Below, in pieces: positions 1 to 64,000 of a DNA stretch of 64,000 nt. Each line of letters starts with the position of its first letter. Positions within the stretch are counted from its first letter, which is position 1. Both the position numbers and the translations under genes were made by a program. Where the stretch lies: positions 1-64,000 of the IMG/VR virus record IMGVR_UViG_3300037067_007090; one strand, given 5' to 3'. This DNA comes from a virus (taxonomy: Duplodnaviria; Caudoviricetes). The notes under the pieces were generated by a model. The model did not search any database. It worked only from the letters and a program-made list of their open reading frames with translations, and was not told where the DNA came from.

Positions 1-250
1 TCAACTGGATAACAGAATCGTTGTAAAAATCTTTTGACATATTAATGTTTCTATTAGTTGGTATTTACTTATAAATGTTTCGTAGATATGTTTATATTGA
101 TAGGACGCGTTGTTATGAGTATGTTAAACGAAGCGAGAACTGGCGAAATGCCAACCTACTACCCACACCTCAATGTGGAAATCAAAGAGGAACATGTGCC
201 GCGCGATGATTATTATGAAGAGAGAATTTCTTTGAGGAGGGAGAAGTGAG

Positions 251-439
251 ATGACAGAGAGAATTTGTAAAGAATGTTTATCCGGTGATTGGGAAGAAAT
301 TACTAGTAATTTTGTTCATGACCAACCCAAAATAACATTATTTCAATGTAAAAAATGTAAACGCATTGTAGCATTTGAACCCTACAGTGATGTATATGAA
401 CATAAAAACTTCACGGTTCTTGAAACTGTAAGGATTTGA
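251..439 (+). CDS. small Zn-ribbon protein
   Basis: Two CxxC pairs (CKEC, CKKC); translationally coupled to neighbours. Confidence 0.55.
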   Translation: MTERICKECLSGDWEEITSNFVHDQPKITLFQCKKCKRIVAFEPYSDVYEHKNFTVLETVRI

Positions 440-451
440 TGGTGACAACAA

Positions 452-1219
452 ATGACCATAAAACAACTTCCACAATGGATTATTGACATGATTGCGGATG
501 CCGGTGACACCGCACACGAAACGCTCGTTGAACAGATGAAAACAAATCCCGATGCGATTGAAGCGCTGTATGGTGAATGAGATGAAACACATTATAATGG
601 AATCTGTAGAATTCACAAGTTACGGTGGAACCAATCTTAAAGATGCTATCAATGAAGCATTTGATTGGTTTTATGCTTCGGAAAATATTCAAACGAAAAT
701 TGCCACACTTCGGCACCTTAATGGTGTGAAGGTGACATTTGAGAGGGAGGGATGAGATGACCGAACAACAGAGATCTCCCTATCCAAGAGCGTCCACATT
801 TAAATTACTACCCAACAGCGAATGGGAGCCGTTTCAAAAAATTATTGATGCACAAACCCAAAAGAAATCTTTAAAACAAAGATTTCGAGAAATATTATCG
901 TGTTTATTTCGGGAGGGACCATGACCGAAATCGTTGTAGGAATTGAACAACTTCTTTATTTACTAGAGAAGGAAGGCATTCAATATATAAAGACGGATCC
1001 CGGTATAGTAGATCCAAATTACGGCAATATCATAACCCACAGCACATTTATAACATGGAGGCGTTTATAATGCCAATCATGATCACCGGCTACCGCGCGC
1101 GTTGTTGCGGGACGTGCAAGAATAATATAAGTTCGTGCATTGAAGAAGTAGGATGCAAATTCGAAGAAGGTTTTAAAGACGTTTTCGGGATTTGCATGAG
1201 TTACGAACCGGAGCACTAA
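452..1219 (+). CDS. run of five small coupled hypothetical ORFs (452-580, 582-755, about 757-924, 921-1070, 1070-1219)
   Basis: Overlapping or abutting stop/start codons (ATGA, TAATG) and GGAGG/GGTG RBS-like sites; last ORF is Cys-rich (CCGTC). Confidence 0.5.
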
Positions 1220-1220
1220 A

Positions 1221-2243
1221 ATGCAAATAATTGACACGCCTAAAATGAAAACCGCAATTTCCCCTAATTACAACTTCGTATTTAACAAAATCAACGGCAC
1301 ATTCCAACGATGGGGATCAACACTTGATGATGACCCAGAATATGCACCATCCCCTGAAATCGCAGATATTGAAATTTCCACAATCTGCAATCATGGATGT
1401 AAATTCTGTTACAAGTCAAACACTCACGACGGAAAATATATGAATCTCGATACTTTCAAAAAGGTTTTTGATAAACTCCCGAAAACTATCACGCAAATAG
1501 CTTTTGGGATCGGAGACATCGATGGTAATCCCGATCTCTACAAAATCATGCAATACACTCGCGCCAATGGTGTTATTCCAAATATCACAATTAACGGAGC
1601 GCGCATGACACCACACGATTATGATAAATTATCCGAATTATGTGGAGCAGTTGCTGTCTCGCTCTATGATTATAACTCCTGTCGCACTGCAATTTCCGAA
1701 CTTGGTAAGCGGGGCCTTCACCAAGTCAATATTCACTGCCTCCTTTCAGAAGAAACATTTGATAAGTGCATGGATATAGCACAGAAGGCTCACAATGACC
1801 CAACACTCAAAAAATATCTTAATGCAGTAGTATTTCTGTGGTTGAAGCCAAAGGGCAACAGAAATACATTACACTCGGTTTCTGAAGCACATTATAACGA
1901 ACTCATAAACTACCTGAAAACAAATAATGTAAGGCTTGGGTTTGACTCATGTTCAGCCCCAAAGGTAATGAATGTGATGTCAGAATGCGCAGAATATATT
2001 GAACCGTGTGAATCGACATTATTTAGCATGTACATTAACGTTGATGGTAAAGCATTCCCATGTTCATTTAGTGAAAACGAATGCGGATACACCGGAATCG
2101 ATATGCTTAATATCAATGACTTTACTACTGATGTGTGGAATAACGAACAGTATAACCGTTTTAGAAAATCGGTTATTGGAAACAAAGATAAAAATGGATG
2201 CAGGAATTGCCCGCTATTCGATCTCAAATTTGGAGGCTGTTAA
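1221..2243 (+). CDS. radical SAM enzyme with C-terminal SPASM/twitch-type Cys cluster
   Basis: CNHGCKFC (CxxxCxxC); downstream CES...YINVDGKAFPCSF...CRNCP auxiliary-cluster pattern. Confidence 0.9.
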   Translation: MQIIDTPKMKTAISPNYNFVFNKINGTFQRWGSTLDDDPEYAPSPEIADIEISTICNHGCKFCYKSNTHDGKYMNLDTFKKVFDKLPKTITQIAFGIGDIDGNPDLYKIMQYTRANGVIPNITINGARMTPHDYDKLSELCGAVAVSLYDYNSCRTAISELGKRGLHQVNIHCLLSEETFDKCMDIAQKAHNDPTLKKYLNAVVFLWLKPKGNRNTLHSVSEAHYNELINYLKTNNVRLGFDSCSAPKVMNVMSECAEYIEPCESTLFSMYINVDGKAFPCSFSENECGYTGIDMLNINDFTTDVWNNEQYNRFRKSVIGNKDKNGCRNCPLFDLKFGGC

Positions 2244-2245
2244 GT

Positions 2246-2833
2246 ATGAAAACCAGAACCGGCTTTGTATCAAACTCAAGTAGTAGTTCATTCATCGTAG
2301 GAATTGACAAAGACTGTAAAACATTTGAAGATTGGTGTGAAAATGGCCTATTTAACTGGAAAACAGAATTGATAGAAGGAGATGGTACATCAATTAACCT
2401 TGATAATATTGAAGATAAATATTCCGAATGTTTAAAAACATACCGCGAATGTCTCAAACGTATTTGGGATGATGCACATTTAAAGAAACCATGTGAATTG
2501 AACAAAGTAGAAAAATATCTGACATCTCATACCAAAGATGGGACGCAACCCGATACTTCAATGTTCACATATACCTTCGTTGATACATTCTGTGAACCAC
2601 ACAATCATGGAAATAACTTCGGAGATGCCGAACGCGAAAAAATTATAAAGAAAATGGAGACCGCTGGTAGAACATGGAACACTTTAATAGTACAATCACT
2701 TGTTCGTGAAATGGCAGATCAATATGATCTTTATATGATTTCATATTCCGATAACGACGGAGAATTTATGAACCAAATGGAACACGGGGATCATTGGAAG
2801 ATGATTCCATGTATTATAATTTCAAATCATTGA
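2246..2833 (+). CDS. NSSS-tag protein 1 (MKTRTGFVSNSSSSSF...), unknown function
   Basis: ATG at 2246 with GGAGG at 2232-2236; shared N-terminal motif; ends EHGDHW...ISNH. Confidence 0.85.
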   Translation: MKTRTGFVSNSSSSSFIVGIDKDCKTFEDWCENGLFNWKTELIEGDGTSINLDNIEDKYSECLKTYRECLKRIWDDAHLKKPCELNKVEKYLTSHTKDGTQPDTSMFTYTFVDTFCEPHNHGNNFGDAEREKIIKKMETAGRTWNTLIVQSLVREMADQYDLYMISYSDNDGEFMNQMEHGDHWKMIPCIIISNH

Positions 2834-2843
2834 GGTGGTTAAA

Positions 2844-3089
2844 ATGAAAACAAGAAACGGATTTGTAAGTAATTCAAGTAGTAGTTCATTCATTATATGC
2901 AAAAATCTTTTGACTGAATGGCAAATTGAAGCTATAAAAAATCACACACCTTCAGACGAATACAGCAGATGGTATATAAGTGAAGATGATATCTATATAT
3001 ACGGATCTACCAGTATGGATAATTTCAACATGTATGATTTTTTATGTAAAATTGGGGTTAATCAAAATATTATAAAATGGGGGGATTAA
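2844..3089 (+). CDS. NSSS-tag protein 2 (MKTRNGFVSNSSSSSF...)
   Basis: ATG at 2844 after GAGGTGG RBS; shared motif. Confidence 0.85.
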   Translation: MKTRNGFVSNSSSSSFIICKNLLTEWQIEAIKNHTPSDEYSRWYISEDDIYIYGSTSMDNFNMYDFLCKIGVNQNIIKWGD

Positions 3090-3323
3090 ATGAAAACACG
3101 ACTTGGATTTGTAAGTAACAGTTCGTCAACATCATTTTATTGCCCAATATGTAACAGAGAATTTTCGGGGTGGGATTGGGATGAAGACCCCGTTTGCCCA
3201 AATTGCGGAATTCACATTCGTAAAATAACACAATCTTTGAATGAATACATTTGTGAAAAATATAATCTTAATTTAGAAGAAGAGATTAACAACTATAAGG
3301 AGAAATGCAAATATGAAAATTAG
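3090..3323 (+). CDS. NSSS-tag protein 3 (MKTRLGFVSNSSSTSF...) with Zn ribbon
   Basis: Shared motif followed by CPIC...CPNC. Confidence 0.85.
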   Translation: MKTRLGFVSNSSSTSFYCPICNREFSGWDWDEDPVCPNCGIHIRKITQSLNEYICEKYNLNLEEEINNYKEKCKYEN

Positions 3324-3651
3324 AATGGGTTTCGTAAGTAACAGTTCATCATCGTCGTTCCTTATTGTGGGAATGATTATTGATGAAATTCCAAAAGAAT
3401 ATGAAGACGATTATGATTGGCTCGAAAGTATGCAGAAAAAACACACTGAACTTACCGATTTCGAAATGCACTATCCCTATGAAGGTGATAGTGGGTGCTA
3501 TATTGGTGTAAGTTACGACAAAATGGGGATGGATGAAACGAAACGCGCATTCTTATCTAGAGTACAAAATGGTTGTAACATCATTTGTAATAATTTTAAA
3601 ATTGATCCTATCATGGTTGAAACGCTTGAAGCTGCATGGAGGGATGACTAA
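3313..3651 (+). CDS. NSSS-tag protein 4 (MKIRMGFVSNSSSSSF...)
   Basis: Shared motif; overlaps the previous ORF. Confidence 0.85.
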   Translation: MKIRMGFVSNSSSSSFLIVGMIIDEIPKEYEDDYDWLESMQKKHTELTDFEMHYPYEGDSGCYIGVSYDKMGMDETKRAFLSRVQNGCNIICNNFKIDPIMVETLEAAWRDD

Positions 3652-3887
3652 TGAAAATCAGATTGGGATTTGTTTCTAATTCAAGTTCTTCATCTTTTTG
3701 TGTAGATAAAGACAAAATACCCGATGAAGAATTTTTCAGAACAATGATTGAACAACACAACAATAGTGAAGATGAAGGACATATTGTTGAAGGAATATAT
3801 CATTGGTTTGGAAGGATAGATCAAAGTGATAAAGCAATTAGGAAATATTTAAATTCACATAAAATATTTTATGAGGATGTATCATAA
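3651..3887 (+). CDS. NSSS-tag protein 5 (MKIRLGFVSNSSSSSF...)
   Basis: Shared motif; TAATG coupling on both sides. Confidence 0.85.
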   Translation: MKIRLGFVSNSSSSSFCVDKDKIPDEEFFRTMIEQHNNSEDEGHIVEGIYHWFGRIDQSDKAIRKYLNSHKIFYEDVS

Positions 3888-4637
3888 TGCCCACCTACTT
3901 CACCCTACCCGAAGCTAAAACAAAAATCAATCACCACGTCAAAGCACTAGCCCCATTCGATAATATTAATATCGGTGACTATGGCATCATTACTTCATAC
4001 TACAAAATAGGTGGTCTCTATGGATTGAATGTCAAATGGGATCACATTAATATCGTGGATGGGTTTTCAAAGAGTTATTATGAGAGGTTTTTGGAGGAGG
4101 TTTGAAATACCACGCCTTTTCAAGAAAGAAATAACGAGATGTGCGCATTGCCCCAATTGCGCTAGTTATGCGGCAGATCGGTTTTATTGTAAAATGCACA
4201 CGAAAAAATATGCTAATATACGTAATAACGAAGATTATCATCTTATACCCGATATTCGTGGTGAGATACCGGGATGGTGTGAGTTGGAAAAATTAAGAAA
4301 ATGAAAGAGTAATTTATTTATACTTCCACAACCAATACATTTTATGCAAATCTTAACACCCGATGTATCGCCGGAAGATTTCGACCGGTTCAAAGGACTG
4401 CTTTTTGAACACCTGCATGTGCGCGACGCGCGGCTTAATAACGAACCTACGTTTATCAATGATTGTGATTCCACACTTCGGCTCACGCGGAATATCCTCA
4501 AAGCACACTTTCCAGAATACGACACGGCGGGAACGATTTCATATTTCGAGAAGATGATGTGGGGTTGTGATTGTCAGGTTTTTTATGAGTCGCCGGATAT
4601 TTGTGATGAATGTAGGGAGAGGATGGAGAAGGATTGA
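3887..4637 (+). CDS. three small hypothetical ORFs (3887-4105, about 4102-4304, about 4301-4637)
   Basis: Coupled stops/starts; starts of the last two appear shifted by single homopolymer indels. Confidence 0.45.
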
Positions 4638-4728
4638 TTTATTTCCTCTTTCTACACGTTTGATTACAATACCTTTTAATTGACTACCAATACTTTTATA
4701 TACTATTAGAGCATAATGTATTATATCG

Positions 4729-5934
4729 ATGCCTTCTTGGAAACACCCTCTTGGAATTAATGTTCTTGAAGCAGCGCAACAAAGAATTTCTTGGACATTT
4801 GATACCTTTCCAAAGATTTGTGTAAGTTTTTCCGGGGGGAAAGATTCTACTGTAATGTTACATCTTGTAGCAACAGAAGCAAAAAAACGTAATCGTAAGT
4901 TCGCCGTTCTTTTTGTAGATTGGGAGGCGCAATATAAATACACAATAGATCACGTATCAGAAATGTTCACTCTTTACGAAGATCTCATAATCCCTTTCTG
5001 GATCTCACTCCCTTTAAAAACCGTTAATGCTGTTTCCCAATTTGAACCGGAGTGGATTTCGTGGGAGCCAGATAAGGAAAGTTTGTGGGTGAGACAACCA
5101 CCATCTATTGCTATAACTGACCCTGCGATGCTACCATTCTATTCTTACGCCATGACATTCGAAGAGTTTGTTCCATCATTCCTTCAATGGTATTCTAATG
5201 GGACTCCGACTGCTTCATTCGTAGGTATTCGTACGCGCGAATCATTAAACAGATGGAGAACAATAGGAGCAGGAAAGAAACATTCTTACGATAATAAATG
5301 CTATACCACAGTCGATAAAAGTGTTTGTAACATATTCCCAATCTACGATTGGACTGTAGATGATATATGGACATTCCACGGCAGAACAAATCTTCCGTAT
5401 AATAAACTCTATGATCAAATGGCGCGTGCTGGTGTGCCTCTCCATAAGATGCGAATATGCGAACCATATGGCCCGGAACAGCGACAAGGATTGTGGTTAT
5501 TTCATGCAATTGAACCAGATACTTGGGGGAAAGTTGTCGCGCGCGTGAATGGAGCAAATATGGGATCCATTTATGCAAATGAAAAAGGTAATGTATTAGG
5601 AATCAATCAAATTGTTTTACCGACGGAGCATACTTGGAAATCATTCGCTACACACCTTCTTGATTCAATGCCCACAAAAACATCGGAACATTATAAAAAC
5701 AAAATCGCTGTTTACTTGAAGTGGTATCAAGATAAAGGTATTACAATACCTGATACACAACCCAAAGATTGTGGAAGTTCTGATAATCATCCATCGTGGA
5801 AACGAATATGTAAGACCATTCTCCGGAATGATTTTTGGTGCAGAACACTTTCTTTCGCACCAACAAAAACATCAGCATATGAAAAATATTTAAAATTAAT
5901 GAAAATAAGGAGAGAAAAATGGGATCTGATTTAA
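4729..5934 (+). CDS. ibrA: PAPS-reductase-like PP-loop protein (IbrA/YbdN, DUF3440-type)
   Basis: SFSGGKDS PP-loop, VGIRTRESLNRW, PIYDW, MRICEPYG, C-terminal WKRICKTILRNDFWC. Confidence 0.85.
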   Translation: MPSWKHPLGINVLEAAQQRISWTFDTFPKICVSFSGGKDSTVMLHLVATEAKKRNRKFAVLFVDWEAQYKYTIDHVSEMFTLYEDLIIPFWISLPLKTVNAVSQFEPEWISWEPDKESLWVRQPPSIAITDPAMLPFYSYAMTFEEFVPSFLQWYSNGTPTASFVGIRTRESLNRWRTIGAGKKHSYDNKCYTTVDKSVCNIFPIYDWTVDDIWTFHGRTNLPYNKLYDQMARAGVPLHKMRICEPYGPEQRQGLWLFHAIEPDTWGKVVARVNGANMGSIYANEKGNVLGINQIVLPTEHTWKSFATHLLDSMPTKTSEHYKNKIAVYLKWYQDKGITIPDTQPKDCGSSDNHPSWKRICKTILRNDFWCRTLSFAPTKTSAYEKYLKLMKIRREKWDLI

Positions 5935-6560
5935 TCGAAAAAACAAAAGAAATATCAAAAGAACTATCTGAATATTCAGAGTCGGAACAATTGTTTTTAC
6001 TCAATCAAATACGAACAATTCTTCACGAAACAAGTCCAATGAAAAATGAACCGGTTGATCTTGTGTTATGGGTCAAATCTGAAACAGTGGGAAAAAACGA
6101 TTATAACCCAAATACCGTTGCACCCCCGGAGATGAAATTACTTGAAACTTCAATCATAGAAGATGGATATACGCAACCGGTAGTTTCTTGGAAAACGAAC
6201 AATATTTTTGAAGTTGTTGATGGATTCCACAGAACAAGAGTAGGAAAGGAAAGCAAAGATGTCATTACACGTACACATGGATATTTACCCATTGTTAAAG
6301 TCAATCAAGAACGAACTGATCGTAATGATCGTATGGCTTCCACAATCAGGCACAACCGCGCGCGGGGGAAGCATATCGTATCGGGTATGAGCGAAATCGT
6401 ACAAGAACTAGCACATCGCAGATGGAGTAACGAGAAGATTGGTCATGAACTGGGGATGGAACCCGATGAAGTGTTACGGTTAAAACAAGTAATGGGTCTT
6501 GCAGATTTATATAAAGAACGGGAATTTTCAGAAGCGTGGGAAGCGAAAGAACAAATTTAA
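5919..6560 (+). CDS. ibrB: ParB/Srx-like protein (IbrB/YbdM)
   Basis: NDYNPNTVAPPEMKLL...VVDGFHR...STIRHNRARGKH; directly follows the IbrA-like gene. Confidence 0.85.
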   Translation: MGSDLIEKTKEISKELSEYSESEQLFLLNQIRTILHETSPMKNEPVDLVLWVKSETVGKNDYNPNTVAPPEMKLLETSIIEDGYTQPVVSWKTNNIFEVVDGFHRTRVGKESKDVITRTHGYLPIVKVNQERTDRNDRMASTIRHNRARGKHIVSGMSEIVQELAHRRWSNEKIGHELGMEPDEVLRLKQVMGLADLYKEREFSEAWEAKEQI

Positions 6561-6574
6561 AAAGGAGTATTAAA

Positions 6575-7303
6575 ATGCCACTACAAAAAGGTACGGAAAG
6601 ATACAGATTGTGGAAAGAACACATTGATGAGGCTGCTGATAAAAGGAAAAATATTCCATTATCCCCAGAACATTGTGAAAAAATAAGCGAGTCTAATAAA
6701 GGACGTATAAAATCTAAAGAAGAATGCGAACATATTAGCAAGGGGCTTAAAAACAAACCCAAGACACCGGAACATCGTAAGCATTTAAGTGAGGCCAATA
6801 TGGGAAAAACGTCTCCAAGGAAAGGTGTAAAATTATCTGATGCAACAAAAGAAAAGATTCGAGTGTCGAAACTTGGAATGAAATCATCTTTAGAAACATG
6901 CGAAAAAATAAGTGAATCTTTAATAGGAAATACCAGAACACTTGGTTATGTCCATTCTGATGAAACCAAAATTAAGATGAGAAAATCAGCACATCGTGGA
7001 CCCGACCATCCCAATTATAGAGGGGGGATAACCGCACTTGATAAAGCAATACGAAGACTTCCTGAATATGATACTTGGAAATATGGTGTATTTGAACGAG
7101 ATGATTACACCTGTAGAGAATGTGGGAAACGCGGGGGAGATATGGAAAGTCACCACGATAGAAAAACATTTGCTCAAATTATAAAAGATAATAATATTAG
7201 AACTATCGAAGACGCATTAAATTGTAAAGAACTATGGGACATTGATAACGGAGTTACATTGTGTGTTGATTGCCACGACAAAAGACACACGAAGAAAGAA
7301 TAG
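6575..7303 (+). CDS. NUMOD3-repeat HNH homing endonuclease
   Basis: Repeated K(I/L)SESxKG units; C-terminal RDDYTCREC...SHH...NGVTLCVDCH; AGGAG RBS before ATG 6575. Confidence 0.85.
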   Translation: MPLQKGTERYRLWKEHIDEAADKRKNIPLSPEHCEKISESNKGRIKSKEECEHISKGLKNKPKTPEHRKHLSEANMGKTSPRKGVKLSDATKEKIRVSKLGMKSSLETCEKISESLIGNTRTLGYVHSDETKIKMRKSAHRGPDHPNYRGGITALDKAIRRLPEYDTWKYGVFERDDYTCRECGKRGGDMESHHDRKTFAQIIKDNNIRTIEDALNCKELWDIDNGVTLCVDCHDKRHTKKE

Positions 7304-7305
7304 AT

Positions 7306-8001
7306 ATGCCACCACCGAAAGATCCGGAAAAATATGCTGCATGGATAGAAAAACAAAGATTATCCCATATAGGGAAACATGCATCACAATCCACCACTGA
7401 TAAAATGATCGCGTCACATAAAGGTCTAATTCCTTGGAATAAAGGTGTGCCTTCAACAGAAGTATCCAAGCATAACCAAAGTATCGCATTAAAAAACAAA
7501 CCGAAACCCCCACGAACAAAAGAACATTGTGAAAATATAAGCAAATCAAAAATGGGAAAAAACAATCCGATGTTTGGAGAACATCATACATTTGACGCAC
7601 ATATAAAAATGCACAACGCGCAATTGGGGAATACTAAAAAACTTGGATATCATTTCCCGTTAGAAACTAGAATAGGAATGAGTGAAGAAAATAGAGGAGA
7701 AAATGCATCCCGATGGGAAGGTGGGATAACTCCATTGAATAAAATGATCCGTGAGTCGTGGGAATATAGAGAATGGGTAATTGCCGTTTTCATTAGAGAT
7801 AATTATACTTGCCAAAAATGCAAAACGCGCGGTGGGTATTTAGAAGCACACCACATAAAACTATTTTCTTTGATTTTAAAAGAATATAATATATTAACAC
7901 TGGAAGATGCAAAGAATTGTAAAGAATTGTGGGACATAGATAATGGTATAACATATTGTGTAGATTGTCACAAAGACATACATTTCAAAAATAATAAATA
8001 A
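7306..8001 (+). CDS. NUMOD3-repeat HNH homing endonuclease
   Basis: PWNKG/NPMFG NUMOD units; RDNYTCQKC...EAHHIK...NGITYCVDCH. Confidence 0.85.
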   Translation: MPPPKDPEKYAAWIEKQRLSHIGKHASQSTTDKMIASHKGLIPWNKGVPSTEVSKHNQSIALKNKPKPPRTKEHCENISKSKMGKNNPMFGEHHTFDAHIKMHNAQLGNTKKLGYHFPLETRIGMSEENRGENASRWEGGITPLNKMIRESWEYREWVIAVFIRDNYTCQKCKTRGGYLEAHHIKLFSLILKEYNILTLEDAKNCKELWDIDNGITYCVDCHKDIHFKNNK

Positions 8002-8002
8002 C

Positions 8003-8866
8003 ATGCCTCCTCCGAAAGATCCAAAAAAATACGACGAGTGGATAAGAAAAAACAGCGAAGCACATAAAAATAAACATCCGTCTGAAGAAACACGAAATAA
8101 ATTAAAAGGAAGAAACCCGTGGAATAAAGGAATACCATTATCAGAAGAAGCAAAACAAAAATTGAGTGAATCTTGTAAAGGTAGAATCCCTTGGAATAAA
8201 GGTGTCCCTCATAAACAAGAATCTAAAAATAAAATGAGCATAAAGAAAAAAGGTATCCCATTATCAGAAGAACATAAAAAACATTTATCCGAATCTCACA
8301 AAGGATTAAAGCCAAACGTGACTCCGGAATCTATAGAAAAAAATCGTATTGCTCATCTTGGTAAAAAGGCATCGGAAGAAACAAAAGAAAAGATGAGTAT
8401 ATCACATAAAGGAAAATCTTCGTGGAATAAAGGAATTAAAACTCCGATAGAAATTAGAAATAAAATGAGCAAATCGATGAAAGGAATAAAAAAGTCTGAT
8501 GGATTTAGAAAAAATATGAGTGGTGAAAACAATCTTAACTGGAAAGGTGGTATTACAGAATTGGATAAAGCAATCCGTGCATTACCGGAAATGTTCGAGT
8601 GGAGAAGAAAAGTTTTTGAACGCGACCATTATAGAGATTGTTTTACAGGAAGTCTTGGAAATCACAATATCGAAGCGCATCATATTGTCGCGGTATCTTT
8701 AATTATGGAAAGATTTAATATAACTTCGATAGAAGATGCTTTAAATTGTGAAGATATGTGGAATATAGATAACGGAGTAACAATGTTTAAAAATTCACAT
8801 ATTGAGCATCACAAAAAATACAAATTACAAATATTACCAAAAGAATATTATTTTAAAAACCAATAA
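8003..8866 (+). CDS. NUMOD3-repeat HNH endonuclease, Zn-ligand-less variant
   Basis: Multiple PWNKGxP.SEE repeats; RDHYRDCFTG...EAHH...NGVTMFKNSH. Confidence 0.8.
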   Translation: MPPPKDPKKYDEWIRKNSEAHKNKHPSEETRNKLKGRNPWNKGIPLSEEAKQKLSESCKGRIPWNKGVPHKQESKNKMSIKKKGIPLSEEHKKHLSESHKGLKPNVTPESIEKNRIAHLGKKASEETKEKMSISHKGKSSWNKGIKTPIEIRNKMSKSMKGIKKSDGFRKNMSGENNLNWKGGITELDKAIRALPEMFEWRRKVFERDHYRDCFTGSLGNHNIEAHHIVAVSLIMERFNITSIEDALNCEDMWNIDNGVTMFKNSHIEHHKKYKLQILPKEYYFKNQ

Positions 8867-8884
8867 AAGAAATTTGTTTTTAAA

Positions 8885-8908
8885 TGGTGTAGGAAAATTC
8901 CTACACCA
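8885..8908. terminator. bidirectional hairpin between convergent genes
   Basis: TGGTGTAGG-AAAATT-CCTACACCA perfect inverted repeat flanked by T and A runs. Confidence 0.6.
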
Positions 8909-8922
8909 AAACCCTTAAAGGC

Positions 8923-9261
8923 TCACTGACGCTCTCCACCTACGAAGATCCGGATAACCGGGATGAATTCGAGGAGAAGGACAATTGCACCCAAAAGGAA
9001 CAGAGCGATACCCAAGAAAGTAAATGCCAGAGACACATTGCTCTGTGCGTTGCTCATGGTCGTATTCATGATACCCGTGAGGATCGGAAGGCTGTTGAAC
9101 AAAGTTCCTACCATGAATATACCGATGACGATGAAGATTGCCCCACCGACGACCATCCCGATACCGGCGAGAGTTGCCTCACCGATTGCCTCGGAGTCGT
9201 GAACGAGCTCCATACCCTTGTGATATGCGTCCTTGAGGTAAGTCGTAACTTTCTCAAACAT
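8923..9261 (-). CDS. putative major capsid protein of spindle-shaped virus type (two hydrophobic helices); alternative: pilin-like protein
   Basis: Polar leader then GEAT, long hydrophobic helix, loop with sequons N-T-T and N-V-S, second hydrophobic helix; C/G-ending codons unlike the rest of the window; own TATA and GAGGTG RBS. Confidence 0.6.
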   Translation of the reverse strand: MFEKVTTYLKDAYHKGMELVHDSEAIGEATLAGIGMVVGGAIFIVIGIFMVGTLFNSLPILTGIMNTTMSNAQSNVSLAFTFLGIALFLLGAIVLLLEFIPVIRIFVGGERQ

Positions 9262-9364
9262 GTAAAATGCACCTCTCTCGCTTCTTAAGTCTAATGCAAA
9301 GGTATATATATTAGTTGGTGTTTACTATATACATATGTTTCCAAACGGAACATATGTGTAAATC

Positions 9365-9505
9365 ATGACACGCGATGCTGTTGTTAAAATTGATAGAAAA
9401 ATCGCCGAAGCCGGACGCGCGCGCGGTCTTAACCTAGCGACCGTTGCGGAAGAATCCATTAAGAGAAGAACTAAAAAACTGGAGGAAATTGATAAATATG
9501 ACTGA
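9365..9505 (+). CDS. small ribbon-helix-helix protein (CcdA/VapB-like), 46 aa
   Basis: Own translation: MTRDAVVKIDRKIAEAGRARGLNLATVAEESIKRRTKKLEEIDKYD; beta strand-helix-GLNL-helix pattern. Confidence 0.55.
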   Translation: MTRDAVVKIDRKIAEAGRARGLNLATVAEESIKRRTKKLEEIDKYD

Positions 9506-9761
9506 AACTTATACCGAAGATGAAATGAAAAAAGCAATGAAATATGTACAGAAGAAAGAACGCCTCATCAGCGCGCTTAACAGTGCTGTGCGCACCGCAG
9601 AAGCACCAATCTATGCAGAAGCATTAAATGAACTTATCGTGCTTCTTATTGAAGATAAACTCCTTCCGGATTCCTTTGATATCCACAAGTACTTTTCTGA
9701 CCTGTATCCGCGAGCGACGCAGAAAAAAGAAGCAAAGGATGAAGATAAAGACGTCAATTAA
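9498..9761 (+). CDS. hypothetical helical protein
   Basis: ATG overlaps the RHH gene stop; GGAGG upstream. Confidence 0.5.
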   Translation: MTETYTEDEMKKAMKYVQKKERLISALNSAVRTAEAPIYAEALNELIVLLIEDKLLPDSFDIHKYFSDLYPRATQKKEAKDEDKDVN

Positions 9762-9860
9762 AAGCGGTTTGGAAATTTATTAATCTTTTTTAATTACCCT
9801 TTGTGTACACCAAACATAACCACTGTGTTAATGTTGGTGTATGGAAGGGGGATTTTTAAT

Positions 9861-9939
9861 AGGTCTGGCCGGAGTTGAACCGGCTTACACATAGACCGTG
9901 TTTGAGACGGTTCCATAGCCGTTCTGGATACACAGACCC
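9861..9939 (-). tRNA. tRNA-Leu(CAA)
   Basis: Cloverleaf: ACCGT-CTCAAAC-ACGGT anticodon arm, GCCGG-TTCAACT-CCGGC T arm, extended variable region; no encoded CCA. Confidence 0.8.
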
Positions 9940-9942
9940 AAA

Positions 9943-10025
9943 TGAGTGATGCCGGATGCGCGCCGGCGATGTTTCCTTGTACGGAGTCTAAATCCGGTGA
10001 AGTCGGCTTCTGTTCCAATCACTCT
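9943..10025 (-). tRNA. tRNA-Leu(TAG), degenerate T loop
   Basis: GAGTGAT/ATCACTC acceptor, CGGA-TTTAGAC-TCCG anticodon arm, T loop CGCGCAT instead of TTCRANY. Confidence 0.55.
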
Positions 10026-10043
10026 CGATTTCCCACAATGGGA

Positions 10044-10129
10044 TGCGTCCGTCAGGATTTGAACCTGAAATGTTTCGCTTCGTCACAGTGTTTAAGACTG
10101 TTGCGTTCAACCGTTTCGCCACGGACGCG
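10044..10129 (-). tRNA. tRNA-Leu(TAA)
   Basis: ACAGT-CTTAAAC-ACTGT, long variable arm, TCAGG-TTCAAAT-CCTGA. Confidence 0.85.
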
Positions 10130-10130
10130 A

Positions 10131-10216
10131 TGTGTGAAGCAAGATTTGAACTTGCGTCGTTTCCTTGTCTGGAACCTCGATCCAGTGGAGTCAACCGTGC
10201 TGTCCCATTCACACAT
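10131..10216 (-). tRNA. tRNA-Leu(GAG), C33
   Basis: CTGGA-TCGAGGT-TCCAG, long variable arm, GCAAG-TTCAAAT-CTTGC. Confidence 0.7.
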
Positions 10217-10263
10217 AACTTATATGTTTTCAAATCATTTATACTTTCCCCTATGTAAGAGGA

Positions 10264-10348
10264 CGCCAACGACAGGAATTGAACCTGCAACCCTGTTAAG
10301 GGCGACGGTTTTCAGGACCGTTTAGCGCACCGCACTCCCCACGTTGGC
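10264..10348 (-). tRNA. tRNA-Ser(TGA), C33
   Basis: ACGGT-CCTGAAA-ACCGT, variable stem CCCT/AGGG, T loop TTCAATT. Confidence 0.7.
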
Positions 10349-10357
10349 AATAATATG

Positions 10358-10433
10358 AGCCGGATGAGAGAATTGAACTCCCGCCCTTTCGATTACAGAT
10401 CGAATGCACCAAACCAACAGATGCTTATCCGGC
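10358..10433 (-). tRNA. tRNA-Thr(TGT), C33
   Basis: GCCGGAT/ATCCGGC acceptor, TTCGA-TCTGTAA-TCGAA, short variable loop, U73; a Tyr(GTA) reading would need a 1-nt shift. Confidence 0.65.
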
Positions 10434-10435
10434 GA

Positions 10436-10523
10436 CGCTGCCTGAAAGATTTGAACTTTCGTTTCCGATCAGGAAAGCAACTTTAGCAGAATTGCGGCAT
10501 AAACCAGACTCGCCCAAGGCAGC
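10436..10523 (-). tRNA. tRNA-Ser(GCT)
   Basis: GCTGCCT/AGGCAGC acceptor, CAATT-CTGCTAA-AGTTG, long variable arm. Confidence 0.85.
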
Positions 10524-10675
10524 AAGATGAAACCAATACAAAACACCCTCACGATGTGGTGAGAAGCGTCAAACTGGACAGTAAACGCAATGATAGAATA
10601 GATGTTGATACGTTTATATTTACTGTCATGATATATAATAGTGTATGTTGTAATAGTATTTAAATATTTCTACAA

Positions 10676-10757
10676 TTGGTGGAGAGGGATTTGAACCCTC
10701 GAAGCACTAAACACCGGATTTTGAATCCGGCCCCTTTGACCGCTCGGGTATCCACCA
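10676..10757 (-). tRNA. tRNA-Leu(CAA), second copy
   Basis: CCC-GAGCGGTCAAA-GGG D arm, CCGGA-TTCAAAA-TCCGG, GAGGG-TTCAAAT-CCCTC; own TATA upstream. Confidence 0.85.
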
Positions 10758-10887
10758 GTCATAGAATATAGGTGTTGTTTCTATTTAAAATGTTGGTTCG
10801 GAAATATATAGGTTAACTTTATATACTATAAAAATTTACTATACAACTAATTTATATACCACCAATAGTTTTAATATTTAAACCTTT

Positions 10888-13800
10888 CTAAAAACCCCAC
10901 TTCCCCAACGTCGGAGTCGCCGGGTCAAACTCGCACCAGTTGAAATTCAACGGTTCCATAATCCGTGATAACGGAGTCTTTAAAGTCTTCTCTAACATTG
11001 TATCAACATCAACTATAAAAATGTTTCTATCTATTTGATCCGCATACTCAAAACAAACTACATCCGTGCGCGGATATTTTGAAGTAACATTCTTAATATA
11101 TAAACGTTTCGGTTTTGACCCCTTACCAAAATTCGTTCCCAGATAAGTGTTAGAATACACCGCCGCGCGCACCTGCGCATCTTGGATATCATATTCTTCC
11201 AATGGTTTACCAATGCCGCCGGGAATTCCTACATCGTCGAGACTATATTTACCCGCGCGGTATTTACGTATAACATCCGAAATAGTAGTTCTGATTTCTT
11301 CATAAGGTTTGCCCTCAAGAACCATCTCGATAAGTGTTTTCATTGCGTCACGTGTGACCTTGGGGGAATCCGACCGCTTGGTTTCAAAACCCACAATATC
11401 AATTTTATGCGCGTCTACACCTTCCTTCCAAATAAGGAGTCCAGCGTATCGCTTCTTCTTCCCGCCGCTAAAAAATCTCTGGTATAATTTTTCAAATTTC
11501 ACGGAGAAATATTGAACATCGGCATTTAATGTTTCTTTTGCAAACTGTGGATATGAGTTATTAAGAAGCGTTTCAAGTTCCTTCGCAATAAACATAGTTC
11601 CTTCTTTCCCAATACTTTTTGGTATCTTTATACCAACCGAATCGGTATCACCAAAAACAATTTTATATTCTTCGTGTTCTACAAGTTTTTTGTTGTGCTC
11701 CAAAAGCGCGCGCCCTACTGATGTAATAGCCGAACCCACGTCACGGTCATTAAGACGGAACATCGGATTTGCCGAAACCCCATAATAAGAATTCATGCAA
11801 ACCTTAACCACGTCCTGTTTCATATTTAAAAGTTTATACTCACGAGAATCAAAAGGATACTTATTCCGTTCCTTTTTCATCTCATCTCGTTCACGTAAAA
11901 ATTTCGCCTGAATCTTTCTAACCAATCCATCGGGTTCTTTTTTAAATCTGACACCATTAGGAGCGCGCAGTTCTCCTTTTGGATCTTTGGTTTCTGGAGA
12001 TGCATTAATAGTCATCATCGACATTGGATACAATGATTTAGCATCCAAAACAGCAACGTTTTCTTGCACTCCGCGCATGGGAGCAATAACCGTAGCCCCT
12101 TCAAACGATTCTTGTGTATTTATAGAATTTGCCTTTGAAGGTAAAATAAACCCATTTTCTTTTGCTTCTCTCAAAACCAACATATCAATAATAGGCATAC
12201 TATTTGTTGTCTTTTCCAGAGGACACCCGGCATAATGAGCAACATACCTGTGGAATTCAACAGTTTCGTCTTTTGCATTAATACCTACACATAATTCCAC
12301 ATCAGTGAAGTTATAGTAAACCAGATTGGTAGGATCTTCTTTCCATAAATCGAAAACCTTTCCATTGTGATGGATTTTTTGTTTCCCCAATTCTTCTAAT
12401 GCTATTGCATCAAGGCGATAAGAAGGTTGTTCACCCAAATGCATTCTTTTATACCCGGATAATAAATCAAAAAGTTGACGACCTTTGATTTCTATGCGCC
12501 CGGTGTTTCCACTAGGCAACCGCGACCACGCATCGCGCGGGATACCTAATACATCCATACGACCCAGAATGTAAGGTATATCAAATTCATTACAATTATG
12601 TACAACGCAACCAATCGAAAAATTATGTTCTGTCGTTTCAATATCGTAGCAATTTTTAGGCACGTCGTTACTTACATTTTTTACCCGCAGATACATATTA
12701 GTTAGATTTCTATTAAAATTAAATCTGAAATGATCTTTCCTAGTAACTCGTTTTCTCTTAATTATATGGATTTTATTTTTTATTTTCTTCTGCAAAAACT
12801 TTTTCATACACTCTAATAGTTTTTGGGTTATACATAAGATCCGTAAATTTATATTACATGTAGATGAAGTTATCGCACCAAATCCTGCAAATAACTGAAA
12901 ATGCCGAATATTAATAGTATGATCTCCTATACAAAAGACATCTGAATACCCATCGCCATCATACCATCCAGCTAAAAAAGCCCCGAACTCTTCTACAGAT
13001 AGACGAGATAATAAACCAAAATTGAGTTGTTTCTTATCACCAACCAGAATGAGATGTTCTGCCCCTTTTAGATCTCGCTGCAATATATTAGAACACCAGA
13101 CACCTTTTGTAAACCATCTATGGTTTTCCCCGCAACATCTATTAATGAGGTTTATATTTTTATTGTAAAATCTAAATCTCCACTTATCTGGTCTGGCGCC
13201 ATCGGAATAAATAAGTCCAGCCCTGTAACAATTAAAAGGATCAAGCCCGAGACCAATATTATTTTCATACTGCCGTATTGGAATATGCAATATACTATCA
13301 GAAGTTATATTTTTAGAAATTTCGTATGTTGGTTCATAGTTTTCGCAATGTTCCCACACATAATGACGATCTTGTGGAATTTGAGAAACTAACATTCGAT
13401 GATCTTCCCCAACAATAAAATCCCATCCAATAGATGTTCTTATACGAGTTGTATTCTTAACCCCCGTATTATAAACGGATACAACTTTTCCACCTGTGTT
13501 TAAAACAATACCCGGTATTAATGCCTTAATTGGTATAAGACCGTTTTTTGTGTCAACCATTGTATCTTCTGGAACGCAGTTCCACCCCGTAATAATATCC
13601 GGATCTGTGGATTTGATATATTCACAAAAATCCACAAGAAGAGATTTTTCATCCGTGTATGTTATAACGTCGTGGTGAGCGGGATCAAAGCACCCGTTCT
13701 CTTTAGGTGTTTCTATAAGAGGTGAAGTAGCGACAACAAATGTAATATAACGATTTGTAAAACTATCATGACAAGTAATGCAAAAAATTGGATCTTTCGT

Positions 13801-14259
13801 TGCATCCGGGAACCCGCGTTCATCAGAACATTCAATATCCACAATACAAACGCGCGCGGGATAGTTTAAATCTTTGAATAATATGTCGTCAATCGTGCAT
13901 GGTGATTGTGTATAAGAGAAACCAGATTTTATTTTTGTATCAATCAGAAACCTCAATGTGTATAAAATATCCGCTTCATAGTGTTTAGAAAACTTCTCGC
14001 GCGATTCAAAAATGTCACCGGGTTTTTGAGTAATGACTTTCACCAAAGGTTCATGGAGAATGGAAAAATATTCATTTGAATCAACTTCGGAGGGTGGTGT
14101 TGCTTTGGGGGATTCTGATGCGGGAACAAAAAAATAAGGTTTGAAACCAACCACATCCACACGATGAGAAACACCGGAGGAGTCACGACCGAAGATGTTA
14201 ATGACAGGAGAGTTGTTATGGAAGGAGTATTCGGCTTGAGTTAAGCAGAGATCAGGCAT
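10888..14259 (-). CDS. polB: family B DNA polymerase (archaeal type) with one intein
   Basis: Exo I DIEC, Exo II GWN..FD, Exo III YNFTD; DAKSLYPMS, KVCMNSYYG, FGDTDS, KKRYAG. Confidence 0.95.
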   Translation of the reverse strand: MPDLCLTQAEYSFHNNSPVINIFGRDSSGVSHRVDVVGFKPYFFVPASESPKATPPSEVDSNEYFSILHEPLVKVITQKPGDIFESREKFSKHYEADILYTLRFLIDTKIKSGFSYTQSPCTIDDILFKDLNYPARVCIVDIECSDERGFPDATKDPIFCITCHDSFTNRYITFVVATSPLIETPKENGCFDPAHHDVITYTDEKSLLVDFCEYIKSTDPDIITGWNCVPEDTMVDTKNGLIPIKALIPGIVLNTGGKVVSVYNTGVKNTTRIRTSIGWDFIVGEDHRMLVSQIPQDRHYVWEHCENYEPTYEISKNITSDSILHIPIRQYENNIGLGLDPFNCYRAGLIYSDGARPDKWRFRFYNKNINLINRCCGENHRWFTKGVWCSNILQRDLKGAEHLILVGDKKQLNFGLLSRLSVEEFGAFLAGWYDGDGYSDVFCIGDHTINIRHFQLFAGFGAITSSTCNINLRILCITQKLLECMKKFLQKKIKNKIHIIKRKRVTRKDHFRFNFNRNLTNMYLRVKNVSNDVPKNCYDIETTEHNFSIGCVVHNCNEFDIPYILGRMDVLGIPRDAWSRLPSGNTGRIEIKGRQLFDLLSGYKRMHLGEQPSYRLDAIALEELGKQKIHHNGKVFDLWKEDPTNLVYYNFTDVELCVGINAKDETVEFHRYVAHYAGCPLEKTTNSMPIIDMLVLREAKENGFILPSKANSINTQESFEGATVIAPMRGVQENVAVLDAKSLYPMSMMTINASPETKDPKGELRAPNGVRFKKEPDGLVRKIQAKFLRERDEMKKERNKYPFDSREYKLLNMKQDVVKVCMNSYYGVSANPMFRLNDRDVGSAITSVGRALLEHNKKLVEHEEYKIVFGDTDSVGIKIPKSIGKEGTMFIAKELETLLNNSYPQFAKETLNADVQYFSVKFEKLYQRFFSGGKKKRYAGLLIWKEGVDAHKIDIVGFETKRSDSPKVTRDAMKTLIEMVLEGKPYEEIRTTISDVIRKYRAGKYSLDDVGIPGGIGKPLEEYDIQDAQVRAAVYSNTYLGTNFGKGSKPKRLYIKNVTSKYPRTDVVCFEYADQIDRNIFIVDVDTMLEKTLKTPLSRIMEPLNFNWCEFDPATPTLGKWGF
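12595..13578 (-). mobile_element. LAGLIDADG intein (328 aa) in the PolB Exo II motif
   Basis: GWN|CVPEDT...CVVHN|CNEFD; internal RAGLIYSDG and LAGWYDGDG motifs. Confidence 0.92.
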
Positions 14260-14848
14260 AGATAGGAGACCCCTCTACAAATAACATTAATGTTCCGACT
14301 GTAATTGCTAAAAGGATACCAGCAATAAATGAATGAATAATAATGCCCGTGACTCCCCCAAGACATCCTGCAAAAACGGCAGATAATAAAGAAATTAAAA
14401 TTCCCGTTCCTAACAACTCTTCTTTCATGTTGTTAATATATACGCGTTTAAAGGATATAAAAGTATTGGTATAGTAGAAACCTTTAAATACACAAACATC
14501 CAATACTATAAATATGTCTCTTGATATCAAAAATCAATTCTCTAGAACATTCAATCGACCAGAACCCAACGTTGGCGCGCTTGGTAAAAAGCAACGTGGA
14601 GAATATTATAGTGGGATCAAAATCTGGGGTCGTCAAGTAAAAGGCGAAAACCGCGATTAAATTTCATCAAAAGAATATTTAAAATCTAACACAAGCATTA
14701 CCAATCCGAAACAAGCCCCAAATAACATACTAGCAATAATACTTCCCACAATTGCACCCACACAGCCACCAATTCCACCTGCGAGTAAACCATCAAAAAA
14801 AGAAATTATAAATGCGATGGTGGGGTTAAATTCTTTGGTCATTGACAA
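14252..14848 (-). CDS. two small paralogous Gly-rich membrane proteins (14252-14428, 14657-14848)
   Basis: Similar hydrophobic segments (AGCLGGVTGII / AGGIGGCVGAI). Confidence 0.5.
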
Positions 14849-15252
14849 GTTCCATTAATATGTTCACATTTAGCACGATCTGATAATTGTGGTGTATTAT
14901 CTGTAAACGAGTATATTTGCCTATCATCATTTTTGTTGCAATAATATTGGATTGTATAATTATCTCCAATATTTATAATTTTGATATTAAATGGTTGCGA
15001 CAAATAATAATAACCATTACCGTTTTCATCAAACAATTCCATTGTTACACCCATACAACCAAAACCATTAAATATACCAACAACTTCTTTATTAGTGAAA
15101 ACGATATTTTTTGTAATTAATTGAGATGTTGGTTCGGGCTGCGGTGGCGTGATGTGAAAAACAAATTGGTTAAACAAAACACACAATATAATAACTGCAA
15201 ACATTATCATTATGCATCGTAGTATAAATATTGAGTCGTCGTCGTCGCTCAT
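14839..15252 (-). CDS. single-TM exported protein
   Basis: N-terminal hydrophobic helix then polar domain. Confidence 0.55.
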   Translation of the reverse strand: MSDDDDSIFILRCIMIMFAVIILCVLFNQFVFHITPPQPEPTSQLITKNIVFTNKEVVGIFNGFGCMGVTMELFDENGNGYYYLSQPFNIKIINIGDNYTIQYYCNKNDDRQIYSFTDNTPQLSDRAKCEHINGTCQ

Positions 15253-15257
15253 ATTAT

Positions 15258-15631
15258 TTACCCCTCATCAAACACTTCTTCTACATTCGATATATCATCA
15301 ACATTTTTTGGAGTAAGAATCTTCTTACCTAATGCAATCGCCAATTCTCGTTCCATCGTCGCTCCTTGACTTTTTCCCATCCGGGCAGTAGAAGAATGGC
15401 ATCACATTTCTCCACAAATGCCAAACAAATATTCATCCACGTATCATAACCAATATCTACAACATGTTGAAACCCAGATGTATTTTTATGCGGTGTGAAT
15501 GGTGCCCACCCTTTATAGACAGCAGCAAGCGCATAACGTGACGCTTCAATAATATTGATTTCTGTTCCGTGGAGTTCATCATAACCGTCGGGTATGAGAC
15601 TGAAAGGGCCGGAGATGTAGAGGGTTTTCAT
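15258..15631 (-). CDS. DUF4406/DUF1937-type nucleoside 2-deoxyribosyltransferase-like protein (apparent 1-nt frameshift near 15373)
   Basis: LYISGPFS...FTPH...CDAILLLPGWEK continues as SQGATMERELA in the shifted frame. Confidence 0.7.
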
Positions 15632-15805
15632 CTACGCACCAACAAAAACATTCGTGTTCATATATTTATCCGGCATCATTATAGAAGCAACCATCATAAT
15701 TGGCATTGCAATAATCATAAGAAATGGATGGCGCAAATATACTGCGATTGCCATTGATAATATACATACCAGCATTAATATTAATATAAATAATGGGATT
15801 TTCAT

Positions 15806-16738
15806 TCACGACCTCCCCTCAAATTTCAACGCCTCTCCGTTCTTCAAAATGAAAAACCCACTTCTCATTACCGGGTGTGTGGTCGTTTTACAAGTATATT
15901 CCAACGCCTCTCTATCAAACAATCCCCCACCTTCTATACATATAAATCTCCCACTTATATCACGCCCCTGCAATAAATTGTGACCATGCGCCATATGAAT
16001 ATTCTTTCCGAATTTTGCACACAACGCGCGCGCTACTCTCAAAGGCAAAATACTAAAGTTTTTCGGGTGGCAAAGCATCCATTCTTGAATCCGATCATTT
16101 CCATTTTCATCCACACAATTGTGATTCAAAATCATAAAATCATCTGTAGTAGAATGAACACGTCTTTCATAATCAGATATGGTAATGTTTCTCGGCATCA
16201 TCGCTAATACTATATCTTTAAACCCTTCTTTCCCACCAGTAAGTGCAATAATACGATTCTCGTGGTTTCCAGAACAAATATAAATTTCTTCAAACCATTC
16301 AAGAAGGCGGGTCATTATTTTTCGACCTTCATCTTTTTCAGCCTTCCATGTAATAGACACACTTCGGTTTGACTCTGTAACACTAGTGAAAATACTAAGG
16401 TTATCACAATCCAAGAAGTCTCCGTCGATTGCGAGTTTCCTAATATTTAAATCTTTACAAACACCAATCATATAATCAATAAGAGATTCATCGTGGCACG
16501 GTATGTGAAAATCGCACGCGAGACAAATATCGCCAGCAGTAAACACCAACGGCGCGCGCGCATTTATAAGTTGCTGCGCGAAAGATCCTTTCTTTGCTTT
16601 ATATCTTCTACGATATTCGGCAGCACGATCCGGATGTTCTTTTTCATAAATATTACCCTGCACAGAACGTTGCGCAGAACGATTCCGTCTGGCATTTCTC
16701 GCCTTAACGGTTAATGGATTTTCCAGACCGTGACTCAT
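15806..16738 (-). CDS. calcineurin-like metallophosphoesterase
   Basis: DFH, DGDFLD, GNHE, HGH motifs in the canonical order. Confidence 0.85.
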   Translation of the reverse strand: MSHGLENPLTVKARNARRNRSAQRSVQGNIYEKEHPDRAAEYRRRYKAKKGSFAQQLINARAPLVFTAGDICLACDFHIPCHDESLIDYMIGVCKDLNIRKLAIDGDFLDCDNLSIFTSVTESNRSVSITWKAEKDEGRKIMTRLLEWFEEIYICSGNHENRIIALTGGKEGFKDIVLAMMPRNITISDYERRVHSTTDDFMILNHNCVDENGNDRIQEWMLCHPKNFSILPLRVARALCAKFGKNIHMAHGHNLLQGRDISGRFICIEGGGLFDREALEYTCKTTTHPVMRSGFFILKNGEALKFEGRS

Positions 16739-16858
16739 TAGAAATCACCGTGACTATACAACTTTAAATAATAGGTATTGTGTTTTGACAATTATACAAC
16801 CTCGAATTAAAAAGATTATGTTTAGTATATATACGCGTATTCTATTTAAGGGTTTCGT

Positions 16859-18506
16859 CTATACTTTCTTTTTCATCATAGTAATCTCCGTTTCATACCA
16901 ATCTCGGGGTTGCAGCAAATGAAAAAACTTAACAACAATTGCGTTAACTGTTAAAAATATCCCAACTGCTAAATAACCCCACGTGAGATAATAAGGTGTT
17001 ACATTGGTAGAGGCATAAATTAAAAATGCCATTCCTCCAAGTAAATATAATGCCATAAACAAGATGTCTAAAATGGCAGACATAAATCCATCGTAAGTAA
17101 TCTTACGCGAATCCCATTCTTCTTTTGTGTAAGTAGTCATTTCGATTTCTCCTTTTTGCACCACGAAATTTTAATGCCGTATATGATAGCCATTAAAACT
17201 ATCGCTCCGACAATAATAAGACCCCCTCCAATACGTTCTGAAAGAACATCCATTTCTGTGAGTGGCATTATTCGTCTGTTATTAAGCCATAATGTTACAT
17301 CTCGCGGAATAAATAACATCAAAGATCCAAATATTAATATAGACCATACAAATAAGTTGGCAGATAAATTACATAAAAATTTCTTTATTTTGTGTAATGT
17401 CCTACATGAAATCGGAAGAAGTGTAATTTCTATTGTCATTTAATATTAACCCCAACCATTTTTGCATTTTCATAATAAACAAGAGTCGCCCCAACCAACA
17501 TGAAGAATATACCAATCCCGCAACCGCTTATTGTTGATGCCGATTTTATATTATTAATAAGATTTAATACAAAATCGCTCGATGCTGGAAGATGCCCCAT
17601 CATTGAAAAATACATCATAAAAGCGATTGGTGTTAATACGATTCCCCCGATCAATAAAACGACCCCAAATATTGTTACTTTGGTTATCATTTCACTTCCA
17701 CCATTTCCCCAACAACATTTCCTTAAACAACCACACACCCATTACCAACAGCGCACCAAATAAAACTGCTACCAAAGTAACAACATTCAATCCAGTGAGC
17801 AATTCAACTGCGATACCAAGAATGATACCTGCAACAAATACAATCATTAAAAATATCTTTGCAATGCTGCGCGCGGCACTTTCAATAACTTCGTTTCCAA
17901 TATAATTTGTTTTCTGTTTCCACACAATCCACCCACACGCGACTGCTGTTATAATCGCAAGAACGATTACAAGTGCACGCACTAAATCCCCTATGAGAAG
18001 TGTTGCAGCGATGCCGGAGAAGATACCGGCTTCAAGAACGATTAAAATAAAGAATCGGATAAGGTTTCGGGCGATGGATTCTGGAGTTGTGGTCATGGTG
18101 ACACCCCACAAGTTTGGTTGCCGCACGAAATTGGGGCATCGATAGAATAAATCCATTTATAACCCAATTCTTCTTTAATTTTTACTTTGACCGTTTCATT
18201 ATCTGCCACTTTAAATTTTGTAACTATATCACAGATATAATACACATTTTCATTGGTATCAATAACAGTCATATCACTATTTTGAATATGTTTGCATATT
18301 GTTATTGTATCGGTGTATGTAGAACCACCAATAATAAATATTACTGCACAAATACAAGATAATATTGCGAATAAACAAGCAAATACTTCAAAAAATGCTT
18401 TGGTGTTAGTATTGTCAAAAATAAAAATAATAATTGACAACACGGCAAAAATAGCACATATACCTACCAAATAATACCCCATCGGATCGACATCAAACGG
18501 AATCAT
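16859..18506 (-). CDS. array of five small membrane proteins (16859-17140, 17137-17439, 17436-17690, 17692-18096, 18093-18506)
   Basis: Each has 2-4 hydrophobic helices; ATGA overlaps. Confidence 0.6.
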
Positions 18507-19171
18507 TTCCCATTCACCTTCTTAAACTCATCAATAGCAATCTGCACAACAGAATCTTCGTATCCTTCGATAATATCAAACGCCTTTTCCTTTAACAGAT
18601 TGATCGTGATGTCGGAGGGATTAATATTTTGTCCCTTACAGAAGAACGTAACGAGTTTTACAATGCGCGCGATGCCGGTTGGTTTAGAAGAAGCAACCGG
18701 GGATGAAGAAACCGTACCTGTTGGCTGTGTTGCTGCAACAGAAAGTGCATCTGGAAATGTAGAAACCGAAGATTTCTCGGTTTCTACGACCGGAGGTGTA
18801 ACGGGTGTTTCAACAACTTCCACAGGAGCAGTTACTTTCGGTGTGCGCTTCCTTCTTTCCTTAACAACTGGGGGTGCAATTGGTTCTACAACGGGTTCTT
18901 TTACTATTGGATTCTCTTTACATTTAGTCTTACAGTCTACAAAACTGCACTTTCTACACGCTTCTATTTCAAGAATGTTTGGCTCGGTATTATCGTGTTC
19001 TACATTATAACAGGATGGAATATCTTTATTTTTTCCTTCATACCTCTCCACAAGAGTAATAGAACTCATCTTTGTTTTAAGAGTAATATCAATTTCCGTG
19101 ATGTCCTCTTCTGAAACTTTTAAGTTCACAAGGCTTACAAGCATGTTTTTGAGTTCGTCTTTTGTTGCCAT
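18503..19171 (-). CDS. hypothetical protein with Cys cluster and Pro/Thr/Val-rich linker
   Basis: CYN...CRKCSFVDCKTKC; low-complexity PVVE repeats; own promoter. Confidence 0.55.
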   Translation of the reverse strand: MATKDELKNMLVSLVNLKVSEEDITEIDITLKTKMSSITLVERYEGKNKDIPSCYNVEHDNTEPNILEIEACRKCSFVDCKTKCKENPIVKEPVVEPIAPPVVKERRKRTPKVTAPVEVVETPVTPPVVETEKSSVSTFPDALSVAATQPTGTVSSSPVASSKPTGIARIVKLVTFFCKGQNINPSDITINLLKEKAFDIIEGYEDSVVQIAIDEFKKVNGK

Positions 19172-19255
19172 AATATCACAATTAGATAGAACGCGATTGT
19201 ATTTAATGGTTGTGTAGAAGGATTTAAATAGATTGATGGCGTATATAGAACGTAT

Positions 19256-20635
19256 ATGACTGACGATTACCCGGTCCTAAATGGAGGATCTACAACCAGC
19301 CAAAACATTTCCTGCTTCAGCAGATATCAAATGAACAGCGTGAAATGTCTATCCTGTGTTGCAGGGTCTCATTGCTATGATGAAAGAGAGAAACGCAAGG
19401 GTAAAGGTTTTGCACCATGACAACAGACAAGCAGCCGAAGGGATACGATTGCACAAAACCGCCCAAGGACATGTGCCCCAAAGATGCAACCTGTGGGCAT
19501 TGTTTTTGGTGGTCGAATAAGACGGAAGCTCGTTCCCACCCAGTCATCGCCCCGCTAGAGGGAGCCGCAAAAAGACTTTTTCCCACGCCCCTCTGCCAGA
19601 AATGTCCCATATATTTAGTCGGGCGTGGTTGCATCCACGAACTTGCGTATGAAAGTTCTGGGGTGTGCGGTGCCGGAATTACCGCGATAGAGCAGGCAGC
19701 CCGGGAGAAAGTGCTGGAAGAAAATCTAGCACTAATCCGCGATGTCATCTCAAAAGATCAATCCGGTCTTGCAGAGGCGTTGGCAAAAATACAATCTCTC
19801 GCAAAAGGATACGACTGGATCCCGGCCGGGGAATGGGGAAGTTACGACTATACGCAGCGTACAGTAGAAACGCTCCAAAAAGAATGCGGGTATCTTCTGG
19901 AGGAAATTGAAAAGATTGCATACGAAGGATTGCGAGATTCTGGAAACAGAGTTATTGCACATGTCCGGTCCTGTGAAGAATCCCTCCGTCATAAGGAGCA
20001 ACCATGACCAACAACTGTAGTCATTATAAACAAAATAATATCGTTAAATTCACTGATAAAAATTATCATCAATGTGAAACTTGCATGTGGATCGACCCAA
20101 AAGATAAAACCCAATGCCACCCACCGGATTATGATTGCTGTGGAACGGAAGATGATTTTTATGAGTTAAACGAAACTTTAACCGATTTATATTGGATAAA
20201 GGGGAGACTTGAAACAGCATTAAAAGAAAACCGATGCATTCGAAATGAATTTGAAACCGTATCGGAGCGTTTAAATAAAATTATCAAATTTTGTGAGTTT
20301 ATTAAATATCTAAATAAAGAGAAACCATGACCGAAAACACCAAAAACCAATATCGATGCGAGACGTGTTGTAATTACGCATCTACAGATTGCCCATCTGA
20401 AACAAACAAACTGTTATTTGATATCAATCATAATAATTTTTTGGGGTTCTCAATACAACGTGATAAAATGTATAATATTACAGAAACAATTGGTTGCGCT
20501 TCACACTCTTCCTTTATTAAAAATCCCACTAAACACTTAAGTAATCTTATCAAACACTTTGAAGCAATGGATGACCACGAAGATTTGTATCTTTGTGATA
20601 TTATTGCATTGTTGAAAGGTGAGATTGAAACATAA
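19256..20635 (+). CDS. four coupled Cys-rich hypothetical ORFs (19256-19420, 19417-20007, 20004-20330, 20327-20635)
   Basis: ATGA overlaps; CxxC motifs; first two have visibly higher GC. Confidence 0.55.
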
Positions 20636-20737
20636 ATTTACATAACAAACCTTTAAATATAAATAAAACATAACTATATCACGCGTGTAAACGCAATTCT
20701 GTATAGTTATCAGAACATAAATTTTTGGGAGACCCAA

Positions 20738-23096
20738 ATGGAAACTTACGAAGATAAACTCATTAAAGAACGATATTGCGTCGATGGAGAAAATAGTTAT
20801 CCCGATGTTTGTGAACGTGTAGCGCGATTCATTTCAAGCAACGACGAACAATATCATCAGTTCAAGAAAATTCTTGTAGATAAAGATTTTTTGCCCAACT
20901 CACCAACCCTGATGAATGCCGGAACTTCTAACCCCGCCTTGTCAGCGTGTTTCTTTTTGCCGGTAGAAGATACAATTGAAAGTATTTTTGATGCTAACAA
21001 AAATGCAGCAAAAATCTTCGCTCGTGGGGGCGGGGTCGGATTCAATTTCTCAAAACTCCGACCCGCTGGAAGCAAAGTTGGAAAACGCAACGGTGTTTCC
21101 TCCGGTGTGGTTTCATTTATGGAAGTTTTTAACACAATGACAGAGGTTGTCAAGCAAGGAGGCCGTCGCCGGGGAGCTATGATGGGATGCCTTGATATTG
21201 CGCATCCAGAAATCAAAAACTTTGTGACATGTAAACAGACAGAAGGAAAACTCTCTAACTTTAATATCTCTGTCAAACTCACAGATGAATTCATGAAGAA
21301 TCCCACACCCGAAATCATGAACTTGATTGTGAACGGAATTTACAATAACGGAGAGCCGGGAATTCTGTTCAAAGATACAATCGAAAAGTATAACCCGGCT
21401 CCCGAATATGGAGAACTCAATACAAATCCATTAAACTCCGTGTGGATTTAAAATCGCGTAAATTGCTGGAACACCCTTAAGCATCTCTAACTACAACGCA
21501 ATCAGAAATGATAAACGTGAACGTTTTAAAAATAGAAATGATTGGGCAATCAGCAGCCAAGCATCTTATCAATAAGATGAAGGTTCAGAGACTATAGACG
21601 CGACATCGATGATATAGTCCGATCTCATATGAGAATATGAGAGTGTGACAGAAATGATCACACCTGCAACGAAGCATCGTTGCTGTAACAAAAAACCTCT
21701 TGGCGGGGAGGCTCTATTAGAATCATGGGGGAGCTGCAACTTGGGTAGCATCAACCTTTCCCACCACATAAAAGACAATGCAATTGACTACGACAAACTC
21801 AAAGCCACAATAGACACAGCGGTTATATTCCTCAATAATGTAATCGACAAAAACAAATACCCACTCCAAGAAATTGACTTTGCATCCAAGCGAACGCGCA
21901 AGATCGGTCTCGGTGTTATGGGATTCCACGACGCGTTGATTAAAATGGGGATTCCTTATAATAGTCAGAAGGCACTTGATATTGCCGAAGAAATTATGAA
22001 ATTTATTAATGAGCGCGCACATGAAGTGTCAGAGTCATTGGGTAAGAATCCGAATATCAAACAGAACAGGTTAAATGCTTCATTGACTTCGATTGCACCA
22101 ACGGGAACAATTAGTATTATTGCGGGTGCTTCATCAGGTATCGAACCCGCATTTAATTGGGTATATACGCGGCATGACACGTTGGGCGAACATTATATTG
22201 TGCATCCGTTGTTTGAAGAAGCGTTGAAAAATCTAATGACTGATCTTAATGGCAAAGTAGGATTCTTCGTAACCGTGGATGGCGTAAAATATGATACGTT
22301 GGATGGAACGAGACAAGCCATTATTAGACACTGCCATGAAAAGGGGACGATTCGCGATATAGAATTTTTACCAGATTCTTTCAAACTCCTCTACCAAAAC
22401 GCAATGGACATCCCTTCATCAATGCACGTAAAAATGCAGGCCACATTCCAAAAGAATGTGGATATGTCCATTTCAAAAACAATCAACCTTCCAAACTCTG
22501 CTACTAAAGAAGAAATCAAACAGATCATTATTGACGCGTGGAAGAGTGGTTGTAAAGGTCTTACAATCTATCGCAATGGTAGCCGTGAGAATGAAGTGTT
22601 GGCACTTAAGAAACCCGTGGTTGTTGAAAGTATCGTAGATTGGATCGAAACTGAAAATGCTTTCTACGAATCCAAAACCCCCGCTGTAATTTACAAAGTC
22701 CATAGTGGATGCGGGAAATTCTATGTTATCATTGGCCACGACAAAGAGGAACCAACAATGATCTTTGTGGAAGGTGATGGTGTTGGTGGGTGTCAGGCAA
22801 ATATGGCAGCAATGGGGCGTTCTATTTCGGCAGGATTGGAATGGGGGACACCAGCAGAGAACTATGTAAAACAATTCTCTAAAGTAAAGTGCATGACGGC
22901 GATGCAGAACAAATTATCGTGTGGTAAATCGTGCGCGGATATTACAGGAAAATGTTTGGACGATGCGATAAAAATGTTAATGCCCAAAAGTATAAAGGTT
23001 GAAGCAACAGAAGAAAAATGTTGTGACGCGCCGCATTATGTGATGGAAGGCGGATGCAGGATTTGTACGAATTGTGGCAAAAGTAGGTGTTCGTGA
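20738..23096 (+). CDS. nrdJ: class II (B12-dependent) ribonucleotide reductase, two exons (20738-21431 + 21703-23096), C-terminal TSCPD-like/Zn-ribbon domain
   Basis: FLPNSPTLMN, ACF, GGGVG, QGGRRRGA, spliced TNP-C-GE, SCNLGSINL, RKIGLGVMG, IAPTGTIS, SISKTINL, GCKGLTIYR. Confidence 0.92.
21432..21702 (+). mobile_element. group I self-splicing intron (271 nt, no ORF)
   Basis: Core elements AATTGCTGGAAC (P), AATCAGCAGC (Q), GTTCAGAGACTATA (R), GATATAGTCC (S); P1 AAATCCAT/GTGGATTT with U-G at the 5' splice site; P10 CTCCGT/GCGGGG; terminal G; removal restores the NPCGE frame. Confidence 0.93.
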
Positions 23097-23413
23097 TGGT
23101 TAATCAAAAACTAACACCCCCACTACCGTGCCATAGAACCGGAGAAATCTACATCAACTTCGAAGATTGTAACCAAGACATTCTCTTATTTTGTGCGTTT
23201 CGATACGCTCTCGGTCGTCAAACTTATGTTGTCAGCACTATCGCTGATATCATAAAAGCAAACTGGGATCATATGCCACAGAGTAGAAGAAATCTTTTTA
23301 GAAAAGAAATAGAAGAAGCGATTGAAAAGGGATATGCGGGTAGTGTAAATATTGATGTGCCGGAATGGTTGTCGATTTTGCACTTGGTTGATACGGTGGT
23401 TGGAAATGATTGA
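23087..23413 (+). CDS. hypothetical protein
   Basis: Coupled ORF (CAFRYALGRQTY motif). Confidence 0.55.
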   Translation: MFVMVNQKLTPPLPCHRTGEIYINFEDCNQDILLFCAFRYALGRQTYVVSTIADIIKANWDHMPQSRRNLFRKEIEEAIEKGYAGSVNIDVPEWLSILHLVDTVVGND

Positions 23414-23780
23414 CAAAAATGAAAAACTATTACCATGTCCATTTTGTGGAAGTAACGATCTAGAAATAGTGCCAGATCTGGCAGAAGATGATAACAACCG
23501 AATTTATGCATATCATGTTTTTTGTAAAGATTGCTATGCGAGGGGGAGAAATCTCTATCCTCATTGTTGGTGCGAATCCGAACAACAAGCAATCGAAGCG
23601 TGGAACAATAGATTTATTCCAGCAATGATACCTGATGAAGTTGATGATAACCGTGTTCAATTATCTACAGATGCATTATTTATTATTAGAAGAGAACTTA
23701 TGAATTCTGAAAATATAATTAAACATATAAACGATCTTTTAACGCCAATTCAAATGGTTTCAAAAAAGGAGAAAAAATGA
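23406..23780 (+). CDS. Lar-family restriction alleviation-like Zn-finger protein
   Basis: LLPCPFCGS...VFCKDC...EQQAIEAWNNR. Confidence 0.75.
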   Translation: MIDKNEKLLPCPFCGSNDLEIVPDLAEDDNNRIYAYHVFCKDCYARGRNLYPHCWCESEQQAIEAWNNRFIPAMIPDEVDDNRVQLSTDALFIIRRELMNSENIIKHINDLLTPIQMVSKKEKK

Positions 23781-24006
23781 TTAAGTTTATAGCATTTACG
23801 TGTTGTGCGACTTGCGAACATAAGAAAACAAAAGAAAGTTCGTGTCATACAAATATGACTTGTGATCTTGATAACAGCGAGACGGATGATAATCTTGTTT
23901 GTGGGCAATGGAATATGAGCGAGTGTTTGAAGAGGTTTACGAATAAAGAGTAACAACATTTAATAACTATTAGAACGTATACTATTTACTATGAAAGGTA
24001 ACAATC

Positions 24007-25014
24007 ATGTATAATGGAATTAAACGATGCTCAAATTACGAAGATGTAGATGCAACAATAGGATTATTGCATCTGTTATTTGGAGAAGTTCAATATGGAT
24101 ATTATTTCAACTCCCGCATTCAAAAACCCGGGTTCCTGAAATACAGTATGTATTTTACTACACCTTTTGACAACATCGCCGAAAAAGAATATGGTGATCA
24201 CAATGGGTTTTGCAAAGAAGAACACAAAACGTTTGAAAAGTGGGGGGTAATTAACGGAGAAAAAACAAAAGACTTAATGCAACATATCCCGCTACAATAT
24301 GATGATCATTCTCCGGCAGTATCATACGATTGTAACCACGGAAACCAATTTGATCGTGTTACCCCAACATACAAAGAAGCAATAACACGAAACATATGGT
24401 TTAATAACACATCAAGTCGGGGATTTTTTGAGCAGTTCAAGCGAAAGAACCGAAACCAAATTCTTGAAGATCTCGAACGTTCAATGTTGTATCAGGTTAC
24501 ATTTGATATTCCATTTGATGTTTTATCTGAGCATATAGTTATTGACAAAATTCAATATAATGGAGAAAACGAAAGTCACATCAATTTATATGCTCCAAAA
24601 GACACATCAAACCCAGTTCAAGAATTATTGAGAGATCTTGTTCGGGTGGAGTCCGTATTAACAGAAATGGCAAATTGCATCAACGAGATAAAATCCGATC
24701 CGGAAAAATATAAAAGAGATAATACCGAAGACTCATGGGCAAAAGAATGTTGTAAAGACGGGTACAACATGGAAAATGCAGAAGTCCTTCTGACAAAGTG
24801 CCAAAAAGCATTTAAACAGATGGAAGAAGTGTTATATCAGGCGCGATATTTTGATGTCAATGCGGAGCCGAAAATATCGGATATTACAAAATGTGCTCAT
24901 AAAAAATGCACTCGCAACGCAGCAGAAGGCAGCAAATTCTGTGATCAATGCATCCAACTCCCTACAAAAGAATGTAACTATTGTGAAGTGGGAAAATTTA
25001 ATACGCGCATATAA
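24007..25014 (+). CDS. hypothetical protein, C-terminal Cys-rich
   Basis: 335-aa ORF; no family recognised. Confidence 0.6.
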   Translation: MYNGIKRCSNYEDVDATIGLLHLLFGEVQYGYYFNSRIQKPGFLKYSMYFTTPFDNIAEKEYGDHNGFCKEEHKTFEKWGVINGEKTKDLMQHIPLQYDDHSPAVSYDCNHGNQFDRVTPTYKEAITRNIWFNNTSSRGFFEQFKRKNRNQILEDLERSMLYQVTFDIPFDVLSEHIVIDKIQYNGENESHINLYAPKDTSNPVQELLRDLVRVESVLTEMANCINEIKSDPEKYKRDNTEDSWAKECCKDGYNMENAEVLLTKCQKAFKQMEEVLYQARYFDVNAEPKISDITKCAHKKCTRNAAEGSKFCDQCIQLPTKECNYCEVGKFNTRI

Positions 25015-25090
25015 GTATAGATAGTGCAGAAACAATAGAACGATTTATAAAAACGAAGACGGCGAAGCAAATTTGTAAGGAGAAATAAAA

Positions 25091-25633
25091 ATGAAAACTG
25101 GAACAAAATCTCTGTTGTGGGGCGTACATCAAATATTTTGGCATCCACTAACTGTTACACTCGCATGGAAAGAACTCTATAAATCGTGGCCATCATGGAA
25201 AGAATTTGTTTGTATCTTCATCCACGATTTGGGATATTGGGGATGCCCAAATATGGATGGCACAGAGGGAGAAAATCATCCGGTGTGGGCAGCGAGTTTT
25301 GCAGCAAAATATCTCGATACAAAAACCGATACAGAATGGCGGCATTATAGAAATTTATGTTTATATCATTCTCGGCATTTTGCAAGAGCACGAAACACAA
25401 TTCCATCCAAACTTTGTTGGGCCGACAAACTATGTTACAAATATGATCCCGTTTGGTTCTACACACTGCGCGCCAAATTGAGTGGTGAAATAAAAGAATA
25501 CCGCGCGCTTCCTCAAAGCCAAAACTTTAAAGGCTCTGATTCTGACTGGTATAGAGAACAAAGAAAATTATATATTAAACTTGCACTTTCACAGAAAGCA
25601 GATACTATTCCGTATCAGGATGTGAAGAATTGA
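25091..25633 (+). CDS. HD-domain phosphohydrolase-like protein
   Basis: H...IHDLG...H...YHS...ADK spacing typical of the HD fold. Confidence 0.65.
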   Translation: MKTGTKSLLWGVHQIFWHPLTVTLAWKELYKSWPSWKEFVCIFIHDLGYWGCPNMDGTEGENHPVWAASFAAKYLDTKTDTEWRHYRNLCLYHSRHFARARNTIPSKLCWADKLCYKYDPVWFYTLRAKLSGEIKEYRALPQSQNFKGSDSDWYREQRKLYIKLALSQKADTIPYQDVKN

Positions 25634-25868
25634 TTAGAATAAAAATAATAGAAAATGCTGGAAATCATTTTGCTCAACGATTTTTAAAAAATTGTTTTGG
25701 TGGTGATGAAGCAGTAGCATACCTCGCATCCCAAAAAGCACATTGGCTTGAAAATCACGAAAGGGAAATTGGATTTCTCACTAAAGAATTCGGGGATTTA
25801 AAAATATCGATTGGAGATGATTATGAGTTGTTTGATTCCGAATACACCGATTTATTTGAGGTTGTTGA

Positions 25869-27425
25869 ATGATTATCCAAGGCGACGCTTTAACAGTTTT
25901 GAAAAGGATGGATAGTGAGTCAGTGCATTGTGCGGTAACGTCAAGTCCATATTATGGATTGCGTTCGTACAATACCGAACCACAAATATGGGATGGAGAT
26001 CCAAACTGCCAACATGAATGGGGGGAAGTTCATCCACCGGGATATAGATCATCTGATACAAAACCGGGTCCAATGCAACATGAAGGGAATACGCACCGTG
26101 AGAATTTGCGAAGTGATATTTGTTCAAAGTGTGGAGCGTGGAAAGGTGAACTGGGACAAGAGCCTACACCTGAATTGTTTGTTAAACACCTAACAACTAT
26201 CTTTCATGAATTAAAAAGGATTTTAAGAAGCGACGGTGTTTTCTGGATGAATATTGGGGATAGTTATTGTGCTTCTAAATGCGGATCGTTCAACGGTGGA
26301 TCAGATATTCTTAAAGGAAGAAATCTTGAAGGTCACTCTAAATCCGGGAATGTAGATAAGTCAAAACTTATGGGAATGAAACCCAAAGACCTTATTGGTA
26401 TCCCGTGGGCTTTAGCATTTTCTATGCGCTCCGATGGTGCCTCATCACCACAGACAATGTATACAGTAGAAAAAATCAAAACTTCGTTGCTTCGAGATTA
26501 TGATACTTGGAATGACGTTCCAAAACATACTAAAAGAACAATTGAAGATTTGGATGAAGAGTGGTTAAAAGCAAGTAAGGGGGGTTGGTATCTCCGTTCT
26601 GATATTCCTTGGGTAAAAAGAAATTCACTTCCATCATCTGTAACAGATCGCCCCGGCTCTTCCATTGAACACATATTCTTATTCTCAAAATCACAGAAAT
26701 ATTACTATGACTACATAGCAACAATGCAACTTTCATCAGAATCTTACAACAAAGATAAAAGACCGCGCGGTGTTATTCGTCAATGCGTAAACACAAACTC
26801 CAAGTATCCAGATGGGGGGCAATTTAAAAAGCAAGATAACACAGGGAATGAAACTTACACAGGATTTAACGCTCGCTATGAACCTAATGGTTATGGCCTT
26901 CGTTACATGCGGGATTCCGATTTCTTCTTCAAGACATGGCAAGGACTTCTTCACAATGAAGATGGTGAACCAATGGCTCTTGTGGTAAATCCGAAACCGT
27001 ATAAAGGTTCACATTTTGCCGCATATCCGATAAGGCTTGTAGAACCCCTAATTCTCGCGGGAACATCAGAAAAAGGCGTTTGCCCACATTGTGGAGCGCC
27101 GTGGGTTAGAGTTGCGAAAAAAGAATCATATATAACTCGCCCCACCATTGGTTCTGATGATCAGAAGCAAAAACTCAATCCCGGTAATGCGCAGGGATTA
27201 GAACGCACTGGTGGTCATGTTGCTCAAATTACTGAAACCATAGATTGGCAACCATCTTGTAATTGCACAAATAACATACCAGTTCCCGCCACAATTCTCG
27301 ATCCCTTCTCCGGCTCATCAGCAACCGGTGTCGCTTGTAAACTCCATAATCGTGATTATATTGGTATAGAACTCAATCCTGAATATTGTGAACTTGGAAG
27401 AAAACGTATTCGTGAAGGCAAATAA
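25869..27425 (+). CDS. DNA N4-cytosine/N6-adenine methyltransferase (beta class)
   Basis: IIQGDAL, catalytic-type TSSPYY near N-terminus, WMNIGDSY, HFAAYP, C-terminal LDPFSGSATTG...YIGIELN. Confidence 0.88.
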   Translation: MIIQGDALTVLKRMDSESVHCAVTSSPYYGLRSYNTEPQIWDGDPNCQHEWGEVHPPGYRSSDTKPGPMQHEGNTHRENLRSDICSKCGAWKGELGQEPTPELFVKHLTTIFHELKRILRSDGVFWMNIGDSYCASKCGSFNGGSDILKGRNLEGHSKSGNVDKSKLMGMKPKDLIGIPWALAFSMRSDGASSPQTMYTVEKIKTSLLRDYDTWNDVPKHTKRTIEDLDEEWLKASKGGWYLRSDIPWVKRNSLPSSVTDRPGSSIEHIFLFSKSQKYYYDYIATMQLSSESYNKDKRPRGVIRQCVNTNSKYPDGGQFKKQDNTGNETYTGFNARYEPNGYGLRYMRDSDFFFKTWQGLLHNEDGEPMALVVNPKPYKGSHFAAYPIRLVEPLILAGTSEKGVCPHCGAPWVRVAKKESYITRPTIGSDDQKQKLNPGNAQGLERTGGHVAQITETIDWQPSCNCTNNIPVPATILDPFSGSSATGVACKLHNRDYIGIELNPEYCELGRKRIREGK

Positions 27426-27470
27426 CCCACCACAACCTTTTTATATTAACGCGTCCTATCTTATTACAAT

Positions 27471-28259
27471 ATGCCTCCTCTCGTTTCTGTTATCATTCCA
27501 ACTCACAACCGCAACCTATCTTTAAAACGAGCAATCCAAAGTGTCCTAGATCAGACTTTTACAGATTATGAAATTATTGTTGTAGATGACACATGGGCAA
27601 CCAACGAAATTTCCGATAATTATCCAAATGTCCATTTTCTTCATATACCTACAACATCATATCCAGCCATATCCAGAAACATGGGCATTAAAGTTTCAAA
27701 TGGAAAATACATTGCCTTTTTAGATGATGATGATGTTTGGTATCCAGAAAAATTAGCATCGCAGATATCAAGATTATTAATAGACCCAAAATTAGGATTG
27801 GTTTGCAGTAACGGGAACATAGGAAAAGATTTATATATTAAAAGAAATATTACAAATGAACCCGACATGCTTCCACAGGAAATAATAGGGGATTTCGTTG
27901 TAACATCGTCATGTGTAATTCGCAGAAGTTTATTGGAAAAAACAGGTCTATACAACCTGCTCCCACTTTGTGAAGACTATGATTTCTCAATAAGATTTGT
28001 AGCAACAACACAAATTTATTACGACCCGACACCTTTGTTTGAATATACTATTTCAGAAAATAGTATACAAAAACGAAGTAACTATTCCTTTGTTGCTTAT
28101 CACCAAAACGTTATAAAAGTAATGGAAAATTTACGAGAATTTTTAAAAAGGAACAATCTGGAAAAACCAGAAACATCGTTTTTAATTCATTATAGAATTC
28201 TCGATGAAAAAATAATGGTAATGTGGAATATAGTTAAAGATTTTATTAGAGGATATTAA
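27471..28259 (+). CDS. GT2 glycosyltransferase
   Basis: VSVIIPTHNR, VVDD, SRNMGI, AFLDDDD, EDYD. Confidence 0.9.
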   Translation: MPPLVSVIIPTHNRNLSLKRAIQSVLDQTFTDYEIIVVDDTWATNEISDNYPNVHFLHIPTTSYPAISRNMGIKVSNGKYIAFLDDDDVWYPEKLASQISRLLIDPKLGLVCSNGNIGKDLYIKRNITNEPDMLPQEIIGDFVVTSSCVIRRSLLEKTGLYNLLPLCEDYDFSIRFVATTQIYYDPTPLFEYTISENSIQKRSNYSFVAYHQNVIKVMENLREFLKRNNLEKPETSFLIHYRILDEKIMVMWNIVKDFIRGY

Positions 28260-29252
28260 ATGACAAAAATCTTTTTCGCCGGAGATATGCGCAGTCCTTT
28301 TATACAAGGAGATGCAGAACTTTTAAAGGAAGATCACGATGTTTTTATTTTTAACACCCCGATCAAAAAAATGGATTTTCCGCTTTATCTATTTAAATGT
28401 TTTCAACAAGTTTTAAATATTAGAAAATCAAATCTCGTCTGGGTTTGGTTTGCAGATTGCCCGGCACTACCATTAGTTATTATTGCAAAAATATTTAATA
28501 TACCCACAGCTGTGAATGTCGGTGGATTTGAAGTTTCTGGAATATCTGAAATTAATTATGGAAATCAACTTAAACCAATCCGTGGATATGTTTCAAGATG
28601 GATTATAAGAAATGCAACAGAAATTATTGTTCCTTCCCCCGTATACAATGTTAAAACATTAAAAGTTGGTATAGGAATAAAATTGATGGATAATACATTT
28701 GCATTGCCCGAAGACGATTATTATTTTGAAAATTATTACTTAACCCACACAATGGCTCATATAATCACAATTCCGAATTGGGTTGATACGGAAACTTGTG
28801 ATATACCACTTCCACAAAAAGAAGATCTTGCTGTAACCGCCGTGTGTTCGAAACATGCGTATGCTTATAAAGGAATTTCAATATTTCAAGAAGCATCAAA
28901 AAATATTCTTTATAACACAAAAATATTAGAACATCTCCCACGAAAAGAATACGAGGACTATTTGAAACGCGCCAAAGTCTATTGCCAACTTTCACGCGAT
29001 GAAACATTTGGTATCTCACTTGTAGAGGCAATGGCATATGGTTGTGTGCCTGTTGTTAGCGATAAAGGTGCTTTGCCGTGGATTGTAGAAGACACGGGTA
29101 TTATCGTGCCTTATGGAGATGTTACAGCAACTATTAATGCAATTAATAAAGCAATGACTATGGACGGTTCAAAAGCGCGTGAGCGCGCACGTTATTTCAG
29201 CCGTGAAAGAAAACAAGAATCGGTGAAACAACTCATCAAGGAATTAATATGA
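28260..29252 (+). CDS. GT4 (GT-B) glycosyltransferase
   Basis: ETFGISLVEAMAYGCVPVVSD. Confidence 0.88.
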   Translation: MTKIFFAGDMRSPFIQGDAELLKEDHDVFIFNTPIKKMDFPLYLFKCFQQVLNIRKSNLVWVWFADCPALPLVIIAKIFNIPTAVNVGGFEVSGISEINYGNQLKPIRGYVSRWIIRNATEIIVPSPVYNVKTLKVGIGIKLMDNTFALPEDDYYFENYYLTHTMAHIITIPNWVDTETCDIPLPQKEDLAVTAVCSKHAYAYKGISIFQEASKNILYNTKILEHLPRKEYEDYLKRAKVYCQLSRDETFGISLVEAMAYGCVPVVSDKGALPWIVEDTGIIVPYGDVTATINAINKAMTMDGSKARERARYFSRERKQESVKQLIKELI

Positions 29253-30421
29253 CACGTATTCTTATACTCGGAGACTACCCACTACCCAATGAAACAATAA
29301 CCGGCGGAATAATGCGGTCAGTTTATTTAACTGCCAATGCATTATCAAAATTGTGCCCAGAATATGACTTTCACGTATTGACAATCACGGATGGAATTGA
29401 TAAATCTTTTGTGTCAATCAACAAAAATCTTGCAATCCATTATATCCATTTTCCTTTAAGAAACAAACCAATCTTGGTTCCAAAATTCCTTTCCAAGCAA
29501 TTGATATTGCATGAAATAAATAAAATAAAACCAGATTTAATCCACGCCAATGGTTCAAGCTGGGAATATGGATACCCAGCAATTGCATATAAAAAATGTC
29601 CTGTTCTTATAACTGTTCACGGAGTGTCACACAATGAATCAAAATATTGGTCTGGTCTAAAAGGCGCGTGGCATCGTATAAGTTGTTGTAAAATGGAATC
29701 ACACATCTTTGAAAAAATGGAAAACGTTGTTGCCGTTTCTTATTATGTAGAAAGAGAAATGAGAAAATGCATATCGAAAACACAATATGGAAACTATGCG
29801 ATACATGTAGATGTCATTTCCAACCCGGTTGATCCATGTTTTATGGATGTTACAACAAAATACACAATACCAAATCTATTATTATATGTTGGGGGGATTG
29901 AAAAACGAAAAGGATTAGACGTTCTTATCCGATCACTTTATATAGTTAAAAAACAAATGCCTTATATAAAATTGAATGTCGTTGGTTCGATACGAAGTCC
30001 TATATATTGCGCAGATATAATGAAACTCATTTCCGATTTGGATTTAATTGACAATGTGAATTTTGTTGGAAAAGTAAGCGATACATTATTAATGAAAGAA
30101 TATTCTAATGCATCAATATATATTTCACCTTCATATGAAGAATCAGAGGGTATAACCATTCTTGAAGCGATGGCTACAGGAACACCAGTAATAGCAACCC
30201 GGTCGGGCGGTTCGGAAAGTATAATAAAAGATGGTGTTGATGGATTGTTGGTAAAAAACGGAAACCACGAAGAACTAGCATTTAAGATTTTAATTTGTGG
30301 TGATGCATTAAAAGAGCAACTTGGAAAAGGAGGGAGGGAAACAGCATTGAAATATTTACCGGAGAATATTGCGAAACAGTATATGGAAGTTTACAGGAGG
30401 TTGTTGAAATGCCAAAACTAA
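29249..30421 (+). CDS. GT4 (GT-B) glycosyltransferase
   Basis: KRKGLDVL, ESEGITILEAMATGTPVI. Confidence 0.9.
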   Translation: MTRILILGDYPLPNETITGGIMRSVYLTANALSKLCPEYDFHVLTITDGIDKSFVSINKNLAIHYIHFPLRNKPILVPKFLSKQLILHEINKIKPDLIHANGSSWEYGYPAIAYKKCPVLITVHGVSHNESKYWSGLKGAWHRISCCKMESHIFEKMENVVAVSYYVEREMRKCISKTQYGNYAIHVDVISNPVDPCFMDVTTKYTIPNLLLYVGGIEKRKGLDVLIRSLYIVKKQMPYIKLNVVGSIRSPIYCADIMKLISDLDLIDNVNFVGKVSDTLLMKEYSNASIYISPSYEESEGITILEAMATGTPVIATRSGGSESIIKDGVDGLLVKNGNHEELAFKILICGDALKEQLGKGGRETALKYLPENIAKQYMEVYRRLLKCQN

Positions 30422-31053
30422 CCGAACGGGAGCGCGAAGGATTTGAAAAAATACTAACGCAGGATTTGAAAGCAATCAATCAACGCTTTATCAGTCAGAT
30501 AAAAGATTTCTGGGGAATTGCTCGTAGTAATGTGCTTAAACGAAAAGGATGGGATACTCTCATACTCGAAAAAGAACAACTGGAACGGAAACAAAAAGAA
30601 ATTAAACAAAGAATGCACGAGATAGAAGATATTTTAAATAGTGAAAAATTGAGAGTAGAACAAGTGGTTGAACTCGGTGGAAAATCAAATGAATATGGAC
30701 GATGCGAAGGTGCGAACTTTTATGGAATTCCGATTACATCACAATTTGAATATGAAATTGTAGAATACATCAAAGCAAATATTGACCTCGAAGTGCCGGC
30801 AAAAATGTTGCGTGATGTATGTGAATCATCAATCCGCGCTCTCGTAATGGCTGGAACGTTTGAAGAAGCACGTGGGGCATATGAAAAGTTTTATTCTCTG
30901 GATTTCAGAAAGTATGGTGTTGATATTCCCCCACGATTGGATGATATTTGTGCCAACAAAAATTCAATGTTATATGCTCAACAATCATTGCAACAAATTG
31001 AAAAAGAAAAACCGGATATTAAGTTGATTGAATGTAAGGAGGAGAAAGAATGA
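30409..31053 (+). CDS. hypothetical coiled-coil protein
   Basis: Charged heptad-rich ORF in the operon. Confidence 0.55.
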   Translation: MPKLTEREREGFEKILTQDLKAINQRFISQIKDFWGIARSNVLKRKGWDTLILEKEQLERKQKEIKQRMHEIEDILNSEKLRVEQVVELGGKSNEYGRCEGANFYGIPITSQFEYEIVEYIKANIDLEVPAKMLRDVCESSIRALVMAGTFEEARGAYEKFYSLDFRKYGVDIPPRLDDICANKNSMLYAQQSLQQIEKEKPDIKLIECKEEKE

Positions 31054-31234
31054 AAGATGGTTATAAATTAACAATATTTTTAAGTGTTATAGTAATAATA
31101 TTGGCAATATTTATACATGGCACAGTTATTCATTTAACACAAGTGGGTGAATTTCAAAAATGTGTAAATGCAACACTTTCTGATCCACTCTATTCCACAT
31201 TTGCATGTGATAGACCGGGATGGTGGTTTGGAAT

Positions 31235-33712
31235 ATGAAAATCCTTTTTATCTTACCTAGATTTAATAAAGGTTTCGGAACTGTCTACAATGAAAACGAA
31301 ACCGGTATTGACTATGATTACTTAATGCCCGTGGGAATGCCCTACATCGCTTCTTATCTCAAACACAATGGATGTGATGTCTCGGCATTAAACCTTAATC
31401 ACACACCCGGATTGGTTAAAAACATTGTACAAAAAACTATTACTGACACTCACTATGATTTCGTATTCACCGGCACAATTTCCATAATGTATCCCGCTGT
31501 GCGCGATATAATAAAATATGTACACGAAGCATCTCCCAATACAATAACCGTCTGTGGTGGAGGTATCATTTCGTCTAACCCCGAACTAATGATGAAACTT
31601 ATTAATCCACATTACGGGATTATTTTTGAGGGTGAAGAAACAGCATTAGAGTTGATACAAACTATTGAGAAGGGGCAATCTGTGGAAAATGTTAAAGGTA
31701 TTATTTATTCAACAACATGGCCTATTCCAACGTTTACTAAAACACAACCACGCCCCCAAATCAAAAACCTAGATGCACTCCCGTTTCCCGATCTTGAACT
31801 ATTCGGTTATTCCGAATACTTGAAACACCAAGAACTTGGCGGTTGGAATCAATATCCACGAGATTATCCACCGCGCCCGTATATGTTGGTTTCAGCGCGC
31901 GGTTGTTCGGCAAATTGTTTATCAGGAGACACTTTAATTGCAACCACAAATGGCAACATTAAAATAAAAGATCTCGTTGGGCAGACCCCAAAAGTTCTTA
32001 CACGAGATCCAATTACAAAAGATGTATTATATGCACAGTCCTCAATAGTTGCTAAAACCGGAGAAAATAAAAATCTCGTTAGAGTTTCATTTAAAGAGGG
32101 GGGATATATTGACTGTACACCAGATCACAAATTTGTAAAATTTTTAAACTCAAACCAATATGTCCCGTTGAGAGAGTATGAAACGGAAGCACAATTTTTG
32201 AGACCCGGTGATAGTGTTCGTGCTGTTCATTATAAATTGAGCACCACTGGTTACACGATTATAATATGGGGAAGGAAAAAGCATCGATATCAGCACACTT
32301 TAATAATGGAATCTATGATTGGAAGGAAACTCTCACAATACGAAAGGGTTCATCACAATGATCATAATCAAATAAATAATGTTGAAAAAAATTTAACACT
32401 TACCGACAATCATAAACATATCCCAACTTACCATCCAGAACTATCACAACGTATGAAAGATAATAATCCCGCAAAAAATCTACCACACGAATTTTTTGTG
32501 CAACGCGGAAAAGAACAACGTGGTAAAGTTCGCTCTATAGAATCCAGAATGAATTATAAAGCATCCAAAACGGGGAATAAAAATCCGATGTGGAAAGGTG
32601 GTTGTGGAAGAACAACAAAATCCCGTATACCCGGGCAACCAGATGTAAATCACGTAGTTAAAAGCGTTGAACCACTAGATGGGTTACATAATACGTATTG
32701 TTTAGAAGTGCCGGGATATAATTGGTTCTATGCCAACGACGTTCTTGTTCATAATTGCACATTTTGCTACCACACAACCGGCCCAAAATACCGCTACCGT
32801 TCCGCAGAAAATATAATGTCAGAAATCAAATACGTTGTTGAAAAATACCACATTAACTTCTTCACATTTCTTGACGAATTGTTTTCATACGATAAAGCGC
32901 GCGCACTTGAATTCTGCCGACAATTTAAAGAATATCAGAAAACCATTCCGTGGCGAATTGAAATGTATTGCAATCTGCGCGTTGATTGCGCGGACGCAGA
33001 ACTTCTTGATGCCATGAAATCCTGTGGGAATGTAGTTATCGGATTAGGTCTCGAAAGTTACAACCAAAAAGTTCTCGATTCAATGCGAAAACACATAACA
33101 CCCGCGCAGATTGAAACCACGCTTGGAATGATCGCAGAAAGAAATCTTGTTCCGCAAGGGGGGTTCATCTTTGGAGATAATGCAGAAACACTTTCCACCG
33201 CACGCACTACTTTACAATTCATTCGAGAACACCCACATCTTTCACGAGGTGGTTTATTTATGGGCTTTATTATTCCGTTTCCCGGGACCGCTATTTATAA
33301 ACATGCTTTACAAAATGGAATCATAAAAGATGAAATAGAATTTATTAATAAATTGACAAGCACGGATTATAATTATGATAACGTATGTAATCTCACAAAT
33401 TTATCAGATGAAGATTTTGACACGTTGAAAAATGAAGTGTTCACTTTAAAATACACAGCAATTCCCGTATCTGTTCCAACAAAAATAACCAATGATGAAA
33501 TCTTTGTAAAATGCCCCCATTGTGGGAAGATGCAAACTTATAAAACAACTAAACGACCACATGCGCAATTCAGCGTGGGGGTAATTTGTAATAACCCCGA
33601 ATGTAATGGAAGATTTGAAATGGGCACACGATATATTCAATTGGGGAGACTCGCTGTAAAGTTATTGGGATTTAAAAGAATGCGACGGATTAAAAATTGG
33701 ATGGGGATTTGA
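31235..33712 (+). CDS. B12-binding radical SAM enzyme (class B methyltransferase-like) with intein
   Basis: N-terminal cobalamin-binding domain (PVGMPYIAS, CGGG, GEGE); RGCSAN[intein]CTFC; DELF, GLES, FIFG, IPFPGT. Confidence 0.88.
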   Translation: MKILFILPRFNKGFGTVYNENETGIDYDYLMPVGMPYIASYLKHNGCDVSALNLNHTPGLVKNIVQKTITDTHYDFVFTGTISIMYPAVRDIIKYVHEASPNTITVCGGGIISSNPELMMKLINPHYGIIFEGEETALELIQTIEKGQSVENVKGIIYSTTWPIPTFTKTQPRPQIKNLDALPFPDLELFGYSEYLKHQELGGWNQYPRDYPPRPYMLVSARGCSANCLSGDTLIATTNGNIKIKDLVGQTPKVLTRDPITKDVLYAQSSIVAKTGENKNLVRVSFKEGGYIDCTPDHKFVKFLNSNQYVPLREYETEAQFLRPGDSVRAVHYKLSTTGYTIIIWGRKKHRYQHTLIMESMIGRKLSQYERVHHNDHNQINNVEKNLTLTDNHKHIPTYHPELSQRMKDNNPAKNLPHEFFVQRGKEQRGKVRSIESRMNYKASKTGNKNPMWKGGCGRTTKSRIPGQPDVNHVVKSVEPLDGLHNTYCLEVPGYNWFYANDVLVHNCTFCYHTTGPKYRYRSAENIMSEIKYVVEKYHINFFTFLDELFSYDKARALEFCRQFKEYQKTIPWRIEMYCNLRVDCADAELLDAMKSCGNVVIGLGLESYNQKVLDSMRKHITPAQIETTLGMIAERNLVPQGGFIFGDNAETLSTARTTLQFIREHPHLSRGGLFMGFIIPFPGTAIYKHALQNGIIKDEIEFINKLTSTDYNYDNVCNLTNLSDEDFDTLKNEVFTLKYTAIPVSVPTKITNDEIFVKCPHCGKMQTYKTTKRPHAQFSVGVICNNPECNGRFEMGTRYIQLGRLAVKLLGFKRMRRIKNWMGI
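31916..32755 (+). mobile_element. intein (280 aa) with HNH endonuclease inside the radical SAM CxxxCxxC motif
   Basis: SAN|CLSGDT...CTPDHKF...YANDVLVHN|CTFC; internal HTLIME...VHHNDHNQINNVEKNL HNH and GNKNPMWKGG. Confidence 0.92.
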
Positions 33713-34420
33713 TGACCATAAAAATTCCATTGTCAATTTTAAAATATATTGCAGATCGACAAACCGAGTTTCAGACCGCGTGGAACATATATCAATATGT
33801 TTTTCCAATCGTGACGTTTGAAACATTTGCTATGTTGGCTTGTGAAAAATTTGGGATATATGGCAATGCTGCCATTCTTATTTATATAATTATTCCAATA
33901 ATAGGATTTATCGGAGTTGTAATATCAGGGAGAGTTTTAATACGATCCGATTATCAATATTTATTTATGAAAAATTCAGCGGATTTGAATAAGGATTGGA
34001 AGGAAGTCGTGACTATATTAAGAGAGTTGAAGGAGAGGAAATAAAATGGAAGAATTTATAGAATTTTGGCCCATGGTTAAATGTTTAATATTTCCACATA
34101 TTATGGGAATATTATTTGGAATATTCGTTGGAATCTCGATATATATATTATTGTTTTCAAAAAAATATATATCCTTTTTATATAATTGGAATAATGTAAT
34201 AAAAATCGCTCCATTTTTAATAATATCACTTATGGGAGGAATATTAGGAATATTAAAAATTATAGAATTTGCAAGTGAAACGCAACCTATTTATCATATG
34301 TGGGCATATATAATGGGATGTCAAATGATAATCATTTCTTATGGAATGATAACCGGATTTGGTTGTGGTGGAGCGATTGGATATTTTATTAATAAATTCA
34401 TGGATAAATTGGAGGATTAA
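33712..34420 (+). CDS. two small membrane proteins (33712-34044, 34046-34420)
   Basis: Hydrophobic helices; coupled to flanking genes. Confidence 0.55.
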
Positions 34421-34421
34421 A

Positions 34422-35291
34422 ATGAACCGCGTATTTTGGAACCCAATAGTAAAACCAACACCACTATATTTTGAATTGTTGCGAGAATTTAATTGCAAAA
34501 AATATAATGACAATCTTCCACTCGTAAGTATTGTCATTCCTGCTTATAATTCTGGAAAATACATCGGAGAATGCCTACAATCCGTTATCAACCAAACTTA
34601 CACAAACTGGGAATGTTTTATTGTTCTCGCACCATGCACAGATAATACATTGGATGAAATATGGAAATGCATTAATGTAGATGATCCAAATCCAAAAATC
34701 CGTATTATACGGGAAGATAAAAAATCTAATTGTGCGACCGCGCGCAATAAGGGGTTTAATGAATGTTCTGGTAAATATGTTACTTTCCTAGATGCTGATG
34801 ATTGGTGGGAACCACAAAACTTGGAAAGAATGGTTATGGCAATGGAAAACTATATCAATTCAGATTTGGATTGGTGTGTGCATTGCCAAAAAATGCATAA
34901 AGATAATAAGGAACAAATTATTATGGAGATGCCCGGTACACACAACGAGATTGGGGGAATTGGAGGAATATTATTTAAAAAAGAAACATTAGATAAAATA
35001 AAATCTGAATATGGGTATGTGTTTGATGAATCTTTAAAACACACTGATGATGGAGATTTGTCTTTGCGTTTGCGAAAATATAAAGGTAGATTATTCCCAG
35101 AAGTTTTATCTCACTATCGTTGGAACGAAAGCGGGTTGACTGCAACAACGGGCAATATTAATCAATCGTGGGGCATTGTAAAAATTCTTATTAAAAGGGG
35201 TGCGTGGGATTTGCTGCCGTATCATTTGAAGAATTTGGGAGTTTGTATCGTTGAAGAAGTAACGGGGTTTGATTTGGTGAGGAAGAGATGA
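34422..35291 (+). CDS. GT2 glycosyltransferase
   Basis: VSIVIPAYN, ARNKG, FLDADD, DDGD. Confidence 0.88.
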   Translation: MNRVFWNPIVKPTPLYFELLREFNCKKYNDNLPLVSIVIPAYNSGKYIGECLQSVINQTYTNWECFIVLAPCTDNTLDEIWKCINVDDPNPKIRIIREDKKSNCATARNKGFNECSGKYVTFLDADDWWEPQNLERMVMAMENYINSDLDWCVHCQKMHKDNKEQIIMEMPGTHNEIGGIGGILFKKETLDKIKSEYGYVFDESLKHTDDGDLSLRLRKYKGRLFPEVLSHYRWNESGLTATTGNINQSWGIVKILIKRGAWDLLPYHLKNLGVCIVEEVTGFDLVRKR

Positions 35292-35436
35292 AAACGAACT
35301 ACGATATATATTTCCAAGTTTACAACACATCATCTAAAAAATGGGTGAAATATGATAGAACACAGGGGAGAGTCGTGGATATCAAAGACGATGGCGAACC
35401 GTATGAAAATATACAGATATATAATGAGGGGATAAA

Positions 35437-36237
35437 ATGATCCTACCACCCTCCTACTTCGAGATCACAACCAAAATCGGTTGCTCAATCAACTGCCTAA
35501 AATATTGTCCACAGGAAACGATTATTAAAAATTACAAAGGTAATCCTTTAATGACACTTGACCAGTTCAAAAACTTTATGAAAACGGTTCCACAAAATCT
35601 ACCCATTTTCTTTTCTGGTCTATGCGAACCATTCCTTAATCCACAGACAACAGATATGATTATGTGGGCACATCACAAAGGACACCCCATTTCTATATTT
35701 AGCACACTAACCGGATTGACACCAACTAATGCTTGTAGGTTAATTGATATTCCCATCGACAAATTTGTCCTTCACCTCCCCGACGCTTATGGTAATGCCA
35801 AAATCCCACAAACACAAGATTACTTTGAAGCACGCTCCATTATTGAAATGAATGTTAAGCATCTCGAATATATGAACATGGGGTGGGGGTTTATTTCCAA
35901 TAAGTGCGAGGATATGGCGCGCGGTCGGGCCGAATTAAAAAAAGGGCGTAGACTTTGCAACTTCCTAGAATCACCTGCTTATCAACTCCTGCCCAATGGC
36001 AACGTGTTCTTTTGTTGTATGGTGCGCGGGTTGACGGAGAAGGTTGGGTCGTTGTATGAGAATACATATCTAGAGTTGGCAGCGCGACATGGAAAGATCT
36101 CTGATAGATTGCAGAAAGACCAAAATTCTATTTGTCATTATTGTAATGTGTCGGAGAAATATTGGTTGAGGAGAGCGATACAAAAGAAGAATGAGTTGTT
36201 GAAGGGTAAGACGATTATGCAGGTGTTGGGGGTTTGA
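35437..36237 (+). CDS. radical SAM protein with SPASM-like tail (Cx3Cx3C variant)
   Basis: GCSINCLKYCPQ, FSGLCEPFLNP, LLPNGNVFFCC...CHYC. Confidence 0.75.
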   Translation: MILPPSYFEITTKIGCSINCLKYCPQETIIKNYKGNPLMTLDQFKNFMKTVPQNLPIFFSGLCEPFLNPQTTDMIMWAHHKGHPISIFSTLTGLTPTNACRLIDIPIDKFVLHLPDAYGNAKIPQTQDYFEARSIIEMNVKHLEYMNMGWGFISNKCEDMARGRAELKKGRRLCNFLESPAYQLLPNGNVFFCCMVRGLTEKVGSLYENTYLELAARHGKISDRLQKDQNSICHYCNVSEKYWLRRAIQKKNELLKGKTIMQVLGV

Positions 36238-36244
36238 AAACAAT

Positions 36245-38050
36245 TTATTTTTCTATTTTAGAGTGAAGCAATTTTAATCCTTCTTGATAAGTTGGGCATT
36301 CTTCGCATGAAATATAACGTGGCAATGTAGATTTTCCTTTCCCTCTACATAAACATCTACGTTGATTTTTCTTAACATCTTTGGAGAAAAATGAATGTGT
36401 TTCTACGGCCATTCCAAGATATTTGCATTCCATTTCAACACAAAAATGAAGCGGAATCATTTAAGGCTCCACCCACATTCCCTTTTCAAACCATCCTTGC
36501 CCAGACAAGAAATTATTAATTTCTAAAAGCCTCTTGTCGATTTTCTCTTTTTGCTTCTCCAATTTTATTTTTTCCTGCTGCATATTACCAATATACAGAT
36601 CATCGCCATTCTCCGAAAGATAATCACGGAATGCGATTTCTTCTGCGCGCGATGTTGAAAAAGATCTTTTCAAACTCGCATCTATTTCTGGTAAAAGATC
36701 CATAGCATCGGTATAATAAATCTCATAATCTGTATTGAGATTCATATAACTTTTTTGCTTCCCATCGGGTGTCACAACAGCGATATGGGTTGAAACCGAT
36801 TCCTGTGAAGGATCACAGAAATTGAAGTGGCCACGACGACTCGTTACTTGGATGTAGTTGTGGAGTTTCATAATGTCTCCCTCACAATAAAAGACTGACA
36901 ACCAACCGCGCGAAGTAGTTGCAAATCGATAACGCGCATAGGCATTACGTGGACCCATGCTGATGGGCAATAACACCCATATTTTGCGTTTCCATCTTCG
37001 TTCTCTAACATATCGGGAGTCAATCGACCCAATGGTGGATGATCCCCTCCAAAATTATCAGTAACGATTTCATGGAAAAACCAACAGTTGGGGCAGTAGT
37101 GTTGCATTTCTCACTCACTCCATGAATGATCAATTATCTGCGATACTTTGATATCAACTTCTTCGACTTCCAAATCTTTAACCCCATAATATGGTTTTTG
37201 TTTAATCATCTCAATAGCCGTTTCCTTCGTCTTTGCAAGCACAACTCCGCAACCTTGATCATATGAAATGTCGTATGCGTATTTGAATAGTTTCATAGCA
37301 ACCCCTTTAATTTCAAATGGGCATACTGTTCCAAATTCAATGATTCGCTCCATTCATATCCACATTCGTTGCAACCAAAATTTACTTTAACCATCGATCT
37401 TCCTGTCTTTGCGATATATTCTTCATCTCCACATACGATGACTAGATCGTAACCACATGCTGGGCAAATGTCACGTTTCTTTGTGCTCATTTCTCACACA
37501 TCCACATGATCCCCGAAATAACCCAACGGCAAATTAGTTATTTCACACGGTGTTGGAACTGCTTTGCCTGAAAGCAATTCATCAATGCGCTTCAACTTGT
37601 CTTCATAAAACACGACGCGCAACTTGTGCTTTTGAAGATGATTTAAATACATTCGCTTTCGTGTTTGTAGTGTAATAATTTCGTGGTCTTTCATTCTGCG
37701 TCATCTCTCATAGACTCAATGGTTGATTTTAAGCATGAGACATCAACGGTGAAATATTGGCAGGTATCACAATTATATTCCCCGTTTCTAGTTCCGGGAC
37801 AACCACCCTCCCCACTGATTCTATCATCAAGATATGCACACTCTAACAAACAAGCATCAATTTTATCAAGTAAATTATTCTTTACTTTCTTGATTTCATC
37901 TGATATCGGATTGATACGAATTGTTCCTGCAAGACCACGCGCGTTTTTATATTTTTCTTCGGTGTGGTTATCGTCGTCTTCTACATAGTCTCCAAACTTT
38001 TCAATTTGAACATTTGTGATTACATATTGCCCTTCCGTGTTCATTTTCAC
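36245..38050 (-). CDS. run of small hypothetical ORFs, several Cys/Zn-finger type
   Basis: Coupled minus-strand ORFs (36245-36460, 36461-36871, 36868-37107, 37293-37490, 37494-37694, 37691-38050) with CxxC motifs. Confidence 0.5.
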
Positions 38051-38150
38051 AACTCCAAACTTTCTATAACATACTACGCGTTTAAAATATTTATACCTAA
38101 CGGTCTGAATATTTATAATTATAAAAAAAGAAATTTAAAAAATATTTATT

Positions 38151-38381
38151 TTAAGCCTTGCCCGCGTTCTTCATCGGAGCCCGCTCAATGCGACCGCTCT
38201 TACCGAGGAAATACAAGTAACCGGGTTCCTTCTTAACCGCTTCCTTGCTTACCGTCTTCCTAGAACCGGTCTTGTTTGACTTCGCGGGAACACGATCAAC
38301 GTTTCCATCCTTTGTAATACAATAAAGGTATCCTTTCTCACGCGTAATAACTTCTTTACCAACAATTTCACTATTAGTCAT
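38151..38381 (-). CDS. small basic protein with internal duplication, possible nucleoid-associated protein
   Basis: Two repeats, REKGYLYCITKDGNVDRVP and KEPGYLYFLGKSGRIERAP; Lys/Arg rich; own TATA and AGGAG RBS. Confidence 0.6.
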   Translation of the reverse strand: MTNSEIVGKEVITREKGYLYCITKDGNVDRVPAKSNKTGSRKTVSKEAVKKEPGYLYFLGKSGRIERAPMKNAGKA

Positions 38382-38563
38382 ATTTTAAAATTCTCCTAAA
38401 AACGTCTAATCGTTTCATCGATTGACACTACAATGTATGCACTTCTAGTTTATATACTTTTCGTCTACTTACGATGAAAATGTAAAAAAGATGAAAGATA
38501 TTTTAAAAACGCGCGAGGGGAAAGGTTTATTATGTTTTGAGACTAATACGTATATTGATAATC

Positions 38564-39154
38564 ATGACCAAAAAAGAAAAACAACCACGCGACGGAATGG
38601 GAAAGTTTGTAAAACAAACACCTATGATCGCATTACACAGCAAAGATGGATCGACTGCTTATTTCTCTTCCGTGGAGGAGATGGAGAAGTTTACAAAAAC
38701 GAGCAATCTTAAATTTAAAGAACGAATAGATAATAACAAACCAATCGCGCTTTATGGTGAGAATGGAAATGTCGCATACTTCACAAAGGAAGAACTTGCT
38801 GGTTTTAAAAACCCGGATTGTGAACCGGCGACAAAAGGTTTCGTTAAATGTTTGATGAGGAAAACACGCAATCATACACACATTATAAGATGGGAGGGAA
38901 CACCAATATCATTATCATTGCTTGGTGGATGTATCGCCAGTATTATTCTTGGGGCCGGTTGCCTTTCGGTTAATGAAACTGCACGAAACATCGGGAATCA
39001 ATATTTTGTCCCGGTTTTTCTATTTACAATTGTAGTCACTTGTATATTTTGCGAATTTATGAATTTCGAAGTTGAAGAAATTAAAGAGTGTGTTCCACCC
39101 GAACTTCAAAAATACACCCCACCCACGTGCGAGAAGAAGGATGAGTGTGATTAA
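38564..39154 (+). CDS. two-TM membrane protein
   Basis: C-terminal hydrophobic pair; internal repeat IAL(H/Y)xxxGxxAYF. Confidence 0.55.
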   Translation: MTKKEKQPRDGMGKFVKQTPMIALHSKDGSTAYFSSVEEMEKFTKTSNLKFKERIDNNKPIALYGENGNVAYFTKEELAGFKNPDCEPATKGFVKCLMRKTRNHTHIIRWEGTPISLSLLGGCIASIILGAGCLSVNETARNIGNQYFVPVFLFTIVVTCIFCEFMNFEVEEIKECVPPELQKYTPPTCEKKDECD

Positions 39155-39698
39155 TTTTAAAACTTTTTTAAAATCTCTTTTACTAACACCCATTCAAATT
39201 CCACAATTGGAGAAATAACTACTGCTGCTATCAAAGATGATGCAACACTAATAACAGGTGAAACATTTTCCACAATCACTTTATTAAAAAATCCAATCGT
39301 GGTTAAAGTTGTCGGGTCTTGGATGTATTGAAAAATAATGGAGATACTAACAAAAATTATAGAAATACATATCCACTTCAATTTATAAAAATCTAATATC
39401 CGCATTTTTCGTGGTTCGGGTGGGTCTATAAAAATGTGGTCTTTCATTTTAAAACTTATTCTTTTTTCCACATTCCGGACAAACAAATCCAACAACTGCG
39501 TCGGGCGCGCTCACTTTAAATCCACAATATTCTTCGTATCCTTGTTTTTCATATATAACATCTTCGTCATCCAGTGCATCAAAATTGACAAGCACGTGGC
39601 AATGTTCACACTCGTCGTAAATGTCTTTATAATCTTCGTAATCGGAATCTTCGGGATAGATTATTTTCTTCATTAAATACCTCCACTGGGTATTATAT

Positions 39699-40058
39699 TC
39701 ATTTATTTCTCTCCTCCAAAAACTTTAATACTTTAATAGACGCCTCTGTAGCCCCGTGACACACTAAGCAAGTATAACCAACTCTCTGAAGGTATGTCAT
39801 TATCTTTTTCTGTGCCTCGGAAACAACCCCACCTTTTTCCCTTTTAAGCTCAATGTATAACGCCCACGATGGCACAAACAAATCTGGTATGCCTGCCACG
39901 ACGCCCATCTTCTTTAAGCGCACAGCGGTTTTTATAGAACGTTTTTCTCCATTCGGACAATGATAAATTAAAACGCCGGGGAACTTCTGGTGAAACCAAA
40001 TCAAGAAGCCGTATTGGTGCGATGCCTCGGTAGCTTGTTTTGTTGTTTTACTTTTCAT
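39699..40058 (-). CDS. VRR-NUC (PD-(D/E)XK) nuclease / Holliday junction resolvase-like
   Basis: HCPNG...GVVAGIPDLF...IELKREKGGVVSEAQ. Confidence 0.85.
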   Translation of the reverse strand: MKSKTTKQATEASHQYGFLIWFHQKFPGVLIYHCPNGEKRSIKTAVRLKKMGVVAGIPDLFVPSWALYIELKREKGGVVSEAQKKIMTYLQRVGYTCLVCHGATEASIKVLKFLEERNK

Positions 40059-41742
40059 CTTCTTGTAAACCTCCTTCGTTTACTTCGCGCCGGGTAGTGA
40101 GTGTGTGGAATATAATTGCAAATATTTTCTACAATAGACGACCCAATATCAGTTACAACTAACGAGACTATTAAAGAACAAACCCATTCTGGGCATGTAT
40201 AATTTAAAACAAACCATACAGAAATCCAAAATAAAATAACAAACGCAACATTTATAATCAAATTGGTTTGCGCAACAACAATTACTAAATAAATTACAAA
40301 ACATGGAATTAAAATAGAAAGAGCAGTCTTTAAAATTTCTGAAATGATGTTAAATATTTTTATATTTCTTCCCCCACATCCCTTTTATATTACCAGCATT
40401 TTTATTCACGCTAGATCGTTTACAAATACTATAATACTTTCCCGTTACAGGATTATAAACCTTTTGTTCGGACTTCGCATATAAAATTTTATAAATATCT
40501 TTAACCGCGCCGTCAATTATCCTGCATTCACGCTCTGCTTTATTGATGGGCAAATTTATTTGAATCTTTAAAAGGTTCATAACTATTTCGTCGTGTTGTT
40601 CTTGTGTGTATTCATAGTATGGTGTTGTTGTCATTTCATTCTACCCCACAATAAATATCATAATAACTCTCACTCGGATAAATATAATAACTACATCTAT
40701 TATTGTCTATTAATATATTATACTTTGCACTACTTATCATAGGGAAATCAACTTCGGAATTGTTATCGGTGTAACTATACATTTCTTGTGTATTTCGAAA
40801 ACACTCATTACTCATTTTTATAGAAACATTTATTCCTTTTTGTTCGTGTCGAATATGAAATTTTACATAATGTGGAATATATGTAAAATCCTCATGTGTA
40901 TAATTTTGATATGCGAAATTGTAATTTTTATCCACCCCCAAATAATTATATAAAAAATTACAGTAATTACTATAAACAATATCATTTGTTTTAAATGACA
41001 TATCTTGCTCGTGTGTAAAATATAAAACAAGACCAAACAATGTGCAGCCAATTAGCATACACATTATAATAAAAATAAATGTGTGTTTCATACCTCACAC
41101 CACCCCACAAACCTTTCTCGGAATCCACCATATCAATAATGCCACTACTGCCCATAATACAAAAATTGATGCGCCATTTAATGTTTCTCTTATTGTCATG
41201 GTTTCCTCTTCGGTATATTAAAATAATAATGCCCGCCGCGTTCCGTCTTTTGCCAATACAATATCCAAAACACTTTATTCTTTTCGAGAGCACTAATTAT
41301 TTCTTCGTTGCCACTCCATCCACCGGTGTGCAATTCAAGTTCACGCGTGTTCTTGTCGTATTTGAAATAACCAATATCTGCATATGCCCACATGCTTTTT
41401 ATCATACAAATAAGATCGCATGGTTCTGGGTTTTTAATGCAGTCGTAGGTTTCGATGTAGTTTAGGTTTGTCATGTTTCCTCCTTCAATCTCTTAATTAA
41501 CCAATTAGAAAATCGAACATATCCCATATATAACAATGCAATAATAGATATAACGAGCATTGTTATCCCAAAAAATAAAATCGGCGCTGCCGCTAATGAT
41601 GGCGTATTATTTGGTAGAAGGTGTAATACGATAAGCGAAAATACAAAACACTCAATCCCAGATATAAAAAATTCAAACACAACCGGATCGCAAGTTTGCA
41701 TCTTTCCCCTATCTCTTGCTTCTTGTATTGGTGTTGGCATTT

Positions 41743-43380
41743 TTACCCCTCCAACTTCTGCTGCGTCGATTGCCCCTTTGCAAAGACGAAGCCGGTCACT
41801 CTAGTAAATTTACCATCGGGTCGGACTTCGATCTTTTCAACTTTCCGCCAATTGGGATATTCTTTTAATGCTTCCTCCACCGATTTTGATTTTCCTCCAA
41901 GTTGTTGAACCAATGCACGCGCTTTTTCAGCGGCGTAGTTCCGGTGATCAAGGCAGATCCAAATCGGATAGGCACGATCCATTCTATCAATAAATTCCAC
42001 TTTCACCGACGGTATTTTTCCCGGTTTGGAGTGTTTGGAAACGTAGGTGTCAACTACATCTATAATGTAGGGTTTTATTTGATCACTCATTACCGGGCCA
42101 GAATACGCGGTAGCACCGTGCCTTGCTTCGGTGTCTTCATCTTTCGGATAAACAAACCCACACCCCGGACAAACAGATAACCGCGCGTGGTGAATGCAGT
42201 GGCAACGCTCGCACTCACGCATAGGCGGTTTTGCTGGTGGTTTCCCAAATATATCTTTTCCATGTATCTTTACTGGATCTATAGAATCAATCGGGCCATG
42301 TTCAATACAATTATTTCCAAAATCGAGCAAAATAGCGTTTGCCTTGTTTGTCGTCGGGGAAGGTCTCATAGAACGGCCCACCATCTGGATGTAGCGCCCC
42401 GTTGATTTTGTACTTGTTAAAAGCGCCACAAGATCAATAGCCGGAACGTCCAATCCTTTTGTGTAGATTCCGACGTTAATCAAACATCTCAATTTACCAT
42501 TTCTATATTTTTCCACAATTTTATTTCTTTCTTCAGACGGTGTATCTCCGGTTACAATCTCGCAATCAATTTTATGCTTTTTTAATTCTTCGGCAACGTG
42601 CTCTGAATGTTTTATACCAGAAGTAAATATCAACCAGCACTTTCTATCCTTACCATATTCCACGATTTCATTAACAGCCTTTTCAACCAATATCTTCGAA
42701 TCTGCTGCATAGGCAAGATCTTTAGAATTATAATCTCCCGCTTGAACGCGCACTCCCTTTAAATCAATTTTCGCCAATCCGCCTTTGCTAATTACATTTA
42801 CCAAATATCCTTCTTTAATCAATCTCTTCATATCACAGACATACACAATATCTTCAAATAAAGCATCGTCTCCTTCGTTTAACATTCCGTCGGAAAGCCT
42901 AAATGGTGTTGCGGTTAGACCAACGACCACAAAATGCGGTGATGATACCCGAAGTTGTGTAAAAAATTTCTGGAATCTTGTTGTGGATTTGGGTGAAACT
43001 AAATGAGCTTCGTCAATTATGACAACATCCACACGACCGAAATCATATGCTTTATTATACATACTCTGAATGCCACAGCAAATCACGGTTGGCTTAACAC
43101 TTTTCTCACGTAACCCCGCACTGTAAATTCCAATGTTGCATTCTGGGTAGTGGTTTTTTATAGATTTGTAATCCTGCGAAATTAATTCTCTGGTGTCGGT
43201 AATAACCAATATTTTAATGTCGGAACTATCCAAACATAATCGTTTAATCATCTCTGCCAAAATAATGCTTTTCCCAGAACCCGTTGGGGAGACGATCAGA
43301 GCGTTTCTACCGTTTCCACTTTCCCAGTAGTTCCAGACTGCTTGGACAGCCTCGTTTTGATAATCCCGAAGAATTGCCAT
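41743..43380 (-). CDS. superfamily 2 DEAD/DEAH helicase (RadD/YejH-like) with C-terminal Zn finger
   Basis: LRDYQ, SPTGSGKS, DEAH, LTATP, YIQMVGR, CERC...CPGC. Confidence 0.9.
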   Translation of the reverse strand: MAILRDYQNEAVQAVWNYWESGNGRNALIVSPTGSGKSIILAEMIKRLCLDSSDIKILVITDTRELISQDYKSIKNHYPECNIGIYSAGLREKSVKPTVICCGIQSMYNKAYDFGRVDVVIIDEAHLVSPKSTTRFQKFFTQLRVSSPHFVVVGLTATPFRLSDGMLNEGDDALFEDIVYVCDMKRLIKEGYLVNVISKGGLAKIDLKGVRVQAGDYNSKDLAYAADSKILVEKAVNEIVEYGKDRKCWLIFTSGIKHSEHVAEELKKHKIDCEIVTGDTPSEERNKIVEKYRNGKLRCLINVGIYTKGLDVPAIDLVALLTSTKSTGRYIQMVGRSMRPSPTTNKANAILLDFGNNCIEHGPIDSIDPVKIHGKDIFGKPPAKPPMRECERCHCIHHARLSVCPGCGFVYPKDEDTEARHGATAYSGPVMSDQIKPYIIDVVDTYVSKHSKPGKIPSVKVEFIDRMDRAYPIWICLDHRNYAAEKARALVQQLGGKSKSVEEALKEYPNWRKVEKIEVRPDGKFTRVTGFVFAKGQSTQQKLEG

Positions 43381-43381
43381 T

Positions 43382-44263
43382 TTACCACCCCCACATATCA
43401 TGATATGCTTTATGAGAATTCTTCAACATGGTGATTCCATTATTTATATCCCATAATTCTTCGCATGATTCTGCTTCTTCCAAAGTCGTTATATTATATT
43501 TTTCTATTATTGTATGGAAAGGTATTATATGGTGTGCTTGAATAGGGTTTTTGCGTGTTCCTTTGCATCCGCTGAACCAATCTCGGTAATTATCTCTGGC
43601 AAATATAGAAAGAATCCATTTTCTCATTTTTGTGCAATGTCTAATTTGATTATTTAATGATGTGACACCATCCTTCCATTGATATGCATTTTCACCACGT
43701 CTTATATATCTTAAATTTAAACATTTATCCTCTGACCATTTTTTCCCGATTCGAAATTTGCGACTGCATTCATCAGAACAAAATTTCCCCCTTTCGTGAT
43801 CAACTTTGTATTGTGTGGTTTCAAATTCTTTCCCACATTGCTGACAAACACGATTTATACGTTTTCTTCTGGCAATCGATTTACATCCAACCGAGCAATA
43901 TTTCCCACCACCCCTAACAATATAAGATGTCCACACTTCAAATTCTTTTCCGAATGTCAAGCATTTACATTTTATTTTACTTCTATTTCCGATATATGCA
44001 CACTCACGAGAACAATATTGCGGGTGTTGATATGGATATTTTACTTCGAATACAATTCCACATTGTTTACAAATACGCAAAACATCACGGATTTTTGATT
44101 CCGTTGGATGTAATATTTTATTTCTTTCCCTCCCATATTCACTTTGGCAATCTTTACACCACATTTGCAATCCATCTTTTCTACTTTTTTCTCTCCTAAA
44201 CTTCGTTAACGGCAATCCCCTCTTACACCGACTACAAACCTTTGTTTTAATTTCTTCTTCCAT
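43382..44263 (-). CDS. HNH endonuclease with N-terminal Zn-finger repeats
   Basis: CSRCK, CKQCG...YCSREC repeats; RDNYRDWFSG...AHH...NGITMLKNSH. Confidence 0.8.
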   Translation of the reverse strand: MEEEIKTKVCSRCKRGLPLTKFRREKSRKDGLQMWCKDCQSEYGRERNKILHPTESKIRDVLRICKQCGIVFEVKYPYQHPQYCSRECAYIGNRSKIKCKCLTFGKEFEVWTSYIVRGGGKYCSVGCKSIARRKRINRVCQQCGKEFETTQYKVDHERGKFCSDECSRKFRIGKKWSEDKCLNLRYIRRGENAYQWKDGVTSLNNQIRHCTKMRKWILSIFARDNYRDWFSGCKGTRKNPIQAHHIIPFHTIIEKYNITTLEEAESCEELWDINNGITMLKNSHKAYHDMWGW

Positions 44264-46256
44264 TTAACGACCCAACCCAATCAAAATCAACCTTCCAACA
44301 AGTTGCCGTGACATGATATTGAAGTCTTGACTTCGGACAATAAAAAACAGATTCGCCGCGCATTAATCTATCAACAGCATCACATCGCGCAACGGAATTC
44401 TCTTCTTTTAAACATTCACATTTTTTGTATTTAGTCATTATAAGTATTATGTTTTAATAGTATTTAATACTATCGTTTGATTCAACATCCTCGCAGATTC
44501 ATTCATCATATTTTGTTGAAACACAAACAACGGATTGTTCGTAACAAGACCACTATACAAGAACCCAACGGGGTCGTGAATAAATTGCGCTCCTAGAACC
44601 ACGATACAGACGATTAAACCGACAATGCAAACGGCAAGAATGCCATATAACAAAATTTCGGGTGCATAGACTGTTATTAATATTAGAATAATTATTAATA
44701 ATAAACCCACTATAAGAAGATCGGTCATTTTAACTTCTCATTATGCACTGAGCATTCACTTAACATTTTAAACGGACATGGTAATCCATAAAAACCACAA
44801 TCTTCATTAGTGCAATCGCCAGTAAAGTTGTATCCACATTCCCACGATTCATCTGTCATACTAGAACTTTCCCAAATTGTGAATTTAAATAATCATATGT
44901 AGCCATCATTGTTGGAACGATTGTTGGTTTAGAAACAACAGAGTTTAAACCGGGATCTAAAATATCCAACCCATAATGTAATGGAGTTCCATTCCCGCAT
45001 TGCTTGTCTTTCATTATAATATATTCATCCAACGAATATCGTATATCATCGGTTCTCCCACTTCCAAAGGTTGGTGAGTCTATTATAAAATCCACACTAT
45101 ATTTATTATGTTGGTAAACGAGGAAATTTTTTATTTGACTCCAATTTCCTTTATATTCTCCCTTCCCATATGCATCATAAATAAACGCATGAAAATCACC
45201 GTTATTTTCACACCAACCGGGTTGATTACCAATCATTATAACATGAGATGATTTTTGATAATAATATCCACATAAAATAATGGCAATTGTGAAAATTATA
45301 ATCATCGCAATTTTTAATTTATTTTCTACCATCACAATCACCTTCACGGAAACGGATTCTCGTACATGGTCTCATTATCAAACTCATTCTCCAACTCCTC
45401 CTTATCAGTTAAAGGGTCAAGAATGGGTTCCTCTTTCTTCTTCACCATCAACTGACGACGCGCGTATTCGTGGGACATTAATCCCCCATATTAAAAAATG
45501 ATGCAAGCATTCCTTCAATAATCAAAGTCGCTCCAAAAATGCTCCCCCAGCAAAATAGTTTTATATCAGAATGACCAATGAGCGCGCACCATAATGTTAT
45601 TGTTGACAAAATCAAAATGAAAAATCCTATTACAACAACACAATTTATAAATTTGTGATAATCAACTTTTTGTTTGCCGTAAGAATCGTCTGTTGTCACA
45701 ATTACCCTTCCACTTCTTCATTACCCACGATTTCCTTCAACTCTTTATATACTTCAAAAATTTTCCTTGCTGTAGGGAAAGGAATGTTTGTTCCTTCCAT
45801 CGCTTCAATCGTTGCCATTAAATGGCGAATTTTTAAATTTTCATCTTTTGTTATACTCATTCATACTCCCCCTCATACGTCGCTTCAAACTCATCGCCCT
45901 TTATTTTCACCGTTGCAACACGACCATCTGGTAATTTTACTTTGAGTGTGTCTGCATTAACACCGATAATTATTCCGTCATAAAGTTGTGTCGGGCATAA
46001 TGGGAAGGTTATCATATGTATGTATAGAACGCGTTAGTATTTAATGGTTGTTGTTTATTTTTCCACACTCACTACACAACTTCCCACAATACCAACATCG
46101 TGCCGGCACAAGAAACGGCGGGGTTAATGAAACGTCGCATGTTGGGTTGTTGCAACAATCTGTGTTTGGGTGTTTTATGGATGTTGTTTTGATGCACATA
46201 ATAATACCATTGTTTCAAAAGTATTTATAACTTTGTAGAATAGAAAAGTTTAAATA

Positions 46257-47228
46257 TCAGATATTTTTCTTATTAATAACCTTTTCCAAATCCACGCTCA
46301 ATACATTCCCAGCGCCATTTATAATACCCCCTTCGTATTCGATAGTGCCCTTTTCCGGGTCTGCACCAATTAACCGAAGCGGCACAAGTTCCGGAATAAA
46401 AATGTGTCCCACACAACCCTGCTTCTGTTCAAACTCACTAATCACCCTTTTCTCAAAACGTCCACACGTCCACGTGCCGTCTACTTCGGGGGTAGAGAAA
46501 GCGCAGGTGCGGCAACTCACAAGGGGGAGTCCGCCGTGCCAGCATAAATCCGCGTGGTCGCAGAATTTACAGCAGAACGATGTTTCTTTGTCTCCCAACT
46601 TCTCCAATGGTATCGACGAATATACCACGCGCTTTGCCTTATCTGCCTGTCTTTCTGCAAAATCTTTATCGTAGTATATTCGTTCAGAAAAAATTTCGTC
46701 TGTATCTTTATTTACAACGAAAAAGAAGGCTCTTGTTAACTTAAACCACCTCATATAATCTTGGACTTGAGCGTAATAGAGTGGCTTGATCTTCTGAACC
46801 CCTTGCTTTTTTATGAGATTAAAATATTTGTTGGAAGCACTTTTAATTTCTAAAATATGCCACTCTTTTGACTCTTCAAACCCTTGAGCGATACCATCTA
46901 CACTCCCACTGTGGTGTGGGCAATCCTCGTCAAAACAAGATAATTGTTTTCCGGAAGATGGATCACGGTCGTATACGCAGACGCCAATATTTCTCAAATC
47001 ATTTATAATACGTTCTTCTTCGATTTTCCCCGTGGCAAAAAGCCTCTGCATTCTACCAATGAAATTGGGAGAAGAGCAGTGTCTAAATGAATACCATAAC
47101 TTTCTTTGACAGTCCTCACCGATCAAAGAGGCTCCGAGATGCGGTCTTCGCCATTCAATATTTTTATCCACATAATATTTATAAATTTTATCAACCGTTG
47201 GTTGATGTTGGATTGGTAGTTCGGCCAT
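46257..47228 (-). CDS. Cas4/YqaJ-like PD-(D/E)XK exonuclease
   Basis: HLGASLIG.DC, GSVDG, LEIKS, YAQVQ, C-terminal CKFC...C. Confidence 0.85.
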   Translation of the reverse strand: MAELPIQHQPTVDKIYKYYVDKNIEWRRPHLGASLIGEDCQRKLWYSFRHCSSPNFIGRMQRLFATGKIEEERIINDLRNIGVCVYDRDPSSGKQLSCFDEDCPHHSGSVDGIAQGFEESKEWHILEIKSASNKYFNLIKKQGVQKIKPLYYAQVQDYMRWFKLTRAFFFVVNKDTDEIFSERIYYDKDFAERQADKAKRVVYSSIPLEKLGDKETSFCCKFCDHADLCWHGGLPLVSCRTCAFSTPEVDGTWTCGRFEKRVISEFEQKQGCVGHIFIPELVPLRLIGADPEKGTIEYEGGIINGAGNVLSVDLEKVINKKNI

Positions 47229-47544
47229 TTTACGTCACCTTAAAAAATATTGAGAATGTTATGTTTGGAGGAGTAATTGGCGGCATCGCTAACAACACAA
47301 TATTAATCATATACACGGCGGAAGTAAGAATCCCTATACAACATAACACTACCCCAAATAACAAAAATATAATATCTTTAGAATCAAAAATTTTCCACGA
47401 AATCAAAATACAAATTATACCTATTACACCCAATATTAAACCAATTAATATTGGGCGGGGTATCATCGACAACGGAATAACAATTTCAATCATTTAAAAC
47501 TCCTAAACACCTCTCCACGGAACGAACCGAAAAAAGAGGTTAAT

Positions 47545-48048
47545 TTATTTCCTTTCCCACGGCTTCTTTGCCTTAGCCCCGCCAGTACCACCAACAACCG
47601 GCGCAGCACCCTTTACCGGCGCAGTCGCATCCGTAATGTCCTTAAGTTCTTTTCCATCGGTGCGGGAATAACCTTTAATCACATTTCGATCTTCAAACCC
47701 GTTTGAACCGGCGCGAATGCCCACGCTGATTACCAGCGGCTTTCCATGAAGTTCCGCGCTGTCCTTCGGATGTAAAACACCAGTTGCACGACAAACAGCG
47801 GAAAGCGCGCGCTGTGCTATTTCAACAGTCTGTGTATTCGTGTTAACAAGATTGAGTGTGTCGAAAATTTTCCGTCCCTTGAAGTCTCCTTCTGCTACCT
47901 CATAGGTCAGCAACAGATACTTTCCGTCGCCTTTCTTGGTATCTTTCATTTCGCTATCAACAATAATTGCCAAATAATCGTCTACGGGGATTGGGGTGAA
48001 TTTTCCCATCGGATCTACGACGTTGCTATCAAAGTTTAATTCAGTCAT
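47545..48048 (-). CDS. DUF669 phage single-stranded DNA-binding protein
   Basis: FTPIPVDDY, GKYL.L.YEV..G.FKGRKIF, ELHGKP, C-terminal KPWE. Confidence 0.8.
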   Translation of the reverse strand: MTELNFDSNVVDPMGKFTPIPVDDYLAIIVDSEMKDTKKGDGKYLLLTYEVAEGDFKGRKIFDTLNLVNTNTQTVEIAQRALSAVCRATGVLHPKDSAELHGKPLVISVGIRAGSNGFEDRNVIKGYSRTDGKELKDITDATAPVKGAAPVVGGTGGAKAKKPWERK

Positions 48049-48269
48049 TTTATATCAGTCTCCTTTTATTTCTGTTATTTCATCATATCCGCAATACTCG
48101 TCATCTGCATATGATATAGCATCTTCCAAACTATCAAATTCATCATATATCGTTTGTTCCGGTATATGAATCACAAATTTCTTTTTCTTCGGATATTCCT
48201 TTTTGGGAGGATGCAACTCTGGATATTCCTTTTCCATGTGTTTTTCTACATCTTCCTTAAATCCCACGA

Positions 48270-49055
48270 TCATTCCTCTTTCTTTACACTTCCACCCGGA
48301 ATATACTTCTCAAATTCCGTGTAATCCAGTGGCATTTCATCGGGCATATTACGGTAACGTTTCTTTGCTACATAGCCTGCTGTTGGAGCAACATGCAAGA
48401 CGCGCTGTCCTGTTGACACGGCAATATTTCTGGTCTTGTCAAAACCTGCTTTTTCACTACGAGTCAGAGTTGTGAGCGAACAGAACCCCACCACGTCGCC
48501 CCATTCAACAATTTTAGCAGCCGCAAGTTTCTGGAGTTTGAGCGTGTTCTTGTCGTATGCGGAACACAGGGGATCTTCAATCTTGACCACGGCAGAATGC
48601 GCAACCAGAATAACCATCATTCCCTTTGTATCGCGCAGATATGTCAAGGCATCAAGAAAATCCTGCCACTCAGTCATGCATTCAACATAACCGCGCCCGT
48701 AACCCGGGTCTTCGATAGACTTTGCGTTGAGACGTTTGCACGTAGCCTTCCATACAAGGGGTTGGAACCAATCGAGCGTATCTATAACCACGGTCTTGTA
48801 ATCATGATCGGTCGTGGCAAGGATCTGAATACAATCCATCACCTCTTCATAGGAACGCGCTGCGCGGGGTTTGCCATTTTCATCCTGTGGGATCGCAGTG
48901 GCGTCAATGTCTCCCAATCCATCTTCAGTAAGAATTAAAATGGAGTCTTTTGCCATAGACCCGAAAGTAGATTTGCCAATTCCTTCAGGTCCATAGATAA
49001 CAACCAATGGGATTTTAGGAGCGTTCTTCTTTGAAATTTTGTTTAAATCAATCAC
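48270..49055 (-). CDS. AAA_24 (Sak4-like) ATPase / annealing recombinase
   Basis: YGPEGIGKST, TEDG, VIDTLDW, LVAH, AKKR. Confidence 0.85.
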   Translation of the reverse strand: MIDLNKISKKNAPKIPLVVIYGPEGIGKSTFGSMAKDSILILTEDGLGDIDATAIPQDENGKPRAARSYEEVMDCIQILATTDHDYKTVVIDTLDWFQPLVWKATCKRLNAKSIEDPGYGRGYVECMTEWQDFLDALTYLRDTKGMMVILVAHSAVVKIEDPLCSAYDKNTLKLQKLAAAKIVEWGDVVGFCSLTTLTRSEKAGFDKTRNIAVSTGQRVLHVAPTAGYVAKKRYRNMPDEMPLDYTEFEKYIPGGSVKKEE

Positions 49056-49542
49056 AATAGATCTCCTTTCGTTTTGTTCGTTTGTCGTTTCATGTTACGG
49101 TCGGGGCAGCATATGCCCAAATCGCGTATCTATGTAGGACGCGTTAGTATAAATAGTTATGGTTGGAAGATTAAAAACCAAGTCCACCATAACTATTTGA
49201 AACCATAGTTAAATATTGACCAAATTGAAAAACACGTGGAACTAAAAAACCAAACACAAAAATAAGTAAAAACGTGGTAATCAAAATAGTTATAATGTCG
49301 GTCTTACTAAAAACATCTGCAAATGTTACCGTTTCCTTTTCTTCTTTAATCATATTTTATTATCCACAATTTTTTGAATGCTCGGGAAATCTGATAATTT
49401 GATGGATTCTGTGAATCTTATATTAATCCCAGTAATTTGATCATCTTGAGAATTTACCACAAGAGAACTTCTTAATTCTCTAACCGACGCAAATTTTATT
49501 ACAAGATTAATTGTATCTTTTGTATCTCCATTCATAATTAAT

Positions 49543-49911
49543 TCAGCCCACCGGATAACCTGCGTTCACGCATTCTGATAGCCACGCGGGGCGATTGCCA
49601 ATATTATTGTTATCAAATGGCACGTAGCACGTCTCAACCCACTGCGCTTTAACCAACTCTTCTAATAAATCATTTTGTTTAGTCAGAGCGTTTAAAACGA
49701 TCTGGTCTTGTGTGGGGCACATTGAGAGGTGGGATCGCCCATCCGTGGAGTTTAAACCAATGTCGGTCCAAGTCCAGCTGTCATTGCTTCCCCCGATATA
49801 CCATTTTTCTGACGAAGCGGGCTGTATTGAATTCTGCACTTTTGATTCATCTCCCATTACAGGAGTAATGCATAGAAGGAGGAGAAGGATTATCAAGAAT
49901 TTTGTTTTCAT
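49543..49911 (-). CDS. secreted hypothetical protein
   Basis: Signal peptide MKTKFLIILLLLLCITPVMG. Confidence 0.5.
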   Translation of the reverse strand: MKTKFLIILLLLLCITPVMGDESKVQNSIQPASSEKWYIGGSNDSWTWTDIGLNSTDGRSHLSMCPTQDQIVLNALTKQNDLLEELVKAQWVETCYVPFDNNNIGNRPAWLSECVNAGYPVG

Positions 49912-49951
49912 AATAGTGTTATACGCGTTTATTGGATATATAGTTTTCATA

Positions 49952-51055
49952 TCATTTCCCCGACTTCGTTCTATTATGGTGCATACAAAGCATCTGACAA
50001 TTATCTTCTACCGATTTTCCACCTTTTACCCACGGAACAATATGATCCGCTTCCATCTCTTCAAACTCATAATGTTTAGAGGGATCACATATAGGGCATA
50101 TACCTTTTTGTCTTTCATATACTTTTGTTGTGATTTTTTCATCAAAGGTTCGTAAGTTTAAAGACGACTGATCTTTTTCTCCACTCAACAGGAATTTATA
50201 AATACCTTTTTTATTTCCCACTTCATCGTCATCCATAAGTTCTTTGATGCGATCTTCCATAATAGAGGGGGTGTATTTAAAATCCTTATATTTATTATAG
50301 AATATACCCCATTCTAACCCTTTCATTTCTTTTCTATAATTTGAAAATATTGCTTTCACCCAATTAATAACCCCTTGGAAATATAACCACATTTCATTGG
50401 CATTAGTATCATGCTGGTGGATTGACATATAGTCTTCTATCCCAATACCGTCTCTTTCAGAAATCCATTTTATAGCGGTTTCCAAATAATCTTGTCTTAT
50501 AGACGAACCCACCAAATATTTACTTGCAATATCGTGAGCAGGGCACATATTTTTTGAAAAATATTTTTTAGCGTCAGAAAGCCACTCTCCCGTATAAGTG
50601 GCATTCCGCAATTCTTGATCAGTGAGTTTGATACCTGCTATATTTATAATTTTAAACCAATCTAACTTCTCCTTATCATTGCCTTGACAAATATAAATCA
50701 TCAATTTATAATTTAATATTTGTTCCTTTTCCACATCTGTGAGATTGTGAAAAAACATACAATCTACTGAAAAATCACCATTAATATATTGGCAAATACT
50801 CACTGTTCTTTGCTGACCATCAAGCAATTCATATGTGCCATTATTATTAACTACCCAATACATAATATTTAATGGGAACCCTTTAACAATTGTTTTAATA
50901 ACTTCGTTTCTTTGATTAACATTATAAACAAATTCTCTTTGAAATGGTGGGCGAATATTTAGTTTACCATTATATCCAAATGCCCCATTTTCAACATCAT
51001 CCACATATCCTTCTGATATTTCTTTAATAGGTATTTCTTTTAGTATTATTTTCAT
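49952..51055 (-). CDS. DUF262 (GmrSD-like) + HNH restriction endonuclease
   Basis: IRPPFQREFVY, LLDGQQRT, NIAG, C-terminal CPIC...EADHI.PW.KGG...NCQMLC. Confidence 0.85.
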   Translation of the reverse strand: MKIILKEIPIKEISEGYVDDVENGAFGYNGKLNIRPPFQREFVYNVNQRNEVIKTIVKGFPLNIMYWVVNNNGTYELLDGQQRTVSICQYINGDFSVDCMFFHNLTDVEKEQILNYKLMIYICQGNDKEKLDWFKIINIAGIKLTDQELRNATYTGEWLSDAKKYFSKNMCPAHDIASKYLVGSSIRQDYLETAIKWISERDGIGIEDYMSIHQHDTNANEMWLYFQGVINWVKAIFSNYRKEMKGLEWGIFYNKYKDFKYTPSIMEDRIKELMDDDEVGNKKGIYKFLLSGEKDQSSLNLRTFDEKITTKVYERQKGICPICDPSKHYEFEEMEADHIVPWVKGGKSVEDNCQMLCMHHNRTKSGK

Positions 51056-51976
51056 CTACTTCACCTTTCTTTTTATAACGATGCGAGCATAAACTTTTTT
51101 TCCATTTATATATGGATACCCATAATTAAATTCATCAATCTTTGTGGTTGTCATACATCCAATAATCTCAAACTGATCTGGGTTATATTTATCAATAAAT
51201 GTAATTGGAACACCGAACTCGCCAAAATAATCTATTGGTATATCTTTAATCTTATTCACATTAATAGCATCATAATTGTCATATTCGGGATACTCTACAT
51301 CATTATATTTTTTATAAAGAATCAATTCTTCGCATCTCTTCTTTATTTCGAGATTTGTAAACCAATAAGTATTACCCATACCACGATATTTAATCCCATT
51401 TTCTTCTCTACATCCATTACTATTTAATTCATAATAATTAGGCACTATATATTCTTTATATCCATTATTATACCCAACCCATATTTTATTCTCTTTAAGC
51501 AGGGGGAAAATTTCTTTATAAGTAATAGCATTCAAACTCCCAATAATCAAAAACCTCTTTTCATATTCCATCAACTGCGCTACATATTCACGGAATAAAG
51601 AAAATGGTGGGTTGGTAACAACAATATCGGATTCTTTCAATAACTCGATACATTGCGGGCTTCTAAAATCACCGTTTTCTTCCAAATTTGTTTCTTTAAA
51701 GTCCACGCCGTCGTATTCTAGTTTATATGTGGGTTTCAATGAATCATAATGTGTCGATATTAATTTCTTCAACCCAAGATATTTAAACTTTAAACAAAAA
51801 TAACCCGTGAAGTTACTTTCTCTCGGATCATCACAATTGCAGAAAACGGTCTTCCCTTTGAAATATTCTTTATAATGTTTTAATTCCTTTTCTATATCGG
51901 ACATTTGTGTGTAAAACTCATCCTGCTTATCTTTCTTTGCTTTGTTAAGTTGGCAGTTCTTTGAAGTTGTAGTCAT
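51056..51976 (-). CDS. adenine-specific DNA methyltransferase, EcoRI-methylase family
   Basis: DEFYT, VFCNCDDP.ESNF, GDFRS, VVTNPPFSLFREY, GVPITF. Confidence 0.88.
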   Translation of the reverse strand: MTTTSKNCQLNKAKKDKQDEFYTQMSDIEKELKHYKEYFKGKTVFCNCDDPRESNFTGYFCLKFKYLGLKKLISTHYDSLKPTYKLEYDGVDFKETNLEENGDFRSPQCIELLKESDIVVTNPPFSLFREYVAQLMEYEKRFLIIGSLNAITYKEIFPLLKENKIWVGYNNGYKEYIVPNYYELNSNGCREENGIKYRGMGNTYWFTNLEIKKRCEELILYKKYNDVEYPEYDNYDAINVNKIKDIPIDYFGEFGVPITFIDKYNPDQFEIIGCMTTTKIDEFNYGYPYINGKKVYARIVIKRKVK

Positions 51977-52019
51977 TTTTAATCACAACACTATATGCGT
52001 CCATCGTAGATATAATTTT

Positions 52020-52601
52020 CTATGTTGCTCCGGATTCACCATGTTCAAAACGCGCAGAACGGGCTTTGTATGCGGCATCTTTAGTTAACACTTCAAATGT
52101 GTCTTGTTTAAAGTATTCCCACTGTTCGTCGTCCGGATGATATAGTGAAACAACATTTGAGTTTGTATCCCATTCAGAAACAAATACAATTCTATCTTCT
52201 CTTCCCGTTCTAACTTGTAATCCCACCCAATCCCCATCTACTCCAAATATACATTCGTCATCATATGAACCACCGCCGCTATCACAAGAGTCCCACCCAT
52301 AAAACCAACCAATATAATTCCAAGGCGATCCACGCATCAACACAATCGCATTGTTTATTTTGCTAGAAAACTCACTATATAAACCACTTCCTTTATCGCT
52401 ATCGGGTTTGATCTCAACAAAAACTTTAATTTCTGGTAACCAAAAATCCGGCAAATACCATTTTCCATTAATATCATAACCTTCGATTTCATATTCCCAT
52501 TTTATACCAAGAACATCAAAGTAGACAGCATATCGGGCTTCTAATCTTGACCTAAAATTGCATCCTTTATACTTGGTTTGTATTGGCTTTATTTCAGTCA
52601 T
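52020..52601 (-). CDS. PD-(D/E)XK nuclease-like phage protein
   Basis: FRSRLEAR, WEYE, YLPDF, VEIKP. Confidence 0.75.
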   Translation of the reverse strand: MTEIKPIQTKYKGCNFRSRLEARYAVYFDVLGIKWEYEIEGYDINGKWYLPDFWLPEIKVFVEIKPDSDKGSGLYSEFSSKINNAIVLMRGSPWNYIGWFYGWDSCDSGGGSYDDECIFGVDGDWVGLQVRTGREDRIVFVSEWDTNSNVVSLYHPDDEQWEYFKQDTFEVLTKDAAYKARSARFEHGESGAT

Positions 52602-52694
52602 GCATATATGTAAGTTCTCATACTATTTATACTTATCTAAACAATTTTTATCAAATGGATACAATTAAATACTAGAAGCACCTACATTGTTTAC

Positions 52695-52874
52695 ATGTTG
52701 ACACTGGAAGAAATTGTTACTATTTTACAAGACCGGAACTTAAGCGAAGTCAGTAGAAGAACAGGACTTGCAATACCAACGGTTTGGAGAATAGCAAATA
52801 ATCAGGCGGGTAATGTTGGATATGAAACAGTGAAACGCCTCTCCGACTACTTAGAAAAGAAACCCGGTGAGTGA
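52695..52874 (+). CDS. Cro/XRE-like HTH regulator (59 aa)
   Basis: Own translation: MLTLEEIVTILQDRNLSEVSRRTGLAIPTVWRIANNQAGNVGYETVKRLSDYLEKKPGE; overlaps the primase start. Confidence 0.7.
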   Translation: MLTLEEIVTILQDRNLSEVSRRTGLAIPTVWRIANNQAGNVGYETVKRLSDYLEKKPGE

Positions 52875-55228
52875 TATCTTTGGAAAACACATTGTTCATT
52901 CCGCGCGCGCTTGAAAACAGAGTTAAACTCATTAAGTTAAAACAGAAATCCAAAATTCCCGACCAAGATACTTGGAGTGTCGAAAATAGCTTCTTCCCGA
53001 ATGATACAGAAATCATAGATCATGTATCTTCGGGAAAAAATTATGGTATAATCCCAATCAACAATACGATAGTAATTGATTGTGATACCGAAGAATTATA
53101 TTCGACAATCGGGGGACATTGGAAAAAAACACTTACTGTGATTACTGGGAGAAGTGGAGTTATCGGAAGACATTTGTTTTTCGATTGCCCCGACTCCCCA
53201 AAAGATAAAATATTAATAAATGATCCAAATAACCCAAAAATACAACTCGGGGATATAAGGGGCAGCGAATCGCCATTTTATACAGTTGGCGCTGGAAGCA
53301 TTCATCCAGATACCGAAAGAAAATATAAATATAAAGACCCGAATGCTTCTTTGATTTCTATATCTTGGAAAGATATTCAATCTGAATTGCTCGACAAATT
53401 CAAATTAAAAATCAAAGAAGAAATACCAGTCAAAACAAAAAACATTGCACAAAACCCGTTGACGAATAAACTAAATTTGCGAATAGAAAATTTCGCTATG
53501 CCAACCGGTAAAATCGAAAGGCGCGCAAATGGAGATATACAAGGCACGCATCCAATACATGGTTCCACTACAAAAATGAATTTTGCTATAAATTCGAATA
53601 AGAATGTCTTTCATTGTTATCGTCACGACGTTGGTGGCGACCCGATATCTTGGATAGCGTATGCACATTGTGGTGTTCCAGAAGAAGATTGTAATAAATT
53701 AACAGATGATCAATTTAAAGAAGTTGTTGAATGGTTACGTGACAATGGTTTTGAAAAGGAACTTAAAGAACTAGACGAAAAATATTCACCAAACTTAAAT
53801 GTAGAAATAATAGATGAAAGATCTATAAATAATATTATAAATCAAAAACCCCCTACTAAAACCACAACTACAAACAATCCACCAATTGTTGGTAACACAA
53901 TCGACATGGAAATAAAAGCTGCAAATGACAGATGTAAACTTCCAAATTTTCCCGAAATTGACGAAGGGTTATTTAAAGAATATATAGAATTAGGTAAACG
54001 AGTGTCATATTCTTTGCACGAATTTCACTTTGCGGCATTGCTTTCAATTGCATCAATGGCTATAAAAAGAAGAGTTCTTATACAAGTAGGGATGACAAAA
54101 ATTTATACTAATGTATTTGCAATGGTGGTCGGTCATACAACAATTAGTGGAAAGTCCGTAGCATGTAATATGGCCATCGATTCATTTTCCCAAGCAATCA
54201 TCCATGAAGAAAACTTAAATAAATTACAATCAACCAATCTTCTCCGTGGGACAATAAGCGAACCCGCACTTATTCAAGGATTGGATGAAACATATAATTC
54301 CCTTTGGTATTACGATGATTGCGCTGGATTTTTTGAAGATGCTGGTAATTGGAATGCACATGTTCTTGGAACATTATGCAGTTTATATGATTGCACTGCA
54401 ATTGAAAGAACGCTTTCAAAACGCGGAAAAAACGGGGAGAAATATAAATGGGAATGCCCAACACCATTTATGTCTATATTATTCAATACAACGAATAAAG
54501 ATATTGAAACTGTCGCAAGCGCACGGTTGTTTTCATCCGGATTTTTCCCACGATTAATGTGGTTTTATGGTCAGGGTGGAACACCGAGGAAGAACGAAAA
54601 TGTATCTGAAAGCGATAAGAAGATTACCAACAATGTGTTTAAAGAGATTGTTGGGTTAAGAACAAAACTTGAAATATATCCAGATGATGGTATTATATTT
54701 GGGGTATGCAACGAAATAGAAGATTGGAAACTTAACTCAACGCTTGGAAAACTTGGTGTTGAAGACGAATCATATAGAACATCAATTTCAAGAGGGTTTA
54801 TACATGCGTATAAAATTGCAGTGATCCTTACTATGGTCGATAAAGAATTCCAAAGAAAAAATATACCGGAAAGGTTAAAAAAACTTGAACCCGGTGAAAT
54901 ATATCAACCAATAGTGCTAACAATTCCCCATAAACACGCAATGATGGCAATAAAGATAGTAAACGATTATCTTATACCACGTATGATGTATGTATACGAT
55001 CTATGCAATAATTCGGATATGAAAAACCACCAAGTGATTGTAAGAAAGGCTATAATTGGATTTGGGGGTTCCGTGGAAAGAACCAAACTTTTAAAGAAGA
55101 CGCATCTTAACAGCAAAGACCTTAATACTGCATTGAATACTATGGTAGAATCTGGAGAAATAAAGATGTATGAGAATAAAAAGACTGGTAGCGATAAACC
55201 AACAACATTTGTTATCTTAAATGATTAG
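52871..55228 (+). CDS. primase-polymerase / helicase replication protein (prim-pol N-terminus, DUF3987-like ATPase C-terminus)
   Basis: NYGI...VIDCD...GRHLFF...GDIRG...VGAGSIHP; Zn-binding HP.HG...CYRH; GHTTISGKS P-loop variant. Confidence 0.75.
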   Translation: MISLENTLFIPRALENRVKLIKLKQKSKIPDQDTWSVENSFFPNDTEIIDHVSSGKNYGIIPINNTIVIDCDTEELYSTIGGHWKKTLTVITGRSGVIGRHLFFDCPDSPKDKILINDPNNPKIQLGDIRGSESPFYTVGAGSIHPDTERKYKYKDPNASLISISWKDIQSELLDKFKLKIKEEIPVKTKNIAQNPLTNKLNLRIENFAMPTGKIERRANGDIQGTHPIHGSTTKMNFAINSNKNVFHCYRHDVGGDPISWIAYAHCGVPEEDCNKLTDDQFKEVVEWLRDNGFEKELKELDEKYSPNLNVEIIDERSINNIINQKPPTKTTTTNNPPIVGNTIDMEIKAANDRCKLPNFPEIDEGLFKEYIELGKRVSYSLHEFHFAALLSIASMAIKRRVLIQVGMTKIYTNVFAMVVGHTTISGKSVACNMAIDSFSQAIIHEENLNKLQSTNLLRGTISEPALIQGLDETYNSLWYYDDCAGFFEDAGNWNAHVLGTLCSLYDCTAIERTLSKRGKNGEKYKWECPTPFMSILFNTTNKDIETVASARLFSSGFFPRLMWFYGQGGTPRKNENVSESDKKITNNVFKEIVGLRTKLEIYPDDGIIFGVCNEIEDWKLNSTLGKLGVEDESYRTSISRGFIHAYKIAVILTMVDKEFQRKNIPERLKKLEPGEIYQPIVLTIPHKHAMMAIKIVNDYLIPRMMYVYDLCNNSDMKNHQVIVRKAIIGFGGSVERTKLLKKTHLNSKDLNTALNTMVESGEIKMYENKKTGSDKPTTFVILND

Positions 55229-55563
55229 TGTTAAATAAATATAATTAACTTAATAACTTTTGTTTTACTTAATTATTTTTAATTAACTTATTAAACTACA
55301 TGTTCAATCATTATAAATAAATTTGATTTAACATGATTAATTATTATAATATATTGTAAATATATTTTATTTAACTTTTCATATTTATTAATCATTTCTA
55401 TTAAATAGCAAGTTCACAAAGTTCACAAAGTTCACAAAGTTCACAAAGAGTACGTAGTTATCATACCCTATTTTTTAACGTCGTAGTTACTTCTATAATA
55501 GATAGGGTCTGTGAACTTTGTGAATTTTGTGCGTTATGTGAGCTTTGTGCGTTTTGTGAACTT
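55229..55563. repeat. probable replication origin: AT-rich tract plus inverted 9-bp iteron arrays
   Basis: (AGTTCACAA)x4 at 55411-55446; six degenerate inverted copies TGTGAACTT at 55510-55563; AT-rich tract 55229-55410. Confidence 0.65.
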
Positions 55564-55810
55564 GGTAATACGTATACTCGTTTTCCATCGGAAATGATGG
55601 TTAAATAAATTTTTTAATACGCGCGTTGTTGCCAATGGAAAGCGCGGTTTCCCTATCAATTTTCAAAACCATGAACACTTACTCACAAAACAATAGAACC
55701 GAGAAATCTTACGCAGGTATTGCGGCTCTATGTTGATTTTGTTGTGGGTGTCGAAAATGGTTTTGCTTGTGTGGGAAAACTATATAATGTTTGAATGCGT
55801 ATAGTTTGGT

Positions 55811-56262
55811 ATGGAAGATAGTGTTGAAAATGCACAAAAAGTGCTTAACGAATTAAAGGAAGATATTAACGAGAGAATTAAAGGTCTCAGCAATATGATG
55901 CAGAAAGAATCTATCACCCCAACACAATTCGTGACAATTGCAGCAGTAAAAGGTGAACTTGAACGATTTATTGATGCTTACCCAGAACTTAAAAATTATT
56001 GAGGAGTGGTAATATGGTCGAAAAACTACACACAATCCACTACATCTGCGTCTGGAACTATGCCAACCTTCCAGACCCCATTAAGAGTTGGATGGAAAAA
56101 GAACACATTGCAAGAGATGACCTTGATTGGATTGCATTGGTTCCACCGTGTTACTCGGATGTATGGATTAATTGGTTAGAAGAACCAGTATTTGGTTGCT
56201 GCTCCGTAAAGACATATGATTTCGGTAAAGATCACAATCTCGTGTTTGGGTATCATGCATGA
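55811..56262 (+). CDS. two small hypothetical ORFs (55811-56002, about 56014-56262)
   Basis: Coupled ORFs after a TATA promoter. Confidence 0.45.
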
Positions 56263-57086
56263 AATTCCAATACGCATTTATTCTATGCATTTTATTCCTT
56301 CTCATTGTCGGTTGCACCCAAACCGTGCCTGCGCCCATAAATAACAACGGTAATCTTGCTGTTCACTTCATCGATGTTGGTCAAGGAGATTCAGAACTTG
56401 TCCGATTTCCCAATGGTGAAACAATGCTCGTGGATGCAGGCACAACGGATTCCGAAGTGTCGGAACTTGCGTATCTAAAGAAGATTGGTGTAACACACCT
56501 AGACGCAGTGGTTGCAACCCATCCGCATGTGGATCATATTGGTGGTATGGAATACATTATCACGAATGTTCCAACGTCTGAATACATTGATGGCGGATCA
56601 ACTTCCACAGAAAAAACTTATACTTCGTTGATGACTAAAATTCCCAACCACGTGATTGTTCGTCATGGAGATTCTATTGTTTTAGACCCAAACGTGTCTG
56701 TGAAAGTTTTGAGCAGTAAAGGATATGTTGATTCCGAAGATTTGAATGAACAGAGCGTGGTTTTACAAATCACGTATGGTAGAAATACATTCTTATTAAT
56801 GGGAGATGCCGGATACCCGATTGAAACTAAACTTGTGACGAGTGGCGATGAATTAGGCGCGGATGTTTTGAAGGTTGGGCATCACGGAAGTTCAACGGCG
56901 AGTAGTGTGCAATTTTTAAATGCCATCGTGCCAAGATATGCGGTGATTGAAGTTGGAGCGAATAATAAATACGGACACCCGACGAAACAAACACTGGCGC
57001 GGTTGGAAAAGGTGAAAGTGTATAGAACGGATTTGGGTGGGACGATAGTTATAAGTAGTAATGGGGATAATATAAGTGTGATATGA
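56259..57086 (+). CDS. ComEC/Rec2-like metallo-beta-lactamase-fold lipoprotein
   Basis: Lipobox LIVGC; FIDVGQGD, VDAG, THPHVDHIGG, LLMGD, KVGHHGS, YGHP, RTD..GTI. Confidence 0.9.
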   Translation: MKFQYAFILCILFLLIVGCTQTVPAPINNNGNLAVHFIDVGQGDSELVRFPNGETMLVDAGTTDSEVSELAYLKKIGVTHLDAVVATHPHVDHIGGMEYIITNVPTSEYIDGGSTSTEKTYTSLMTKIPNHVIVRHGDSIVLDPNVSVKVLSSKGYVDSEDLNEQSVVLQITYGRNTFLLMGDAGYPIETKLVTSGDELGADVLKVGHHGSSTASSVQFLNAIVPRYAVIEVGANNKYGHPTKQTLARLEKVKVYRTDLGGTIVISSNGDNISVI

Positions 57087-57087
57087 A

Positions 57088-58411
57088 ATGACCTGCCCAA
57101 ATGCTCCATATGGAATAGTAGACTCCGCATACATCGAAGGTGTTGAAAAATACGCTGGCAAAAAGTTCACGCGCATTGGAAAGTTCAATCTTGAACTCTT
57201 GTGCGAGACATTAGAAAAGGTATGCGCGGAAACTTCTGGAGAAGTAGAGTTACTTTCGTTATCCGATATCGAAATGCCTATGGGTGGAAAGGCAGGTATG
57301 TTTGTGATTAAGTATGATGGGGAGAATTATATTGCGTTGGCTGGGGTGAGGGAATGACTCCAAAAGACGCAGATGATTTAAAACAGATGGACGCTTCGAT
57401 AGAAAATCACATCCGACGAATTGAACGATTAAAAACTTTAAAAGAAGTATATGATCGTTTAGAAGGAATGTCATATCAAGATTTCGAAAGTGGGTGCAAA
57501 CACGCTGTTGTAGATTGGTCGGATATTGATTGTTTGTTTGCAGAGTTAGGAGGAGAGGAATAAACTATGATAACGATCAACGAACTTGAAAATTATTACG
57601 TTTATAATCAACCAATATCAGAAAGAAGTAGAATCAATGGTGTTATCAAAGTTGACGAAACCGCGTGGAAATCAGAAACTGATTTTAATGGGCCGGTGAA
57701 AAAATGAGTGACGCATTATCGGATATTCGAAAAGCAGATCGTAATAGACCGAGATATTCACAAGTTGAATATGAAGATGCTATTAGAAAGGCGAGAGAAG
57801 AGGAAAGGAATAAATGTCCAACATTCGACAGTATTGCTAACGAAATACGTTTAACTGACGCCGGATATGTTAAATGCAAATTTGATGGTAAGTGCGAGTG
57901 TGACACGTGTGGAAAGAAAAGTAAAGAACTTTATACACATCTTGATTGGGAAACAAACGAATCTGACGGTTGGGTTTGTCCAGATTGTGCTTTTAAAGTA
58001 TTACGCGATGCGCGCACCGAATCGTTCTTGTTTAATCAAGAAATAGAAAATGATCACATAAAAGAAATACAAAAAGAAGCAAATCCGTTTAATAGATCGT
58101 GTTTAGGAAATATTCATGACTGCCCATGTGAAGACGAATGCGGTGCAAAAAGCGATTGTTTTAAATTTGCCAATATTATAAATAAACACGAAATAATATC
58201 TACCCACTGTGGTTATGAGAAGGCATTAAGTGATATGAAAAATCGTGCCGATTGCGGATTTTATATTAAAGGGGTTTCGGACACGCTGGAAGGTAGGATT
58301 TATAAAACTATAGAATTACTTCAAAATTCTAATATGATGGATTCTGAAGAGCAGTGCAAAATGTGTGAAGAACAACTCGGTTCTGCATATTGCATAGGAT
58401 GTAAAGAATGA
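57088..58411 (+). CDS. run of hypothetical ORFs (57088-57357, 57354-57563, 57704-58411 Cys-rich)
   Basis: Coupled ORFs; multiple CxxC. Confidence 0.5.
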
Positions 58412-58609
58412 AATAAAAACTAAAAGTTGGCGGGACGCTGCCCGCCTATTGTATCGATTGTGGAGATTTGTTGTGTGGTATGGTTTTCTTCTAACCTCGG
58501 TTTGTTTTAGGAGTGCCGACCCACTCCATGAAAAGATAGTTTGTTCTTATTAATAAACTTTTCGGTTAGAAGGAAAGGTATTTAAAGTTAAAACGCATAT
58601 AATATTGCC

Positions 58610-59158
58610 ATGAGAAAATATTGTGCTATGGTAGATGTTGACAACACCCTCTTCGATTTCGCCACGCCATTATACGAAATGTTTATAAAGGATGGAATTA
58701 ATATTTCACCACCCACAGAATGGAATATTTGGGATTATTTTTATCCCGAGTACATGACCAGCAAAGTAGCGCACGAGTATTTCAACAATGTGCATTCACA
58801 TCAATTGGAATACGAGCCATTTGAAGATGCGCGCGTATTTTTGAGAGATTTGATGATGTATTATAAAGTGGTAATTGTATCTCATAGGCGACCGCACCAC
58901 TGTGGCATTCTAAAAGAATGGTTAGATATTAACCATTTGTCATATGATGAAGTTAAATGTTCAAACGATAAAACTAAAATGTTTGACAAAGATGTTTTCG
59001 ATGTGGTTATTGATGATTGCCCTATGACACTAACGGCGGCGAAAAATGCAGGCATTGTTGGTTACGGATTGATTCGTCCGTGGAATGTTGGATGTAAAGA
59101 CGGGGTGTTATTGTCTACATTGACGGAGATTGGGAAGTGTGGGGGTTGGATAGAATGA
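58610..59158 (+). CDS. HAD-family 5'(3')-deoxyribonucleotidase (NT5C-like)
   Basis: VDVDNTL motif I, VSHR, K, IDDCP motif IV. Confidence 0.85.
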   Translation: MRKYCAMVDVDNTLFDFATPLYEMFIKDGINISPPTEWNIWDYFYPEYMTSKVAHEYFNNVHSHQLEYEPFEDARVFLRDLMMYYKVVIVSHRRPHHCGILKEWLDINHLSYDEVKCSNDKTKMFDKDVFDVVIDDCPMTLTAAKNAGIVGYGLIRPWNVGCKDGVLLSTLTEIGKCGGWIE

Positions 59159-59427
59159 CTCGTGCGGATTATTGGAATCAACAGATAGCATTTGACTGCC
59201 CAATTACAAAGAAGCGACATACTTTAAATGATTGCTTTCATAGATGTCAAGAGAATGGTTTTGAATATTTAGAATCTAATAAAAGGGTAGAGGCATTTTT
59301 ATATTGTTGTTTAGATTCGCAAGAAAGGTTTTTACATGACGGAAAGGTTAGGAGAGATCTTTGAACTGTAAGATAATATCTAATAGTTGGGTTATCACCA
59401 CAGTGTGATAATCAGAAGAATATATTA

Positions 59428-59700
59428 GTGATAATAATGCTAGACAAATATAAACGCTACCACATCGGACGTATAATCCGCGCGACCAATAATCTATTTA
59501 AAGAGCCAGATTCCATCTGCCATAAGTGTCACAACGTGGAAGGCGATTTAAATTGTTTCTTTTGTTTTTGTCCGCTATACGAAGAATATGAGTGTGGTGG
59601 CGATTATGTTATTCTGAATAACGGGTTGAAGGATTGTTCGGGTTGTTTGAGACCACACATGAAGGAGTTTATTGAGGAGCAACTTTTAAAAATAATGTAA
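59428..59700 (+). CDS. cysteine-rich small domain (zf-like) protein
   Basis: CHKCH...NCFFCFCPLY...CGG...KDCSGCLRPH. Confidence 0.8.
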   Translation: MIIMLDKYKRYHIGRIIRATNNLFKEPDSICHKCHNVEGDLNCFFCFCPLYEEYECGGDYVILNNGLKDCSGCLRPHMKEFIEEQLLKIM

Positions 59701-59747
59701 TGTTGGAAAAGTATATATACTTTAAAAACAATAATGTATGTGTTGGA

Positions 59748-59820
59748 GTTCGCATAGCACAATTGGTAGTGCGTCGGGATTGCAATCCGAAGGTTGGGGG
59801 TTCAACTCCCCCTGCGAACT
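59748..59820 (+). tRNA. tRNA with TGC anticodon (nominally Ala) lacking G3:U70
   Basis: GTTCGCA/TGCGAAC acceptor, GCAC D stem, TCGGG-ATTGCAA-TCCGA, GGGGG-TTCAACT-CCCCC; TATA at 59711-59728. Confidence 0.75.
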
Positions 59821-60001
59821 CCTTCATCTTGTGTTCCGCATACACATGAAACCTGCGGTGGAGTTCGCAATAAAATTGGGCATCTCGCGGTTCATATCCG
59901 TGTGATGCTCTTATCAAGTGCACGAAAATAGATAAAATCGTGCATTATAATGTTTGGAGTGCACGAAACTTTTAAATACTATAAAATAGAATTAACAGAG
60001 A

Positions 60002-60622
60002 ATGTTACCAAAAACTTTATATATAACAATTTTAGTAATCACGATTTTCGCCGCCGGTTGCACCTCCGTTCAACCAACCGTAGTAGAAAATGTGCCTACT
60101 CCGGTTGCGGTCACACAGACATACGTGACCATTACAGATACACCAACCGAAATACCGGGCCCTGCACCCACGAATGATATGGGCGCGTGCTTCAACCGAT
60201 CAGACTCGGTGTATCCGGATTATTGTTACGACTACTATTATTGGGTCAAACCAACAACTACACCCGTGGGTATGGGATATACTGCTAAAGTGTGGCAAAA
60301 TTCGTCGTGCGTTTATAGGAACCGGACGAGTGATGAATGCGAAATGTGGGGGGATGATTCTTGGACGGCGATCTTCATGAAAAATCTGACGGTGGTTAGG
60401 AATATTAGTGGAATTAACATTACAGAGGTCGTTGCAGCCGCGTCTTACTACAATGATACGTGGGGGTTGAACGTGGTGAATGGAGCCGACTTTAATAGTT
60501 TTGTAAAGGCATACTGGAATGGAATTTACCCCGATGTGAAATATGATAAAAGTTTATTTGCGCCGGATAAGAATGTTAGCGTGGTTGTAACAAATGCGAC
60601 CTTCAATCCTGCTGCGTTTTAG
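60002..60622 (+). CDS. lipoprotein with Pro/Thr-rich linker
   Basis: Lipobox FAAGC; PT-rich stalk; several N-x-S/T sequons. Confidence 0.7.
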   Translation: MLPKTLYITILVITIFAAGCTSVQPTVVENVPTPVAVTQTYVTITDTPTEIPGPAPTNDMGACFNRSDSVYPDYCYDYYYWVKPTTTPVGMGYTAKVWQNSSCVYRNRTSDECEMWGDDSWTAIFMKNLTVVRNISGINITEVVAAASYYNDTWGLNVVNGADFNSFVKAYWNGIYPDVKYDKSLFAPDKNVSVVVTNATFNPAAF

Positions 60623-60724
60623 AAACGGAATAAATGGGATTTTAGATATTTTTTGTTATTTTTATATAGAAACATTTATATACTATCAATTACAATATTG
60701 TAACACACTTTGATAAAGTGATTT

Positions 60725-60805
60725 TGTAATGCAATGTGATGTGATGTGTTGTCATGTTCTGTATTGTTTTGTGATGTAATGTTATCTGGCGTATTGTAAT
60801 GTTTT
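60725..60805. repeat. degenerate 5-nt period repeat (TGTNN)n
   Basis: ...ATGTG ATGTG ATGTG TTGTC ATGTT CTGTA TTGTT TTGTG ATGTA ATGTT... Confidence 0.6.
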
Positions 60806-62338
60806 CTACTGTATGGATCGAGTGAGATTTAATATCTCACTCTCATTTTTACGTTCGTACAGACTCCATGCTCCGGAAAAAACTTCTGTATATTCGTCAT
60901 TTACCCTTTTTACAATATTTTTCTTCTCGATGGAATCTAATCCAAACCAACCATCCGCTTTCCCCAAAGGTCCATCTGCGAGGATATATCTATTAGAATA
61001 GTTCATAATACACATATATTCTTCTTTGTATGCCGGCAACGTACTTACAATTGTTCGGTTTGGATTCATTCTCTGTATAACTAATGGTGCGACGTAGCGG
61101 CAACTACTATTCGTAGAAAAATAGTACGGAGCCGATCCCGTATCGAGATACAAAAGTGTATTTTCTTTAGATAAATTAAACTTTATTTCAATTGCATTTG
61201 CATTTTCATTGAAATAATTGTTCATCTTCAACTCCTGAACGCCGTAATTTTGTTCTAGACCCCAGATTGGTTGTGGACTATAAAGAATGCACCACATTGC
61301 GAATAGAACGAGGATTGATGCGGATACAACATTTTCGCGCTTAATTTTTTTAGTTATCCCTCTTTCCCTTGGTGTGTCTATCTCGTAAAGCACAATACCG
61401 ACGATGGCAGGGAGAAGAAAAACGTAATACTGGTACGCAAAACTCTCGCTTTGATAAAAAACCACAAATAACGGGGCTAAAAATGAAATTACAAACCATT
61501 TTGCGCGCGGATCGCGAATATGATTTTTTAACCACACGCCACTGTATATAATTCCGATGCCAATACAGGGAATATATATACTCATCGAGATTACTGTTGC
61601 AATACCGGTTACTCCGATTTGCCCTATCCAATCATATTCACCCACGTGACTTAAAATTGGAGCCATGAGAATGTCAGGGATAATTTGTGGCCATACAAAA
61701 ATATCTGCCGCGAGGAATGCCAAACCCATTAATATGAAACCAATCACACCACGAATCAAATCTATATGTTTATTAAAAATCAATACGATACACACGGCGG
61801 AAACTATAAGGCACCCCGTTGTGCCTTTAACCAACAATACCCAAATTAAAAGTGCGCCGGCGATATAGTGCCAAAGATTACTCTTCTCCACGAAGAGCGC
61901 GCATGAAATCATTGCGAAAATAATTGCTAAAAATTCAGCCTGTAAAATATTTAAATTGAGCGCGCAGAACATTCCGAAGAAGCAGAGGAGGAACGAGTAT
62001 TTTACCTTTAATATATTTTTTGAAAATAACCACGATGCAAAAATAACTAAAGCGACCGCAACACATTTAATTATCGGTTCCTGTAAGGCGTGATTTGAGA
62101 ATGGGACAAAGATATTAGTAAACAACGCAATGAGAAATTCACATATGTGATTCCCAACCGGTTTTATTTCCCAAAAACCGCCGTAAACATTTTGTGGGAA
62201 TGATAGGTATTTTATCCCTAATTCCTCAATTCCGTAAAAAATCCGAACGTCATTAGTAAGAGGCGAAAGTATAGAACCAACTGCCACTATTGGAAACATT
62301 ATAAAATATAACAACTTCTCGAAAATCGTAAACGCCAT
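60806..62338 (-). CDS. multi-pass membrane protein, GT-C (ArnT/PMT-like) glycosyltransferase candidate
   Basis: About 10 TM helices, N-terminal D...F...G...Y...WEIKP.G loop, soluble C-terminal domain. Confidence 0.55.
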   Translation of the reverse strand: MAFTIFEKLLYFIMFPIVAVGSILSPLTNDVRIFYGIEELGIKYLSFPQNVYGGFWEIKPVGNHICEFLIALFTNIFVPFSNHALQEPIIKCVAVALVIFASWLFSKNILKVKYSFLLCFFGMFCALNLNILQAEFLAIIFAMISCALFVEKSNLWHYIAGALLIWVLLVKGTTGCLIVSAVCIVLIFNKHIDLIRGVIGFILMGLAFLAADIFVWPQIIPDILMAPILSHVGEYDWIGQIGVTGIATVISMSIYIPCIGIGIIYSGVWLKNHIRDPRAKWFVISFLAPLFVVFYQSESFAYQYYVFLLPAIVGIVLYEIDTPRERGITKKIKRENVVSASILVLFAMWCILYSPQPIWGLEQNYGVQELKMNNYFNENANAIEIKFNLSKENTLLYLDTGSAPYYFSTNSSCRYVAPLVIQRMNPNRTIVSTLPAYKEEYMCIMNYSNRYILADGPLGKADGWFGLDSIEKKNIVKRVNDEYTEVFSGAWSLYERKNESEILNLTRSIQ

Positions 62339-62389
62339 TATTTAGTATGTGTTCGGAAAGTATTTATAGGTTTGCGACAATATACTATT

Positions 62390-63117
62390 ATGAAGATTTG
62401 GAAAGTTGTTTTGGTATTGATAGCAGTGCTACTGTTTTGTGGAGTTGTATCCGCGTGTGATTCTTCATACACAAATTATGGAAATGGGGTATTGTATTTT
62501 CATAAAGCGTTTGGATATACGCCACAAATTGGATGTAATTATCTAGAAGCAGGTGCAAGTATGTCGCAATATCTTGCAGATCATCCAGAGAAACATATTG
62601 TATCTATTGTCCCCGATGCATATATTGGATACGGGTTGACCGGTGGATTTTATGTTATTGTAGAAAATAAAAGTGTTGGTAAGATGGATTGCGAACCCAA
62701 TAGTGCATTGGGGGGATTTGGAACCACGGTTTTTAATTATACTTGTATAGAGGAGTAATTAATATGCCATCCGGAAACGAAACAATATTAGTAATACTGG
62801 TGTTATTGATTGGTGGAGCGATTGGTGCATACGCAATTATGTATCAATCAACACCAACATCCACAGCACCAATGAATATAACCATCGTAGAAAAATATTC
62901 TGTCCATTCGTATCAAGAACAATGTGGTGGCGGCAAAGCAGCAGGTATGAAATGTACTTACACAGACCCACCAAAAATTATCGATGATAAAGGGGACTTG
63001 TATATAGTGCAGAATGAAGACGACTGGGCTAAAATGCAGATAAACAAAACGTATAATGTGCAATATGCAAGTTATCCAAACGTGCAGAAGGGAAAGATTG
63101 TTGGGATTAATTATTAA
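62390..63117 (+). CDS. two exported proteins (62390-62758, 62764-63117)
   Basis: N-terminal signal/TM segments. Confidence 0.55.
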
Positions 63118-63415
63118 AAACCCCACCGACTTCACCCTAGGCATCCTACTCGCTCTAGTCTTTGCACTAGACATTGCCACAACCCAGAGATTTGCCTTTC
63201 AACCGGAATTGGGTTTGAAGGAAACCCTATAATGCGCGCGGTCGTGGATAATTCGTTGTTGATAATTGCTGCAAAAGGCGTGGCATTAGGTTTAACTATT
63301 TACATTGTGAATAAGTTTAAAGATCATTTTCCTAGTTGGATCGGTCACTTTGGAATGTCGTGGTTATTGGAATTACTTGGGTGCGGTCATAAATAATTTG
63401 TTGGTGATTTTTTAG
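63113..63415 (+). pseudogene. frameshifted DUF5658-like membrane protein
   Basis: Fragments across frames: LDIATT / EICLSTGIGFEGNPIM...AKG / VVVIGITW / AVINNLLVIF*; may be assembly indels. Confidence 0.45.
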
Positions 63416-63487
63416 GACAAATTGTAAATTGGGTTTCCAATCCGCCCAACCAAAACCTTTATCATCTTTCAAAACGTATATGATAAG

Positions 63488-63709
63488 ATGAATCATAAAA
63501 CAAAAGGAAACGATACTCTCCGCCAACGGTTAAAATTATTTTTAAATAAAATACCTAGTGGGAAAGAAATCGAAACAAATCACTTGGTCATGGAACTTTC
63601 AAAACTCAATAAGAATTATTCTTTGAATTCAGCGCGCGTAACTAATCTTTTAAAAGAAAACCGAGAAGTCGTTAGATTTATTAGATCTGGGATTTGGTTG
63701 AAACTATAA
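63488..63709 (+). CDS. small basic winged-helix-like hypothetical protein
   Basis: Coupled ORF ending GIWLKL. Confidence 0.4.
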   Translation: MNHKTKGNDTLRQRLKLFLNKIPSGKEIETNHLVMELSKLNKNYSLNSARVTNLLKENREVVRFIRSGIWLKL

Positions 63710-63771
63710 AATTTAACCTTCAACCGAAAAGTATAAGTAATTATGAGTTTATATAAAAAGTGGGAATTTAT

Positions 63772-64000
63772 ATGAAGTCAAAATACATTATGATTTTTAT
63801 AGCATTGCTTGTTAGTGCTATCTGTATTGCTGGATGTATAAATAATACTCCTACACCAACTGTAGTAACTGTTAAAGAAATCGGGCAACCTGCTCTACTA
63901 TATTCATATCCAACTACAATACCCACGGTGCCCACCCCTGCTCCTATAATAAAATCTGTTTCTGGATATTCGTCGCGTGGAACAAGCGAAGTAATTATAC
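63772..64000 (+). CDS. lipoprotein (truncated by window end)
   Basis: MKSKYIMIFIALLVSAICIAGC lipobox, PT-rich. Confidence 0.6.
   Translation, partial: MKSKYIMIFIALLVSAICIAGCINNTPTPTVVTVKEIGQPALLYSYPTTIPTVPTPAPIIKSVSGYSSRGTSEVII

Follow-up and report, generated by a model that had tools for sequence, protein, structure and literature searches.

A shared N-terminal tag and a radical SAM enzyme in large phages: a candidate two-component protein modification system

Where one RiPP maturase serves many precursors, the leader is conserved and the core varies. Whole proteins, too, can be substrates of a radical SAM enzyme: anSME acts on them ahead of folding, its target being a short Ser/Cys motif close to the N-terminus. 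The internal proteins of T4-type phages form hyperplastic sets: they are unrelated to each other, yet one targeting sequence recurs at their N-termini. The triceptide cross-link joins the beta carbon of residue 3, and the enzymes responsible belong to the XyeB, GrrM, FxsB or related families. Triceptide cyclophane synthases act on aromatic-X-X motifs (PMC11499958). In the FxSxx-COOH/FxsB system the motif is C-terminal, release is by a zincin peptidase, and the setting is that of actinobacterial vWA/AP-ATPase conflict systems (Kaur et al. 2020, PMC7159879).

Where among these does a viral locus belong in which the gene for a radical SAM enzyme is followed by five genes whose products all open with one 16-residue tag? 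The window that holds it is the whole stretch of 64,000 nucleotides that was analysed. The explanation that we favour, at a probability of about 0.55, is that the tag, common to the N-termini of many small acidic phage proteins (here called clients), is covalently modified by a single radical SAM enzyme; we hold at the same strength that the enzyme and its variable clients would form a two-component protein modification system found in large phages. The pair is very widespread among phages and would be a variation on radical-SAM peptide and protein maturation, for which we found no published description. The preliminary description of this DNA knew of no assigned function for the tag, and Pfam, NCBIfam, PHROGs, PADLOC and the full-text literature all proved blank, with no mention of the motif in any of the papers open to search.

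In structure the enzyme model comes closest to the RiPP maturases SuiB-SuiA (5V1T), CteB (5WHY/5WGG), SkfB (6EFN) and TigE (8VPO), which together with anSME are its nearest solved folds (TM by query 0.55-0.73; identity 10-15%). Shared with these maturases are the radical SAM core with the CX12GX4C auxiliary-cluster motif, a substrate peptide predicted to run through the barrel opening and to pair with an enzyme beta-strand, and the use of one enzyme for several precursors with a conserved N-terminal sequence. Unlike them, the present system has no RRE/PqqD domain, protease or exporter, its substrates are proteins with folds of their own instead of short peptides, its tag offers no Cys, Lys or Trp for the known cross-links, and the conserved piece appears to be the modification site itself, not a leader for a variable core.

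Resemblance to anSME/AtsB (4K36-4K39) lies in the fold match and in a Ser-rich tag that would suit Ser oxidation, whereas the (C/S)-x-P-x-R motif of sulfatases is missing from the tag, which has neither Pro nor Arg where that motif would need them, sulfatases are not among the clients, no NCBIfam anSME model matched, and the second SPASM cysteine run is reduced to CX2C. The twitch dehydrogenase BtrN (4M7T) provides, through its twitch domain, the sole PDB match of the enzyme family profile (E 5e-4). With the FxsB system the present one shares variable small proteins that have a short conserved motif and lie beside a radical SAM/SPASM enzyme, but here the motif is strictly N-terminal and phage-borne, and no peptidase is present. 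For triceptides, F7-V8-S9 of the tag is an aromatic-X-X sequence whose position 7 mostly swaps to H, W or Y; against this, Gly, a residue without a beta carbon, can stand at position 9, and no enzyme family of that kind was matched.

The locus and its tag

An ORF check of the window found the radical SAM gene and all five tagged ORFs on the + strand with the starts and the lengths (77-195 aa) previously reported (Table 1). The gap between the radical SAM stop and the array had been given as 3 nt and is 2 nt; thereafter successive genes are 10 nt apart, abut (0 nt), overlap by 11 nt and, at the last two junctions, overlap by 1 nt, and each start has a GGAGG-like Shine-Dalgarno sequence 5-10 nt 5' of it. 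The last of these genes, an untagged ORF, has no family match in Pfam, PHROGs or PADLOC. A sigma-70 promoter scan (28 sites, 20.7 +/- 5 expected) gave no usable operon boundary, nor was one set by a terminator scan (5, 2.8 expected), and megablast of the first 12 kb of the window against phages gave no match.

Table 1. Genes of the radical SAM-tag locus (positions in the window)
Feature	Position	Strand	Basis or remark
Radical SAM enzyme, 340 aa	1221..2243	+	Pfam, PHROGs, AF2 model; proposed tag reader and modifier
Tagged client 1, 195 aa, pI 5.1, N-terminus MKTRTGFVSNSSSSSF	2246..2833	+	Tag motif
Tagged client 2, 81 aa, pI 4.9	2844..3089	+	Recurrent tagged family, conserved MDNFDM motif
Tagged client 3, 77 aa, pI 5.1	3090..3323	+	CxxC...CxxC zinc ribbon directly after tag
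Tagged client 4, 112 aa, pI 4.5	3313..3651	+	Recurrent tagged family
Tagged client 5, 78 aa, pI 5.4	3651..3887	+	Tag motif; 83%-identical tagged relative
Untagged ORF, 72 aa	3887..4105	+	1-nt overlap with client 5; same operon

The motif common to the five openings, as noticed at the outset, has the consensus MK[TI]RxGFVSNSSS[ST]SF, with 13 of the 16 positions identical throughout (M1, K2, R4, G6, F7, V8, S9, N10, S11, S12, S13, S15 and F16). A back-translated GFVSNSSSSSF pattern matches five times in the window and not once in 100 dinucleotide-preserving shuffles, and in the 1.27-Mb assembly these five copies, all directly 3' of the enzyme gene, are the only ones. Is the repetition an artefact of a recent 48-nt duplication or gene conversion, or of a conserved RNA element at the 5' ends? 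The tandem arrangement would suit that, as would the likeness of the 2246 and 2844 tags (41 of 48 nt, the highest of any pair), but in the remaining pairs 13-15 of 16 residues stay the same although no more than 26-36 of 48 nt agree, serines switch between TCN and AGY codons, and the tag recurs in some 26,000 protein clusters (50% identity). The codon data refute it, and its probability is close to nil. Because, over all pairs, 13-15 of 16 residues agree as against 26-41 of 48 nt (5-12 of 16 third codon positions), conservation is at the protein level and not by DNA copying, just as the preliminary description had argued from the codons for the Ser before Asn, which on re-check again read TCA, AGT, AGT, AGT and TCT.

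How much latitude the tag allows can be seen from a relaxed census of 490 tag proteins. N10 and S11 occur in all 490, S12 in 489 and R4 in 488; Asn10-Ser11-Ser12 is essentially invariant. Position 7, where not F, is H (6), W (5), Y (3) or M (1). S9 can be replaced by Ala or Gly (the latter in some genomes) and G6 tolerates S, Y, F, N, K, A and C, and therefore some conserved tag positions are not essential. Positions 17-18 are hydrophobic in most tags, and in every tagged protein examined the tag is strictly N-terminal. A glycyl-radical site at G6 is ruled out by those same substitutions, and a sactionine-type thioether because the tag has no conserved Cys.

Rare variants are uniform within a genome: GWVG stands in four tags of one locus (L165), SFVA in four of another (L125), [FY]FVS in three (L136/L168), and GHVS in three together with CHVS in one (L153/L154). 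All tags of such a genome share its rare variant, as would suit one reader per genome.

The enzyme and its clients

The radical SAM gene had been described as having a SPASM-type tail, and both Pfam models exceed their curated cut-offs (Radical_SAM, PF04055: 2.5e-11, 44.5 bits, cut-off 29.5; SPASM, PF13186: 2.6e-8, 34.5 bits, cut-off 21.5). TIGR04085 scores 24.9 bits, under its cut-off of 27. The protein matches phrog_7293 (unknown function) at 1.3e-85 over positions 18-361 of 384; it reaches none of the curated NCBIfam maturase families, no anSME, FxsB, XyeB or GrrM model being listed.

SPASM domains, with two clusters, have CX9-15GX4C followed by CX2CX5CX3C and a last Cys, and twitch domains, with one cluster, the first part only. 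Here the SAM-cluster motif CX3CX2C (C56-x3-C60-x2-C63) does not vary among 30 relatives, nor does C263-x12-G-x4-C281 in the 30-member family alignment, all 60 of whose invariant columns the window enzyme has, and the second cysteine run is shrunk to C327-x2-C330. Judged by this cysteine pattern the putative auxiliary-cluster domain is intermediate between twitch and SPASM. The AF2 model (pLDDT 90.6) has the alternating strand-helix pattern of a partial barrel, with about 45 residues in four short strands ahead of the cluster motif, and among the Pfam matches there is no PqqD-type RRE domain. Variants of the enzyme number in the thousands. A PADLOC match reflects only generic radical SAM core similarity to viperins, and the radical SAM enzyme of thymidine hypermodification (M6 gp53, PMC8989533) is SPL-like and unrelated.

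With the tag removed the five client bodies form five separate BLAST clusters. The earlier statement that the clients are otherwise unrelated thus stands for the five among themselves; taken more widely it needs amending, four of the five bodies having tagged relatives. Those starting at 2246, 2844 and 3313 have 9, 22 and 16 tagged BLAST relatives, and client 5 is 83% identical to a tagged 78-aa protein encoded 3' of an 87%-identical radical SAM enzyme (locus L175); the body of client 3 is a singleton in the sampled set. Four clients match phrog_7397 (unknown function) over its first 18-34 positions only, client 1 through its tag (positions 1-29, 8.4e-9). Client 1 has no Pfam or NCBIfam family, its ESM Atlas neighbours are viral hypothetical proteins, and its nine tagged relatives are on viral contigs. 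The zinc-ribbon Pfam matches of client 3 are weak, every one under its cut-off. Several of the 16 tagged relatives of client 4 span its residues 1-111.

Across the sample client bodies form 130 BLAST clusters, 96 of them singletons, and the clients are small (median 129 aa, longest 279 aa, range about 77-280 aa) and mostly acidic. Among 131 representative clients Pfam is nearly blank, with no sulfatase domain, and the conserved columns are the tag positions only, because of which any common modification site must lie in the tag. Turnover is evident: an 87%-identical enzyme is accompanied by two clients, and a 72%-identical enzyme by four, 3 kb away. One client searched by tblastn against GenBank phages gave no match, for which the low-complexity filter and the divergent bodies are the probable cause. 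From gene position, the clients are probably early host-directed proteins.

The tag might instead be intrinsic to the clients, as a first strand with a Ser-rich ligand loop or as a self-processing Asn-Ser or Ser-Ser site (pyruvoyl or N-O shift type), the enzyme serving some other substrate. In an AF2 model of client 2 (pLDDT 79) a small alpha/beta fold, for which a search of the PDB found no match with E below 0.001, is predicted to open with a strand made of residues 13-19; the hydrophobic positions 17-18 fit with this, and other proteins are known to cleave themselves at Asn-Ser and Ser-Ser bonds, a precedent for the second form of the idea. However, residues 1-11 are a free tail, disordered in the model (pLDDT below 50), so that in this one modelled client only residues 13-19 of the tag join the fold, and a shared fold or ligand site is unlikely because of the 130 body clusters (96 singletons), among them a 77-aa zinc ribbon directly after the tag. 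Nor are the linkage to the enzyme and the concerted within-genome variants explained. We regard an intrinsic role as quite improbable; the preliminary description had itself named a first strand of a fold common to all five as a reading to be weighed, and the bodies are unrelated.

Linkage across phages

The co-occurrence proposed earlier as a test of the tag-enzyme pairing is found in both directions. Of tag-seeded IMG/VR viral loci, 47 of 64 have the enzyme clade within 10 kb; starting from the enzyme, strict tags lie within 10 kb in 67 of 80 loci and tag variants in 4 more (71/80). The enzyme's base rate is 187 in 50,697 GenBank phage records. A single-sequence search with the enzyme found one locus only, and the 80 loci come from an alignment-based scan. 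Nine of them have no tag within 10 kb, and enzymes without a nearby tag still retain the predicted tag-contact residues. When 14 further tag contigs were searched whole, 3 carried the enzyme elsewhere, and the only two with a completeness of 90% or more are among these 3; one 261-kb contig, 79% complete, has tags and no enzyme. Four randomly chosen tag-bearing representatives sit on contigs of 0.7-2.3 kb, too short for linkage.

Around the enzyme at 81 loci, untagged families recur in 11 loci at most (the recurring ones being IMPDH, NUDIX and dUTPase), and no protease, transporter or conserved structural gene recurs. The pairing is not mere conserved synteny, with no other gene family travelling along. 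It is found in phages from 40 to 550 kb in size whose flanks are otherwise unrelated, and across the loci compared the enzyme is 32-56% identical to the window copy. T4-like phages are among the carriers, with cultured members that infect E. coli, Klebsiella, Cronobacter and Citrobacter, and homologues of the enzyme are present in RB43, KP27 and GAP161. Host signals for the window's own virus point in two directions: the 16S of the assembly is bacterial and the genes have SD sites, while the contig stands out in composition, haloarchaeal tailed viruses have the PolB nearest to its own, and the closest genomic relatives of the enzyme are in archaeal MAGs.

Could the tag be a signal for sorting, assembly or stability (capsid or injection targeting, a degron, protection), only indirectly linked to the enzyme? 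The internal proteins of T4-type phages are a precedent, being hyperplastic, unrelated and small with one conserved N-terminal peptide, and the enzyme clade is present in T4-like phages; the clients are small, acidic and rapidly exchanged, and the two tagged genes of GAP161, itself T4-like, are some 20 kb away from the enzyme instead of adjoining it. The tag differs from the T4 one in sequence, has no evident prohead-protease cleavage motif, and is tied to a radical SAM enzyme and not to head genes. Two-way linkage in phages of such different sizes and flanks also argues against a sorting signal, as do the contact residues kept by enzymes at tagless loci, a complex prediction that is specific, and tags that travel without a protease or conserved structural gene. 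We consider such a signal improbable.

Predicted complex and proposed chemistry

The enzyme was modelled with tag residues 1-40, SAM and two 4Fe-4S clusters. The complex scores 0.87 (best control 0.01), a mark that 58 of 80 solved complexes reach, as do 2 of 110 mismatched pairs, though the score may partly reflect solved RiPP-maturase/peptide complexes, and the alignments and riding ligands used differ from those of the tool's calibration. Runs agree in at least 82% of contacts, with a partner pLDDT of at least 49. The predicted interface is exactly tag residues 1-19, inside the barrel, adjoining the SAM-binding strands and the auxiliary-cluster cysteines. Of the predicted contact residues 34 of 53 are at least 85% conserved in 110 enzymes, as against 38 of 287 elsewhere. 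Covariation between tag variants and enzyme contacts was not significant (2.2 vs 1.5 deviations per enzyme, n=5).

The central suggestion of the preliminary description, a tag that serves as common site of recognition or modification and is read by one enzyme in interchangeable clients, draws support from two-way linkage, unrelated bodies and this predicted complex. Linkage and predicted binding would, however, suit equally well a docking or leader peptide, with the enzyme modifying the variable body, or holding, regulating or being regulated by its clients, and a conserved leader before a variable core is known from multi-precursor RiPP systems. Such docking is rather unlikely: the bodies offer no common conserved residue as target, the enzyme has only about 45 residues before the cluster motif and no PqqD-type RRE match, the predicted pose puts the tag itself into the barrel, and an invariant N10-S11-S12 is more like a reaction centre than a handle.

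For modification of the tag itself, the following mechanism is proposed from the predicted complex and knowledge of the enzyme family. Residues 25-31, an N-terminal beta-strand of the enzyme, would take up tag residues 2-6 by strand addition, Phe7 would plug into the barrel against N121, C141-A143 and Q168, and Asn10-Ser11-Ser12 would then come to lie in a polar channel of the active site, with the SAM cluster on one side and the auxiliary cluster on the other. There a 5'-deoxyadenosyl radical would take hydrogen from one of these three residues, with a small covalent change as outcome, in which 2 Da would most likely be lost; a Ser side chain could be oxidised to an aldehyde, as by anSME or BtrN, or a cross-link could form inside the tag. 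Because the client fold is predicted to begin with a strand of tag residues 13-19, the N-terminus must still be unfolded when the enzyme acts, and the event would fall before that strand packs. All clients of one phage would so gain the same chemical mark. What the analysis shows is the tag with its invariant core, its linkage to this enzyme clade in both directions, an enzyme fold like that of peptide maturases, and a predicted complex with controls. The covalent change, its site, timing and purpose are what we infer, and the chemistry is a guess.

If the favoured explanation is true, there is a new radical SAM reaction on protein substrates, a one-line sequence rule picks out a very large unannotated set of cooperating phage proteins, and the 16-residue tag with its enzyme makes a compact, portable pair for protein engineering. 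A broader and more tentative proposal, for which we claim less than even odds, is that phages, and possibly archaeal viruses, have a general marking system, in which one radical SAM modification at Asn10-Ser11-Ser12 of tens of thousands of small acidic proteins would provide a common handle needed for action on the host. Were this so, the tag would be a marker for a huge class of effectors within phage 'dark matter', and its modification would be new radical SAM chemistry on folded-protein substrates.

A tagged array on the forward strand

A radical SAM enzyme gene is followed by five genes (clients 1 to 5) whose products all open with MK[TI]RxGFVSNSSS[ST]SF, 13 of the first 16 residues being invariant among the five. 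Taken as a degenerate DNA pattern, GFVSNSSSSSF has five matches in the window as against none in 100 shuffles, and the 1.27-Mb assembly (MAG) holds no copy of this tag beyond the window's five. Pairs of tags are alike at 13–15 of 16 residues and at only 26–41 of 48 nucleotides, and the switching of serines between TCN and AGY codons noted in the preliminary description is borne out exactly; selection has therefore been on the peptide, not on the DNA or RNA. An artefact of DNA copying as the source of the similarity is excluded by the codon usage. From the enzyme through the clients to the untagged ORF with which the operon continues, the spacings are +2, +10, 0, −11, −1 and −1 nt, and each gene of the array has a GGAGG-like site 5–10 nt upstream. 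The clients are all acidic (pI 4.5–5.4) and had been thought otherwise unrelated; the five bodies, stripped of the tag, do indeed fall into five separate BLAST clusters.

Features of the window, with strand and product
Feature	Position	Strand	Product
Radical SAM gene and five tagged genes	1221-3887	+	340 aa; then 195, 81, 77, 112 and 78 aa
Untagged ORF after client 5	3887-4105	+	72 aa
Overlapping pair, PAPS-reductase/DUF3440 and ParB-like	4729-6560	+	401 aa; 213 aa
Three consecutive paralogous genes	6536-8866	+	243-287 aa
Seven-tRNA cluster	9860-10757	-	Leu x4, Ser x2, Thr
Family-B DNA polymerase	10888-14259	-	1,123 aa
GmrSD-N + HNH protein, type IV restriction-like nuclease	49952-51055	-	
Separate tRNA	59748-59822	+	tRNA-Ala

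The element and its other genes

The contig is of 87.8 kb, and the gene content of the window includes a family-B DNA polymerase, a primase-polymerase, a helicase, methylases, glycosyltransferases, eight tRNAs and several HNH genes, with no virion hallmark gene among the scanned ORFs. In the bacterial MAG with which it was binned the contig is a tetranucleotide outlier (r 0.86 versus ~0.99 for core contigs). The best phage-database matches of the polymerase are to haloarchaeal tailed viruses (31–33% identity) and the enzyme has its closest genomic relatives in archaeal MAGs, some with tags, so that between the bacterial binning and these archaeal-leaning relatives the host may be bacterial or archaeal. 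The polymerase matches always come in two pieces covering ~70% of the query, and therefore suggest a large insertion, possibly an intein. Together with contigs C13, which has a second DNA polymerase, C27 and C35, the window's contig is an outlier at MAG-core GC, and these four could represent a mobile element, or several, or else viruses binned in error; two others, C25 (53% GC) and C31 (64.5% GC), look like contaminants.

Some 0.8 kb 3′ of the array is the DUF3440 (Pfam 9e-37; phrog_2302) and ParB-like (phrog_2159) pair, which we take to resemble an IbrA/IbrB-type pair. Each of the three paralogues has lysine-rich repeats over its N-terminal half and a Cys/His-rich C terminus; the third (8003-8866) matches NUMOD3 (6e-17) and, weakly and under the cut-off, HNH_2, and with the first two judged by eye from sequence only, the set looks like tandem homing-endonuclease-like genes. 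Serine, the dominant tag residue, is also that of two tRNAs in the cluster.

Linkage of tag and enzyme across genomes

In a tag-seeded scan of IMG/VR the radical SAM clade was within 10 kb in 47 of 64 loci; when 14 of the remaining tag contigs were searched whole, the enzyme was elsewhere in three, among them the only two with a completeness of 90% or more, and the 11 in which it did not appear are 6–79% complete. An enzyme-seeded scan had strict tags within 10 kb in 67 of 80 loci and tag variants in four more, and the co-occurrence that had been set as a test thus holds from both directions. All strict tags are on one strand in every tag-seeded locus, and the enzyme, where present, is on that strand too; arrays usually start just 3′ of it, with up to 13 tags per locus in the strict scan. 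The base rate of the enzyme in GenBank phage records is 187 of 50,697, nearly all of the 187 being T4-like phages of enterobacteria. Cronobacter phage GAP161 has the enzyme at 90 kb and canonical tagged genes, GAP161_106 and GAP161_111, at 66 and 70 kb, all among small leftward genes. Conserved synteny does not account for the linkage. In the 2,885 ORFs of 81 enzyme loci, recurrence in more than 11 loci is confined to the enzyme and the tagged client families, which therefore make a two-component system; the commonest untagged neighbors are IMPDH, NUDIX and dUTPase, and the pair is accompanied by no protease, exporter or further partner in these loci. Were the tag a sorting signal, its linkage to the enzyme would be left unexplained. 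Searches of the full-text literature turned up nothing relevant on the motif or on phage radical SAM systems, the closest printed analogue being the C-terminal FxSxx peptide with FxsB of actinobacterial conflict systems, which differs in motif position, partner genes and hosts (PMC7159879).

A profile search for the tag in 1.84 billion representatives reached 25,971 clusters (E ≤ 0.001). The 412 distinct clients (median length 129 aa, median pI 4.7) form 130 BLAST clusters, 96 of them singletons; just three of 131 representatives have any Pfam match, and no column past the tag is conserved among these 131. The notion that the tag is part of a fold common to the clients, for instance its first strand, fails on this diversity of bodies. 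Close relatives of the element swap clients: one with an 87%-identical enzyme has two, of which one shares 83% identity with client 5, and another (L176), whose enzyme is 72% identical, has four, 3 kb downstream behind an insert. That insert (9362-12181 of L176) encodes a vWA protein, a PP2C phosphatase and a Ser/Thr kinase, and a kinase/phosphatase pair beside a Ser-rich tag may merit attention.

What does vary within the tag? Met is exactly five residues ahead of Gly6 in 289 of 295 distinct tagged proteins. In a census relaxed to at least 9 of 12 informative positions (490 proteins), N10 and S11 are kept in all, S12 in 489, R4 in 488, K2 in 483, S9 in 479 (else A 6, G 5) and F7 in 475 (else H 6, W 5, Y 3, M 1); position 16 is F or Y only, and positions 3, 5 and 14 are free. 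Rare variants are concerted within a genome (GWVG in 4/4 tags of L165, SFVA in 4/4 of L125, [FY]FVS in 3/3 of L136/L168, and GHVS three times and CHVS once in L153/L154), which is the pattern expected if each genome had a single reader of its own. Eight proteins of the representative library (P0121-P0127 and P0131, the last with DFVTNSS in both copies) carry a second, internal tag; since each internal copy has its own Met or Val start, most likely gene callers fused adjacent genes here, or a stop was read through.

Predicted recognition of the tag and candidate chemistry

The enzyme matches Pfam Radical_SAM and SPASM, both over cut-offs, and phrog_7293 (1.3e-85), and reached neither a curated NCBIfam family nor any PDB sequence; the sole match of its family profile is the twitch domain of BtrN (E 5e-4). 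The family is a large one (3,777 clusters at 90% identity, E ≤ 1e-10), and in an alignment of 30 members the invariant residues include the SAM-cluster motif C56/C60/C63, the CX12GX4C pair C263/C281 and C141, C154, C183, C244 and C330. Among solved folds the confident AF2 model (pLDDT 90.6) comes closest to SuiB, SkfB, CteB, TigE and anSME; identity to these is 10–15%, and all of them are SPASM/twitch enzymes that modify peptides or proteins.

Co-folding had been proposed, and with the enzyme (30-row alignment), tag residues 1–40 (131-row alignment), SAM and two 4Fe-4S clusters as input the predicted complex scored 0.87, whereas the best of the three controls had 0.01. Of 80 solved complexes 58 reach that mark, as do 2 of 110 mismatched pairs; the score expresses how confident the model itself is, and solved maturase-peptide complexes may have contributed to it. 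Between runs, contacts agree to at least 82%, and the partner's pLDDT is 49 or more. The predicted interface is exactly tag residues 1–19: residues 2–6 would pair with enzyme strand 25–31, F7 would contact N121, C141-A143 and Q168, and the rest would lie along 92–96, 168–172, 201–206, 238–246, 256–265 and 281–283, which are barrel strand ends and auxiliary-cluster cysteines. Conservation of at least 85% is seen at 34 of 53 predicted contact residues versus 38 of 287 others; residue-level covariation of tag variants with contact residues was not significant.

The tag might be a leader only, directing the enzyme to a target in the body. Ahead of its cluster motif the enzyme has four short beta-strands in ~45 residues, with no PqqD-type recognition domain reported by Pfam, and a leader-only role is less likely, given that the bodies share no target and the enzyme has no RRE. 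On the most parsimonious reading the tag is bound by the enzyme in its active site and, as proposed, modified; the suggestion that the tag is a shared recognition or modification site is supported by independent computational tests. Modification would most likely be at the invariant N10-S11-S12, as an anSME/BtrN-like oxidation of Ser to an aldehyde or a cross-link within the tag, either with a 2-Da loss. Tag position 7, varying mostly among aromatics, recalls the aromatic-X-X motifs of triceptides, but position 9 is Gly in some genomes and no NCBIfam triceptide-family match was found for the enzyme.

The model of client 2 is a small alpha/beta domain with residues 1–11 unstructured (pLDDT <50) and 13–19 as its first strand, and therefore the enzyme would need to act before that strand packs, much as anSME acts on unfolded sulfatases.

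Follow-up and report, generated by a model that had tools for sequence, protein, structure and literature searches.

A candidate major capsid protein of a probable, very large spindle-shaped archaeal virus

Introduction

Spindle-shaped capsids are unique to archaea and are viewed as elastic shells whose helical strands, built from a tiny hydrophobic hairpin protein, can slide. In the fuselloviruses, VP1 and VP3 are glycosylated, and the propeptide of SSV1 VP1 is removed just before helix 1 (...KG|EAT...). No protease for SSV1 VP1 was identified in the literature searched, the SSV1 annotation contains no A24 peptidase gene, and neither Makarova et al. 2014 (PMC4158269) nor Rowland et al. 2019 (PMC7217056) has anything on PibD cleavage of VP1 or on the protein family described here. 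In SSV19, VP1 forms a hydrophobic alpha-hairpin (residues 15-44 and 54-83) with a 9-residue loop located on the outer capsid surface (PMC9351363). These viruses are small, with genomes of 15-24 kb in the fuselloviruses and a linear genome of 14.5 kb with a protein-primed PolB in His1, the halspivirus whose major capsid protein (MCP) is VP21.

Larger spindle viruses have been predicted for ANME-1 archaea (Pletoitzamnavirus, Tepeuviridae), and these combine an RNA-primed PolB with separate structural and enzymatic arms (PMC9894754). Their auxiliary genes include PAPS reductase and asparagine synthase, the Itzamnaviridae carry two MCP copies (PMC9894754), and the largest reported genome is 72.6 kb. 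Another relevant system is LSV-48N (PP151251), a lemon-shaped Haloferax virus of 24.9 kb, for which its authors found no ORF resembling a known capsid protein and reported a large SSV19-tail-like protein as the most abundant one by tryptic MS.

The current study concerns a stretch of 64,000 nt from an IMG/VR virus record (IMGVR_UViG_3300037067_007090, positions 1 to 64,000), hereafter the window. An earlier note, made from these letters alone, had proposed that one small gene within it encodes a spindle-virus-like MCP. Our analysis suggests that the gene probably does encode, in precursor form, the MCP of a very large archaeal virus of spindle (lemon) shape, and the case for a spindle-virus coat protein rests mainly on its context.

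Results

The ORF at 8923..9261 on the minus strand is real and encodes a protein of 112 aa that matches its earlier description. A polar leader (residues 1-25) runs into '...AIGEAT...' and a hydrophobic stretch; after a loop with the sequons N-T-T (66-68) and N-V-S (75-77), the chain becomes hydrophobic once more. The AF2 model (pLDDT 81.7 overall, 87-94 over the helices) places a leader helix at residues 2-20, helix 1 at 23-56, a loop at 57-63 and helix 2 at 64-107, with a G-rich tail. The protein belongs to a family of 82 metagenomic clusters, none with a Pfam annotation, and alignments of this family (A1, A4) single out several features. The N66-T67-T68 sequon, encoded at 9058..9066 (minus strand) and situated at the boundary between loop and helix 2, retains Asn in 78 of the 82 clusters and Thr or Ser at +2 in every one. 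Immediately before helix 1, the motif D22-x-x-A25|I26 corresponds to a family-wide junction of D-x-x-A|F/I/Y, with A25 kept in 76/82 clusters and followed by F, I or Y. Three glycines (G40, G84 and G91) are invariant. Tandem paralogues of the gene are present in L022, L024, L033, L052 and other loci, and some of these carry an insertion of ~120 aa within the loop. When the 112-aa protein and a Methanosarcinales-type family member were compared by tblastn with 50,697 virus records, no match was obtained.

The earlier note had also credited the gene with its own promoter and terminator. Direct reading of the sequence reveals a TATA-box-like TAATATATATA (9303..9313, minus strand) within a divergent intergenic region, 42-52 nt ahead of the ATG, as well as a Shine-Dalgarno-like GAGAGGTG (9270..9277, minus strand) 8 nt upstream of the ATG; a sigma-70 promoter scan is irrelevant for an archaeal virus, since archaeal promoters are outside its coverage. 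Downstream, a perfect 8-bp inverted repeat, GGTGTAGG-AAAATT-CCTACACC (8886..8907), separates the family gene from an HNH gene that converges on it and is flanked by T-rich runs. It is possibly a bidirectional terminator, but this is only partly confirmed because the hairpin does not fit the bacterial-type intrinsic-terminator consensus of the terminator scan. Three tandem NUMOD3/HNH homing-endonuclease genes (6536..8866, plus strand; Pfam NUMOD3, HNH_2) abut the gene and replace what stands downstream of it in the close relative L003; a NUMOD3 gene likewise directly follows the family gene in L032. On the other side, two small divergent ORFs of 46 aa and about 85-105 aa (9365..9761, plus strand) are conserved together with the family gene in L003 (83% and 73% identity by tblastn) and are candidate local regulators. 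By eye, the 46-aa ORF appears ribbon-helix-helix-like. In L004 and L024, family genes have small AbrB/MazE-type genes as neighbours. A cluster of seven tRNA genes (Leu x4, Ser x2, Thr; 9860..10757, minus strand, by ARAGORN) lies immediately upstream of the promoter region.

Kinship of the 112-aa protein to known coat proteins is not demonstrable by sequence alone. By hmmscan, the ORF has no match to PF06281 (fusellovirus VP1/VP3) or PF25665 (His1 VP21) even at E<=10, the cut-offs of these models being 25 bits (curated) and 27 bits, respectively, and a six-frame search of G000 and G001 with PF06281 returned only noise located elsewhere than the gene. The profile and fold comparisons with spindle-virus MCPs proposed in the earlier note were likewise unsupportive: hhalign against a fusellovirus/His1 MCP profile remained sub-significant (probability 29% for A1 and 5.5% for A4), scores against single MCP sequences (15-19.5) were barely above the best decoy (17.2), and a Foldseek search of BFVD and PDB with the AF2 model yielded nothing significant (E<=0.001). 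A helical hairpin is not a discriminating fold in such a search. The weak independent signals that do exist point only at the PF06281 and PF25665 families. BLASTP aligns the protein at the GEAT site of SSV1 VP1 (E 2e-4), the VP1 and VP3 families account for two of its six weak PHROG matches (E about 8), and His1_capsid and VP1_VP3 (both 0.85) are the closest Atlas clusters that carry a Pfam name. Among the reference virion proteins, the family HMM places His1 VP21 first, at 10.1 bits (p=0.006 from topology-preserving shuffles), and it gives a His1-like MCP 11.6 bits (p=0.008), with a decoy maximum of 5.3 bits; we regard the VP21 score as a hint that falls below family membership. With the same HMM, the scores of fusellovirus VP1/VP3 stay within the topology-preserving null (p 0.2-0.3).

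In architecture, the protein resembles His1 VP21 in being small, with two hydrophobic helices and a short loop containing N-x-S/T, whereas the 25-aa leader and the longer helices are unlike VP21. The modeled hairpin of two helices joined by a short loop also resembles VP1/VP3 of SSV1 and SSV19, and as in SSV1 VP1, a leader precedes the first hydrophobic helix with an identical GEAT at the junction, cleavage here being only predicted. The GEAT of this protein had been noted earlier and does align with the SSV1 cleavage site, but it is confined to the five closest clusters, and the family-wide junction lies two residues earlier. Lastly, the tandem paralogues differ by a loop insertion in the manner of VP1 and VP3. 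Thus, of the proposal of a spindle-like MCP, the alpha-hairpin architecture stands, together with the genomic ties described below, whereas membership in a known MCP family does not.

The most consistent of these ties is an ATPase of the SSV1-B251/His1-ORF16 type, which accompanies the family gene in all eight contexts of at least 10 kb. Among PHROGs, phrog_5484 is the best or sole match of the module ATPases, and it contains both SSV1 B251 (5e-101) and His1 ORF16 (3e-62). The ATPase of this element, found in the 112.5-kb relative G001 (79157-80134), matches phrog_5484 at 2.9e-12 and aligns with B251 by BLASTP at 2e-6, so that the element shares a type of partner ATPase with both SSV1 and His1. 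An HMM of the module ATPase scores B251 at 48.5 bits, His1 ORF16 at 16.6 bits and LSV-48N at 72.0 bits, and the sole match of the ATPase itself among 50,697 deposited virus genomes is LSV-48N. The usual companions of the family gene, besides its paralogues, are adhesin-like or lectin-domain proteins of 700-1500 aa, a short Peptidase_A24 and membrane-anchored mid-size proteins, and the gene heads operons that end in giant adhesin-like proteins. Conserved in the modules are proteins of 1274-1526 aa (1526 aa in G001), Laminin_G_3/DUF2341 proteins and doubly anchored proteins of ~320 aa, with no demonstrated homology to SSV VP4, B210 or C131. The ~320-aa proteins were considered as cryptic capsid proteins and were found to be TM-anchored at both ends. 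In L032 and L033 the module is contiguous, while homologues of its genes are scattered in G001 and in the 87.8-kb contig (C3) to which the window belongs. LSV-48N extends the parallel further. Its 904-aa protein is homologous to a 730-aa protein of the G226/G232 provirus, and its best match to the family (12 bits, p=0.011) is a 166-aa protein encoded by the head gene of the structural operon (CDS 12785-13285) and built on the same plan, with a leader, TM1, an N-N-T loop, 'TAF...G...G' and a G-rich tail. Proteins of this kind escape detection by tryptic MS. Unlike the present element, LSV-48N has a far smaller genome, a haloarchaeal host and no A24 peptidase match.

These ties also bear on a rival reading, in which the protein, like VP3 of pleolipoviruses, would be a main membrane component of particles that are not spindles, be it those of an enveloped, pleomorphic or other archaeal virus or of an element that forms vesicles, and would reside at high abundance in a lipid envelope as opposed to a proteinaceous spindle shell. 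This would suit a small, hydrophobic protein that its codon bias marks as highly expressed and whose sequence links to spindle MCPs are not significant, and the distant relatives G226/G232 are integrated elements of ~26 kb that encode a Rep of the rolling-circle type together with an integrase and an NTPase, as well as large lectin proteins resembling spikes, a gene set reminiscent of pleolipoviruses. However, the ATPase HMM rejects VP8 of pleolipovirus HRPV-1 (-1.5 bits) while accepting B251, ORF16 and the LSV-48N protein, HRPV-1 VP3 reaches no more than 1.6 bits with the family HMM (p=0.24), and neither a VP8-type NTPase nor a VP3-type membrane protein, as expected of Pleolipoviridae, was recognized in these comparisons. 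Furthermore, the sole deposited virus with the module ATPase is lemon-shaped, and we know of no precedent for a vesicle-type particle enclosing a genome of at least 112 kb. An envelope protein is consequently an unlikely explanation, although it is the rival that fares best.

The codon usage of the gene is strikingly biased toward C-ending codons, as the earlier note had recognized. Its GC3 is 0.62 against a window mean of 0.34 (sd 0.07), and its codon C3 is 0.36 compared with a mean of 0.157 and a maximum of 0.253 among the 43 ORFs of 150 aa or more in the window; ATC outnumbers ATT by 11:1 for Ile and TTC outnumbers TTT by 7:2 for Phe, while Gly is encoded by GGT and GGC in a ratio of 9:0. 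Hydrophobic composition is not the cause of this bias, because, of the 12 ORFs of the contig with the highest hydrophobicity, the remaining 11 have a codon C3 of 0.04-0.25, save one of 0.42 at 39434-39676, which was rejected as an antisense frame of a Zn-ribbon gene. The bias is large and is a conserved trait of the family: the 112-aa gene is the most codon-optimised gene of its genome, the same is true in most divergent relatives, and of 14 family genes in divergent elements, 10 rank highest in codon C3 at their locus (z 1.8-7.1).

This pattern would be unusual if the small membrane protein were non-structural, for example a holin-like protein for egress or lysis or a factor for superinfection exclusion, since a holin gene does not ordinarily show the strongest codon optimisation in a virus. 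Certain features do recall a holin. The best PHROG/Pfam matches of the protein, all insignificant, include holins (phrog_689, E 0.077; Phage_holin_3_6, PF07332, 0.14; XhlA, PF10779, 0.099), its two TM helices and the short, charged C-terminus after them are reminiscent of class II holins, and the gene stands alone in the window, far from other module genes. Yet every one of these matches is far below the cut-offs for holin family membership, and the sequon, the tandem paralogues with large loop insertions, the dedicated leader peptidase and the position at the head of operons all fit such a protein poorly. We consider a non-structural role to be quite improbable.

The element itself is considerably larger than the window. 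It had been described as a genome of at least 64 kb, a figure that we correct to a circular map of about 120-137 kb, which is closed by C3 and G001 together. The PolB, RNR and tRNA genes reported for the window are present as an intein-interrupted family B DNA polymerase of the RNA-primed type (10888..14259, minus strand), a split RNR and eight tRNAs. The best viral relatives of the polymerase belong to haloarchaeal tailed viruses of the HF1/HRTV type (31-33% identity over two aligned pieces). Unlike His1, the element pairs an RNA-primed PolB with a far longer map, and the genomes of the fuselloviruses are likewise much smaller. The RNA-primed PolB is shared with the ANME-1 spindle viruses, as are the PAPS reductase and asparagine synthase genes that this element also carries; at least 112.5 kb here exceeds the largest of those genomes.

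Could the element be a head-tailed archaeal virus, with a structural module that is too divergent or missing from the contigs and with the 112-aa protein as an accessory membrane protein? Its PolB, RNR, tRNAs and HNH endonucleases, along with a circular or permuted map of more than 100 kb, are typical of large tailed viruses, its nearest viral PolBs come from such haloviruses, and the CheckV completeness of G001 is only 82%. On the other hand, C3 and G001 close a circular map, the element carries the spindle-type ATPase and module, and an RNA-primed PolB is equally found in the large ANME-1 spindle viruses. In agreement with the earlier report that the window lacks an HK97 MCP, portal and terminase, six-frame searches of G000 with PF05065, PF03237, PF03354, PF17289 and PF04860 were all negative, as were those of G001 and G002 with PF03237 and PF05065, and PHROG/Pfam scans of the ORFs of G000 and G001 revealed no head-tail structural family among the matches listed. 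Extending the check for an HK97 MCP and terminase to the rest of the contig, as had been suggested, found none in its 87.8 kb and none in G001. Ten ORFs within 79-96 kb of G001 and 57 further ORFs were screened by HMM libraries only, and a very divergent capsid protein of another fold could have escaped them. A head-tailed virus nonetheless seems decidedly unlikely.

The host is less evident than the earlier note, which proposed a virus of a methanogen, had supposed, and that assignment is unproven. The MAG that holds the contig is bacterial, having a tmRNA and no McrA, so the contig was mis-binned and this MAG was rejected as the host. Searches for McrA and 16S motifs returned nothing. The only host clue comes from distant family members, which are present in a Methanoperedenaceae MAG as well as five further genomes of the same class. 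We also rejected a host-chromosome origin of C3 64-88 kb, with an att site at tRNA-Ala, because G001 is collinear there too. The mis-binning matters to any user of that MAG.

Two further sets of genes may relate to processing of the 112-aa protein. The first encodes short A24 peptidases (127-171 aa), which occur in five of the eight contexts of at least 10 kb and additionally in L004; the catalytic Asp residues are invariant among those associated with the family, and both are kept in the peptidase of this element (C3:79275-79790, outside the window). The arrangement resembles that of archaeal class III signal proteins and their A24 peptidases (PibD/FlaK/EppA), in which a small residue at -1 and a hydrophobic residue at +1 mark a site N-terminal to a hydrophobic helix. 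That the protein is itself of this type IV pilin-like class, cleaved by the A24 peptidase for a filament or surface structure and not for a capsid, is very improbable despite the conserved Ala (-1) and Phe/Ile/Tyr (+1) directly before the helix and the co-occurring peptidase, as a second conserved TM helix stands in place of the globular C-terminal domain, the leader is longer and has K/R at -2 in only 27/82 clusters, the Pfam listings of every context are devoid of PilB/FlaI (T2SSE) and PilC (T2SSF), the peptidases are short and the conserved ATPase is of the B251 type and not the PilB type. Pilin-like features had been listed in the earlier note as counting against a capsid protein, and we instead read the A24 peptidase as the putative maturation protease of the candidate coat protein.

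The second set is predicted to act in glycosylation. A 510-aa, ~10-TM glycosyltransferase of the GT-C fold (PMT_2/ArnT/GT87-like) is encoded at 60806..62338 on the minus strand, as identified from an Atlas feature score of 0.99, a TM-score of 0.76 and its TM count, and its homologue adjoins the family gene in L032 (tblastn to L032 ORFs, 1.5e-33 and 7e-39). In addition, a block of GT2, GT1 and GT4 genes occupies 27471..31053 on the plus strand (by Pfam), with a further GT2 gene at 34359-35291. The block constitutes a virus-encoded capacity for glycan synthesis.

Discussion

Assuming that the 112-aa protein is a spindle-virus coat protein precursor, several suggestions can be made regarding its function. 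The precursor would enter the host membrane so that its two ends stay on the cytoplasmic side and its loop is exposed outside, where the N66-T-T sequon may be N-glycosylated with the aid of sugar-nucleotide, GT and GT-C enzymes supplied by the virus. The cytoplasmic leader would be removed at D-x-x-A25|I26, with G27|E28 as the alternative site, by the short Peptidase_A24 of the virus. Mature hairpins could then pack laterally via G40, G84 and G91 into multi-start helical strands as in SSV19, and by sliding, a helical-strand architecture of this kind could make room for a genome of ~120-137 kb. A tail or adsorption end presumably would be built from the giant protein (1526 aa in G001) together with the ~320-aa proteins that are anchored at both ends.

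Taken as a whole, a broader reading is possible rather than probable, in which the element is by far the largest spindle virus known (~120-137 kb) with a coat protein from a new, widespread MCP family of 82 clusters, none of them annotated; the protein would be matured by an A24 peptidase and glycosylated by virus-encoded enzymes including a GT-C, and the same family would supply the capsid protein of LSV-48N and mark inducible proviruses in complete chromosomes of the class to which the Methanoperedenaceae MAG belongs.

Several consequences would follow. Enclosing ~120-137 kb within a spindle shell would nearly double the size limit of such particles, for which no more than about 75 kb has been reported, and a larger genome would test the idea that the spindle architecture evolved to package larger genomes. 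A viral A24 peptidase tied to a coat protein would be the first concrete candidate for a maturation protease of spindle coat proteins, and would link capsid processing mechanistically to the processing of pilins and archaellins. The family also yields a specific candidate MCP for LSV-48N, namely its 166-aa protein, and alignment A4 offers a usable marker for a group of archaeal viruses that is missed by current Pfam and PHROG models.

Results

The 112-aa product of the family gene, a candidate spindle-virus major capsid protein (MCP) gene at 8923-9261 (-), has the features that the earlier note had named, with a polar leader, '...AIGEAT...' and one long hydrophobic stretch, followed by a loop that contains N-T-T at residues 66-68 and N-V-S at 75-77, and then by a second hydrophobic stretch; it ends in a short G-G-E-R-Q tail. 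Its strong codon bias was likewise borne out, with a GC3 of 0.62 vs 0.34 +/- 0.07 and a C-ending codon fraction of 0.36 vs a mean of 0.157 and a maximum of 0.253 among window ORFs of 150 aa or more (n=43), which served as the reference set. The bias is evident in Ile (ATC:ATT 11:1), Phe (TTC:TTT 7:2) and Gly (GGT:GGC 9:0); other hydrophobic ORFs on the same contig have C-ending fractions of 0.04-0.25. It is a trait of the family beyond the window gene, as family genes top their loci in C-ending codons in 10 of 14 cases from elements with a background GC3 of 0.25-0.65. An 80-aa hydrophobic ORF at 39434-39676 (+), with a C-ending fraction of 0.42, was rejected as a second high-bias gene; it is an artefact that arises from reading a 74-aa Zn-ribbon gene (39449-39673, -) in antisense. 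Of the gene's proposed own promoter and terminator, the former is represented by a TATA-like box at 9303-9313 (42-52 nt 5' of the ATG), and a Shine-Dalgarno sequence, GAGAGGTG, can be read at 9270-9277 (8 nt 5' of the ATG), whereas the perfect 8-bp hairpin at 8886-8907, between the family gene and a convergent HNH gene, fails the bacterial intrinsic-terminator consensus.

Single-sequence searches recovered 5 close and 6 distant clusters of this protein, and a profile search extended the family to 82 clusters, all metagenomic and none with a Pfam annotation. Asn66 is found in 78 of the 82 clusters and is followed at +2 by Thr/Ser in all of them; G40, G84 and G91 are invariant, helix 2 begins with 'AFT', and D-x-x-A followed by Phe/Ile/Tyr lies exactly at the junction of leader and helix 1 (Ala in 76/82). 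With the family alignment, AlphaFold2 predicts a helical leader (residues 2-20) followed by a hairpin in which a 7-residue loop joins helices 23-56 and 64-107 (pLDDT 81.7). The leader and hairpin of this model match the plan of SSV19 VP1, in which the loop forms the outer capsid surface and the termini point inward (PMC9351363).

Membership of the known spindle MCP families did not hold at the HMM level, where neither PF06281 (VP1_VP3) nor PF25665 (His1_capsid) matched the ORF even at E<=10. Alignment of the family to spindle MCPs with hhalign reached at most 29% probability, single-sequence hhalign scores were barely above those of 79 two-TM decoys, and fold searches with the predicted hairpin were uninformative. 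Several independent signals, all of them weak, converge on these two families. BLASTP placed the GEAT of the 112-aa protein against the one at the maturation site of SSV1 VP1 (E 2e-4), and two of six weak PHROG matches were to the VP1 and VP3 families. The family HMM scored 10-12 bits against His1 VP21 and a His1-like MCP (p=0.006-0.008 vs topology-preserving shuffles), above all decoys (maximum 5.3 bits); SSV VP1/VP3 and pleolipovirus VP3 scored within the topology-preserving null. The closest Pfam-named ESM Atlas clusters were His1_capsid and VP1_VP3 (0.85 each), which is a lead only. Judging from these comparisons, homology to spindle MCPs is plausible, if unproven.

Contig C3, binned in a 1.27-Mb MAG, is 87.8 kb long, and the window covers its first 64 kb. 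This MAG is bacterial and C3 is an archaeal-virus contig mis-binned there, since the MAG encodes a tmRNA (contig C17:3310-3707, tag ANKIAKATFSWKVPAFAPVVA) and McrA was not found in it at an estimated completeness of 99.6%; its long ORFs also have bacterial-looking N-termini (LigA, PheT, IF-2). The bin thus offers no host information on the methanogen that had been proposed. Two other contigs of the MAG, C25 and C31 (GC 53% and 65%), look foreign too. A related 112.5-kb IMG/VR contig, G001 (CheckV 82% complete), encodes the 112-aa protein at 97% identity and is collinear with the entire C3 contig, including its sugar-enzyme, TnpB and PKD-protein end, so that an initial reading of this end as cellular was rejected. 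C3 bridges both G001 ends, and the sequence missing between its own ends is supplied by G001 46.8-95.9 kb; as each contig closes the end gaps of the other, the element map is circular or permuted, with a size of ~120 kb in the G001 variant and ~137 kb in the C3 variant. Many insertions separate the two (87.8 kb in C3 vs about 65 kb for the same content in G001), and the C3 primase-helicase (window 52871-55228) shares only 23% identity with that of G001, suggestive of module replacement.

PolB, RNR and tRNAs are all present in the window, as previously described. Its genes include an intein-containing family B polymerase (10888-14259, -), an RNR large subunit split in two ORFs (20738-23096, +), 8 tRNAs, the primase-helicase, methylases and radical-SAM enzymes, and it is also rich in glycosyltransferases and HNH endonucleases. 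The PolB intein and split RNR belong to a selfish-element load, together with an intein (Pfam Intein_splicing) in a B12-binding radical-SAM enzyme (31220-33712, +). Three tandem NUMOD3/HNH homing-endonuclease genes (6536-8866, +) adjoin the family gene. In a distant relative, locus L032, a NUMOD3 gene (L032:10452-11240) directly follows the family gene as well. Free-standing homing endonucleases seem to target the surroundings of this conserved, highly expressed gene.

The strongest evidence for the capsid reading is genomic context. On L032 and L033, the closest outgroup contigs (39-41% identity), the family gene closes one contiguous module. This begins with a giant protein, of 1274 aa in L032 and cut off by the end of the contig in L033, and continues with a 243-259-aa protein, an ATPase and three small/mid-size ORFs; next come two 269-334-aa proteins with an anchor at either end, an ORF of roughly 150 aa and finally 1-2 family genes. 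Most of these genes have homologues in the window's element, but dispersed: in G001 the ATPase gene lies with its neighbour at 79-81 kb, the pair of anchored proteins is encoded at 82.6-84.5 kb and the giant protein (1526 aa) at 87-92 kb. L032 also shares, split into 182- and 338-aa ORFs, a 510-aa glycosyltransferase gene with roughly 10 TM segments (window 60806-62338, -), whose product has no Pfam or PHROG match and was assigned a GT-C fold from its Atlas features (score 0.99) and its structure (TM-score 0.76). G001 is without this gene because it sits in the C3 stretch that bridges the G001 ends. A short Peptidase_A24 (171 aa, both catalytic Asp) is encoded 15 kb past the window end at C3:79275-79790 (-), with a counterpart at G001:103843-104340, and A24 homologues adjoin family genes in L004, L022, L032, L035 and L052. 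In a second, more distant group (L005, L035, the Methanoperedenaceae MAG locus L022, and L052 from genome G066), the family gene stands first in a run of about 12 ORFs that share one direction, accompanied by the same ATPase and by proteins of 900 aa. Overall, the ATPase occurs in 8/8 independent contexts of at least 10 kb and the A24 peptidase in 5/8, plus the 2-kb L004. Tandem family paralogues are the rule across contexts, some with a roughly 120-aa loop insertion.

The module ATPase groups with SSV1 B251 and His1 ORF16 (phrog_5484; direct BLASTP/HMM comparisons), and pleolipovirus VP8 did not match it. Of 50,697 deposited virus genomes it matched one alone, that of LSV-48N (PP151251), a purified lemon-shaped Haloferax virus in which its authors found no ORF resembling known capsid proteins. 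The best family match in LSV-48N is a 166-aa 'hypothetical protein' at 12785-13285 (-) (12 bits, p=0.011), whose gene heads the structural operon with the 824- and 904-aa proteins and which shares the family plan of leader, TM1, N-N-T loop, 'TAF...G...G' and G-rich tail. It is a candidate for the MCP that those authors could not identify. An envelope protein of a pleomorphic virus is a less likely reading of the 112-aa protein, given the type of ATPase, the size of the genome and the match to LSV-48N.

A weaker family member occurs in a roughly 26-kb element integrated in two chromosomes, each a single contig, from the class to which the Methanoperedenaceae MAG belongs (G226:C1:931495-958066 and G232:C1 about 2675000-2699000; loci L048-L051). 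A tRNA-Thr and a 385-aa tyrosine integrase that has a Zn ribbon bound the element, which also encodes a 458-aa rolling-circle Rep, the 133-aa family protein, a 293-aa B251-type ATPase, a 665-aa Laminin_G_3 protein, two proteins of roughly 730 aa and a small integrase-like protein (202 aa) homologous to G001 69691-70290. Only 6/392 genomes of this class encode the family, a distribution expected of a mobile element.

Discussion

Besides a coat protein, a holin-like protein could be considered for the family, given its weak holin matches, although the codon bias, the sequon, the paralogues and the peptidase all argue otherwise. A pilin-like protein would account for the A24 peptidase, but not for the second TM helix or the absence of PilB/PilC. 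A cryptic head-tail virus, to which the RNA-primed PolB might point through its closest viral relatives, tailed haloviruses (31-33% identity), is likewise unlikely, since every hallmark search was negative: head-tail genes are absent from the window, as the earlier note held, six-frame searches of the MAG and G001 matched no capsid, terminase or portal family, and PHROG and Pfam scans of 67 ORFs in the part of G001 absent from C3 found no structural family, matching only nucleic-acid enzymes, HNH endonucleases, transposases and one ATPase.

For the coat-protein reading, a maturation route can be proposed. A24 enzymes are known to cut on the cytoplasmic side of the membrane, just N-terminally of a hydrophobic helix. 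In the element-encoded A24 peptidases the two catalytic aspartates are intact, one being D26 and the other the D84 of a GGAD-x-K/R motif, and the conserved A|F/I/Y junction of the family has the layout of A24 cleavage sites. The predicted topology, with termini inside and loop outside, is consistent with the orientation of SSV19 VP1 in its capsid and would place the conserved sequon where N-glycosylation is possible. Based upon these features, the precursor would insert into the membrane, the viral A24 peptidase would remove the leader, the loop would be glycosylated with the aid of the virus's own glycan genes, and the hairpins would presumably pack laterally into a spindle shell. No report tying A24/PibD peptidases to spindle-virus coat maturation was found in the literature searched.

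The kind of virus is itself known: predicted large spindle viruses of ANME-1, with an RNA-primed PolB and an 'enzymatic arm' that includes PAPS-reductase and asparagine-synthase genes (PMC9894754), have already been described, as have the Eurekaviridae, Methanosarcina spindle viruses with two coat-protein genes. The window's element resembles the former in its RNA-primed PolB, PAPS-reductase and asparagine-synthase genes. If true, the novelty would lie in a coat-protein family so far without annotation and linked to a prepilin-type peptidase that the virus itself encodes, in a genome about double the 72.6 kb of the tepeuvirus that was the largest ANME-1 spindle virus of that study (PMC9894754), and in a candidate for the missing MCP of LSV-48N.

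Follow-up and report, generated by a model that had tools for sequence, protein, structure and literature searches.

Group I introns are an established feature of ribonucleotide reductase (RNR) genes, being known from nrdB and nrdD/sunY of T4, nrdE of Twort, bnrdE/bnrdF of SPbeta and nrdE/nrdF of the B. cereus group (PMC3653736, PMC2248736, PMC3984707). A 2013 survey of 128 phage genomes recovered only two split nrdJ genes, of which one lacks an intron (PMC3653736, PMC2248736, PMC3984707). In the literature searched, the archaeal group I introns belong to the subtypes IB4 and IA3 and are confined to rRNA genes, approximately half of them carrying LAGLIDADG endonucleases, and the few archaeal matches to the IA2 and IC3 subtypes were set aside as potential contaminants from bacteria or phages (Nawrocki, Jones and Eddy 2018, PMC6125680). 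Group I introns in protein-coding genes are undescribed in methanogenic archaea, whereas this arrangement is common among bacteriophages.

The stretch of DNA analyzed here (64,000 nt; hereafter the window) carries an insert in its nrdJ gene that is a compact, ORF-less group I intron of the self-splicing type, splitting the codon of the catalytic cysteine (Table 1). A search with the Rfam group I model RF00028 matched positions 21422-21641 with 67.3 bits (E 6.5e-15), against a curated gathering threshold of 50 bits. The first exon ends in ...AAATCCAT at 21431 and the second begins with GCGGGGAG at 21703. All 8 of the 8 possible pairs form in P1, in which a U-G wobble (U21431-G21442) marks the 5' splice site, and all 6 of 6 form in P10, three of them being G-U. 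The P10 pairing is retained in 95.8% of the cells when the relatives of this intron are scored, and the exon stretch facing it reads GCGGGG in intron-bearing alleles as against GTACGG in intronless ones, in which the site as a whole is ...AACCCAT|GTACGG... No endonuclease ORF was found inside the intron, with stop codons interrupting all three forward frames of its 271 nt.

Table 1. Positions in the window of the nrdJ exons, the elements of the group I intron and the free-standing endonuclease genes
Feature	Position	Strand	Remarks
nrdJ exon 1	20738..21431	+	231 codons and the T of the Cys codon; Pfam Ribonuc_red_lgN and RNR barrel
P1	21424..21449	+	exon AAAUCCAU (21424-21431) with internal guide GUGGAUUU (21442-21449)
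Group I intron	21432-21702	+	271 nt, without ORF; RF00028 match
P10 guide CUCCGU	21436..21441	+	pairs with 21703-21708, the first six bases of exon 2
In-frame TAA	21449..21451	+	stop of ORF 20738-21451; directly after the guide sequence, upstream of the ribozyme core
P3	21454-21458 with 21599-21603	+	encloses the P4-P6 domain; Rfam alignment, MFE fold, pair counts
P4	21464-21469/21550-21555	+	Rfam alignment, MFE fold
P5	21474-21476/21544-21546	+	Rfam alignment, MFE fold
P5a-c, three-way	21482-21540	+	compensatory change in P5a
P6/P6a	21556-21583	+	Rfam alignment, MFE fold
P7	21590-21595 with 21614-21619	+	GACUAU with AUAGUC; pseudoknot with P3
P9 hairpin	21623-21642	+	MFE fold
P9.1 hairpin	21643-21663	+	MFE fold; one pair with compensatory change
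P9.2 hairpin	21666-21683	+	MFE fold; two pairs with compensatory changes
Terminal (omega) G	21702	+	G before GCGG, invariant across all copies
nrdJ exon 2	21703..23096	+	GC of the Cys codon, 463 codons and stop; rest of RNR barrel, C-terminal TSCPD
Free-standing HNH/NUMOD3 endonuclease genes	6536-8866, 43382-44263, 49952-51055		

In silico removal of 21432-21702 joins the T and GC of the split codon and yields a stop-free ORF of 2088 nt, whose 695-residue product contains ...ELNTNPCGEALL... and displays the catalytic loop N-P-C-G-E within the stretch NTNPCGE. The exon products matched the Pfam models PF00317, PF02867 and PF12637, and the profile of the RNR barrel is divided between them, with its positions 1-123 in exon 1 and those from 219 onward in exon 2. 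Judged by its homologues, which are named adenosylcobalamin-dependent RNRs, the gene is a class II (B12-dependent) ribonucleotide reductase, NrdJ. The 695-residue product aligns across the junction with intronless NrdJ proteins without any gap, and the nrdJ genes of cellular Methanomicrobiales are contiguous at the intron site. In the unspliced state the ORF of exon 1 terminates as NTNPLNSVWI, and the sole downstream ORF reads LGGE. As the catalytic cysteine is missing from both of these ORFs, splicing would be needed for activity, and the supply of dNTPs to the virus would thereby depend on the ribozyme.

Splicing of this transcript is predicted from the sequence, and could take the following course. 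On folding of the pre-mRNA, the last 8 exon bases would pair with the internal guide to form P1, with the U-G pair at the splice site, and exogenous guanosine would attack after U21431. G21702 would then enter the G-site of P7, with exon 2 being aligned by P10, and ligation of the exons would restore TGC, which encodes the thiyl-radical cysteine of N-P-C-G-E. The stop codon located 18 nt into the intron would keep ribosomes off the ribozyme core. No run recorded as RNA was found to contain this stretch. The 21431/21703 joint was seen in none of the reads of four runs, three being of DNA and one labelled as RNA-seq and probably DNA, a result that speaks neither for nor against splicing. A preliminary description of this locus, made from the nucleotide sequence, had proposed a group I intron whose removal from within the cysteine codon of NPCGE underlies dNTP synthesis, and had suggested a covariance-model search as a check. 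The RF00028 match and the intact spliced ORF confirm its identification and its junction, the P1 and P10 helices, the terminal G and the lack of an internal endonuclease were all as it had drawn them, and the cysteine-less unspliced ORFs accord with the dependence that it had postulated.

The intron lies in an element of approximately 88 kb that has the appearance of a virus. Its genes include a family B DNA polymerase (PolB), a primase-helicase, a Cas4-like nuclease, the RNR, methylases, many homing endonucleases and 12 tRNA genes, which is a combination typical of viruses. IMG/VR lists its relatives, which range from 58 to 134 kb, as viral genomes; one of them, 58 kb in size, possesses direct terminal repeats and has a CheckV completeness of 100%. 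A non-viral mobile element of methanogens, such as a plasmid, has to be weighed as the carrier, given that searches with Pfam and PHROGs recognized no capsid, portal or terminase in 88 kb, that Terminase_6N was likewise not found in four related records and that the element bears large glycosylation and surface-protein modules. Besides the viral gene set and the classification of the relatives, what speaks against a non-viral carrier is a small membrane protein with two helices, encoded at 8923-9261 on the minus strand, which has the layout of the capsid proteins of spindle-shaped and pleomorphic archaeal viruses; its Pfam matches are all below threshold and it has no PHROG match. We consider a non-viral carrier unlikely; if it were correct, the biology of the intron would be unchanged, though "virosphere" would be the wrong word. 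Since no virion genes were recognized, the label "virus" is based on the replication module together with the IMG/VR classification of the relatives.

The conserved secondary structure of group I introns is readily traced in the insert. An unconstrained MFE fold recovers P1, P4, P5/P5a-c, P6a, P7, P9, P9.1 and P9.2, with z = -3.5 relative to shuffled sequences. In the Rfam alignment the core R/S and J8/7 sequences agree with the family consensus, and in the pair counts from the relatives 100% of the cells are paired in P3, P4, P5, P6 and P7. The preliminary description, which had reported the P, Q, R and S core elements, needs correction in that the core is incomplete. The helix P8, which normally belongs to the conserved P3-P8 domain, is missing: between the 3' strands of P3 and P7, where P8 followed by J8/7 is situated in other group I introns, there is only CAUCGAUGAU (21604-21613), and the approximately 8-10 nt that remain are too short for a stable hairpin. 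Consistent with this, the Rfam alignment places 1 nt against the 59 model positions of the P8 region. P2 is also absent from the intron core, as are P7.1/P7.2, which are a trait of subtype IA2 and of typical phage introns, the distance from the 5' strand of P7 to the 3' strand of P3 being 3 nt (AGA). A text search of the literature gave no match for natural group I introns devoid of P8. We also observed a palindromic stretch, CAUCGAUG, in this P8-less intron; P8 may be dispensable, or its part may be taken by some other contact or by dimerization at this palindrome.

Catalytic activity in spite of the missing P8 is suggested by the features retained in the intron, and it should not be taken for granted. 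One could envisage instead a decaying intron that lost splicing along with P8, with nrdJ being a recent pseudogene or its loss being tolerated; P8 and P7.1/P7.2 are indeed missing in comparison with all the close bacteriophage relatives. The other copies of the intron bear directly on this question. The intron occurs at the same codon in no fewer than six other copies from viruses or metagenomes, including those of four IMG/VR relatives that score 72-79 bits with RF00028, and at least seven distinct intron-bearing alleles with intact exons can be distinguished (window/L082, L011/L083, L012/L013, L014, L085 and L086). In these copies the nucleotide identity of the intron is 89-100%, while the protein identity is 76-88% for exon 1, which always ends on the same last base, and 54-100% for exon 2. 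The P8-less form has been kept in these alleles, between which the exons diverge by as much as 46% at the protein level, and all the exons are free of stops and frameshifts. Furthermore, the substitutions within the intron preserve its pairing, with 98.7% of 314 pair cells being paired, as opposed to 32-42% when the partners are slid. Double compensatory changes were detected at five pairs, distributed over P1, P5a, P9.1 (one) and P9.2 (two). The one in P1, at 21430/21443, is from A-U to G-C, such that a synonymous exon change from CCA to CCG in the relatives is matched by a change from U to C in the guide. The splice-site U-G is invariant among the relatives. The high identity of the intron suggests recent insertions, which could be so recent that the intact exons say little, not having had time to decay. 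However, the compensated guide, the preserved pairing and the consensus R/S and J8/7 sequences argue for an intron under selection to splice, and we regard decay as quite improbable.

The distribution of the intron among close relatives is sporadic. Intronless full-length NrdJ proteins of 680-682 residues exist at 79-84% identity, and in the syntenic relative L073 the intron site is empty together with the sites of two inteins that the element also carries, one of 328 residues in PolB and the other, of the HNH type, in a B12 radical SAM gene. The intron is also better conserved than its surroundings, with 89-91% nucleotide identity compared to 69-81% in the flanking exons (53% distally). This presence and absence among close relatives, along with the higher conservation of the intron relative to the exons, suggests that it has probably spread laterally by recombination. 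No endonuclease genes flank nrdJ; a free-standing HNH endonuclease of the element possibly assists the mobility of the intron in trans.

We next consider the host, for which the most informative gene is PolB. Its polymerase domain has 53-59% identity with a PolB that is present in single copy in 147 of 151 Methanomicrobiales genomes, compared to 28-32% for other methanogen orders. A search of 5.8 billion proteins returned Methanoregula, including M. formicica, as the nearest cellular matches, and in a quick tree the viral PolB clade is nested in Methanomicrobiales, adjoining Methanoregula, with SH-aLRT values of 97-100. The TnpB protein of the element shares 57-69% identity with copies from methanogen genomes, and two DUF3821 proteins are methanogen-like, one of them with Atlas neighbors that are all archaeal. 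NrdJ itself is marginally closer to Methanomicrobiales (40-49% identity) than to other cellular groups (37-40%), and the tRNA cluster has similarly weak matches in Methanomicrobiales and in the relatives of the bin, a comparison that favors neither. The element was found in landfill and groundwater metagenomes. Its contig (C3) has a GC content of 37%, compared to 45-63% in the Methanomicrobiales loci examined, and was assigned to a bin that is bacterial: the 16S gene of the bin scores higher with the bacterial than with the archaeal model (1459 against 1054 bits), and the bin has four sigma-70 genes and no TBP.

The last point raises the alternative that the carrier is a bacteriophage of the binned small-genome bacterium, or of another bacterium, and that the intron is an ordinary phage RNR intron. 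This would be in keeping with the GC content of the bin, which equals that of the contig (0.37), with the bacteriophage origin of all the nearest sequence relatives of the intron, with the Clostridioides, Moorella and Geobacillus phages that give the best NrdJ matches over the full length in deposited viruses, with the phage-typical recombination module (AAA_24, DUF669) and with the bacterial MAG labels of relatives (Tissierellia and Babeliales). However, a bacteriophage is very unlikely, as the bacterial labels conflict at the level of phyla in the manner that mis-binning would give, the contig has no sequence in common with the rest of the bin and differs from it in the usage of Shine-Dalgarno (the core lies upstream of 38% of its genes, compared to 8% in the bin) and TATAAT motifs, it shows no enrichment of sigma-70 promoters or hairpin terminators above the chance level, no comparable PolB was found in 60 relatives of the bin, and the PolB, TnpB and DUF3821 proteins have the methanogen affinities described above.

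CRISPR arrays and proviruses supplied no direct link to a host. A DNA search with positions 14300-34000 of the window gave no spacer match in 401 Methanomicrobiales genomes, the similarity to them being at the level of genes, and three short near-perfect matches in Methanomicrobiales were rejected as spacers on account of lying outside repeat arrays. Within the bin itself, the search for spacers or repeats found none. Nor was a syntenic provirus found in the loci examined: a Methanoculleus contig with a PolB of 57% identity proved to be ordinary chromosome sharing no other viral gene, and a second candidate (G081:C14) is a low-GC glycosylation region of the host with matches of only 29-40%. 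We infer from the indirect but convergent evidence of PolB, TnpB, DUF3821 and the expression signals that methanogenic archaea are most likely the hosts and that "archaeal virus", as the preliminary description had it, is supported despite the bacterial bin. That description's statement that archaeal group I introns come chiefly from rRNA genes likewise agrees with the published survey; it had missed the absence of P8, the presence/absence polymorphism of the intron and its kinship with bacteriophage introns. Taken together, we consider it likely that the locus represents an ORF-less group I intron in the nrdJ gene of a virus-like element of Methanomicrobiales, with a host close to Methanoregula.

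Beyond this, we lean, with some reserve, towards the view that a phage-type group I ribozyme made its way across domains into the viruses of methanogens, where it would splice an mRNA with a minimal core lacking P8 and P7.1/P7.2. If so, the archaeal virosphere would have its first described self-splicing intron within a protein-coding gene, and some of the phage-type matches dismissed as contaminants in archaeal data would deserve re-examination. With a methanogen host, self-splicing introns and the ecology of homing would extend to the archaeal virosphere, with an intron lineage common to the viruses of two domains. Likewise, the 271-nt P8-less intron would constitute a natural minimal ribozyme and a test case for the contribution of the P3-P8 domain, and the intron and two inteins, set against relatives in which all three sites are empty, would offer a natural system in which to study how selfish splicing elements are gained and lost. 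A practical warning is that large low-GC archaeal virus contigs end up in small bacterial MAGs.

ORF-less introns can be moved by free-standing endonucleases, a process termed collaborative homing and seen in cyanophage psbA and in T-even phages. The present intron resembles these cases in being ORF-less and polymorphic and in residing in a genome with an abundance of free-standing HNH/NUMOD3 genes, but it differs from them in having no endonuclease gene beside nrdJ, and collaborative homing is only a candidate route. The inteins of the same element are comparable in that they too are absent from L073; they are spliced at the protein level, whereas the intron would be removed at the level of RNA. 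In contrast to the archaeal rRNA introns, which are of other subtypes and lie in cellular rRNA genes, this intron interrupts a gene that codes for protein in a virus-like element, and its kin are phage introns; a search of 151 Methanomicrobiales genomes detected no group I introns over the cut-off. With the RNR introns of phages and Bacillus it has in common the insertion into a conserved and functionally critical stretch of the reductase, a sporadic occurrence in relatives and an early in-frame stop within the intron. It is set apart from them by its location in a class II nrdJ, its likely residence in a methanogen virus, and the lack of an endonuclease ORF and of P7.1/P7.2 and P8.

The nearest kin of the intron are all from bacteriophages: introns of Staphylococcus, Bacillus, Listeria, Aeromonas and Vibrio phages match it with 72-81% identity along 137-148 nt. 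The nearest sequence relatives are those in the lysin gene of Staphylococcus phage PT1-4 (with an HNH ORF), the family B polymerase gene of Bacillus phage vB_BpuM-BpSp and Aeromonas phage PhAER-4. These introns reside in other genes, in phages of bacteria, and possess 50-70 additional nt between P7 and J8/7, which accommodate P7.1/P7.2 and P8; in the Aeromonas phage relative a 39-nt insert separates the 5' strand of P7 from the 3' strand of P3, as against the 3 nt seen here. By the criterion of sequence, the intron belongs to a lineage otherwise seen in bacteriophages, P7.1/P7.2 and P8 having been lost in the present case. The 72-81% identity spans the region from J3/4 to the 5' strand of P7, that is the P4-P6 domain, including its unusual three-way P5 extension, and the R and S core sequences and the P9 hairpin are also shared, while the sequence of P3 departs from that of the phage relatives but remains complementary.

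The Rfam group I intron model (RF00028), with a cut-off of 50 bits, matched 21422-21641 at 67.3 bits (E 6.5e-15), and this was the sole non-tRNA family detected by Rfam across the 64 kb. The covariance check proposed in the preliminary description was thus positive, and the sequence of the 271-nt insert was exactly as described there. Joining the exons in silico yielded a 2088-nt stop-free frame of 695 aa, reading ...YGELNTNPCGEALLESWGSCNLGS... across the joint, where the T of exon 1 and the GC of exon 2 restore a Cys codon; this bears out the prediction that splicing rebuilds N-P-C-G-E. The exon 1 product matched the ribonucleotide reductase (RNR) all-alpha domain and barrel positions 1-123, and that of exon 2 the barrel from position 219 onward and the TSCPD domain. 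This layout, with homologues named accordingly, identifies the predicted spliced product as a B12-dependent class II NrdJ.

The catalytic cysteine of class I/II RNRs forms the thiyl radical that starts catalysis. On unspliced RNA, translation stops at the TAA at 21449-21451, directly 3' of the internal guide sequence. The exon-1 ORF ends ...NTNPLNSVWI*, the sole ORF across exon 2 reads ...LGGEALL..., and neither contains the cysteine. Hence, the two fragments translated as separate proteins could not constitute an active enzyme, and the RNR of this ~88-kb virus-like element depends on RNA splicing.

Features of the nrdJ intron and of free-standing endonuclease-like genes (window positions)
Feature	Position	Strand	Remark
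nrdJ exon 1	20738 to T21431	+	RNR gene
Insert (intron), 271 nt	21432-21702	+	starts TAAACTCCGTGTGGATTT, ends ...CCTCTTG
nrdJ exon 2	from 21703	+	first bases GCGGGGAG
P1	21424-21431 with 21442-21449	+	8 bp, U-G at splice site
P10	21436-21441 with 21703-21708	+	6 bp
P3	21454-21458 with 21599-21603	+	
P4	21464-21469 with 21550-21555	+	
P5	21474-21476 with 21544-21546	+	
P5a-c	21482-21540	+	three-way extension
P6/P6a	21556-21583	+	
P7	21590-21595 with 21614-21619	+	
P9	21623-21642	+	
P9.1	21643-21663	+	
P9.2	21666-21683	+	
omega G	21702	+	
Three tandem genes, free-standing homing-endonuclease-like	6536-8866	+	NUMOD3 motifs, HNH-type endonuclease similarity
Further HNH genes	43382-44263 and 49952-51055		GmrSD_N plus HNH (49952-51055)

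P1 with its U-G pair, P10 and the terminal G could all be placed as originally proposed, and most of the listed helices were recovered independently by an unconstrained energy fold (z = -3.5 vs shuffles). The proposed core held in its pairings but not in its completeness: the spacer from P3' to P7' is ten bases only (CAUCGAUGAU), the Rfam alignment sets a single nucleotide against the 59 model positions of P8, and a P2 helix is absent from the placed structure. Given the absence of P8 and P2, the core is stripped-down and differs from the complete textbook P-Q-R-S-plus-P8 core. At the P3'/P7' place the nearest bacteriophage introns have 50-70 extra bases, comprising a P7.1/P7.2 insert and the P8 hairpin. 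The remnant at the P8 position (21604-21611, CAUCGAUG) is a perfect 8-nt palindrome, and some relatives have CAUUGAUG, still self-complementary via G-U pairs. The remnant, not long enough to form a hairpin, could, as pure speculation, mediate intermolecular pairing of two introns.

Scanning IMG/VR with exon 2 recovered four viral contigs (NrdJ identity 83, 83, 83 and 54%), every one with an RF00028 match of 72-79 bits in the same codon, and four further copies, three of them new variants and all in nrdJ at the same site, came from a signature scan of JGI metagenomes. In a five-sequence alignment 98.7% of 314 cells are paired, vs 32-42% in a control with the 3' partners slid by 1-3 columns, and two-sided changes are seen in five pairs vs 0-2 in the slid controls. 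The most telling change is that in P1, where the window combines exon CCA with guide GUGGAUUU and the other copies CCG with GCGGAUUU, so that a synonymous exon substitution is mirrored in the ribozyme guide. The alignment has only four distinct rows and its statistics are modest, but the pattern is as expected if splicing were under selection. This covariation and the repeated retention of the P8-less form argue that such a core is very likely to be catalytically competent. The elements present are all compatible with the standard group I pathway: P1 would present U21431 for attack by exogenous guanosine, the omega G would then take the place of the guanosine in P7, P10 would align exon 2, and ligation would re-form the TGC codon.

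The close NrdJ relatives obtained from a search of 5.8 billion proteins (79-84% over exon 2) were either exon-2-only proteins of 437-480 aa or full-length proteins of 680-682 aa. One full-length intronless nrdJ lies on a 78.9-kb NCBI MAG contig (L073; GCA_041890195.1), which is syntenic with the window (PolB ... nrdJ - GT2 - GT1 - GT4 - B12-binding radical SAM, rSAM). There PolB has 795 aa vs 1123 in the window, NrdJ an uninterrupted 682 aa and rSAM 547 aa vs 830; the contig is without all three selfish insertions of the window, the PolB intein, the nrdJ intron and the rSAM intein, and provides a natural control genome with 'empty sites'. The PolB intein (328 aa; 12595-13578, minus strand, within PolB 10888-14259) lies between the exonuclease and polymerase domains of this family B DNA polymerase, starts with Cys, ends ...VVHN followed by Cys, and is missing from the PolB of L073 and from other relatives. 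The rSAM gene (31220-33712, plus strand) contains an HNH-domain intein (Pfam Intein_splicing and PHROG HNH matches), and is uninterrupted in L073 and in a Methanomicrobiales genome (G081, contiguous tblastn match). A 518-aa N6/N4 DNA methylase (25869-27425, plus strand) matches Pfam in two stretches over residues 19-404, which may mark yet another insertion.

Close intronless alleles encode N-P-C-T/A-E, with CCAT and GTACGG on the two sides of the intron site, vs N-P-C-G-E in the intron-bearing alleles, in which CCAT is followed by GCGGGG or GCGGAG, the partner of the P10 guide. The N-P-C-T-E or N-P-C-A-E loop occurs in the intronless NrdJ proteins P0002, P0003, P0005 and P0007, N-P-C-G-E being near-universal, and the changed codon overlaps the P10 partner; these variants could reflect homing-site resistance, or else co-conversion in the intron-bearing alleles. 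Compared with three other intron-bearing alleles, identity is 89-91% in the intron and 69-81% in the flanking exons, falling to only 53% for distal exon 2 in one relative (L014). The intron is thus an island of conservation, which fits lateral spread, structural constraint, or both. Stops in all three forward frames agree with the claim that it has no internal endonuclease, and none was found among the genes adjoining nrdJ. The element encodes several free-standing HNH/NUMOD3 proteins, which are candidates for homing the intron in trans. Elsewhere, a Methanomicrobiales MAG contig of 45% GC (L087; G125:C66:37577-40818) has a sub-threshold group I match (31.6 bits) with clear R/S elements, P7.1/P7.2 and P8, an HNH_3 endonuclease ORF upstream and a family A DNA polymerase fragment downstream; this may represent a second intron, here with an endonuclease, residing in a different mobile element.

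The window is the initial 64 kb of an 87.8-kb contig (C3) in a 1.27-Mb bin (G000) that is bacterial: on its 16S the bacterial model scores 1459 bits and the archaeal model 1054 bits, four sigma-70 genes are present, and TBP, looked for in the bin, is absent. C3 has no sequence in common with any of the 49 remaining contigs. Of its genes, 38% are preceded by a Shine-Dalgarno core vs 8% on the main contigs of the bin, and 8% vs 22% have an upstream TATAAT; its sigma-70-type promoters (77 vs 77.4 expected) and hairpin terminators (14 vs 14.8 expected) are about as frequent as expected by chance. By these measures C3 behaves neither like part of the bin genome nor like a phage of it. The MAG labels of relatives of the element are from unrelated bacterial groups, Tissierellia (79% PolB) and Babeliales (52% NrdJ), as would be expected from mis-binning of low-GC viral contigs. 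That an 88-kb archaeal-virus-like contig sits in a bacterial MAG of equal GC is an instance of recurring mis-binning, which could mislead host assignment. The bin also has a weak RF00028 match below cut-off (G000:C16:31047-31192, 24 bits) and a second family B polymerase (G000:C13:26917-28581, 803-aa frame), 28% identical to that of C3.

The claim most at risk, that the carrier is an archaeal virus, is supported by PolB, TnpB and DUF3821, which indicate a methanogen affinity. Of 151 Methanomicrobiales genomes, 147 have a single-copy PolB to which the polymerase domain of the PolB of C3 is 53-59% identical; the identity is 28-32% with PolBs from Methanococcoides, Methanotrichaceae, Methanoperedens and Methanomassiliicoccaceae and 31-33% with those from haloarchaeal tailed viruses, and none of 60 relatives of the bin yielded a comparable PolB. 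In a large protein collection, ~795-aa virus-like PolBs grade continuously from 89% to 60% identity, followed at 57-59% by cellular Methanoregula sequences, among them that of the isolate M. formicica. A quick maximum-likelihood tree with SH-aLRT support only places the viral clade (support 100) inside Methanomicrobiales as sister to a Methanoregula-type group; Methanoculleus branches earlier, and other orders form the outgroup. Copies of TnpB in Methanoculleus, Methanotrichaceae, Methanococcoides and Methanoperedens genomes share 57-69% identity with that of C3, and DUF3821 occurs in two surface proteins, one with all-archaeal nearest Atlas clusters (scores being leads only). Cellular Methanomicrobiales nrdJ genes are 40-49% identical and uninterrupted at the intron site, and the metagenomes that contain the stretch at full length come from landfill and groundwater. 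Counting against an archaeal host, positions 14300-34000 of the window matched no CRISPR spacers of 401 Methanomicrobiales genomes, no provirus was found on a Methanoculleus contig with a 57% PolB or on G081:C14, and the GC of C3 is below that of Methanomicrobiales loci; tRNA comparison gave similarly weak matches in Methanomicrobiales and in relatives of the bin. On balance, we hold with high confidence that the host would be a member of Methanomicrobiales. One DUF3821 protein (539 aa; C3 79787-87817 region, L005 15787-17406, minus strand) has a signal peptide, Pro/Thr-rich linkers and a C-terminal membrane anchor; a match at the same residues in the overlapping stretch L006 (3-1406, minus strand) may be the same gene. 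Beside it lies a 1900-aa protein with at least 9 PKD repeats and a glycine-rich domain (L006 2115-7817, plus strand), and the two form a methanogen-style surface-protein module.

The element has no recognisable virion genes, which also counts against the archaeal-virus reading and would suit another type of mobile element. Given its replication gene set and its IMG/VR relatives, including one that bears terminal repeats and was rated complete, it is nonetheless likely to be a virus. A 112-aa protein (8923-9261, minus strand), in which a polar leader accompanies two long hydrophobic helices, is a candidate membrane or capsid protein of spindle or pleomorphic type; of four related viral records three conserve it at the DNA level, and its Pfam matches are sub-threshold only (DUF7139, DUF6463).

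The feature is real, with exact coordinates, and its first interpretation is supported. A full-text literature search combining group I intron and archaeal-virus terms found no report of an archaeal-virus group I intron. One systematic survey of Archaea recorded IB4 and IA3 introns only, in rRNA genes, in agreement with the preliminary description, and discounted a few IA2/IC3 hits as possible phage contamination (PMC6125680). RNR genes are the bacteriophage genes most often interrupted by group I introns, typically near functionally important residues, and split nrdJ is rare (PMC3653736; PMC2248736). The nearest sequence kin of the present intron are those of a Staphylococcus phage lysin gene, which has an HNH ORF, of a Bacillus phage family B polymerase gene and of an Aeromonas phage. 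Group I introns are ordinary in viral RNR genes; the unusual points here are that this one probably resides in a methanogen virus, is related across the domain boundary to bacteriophage introns and has a core without P8.
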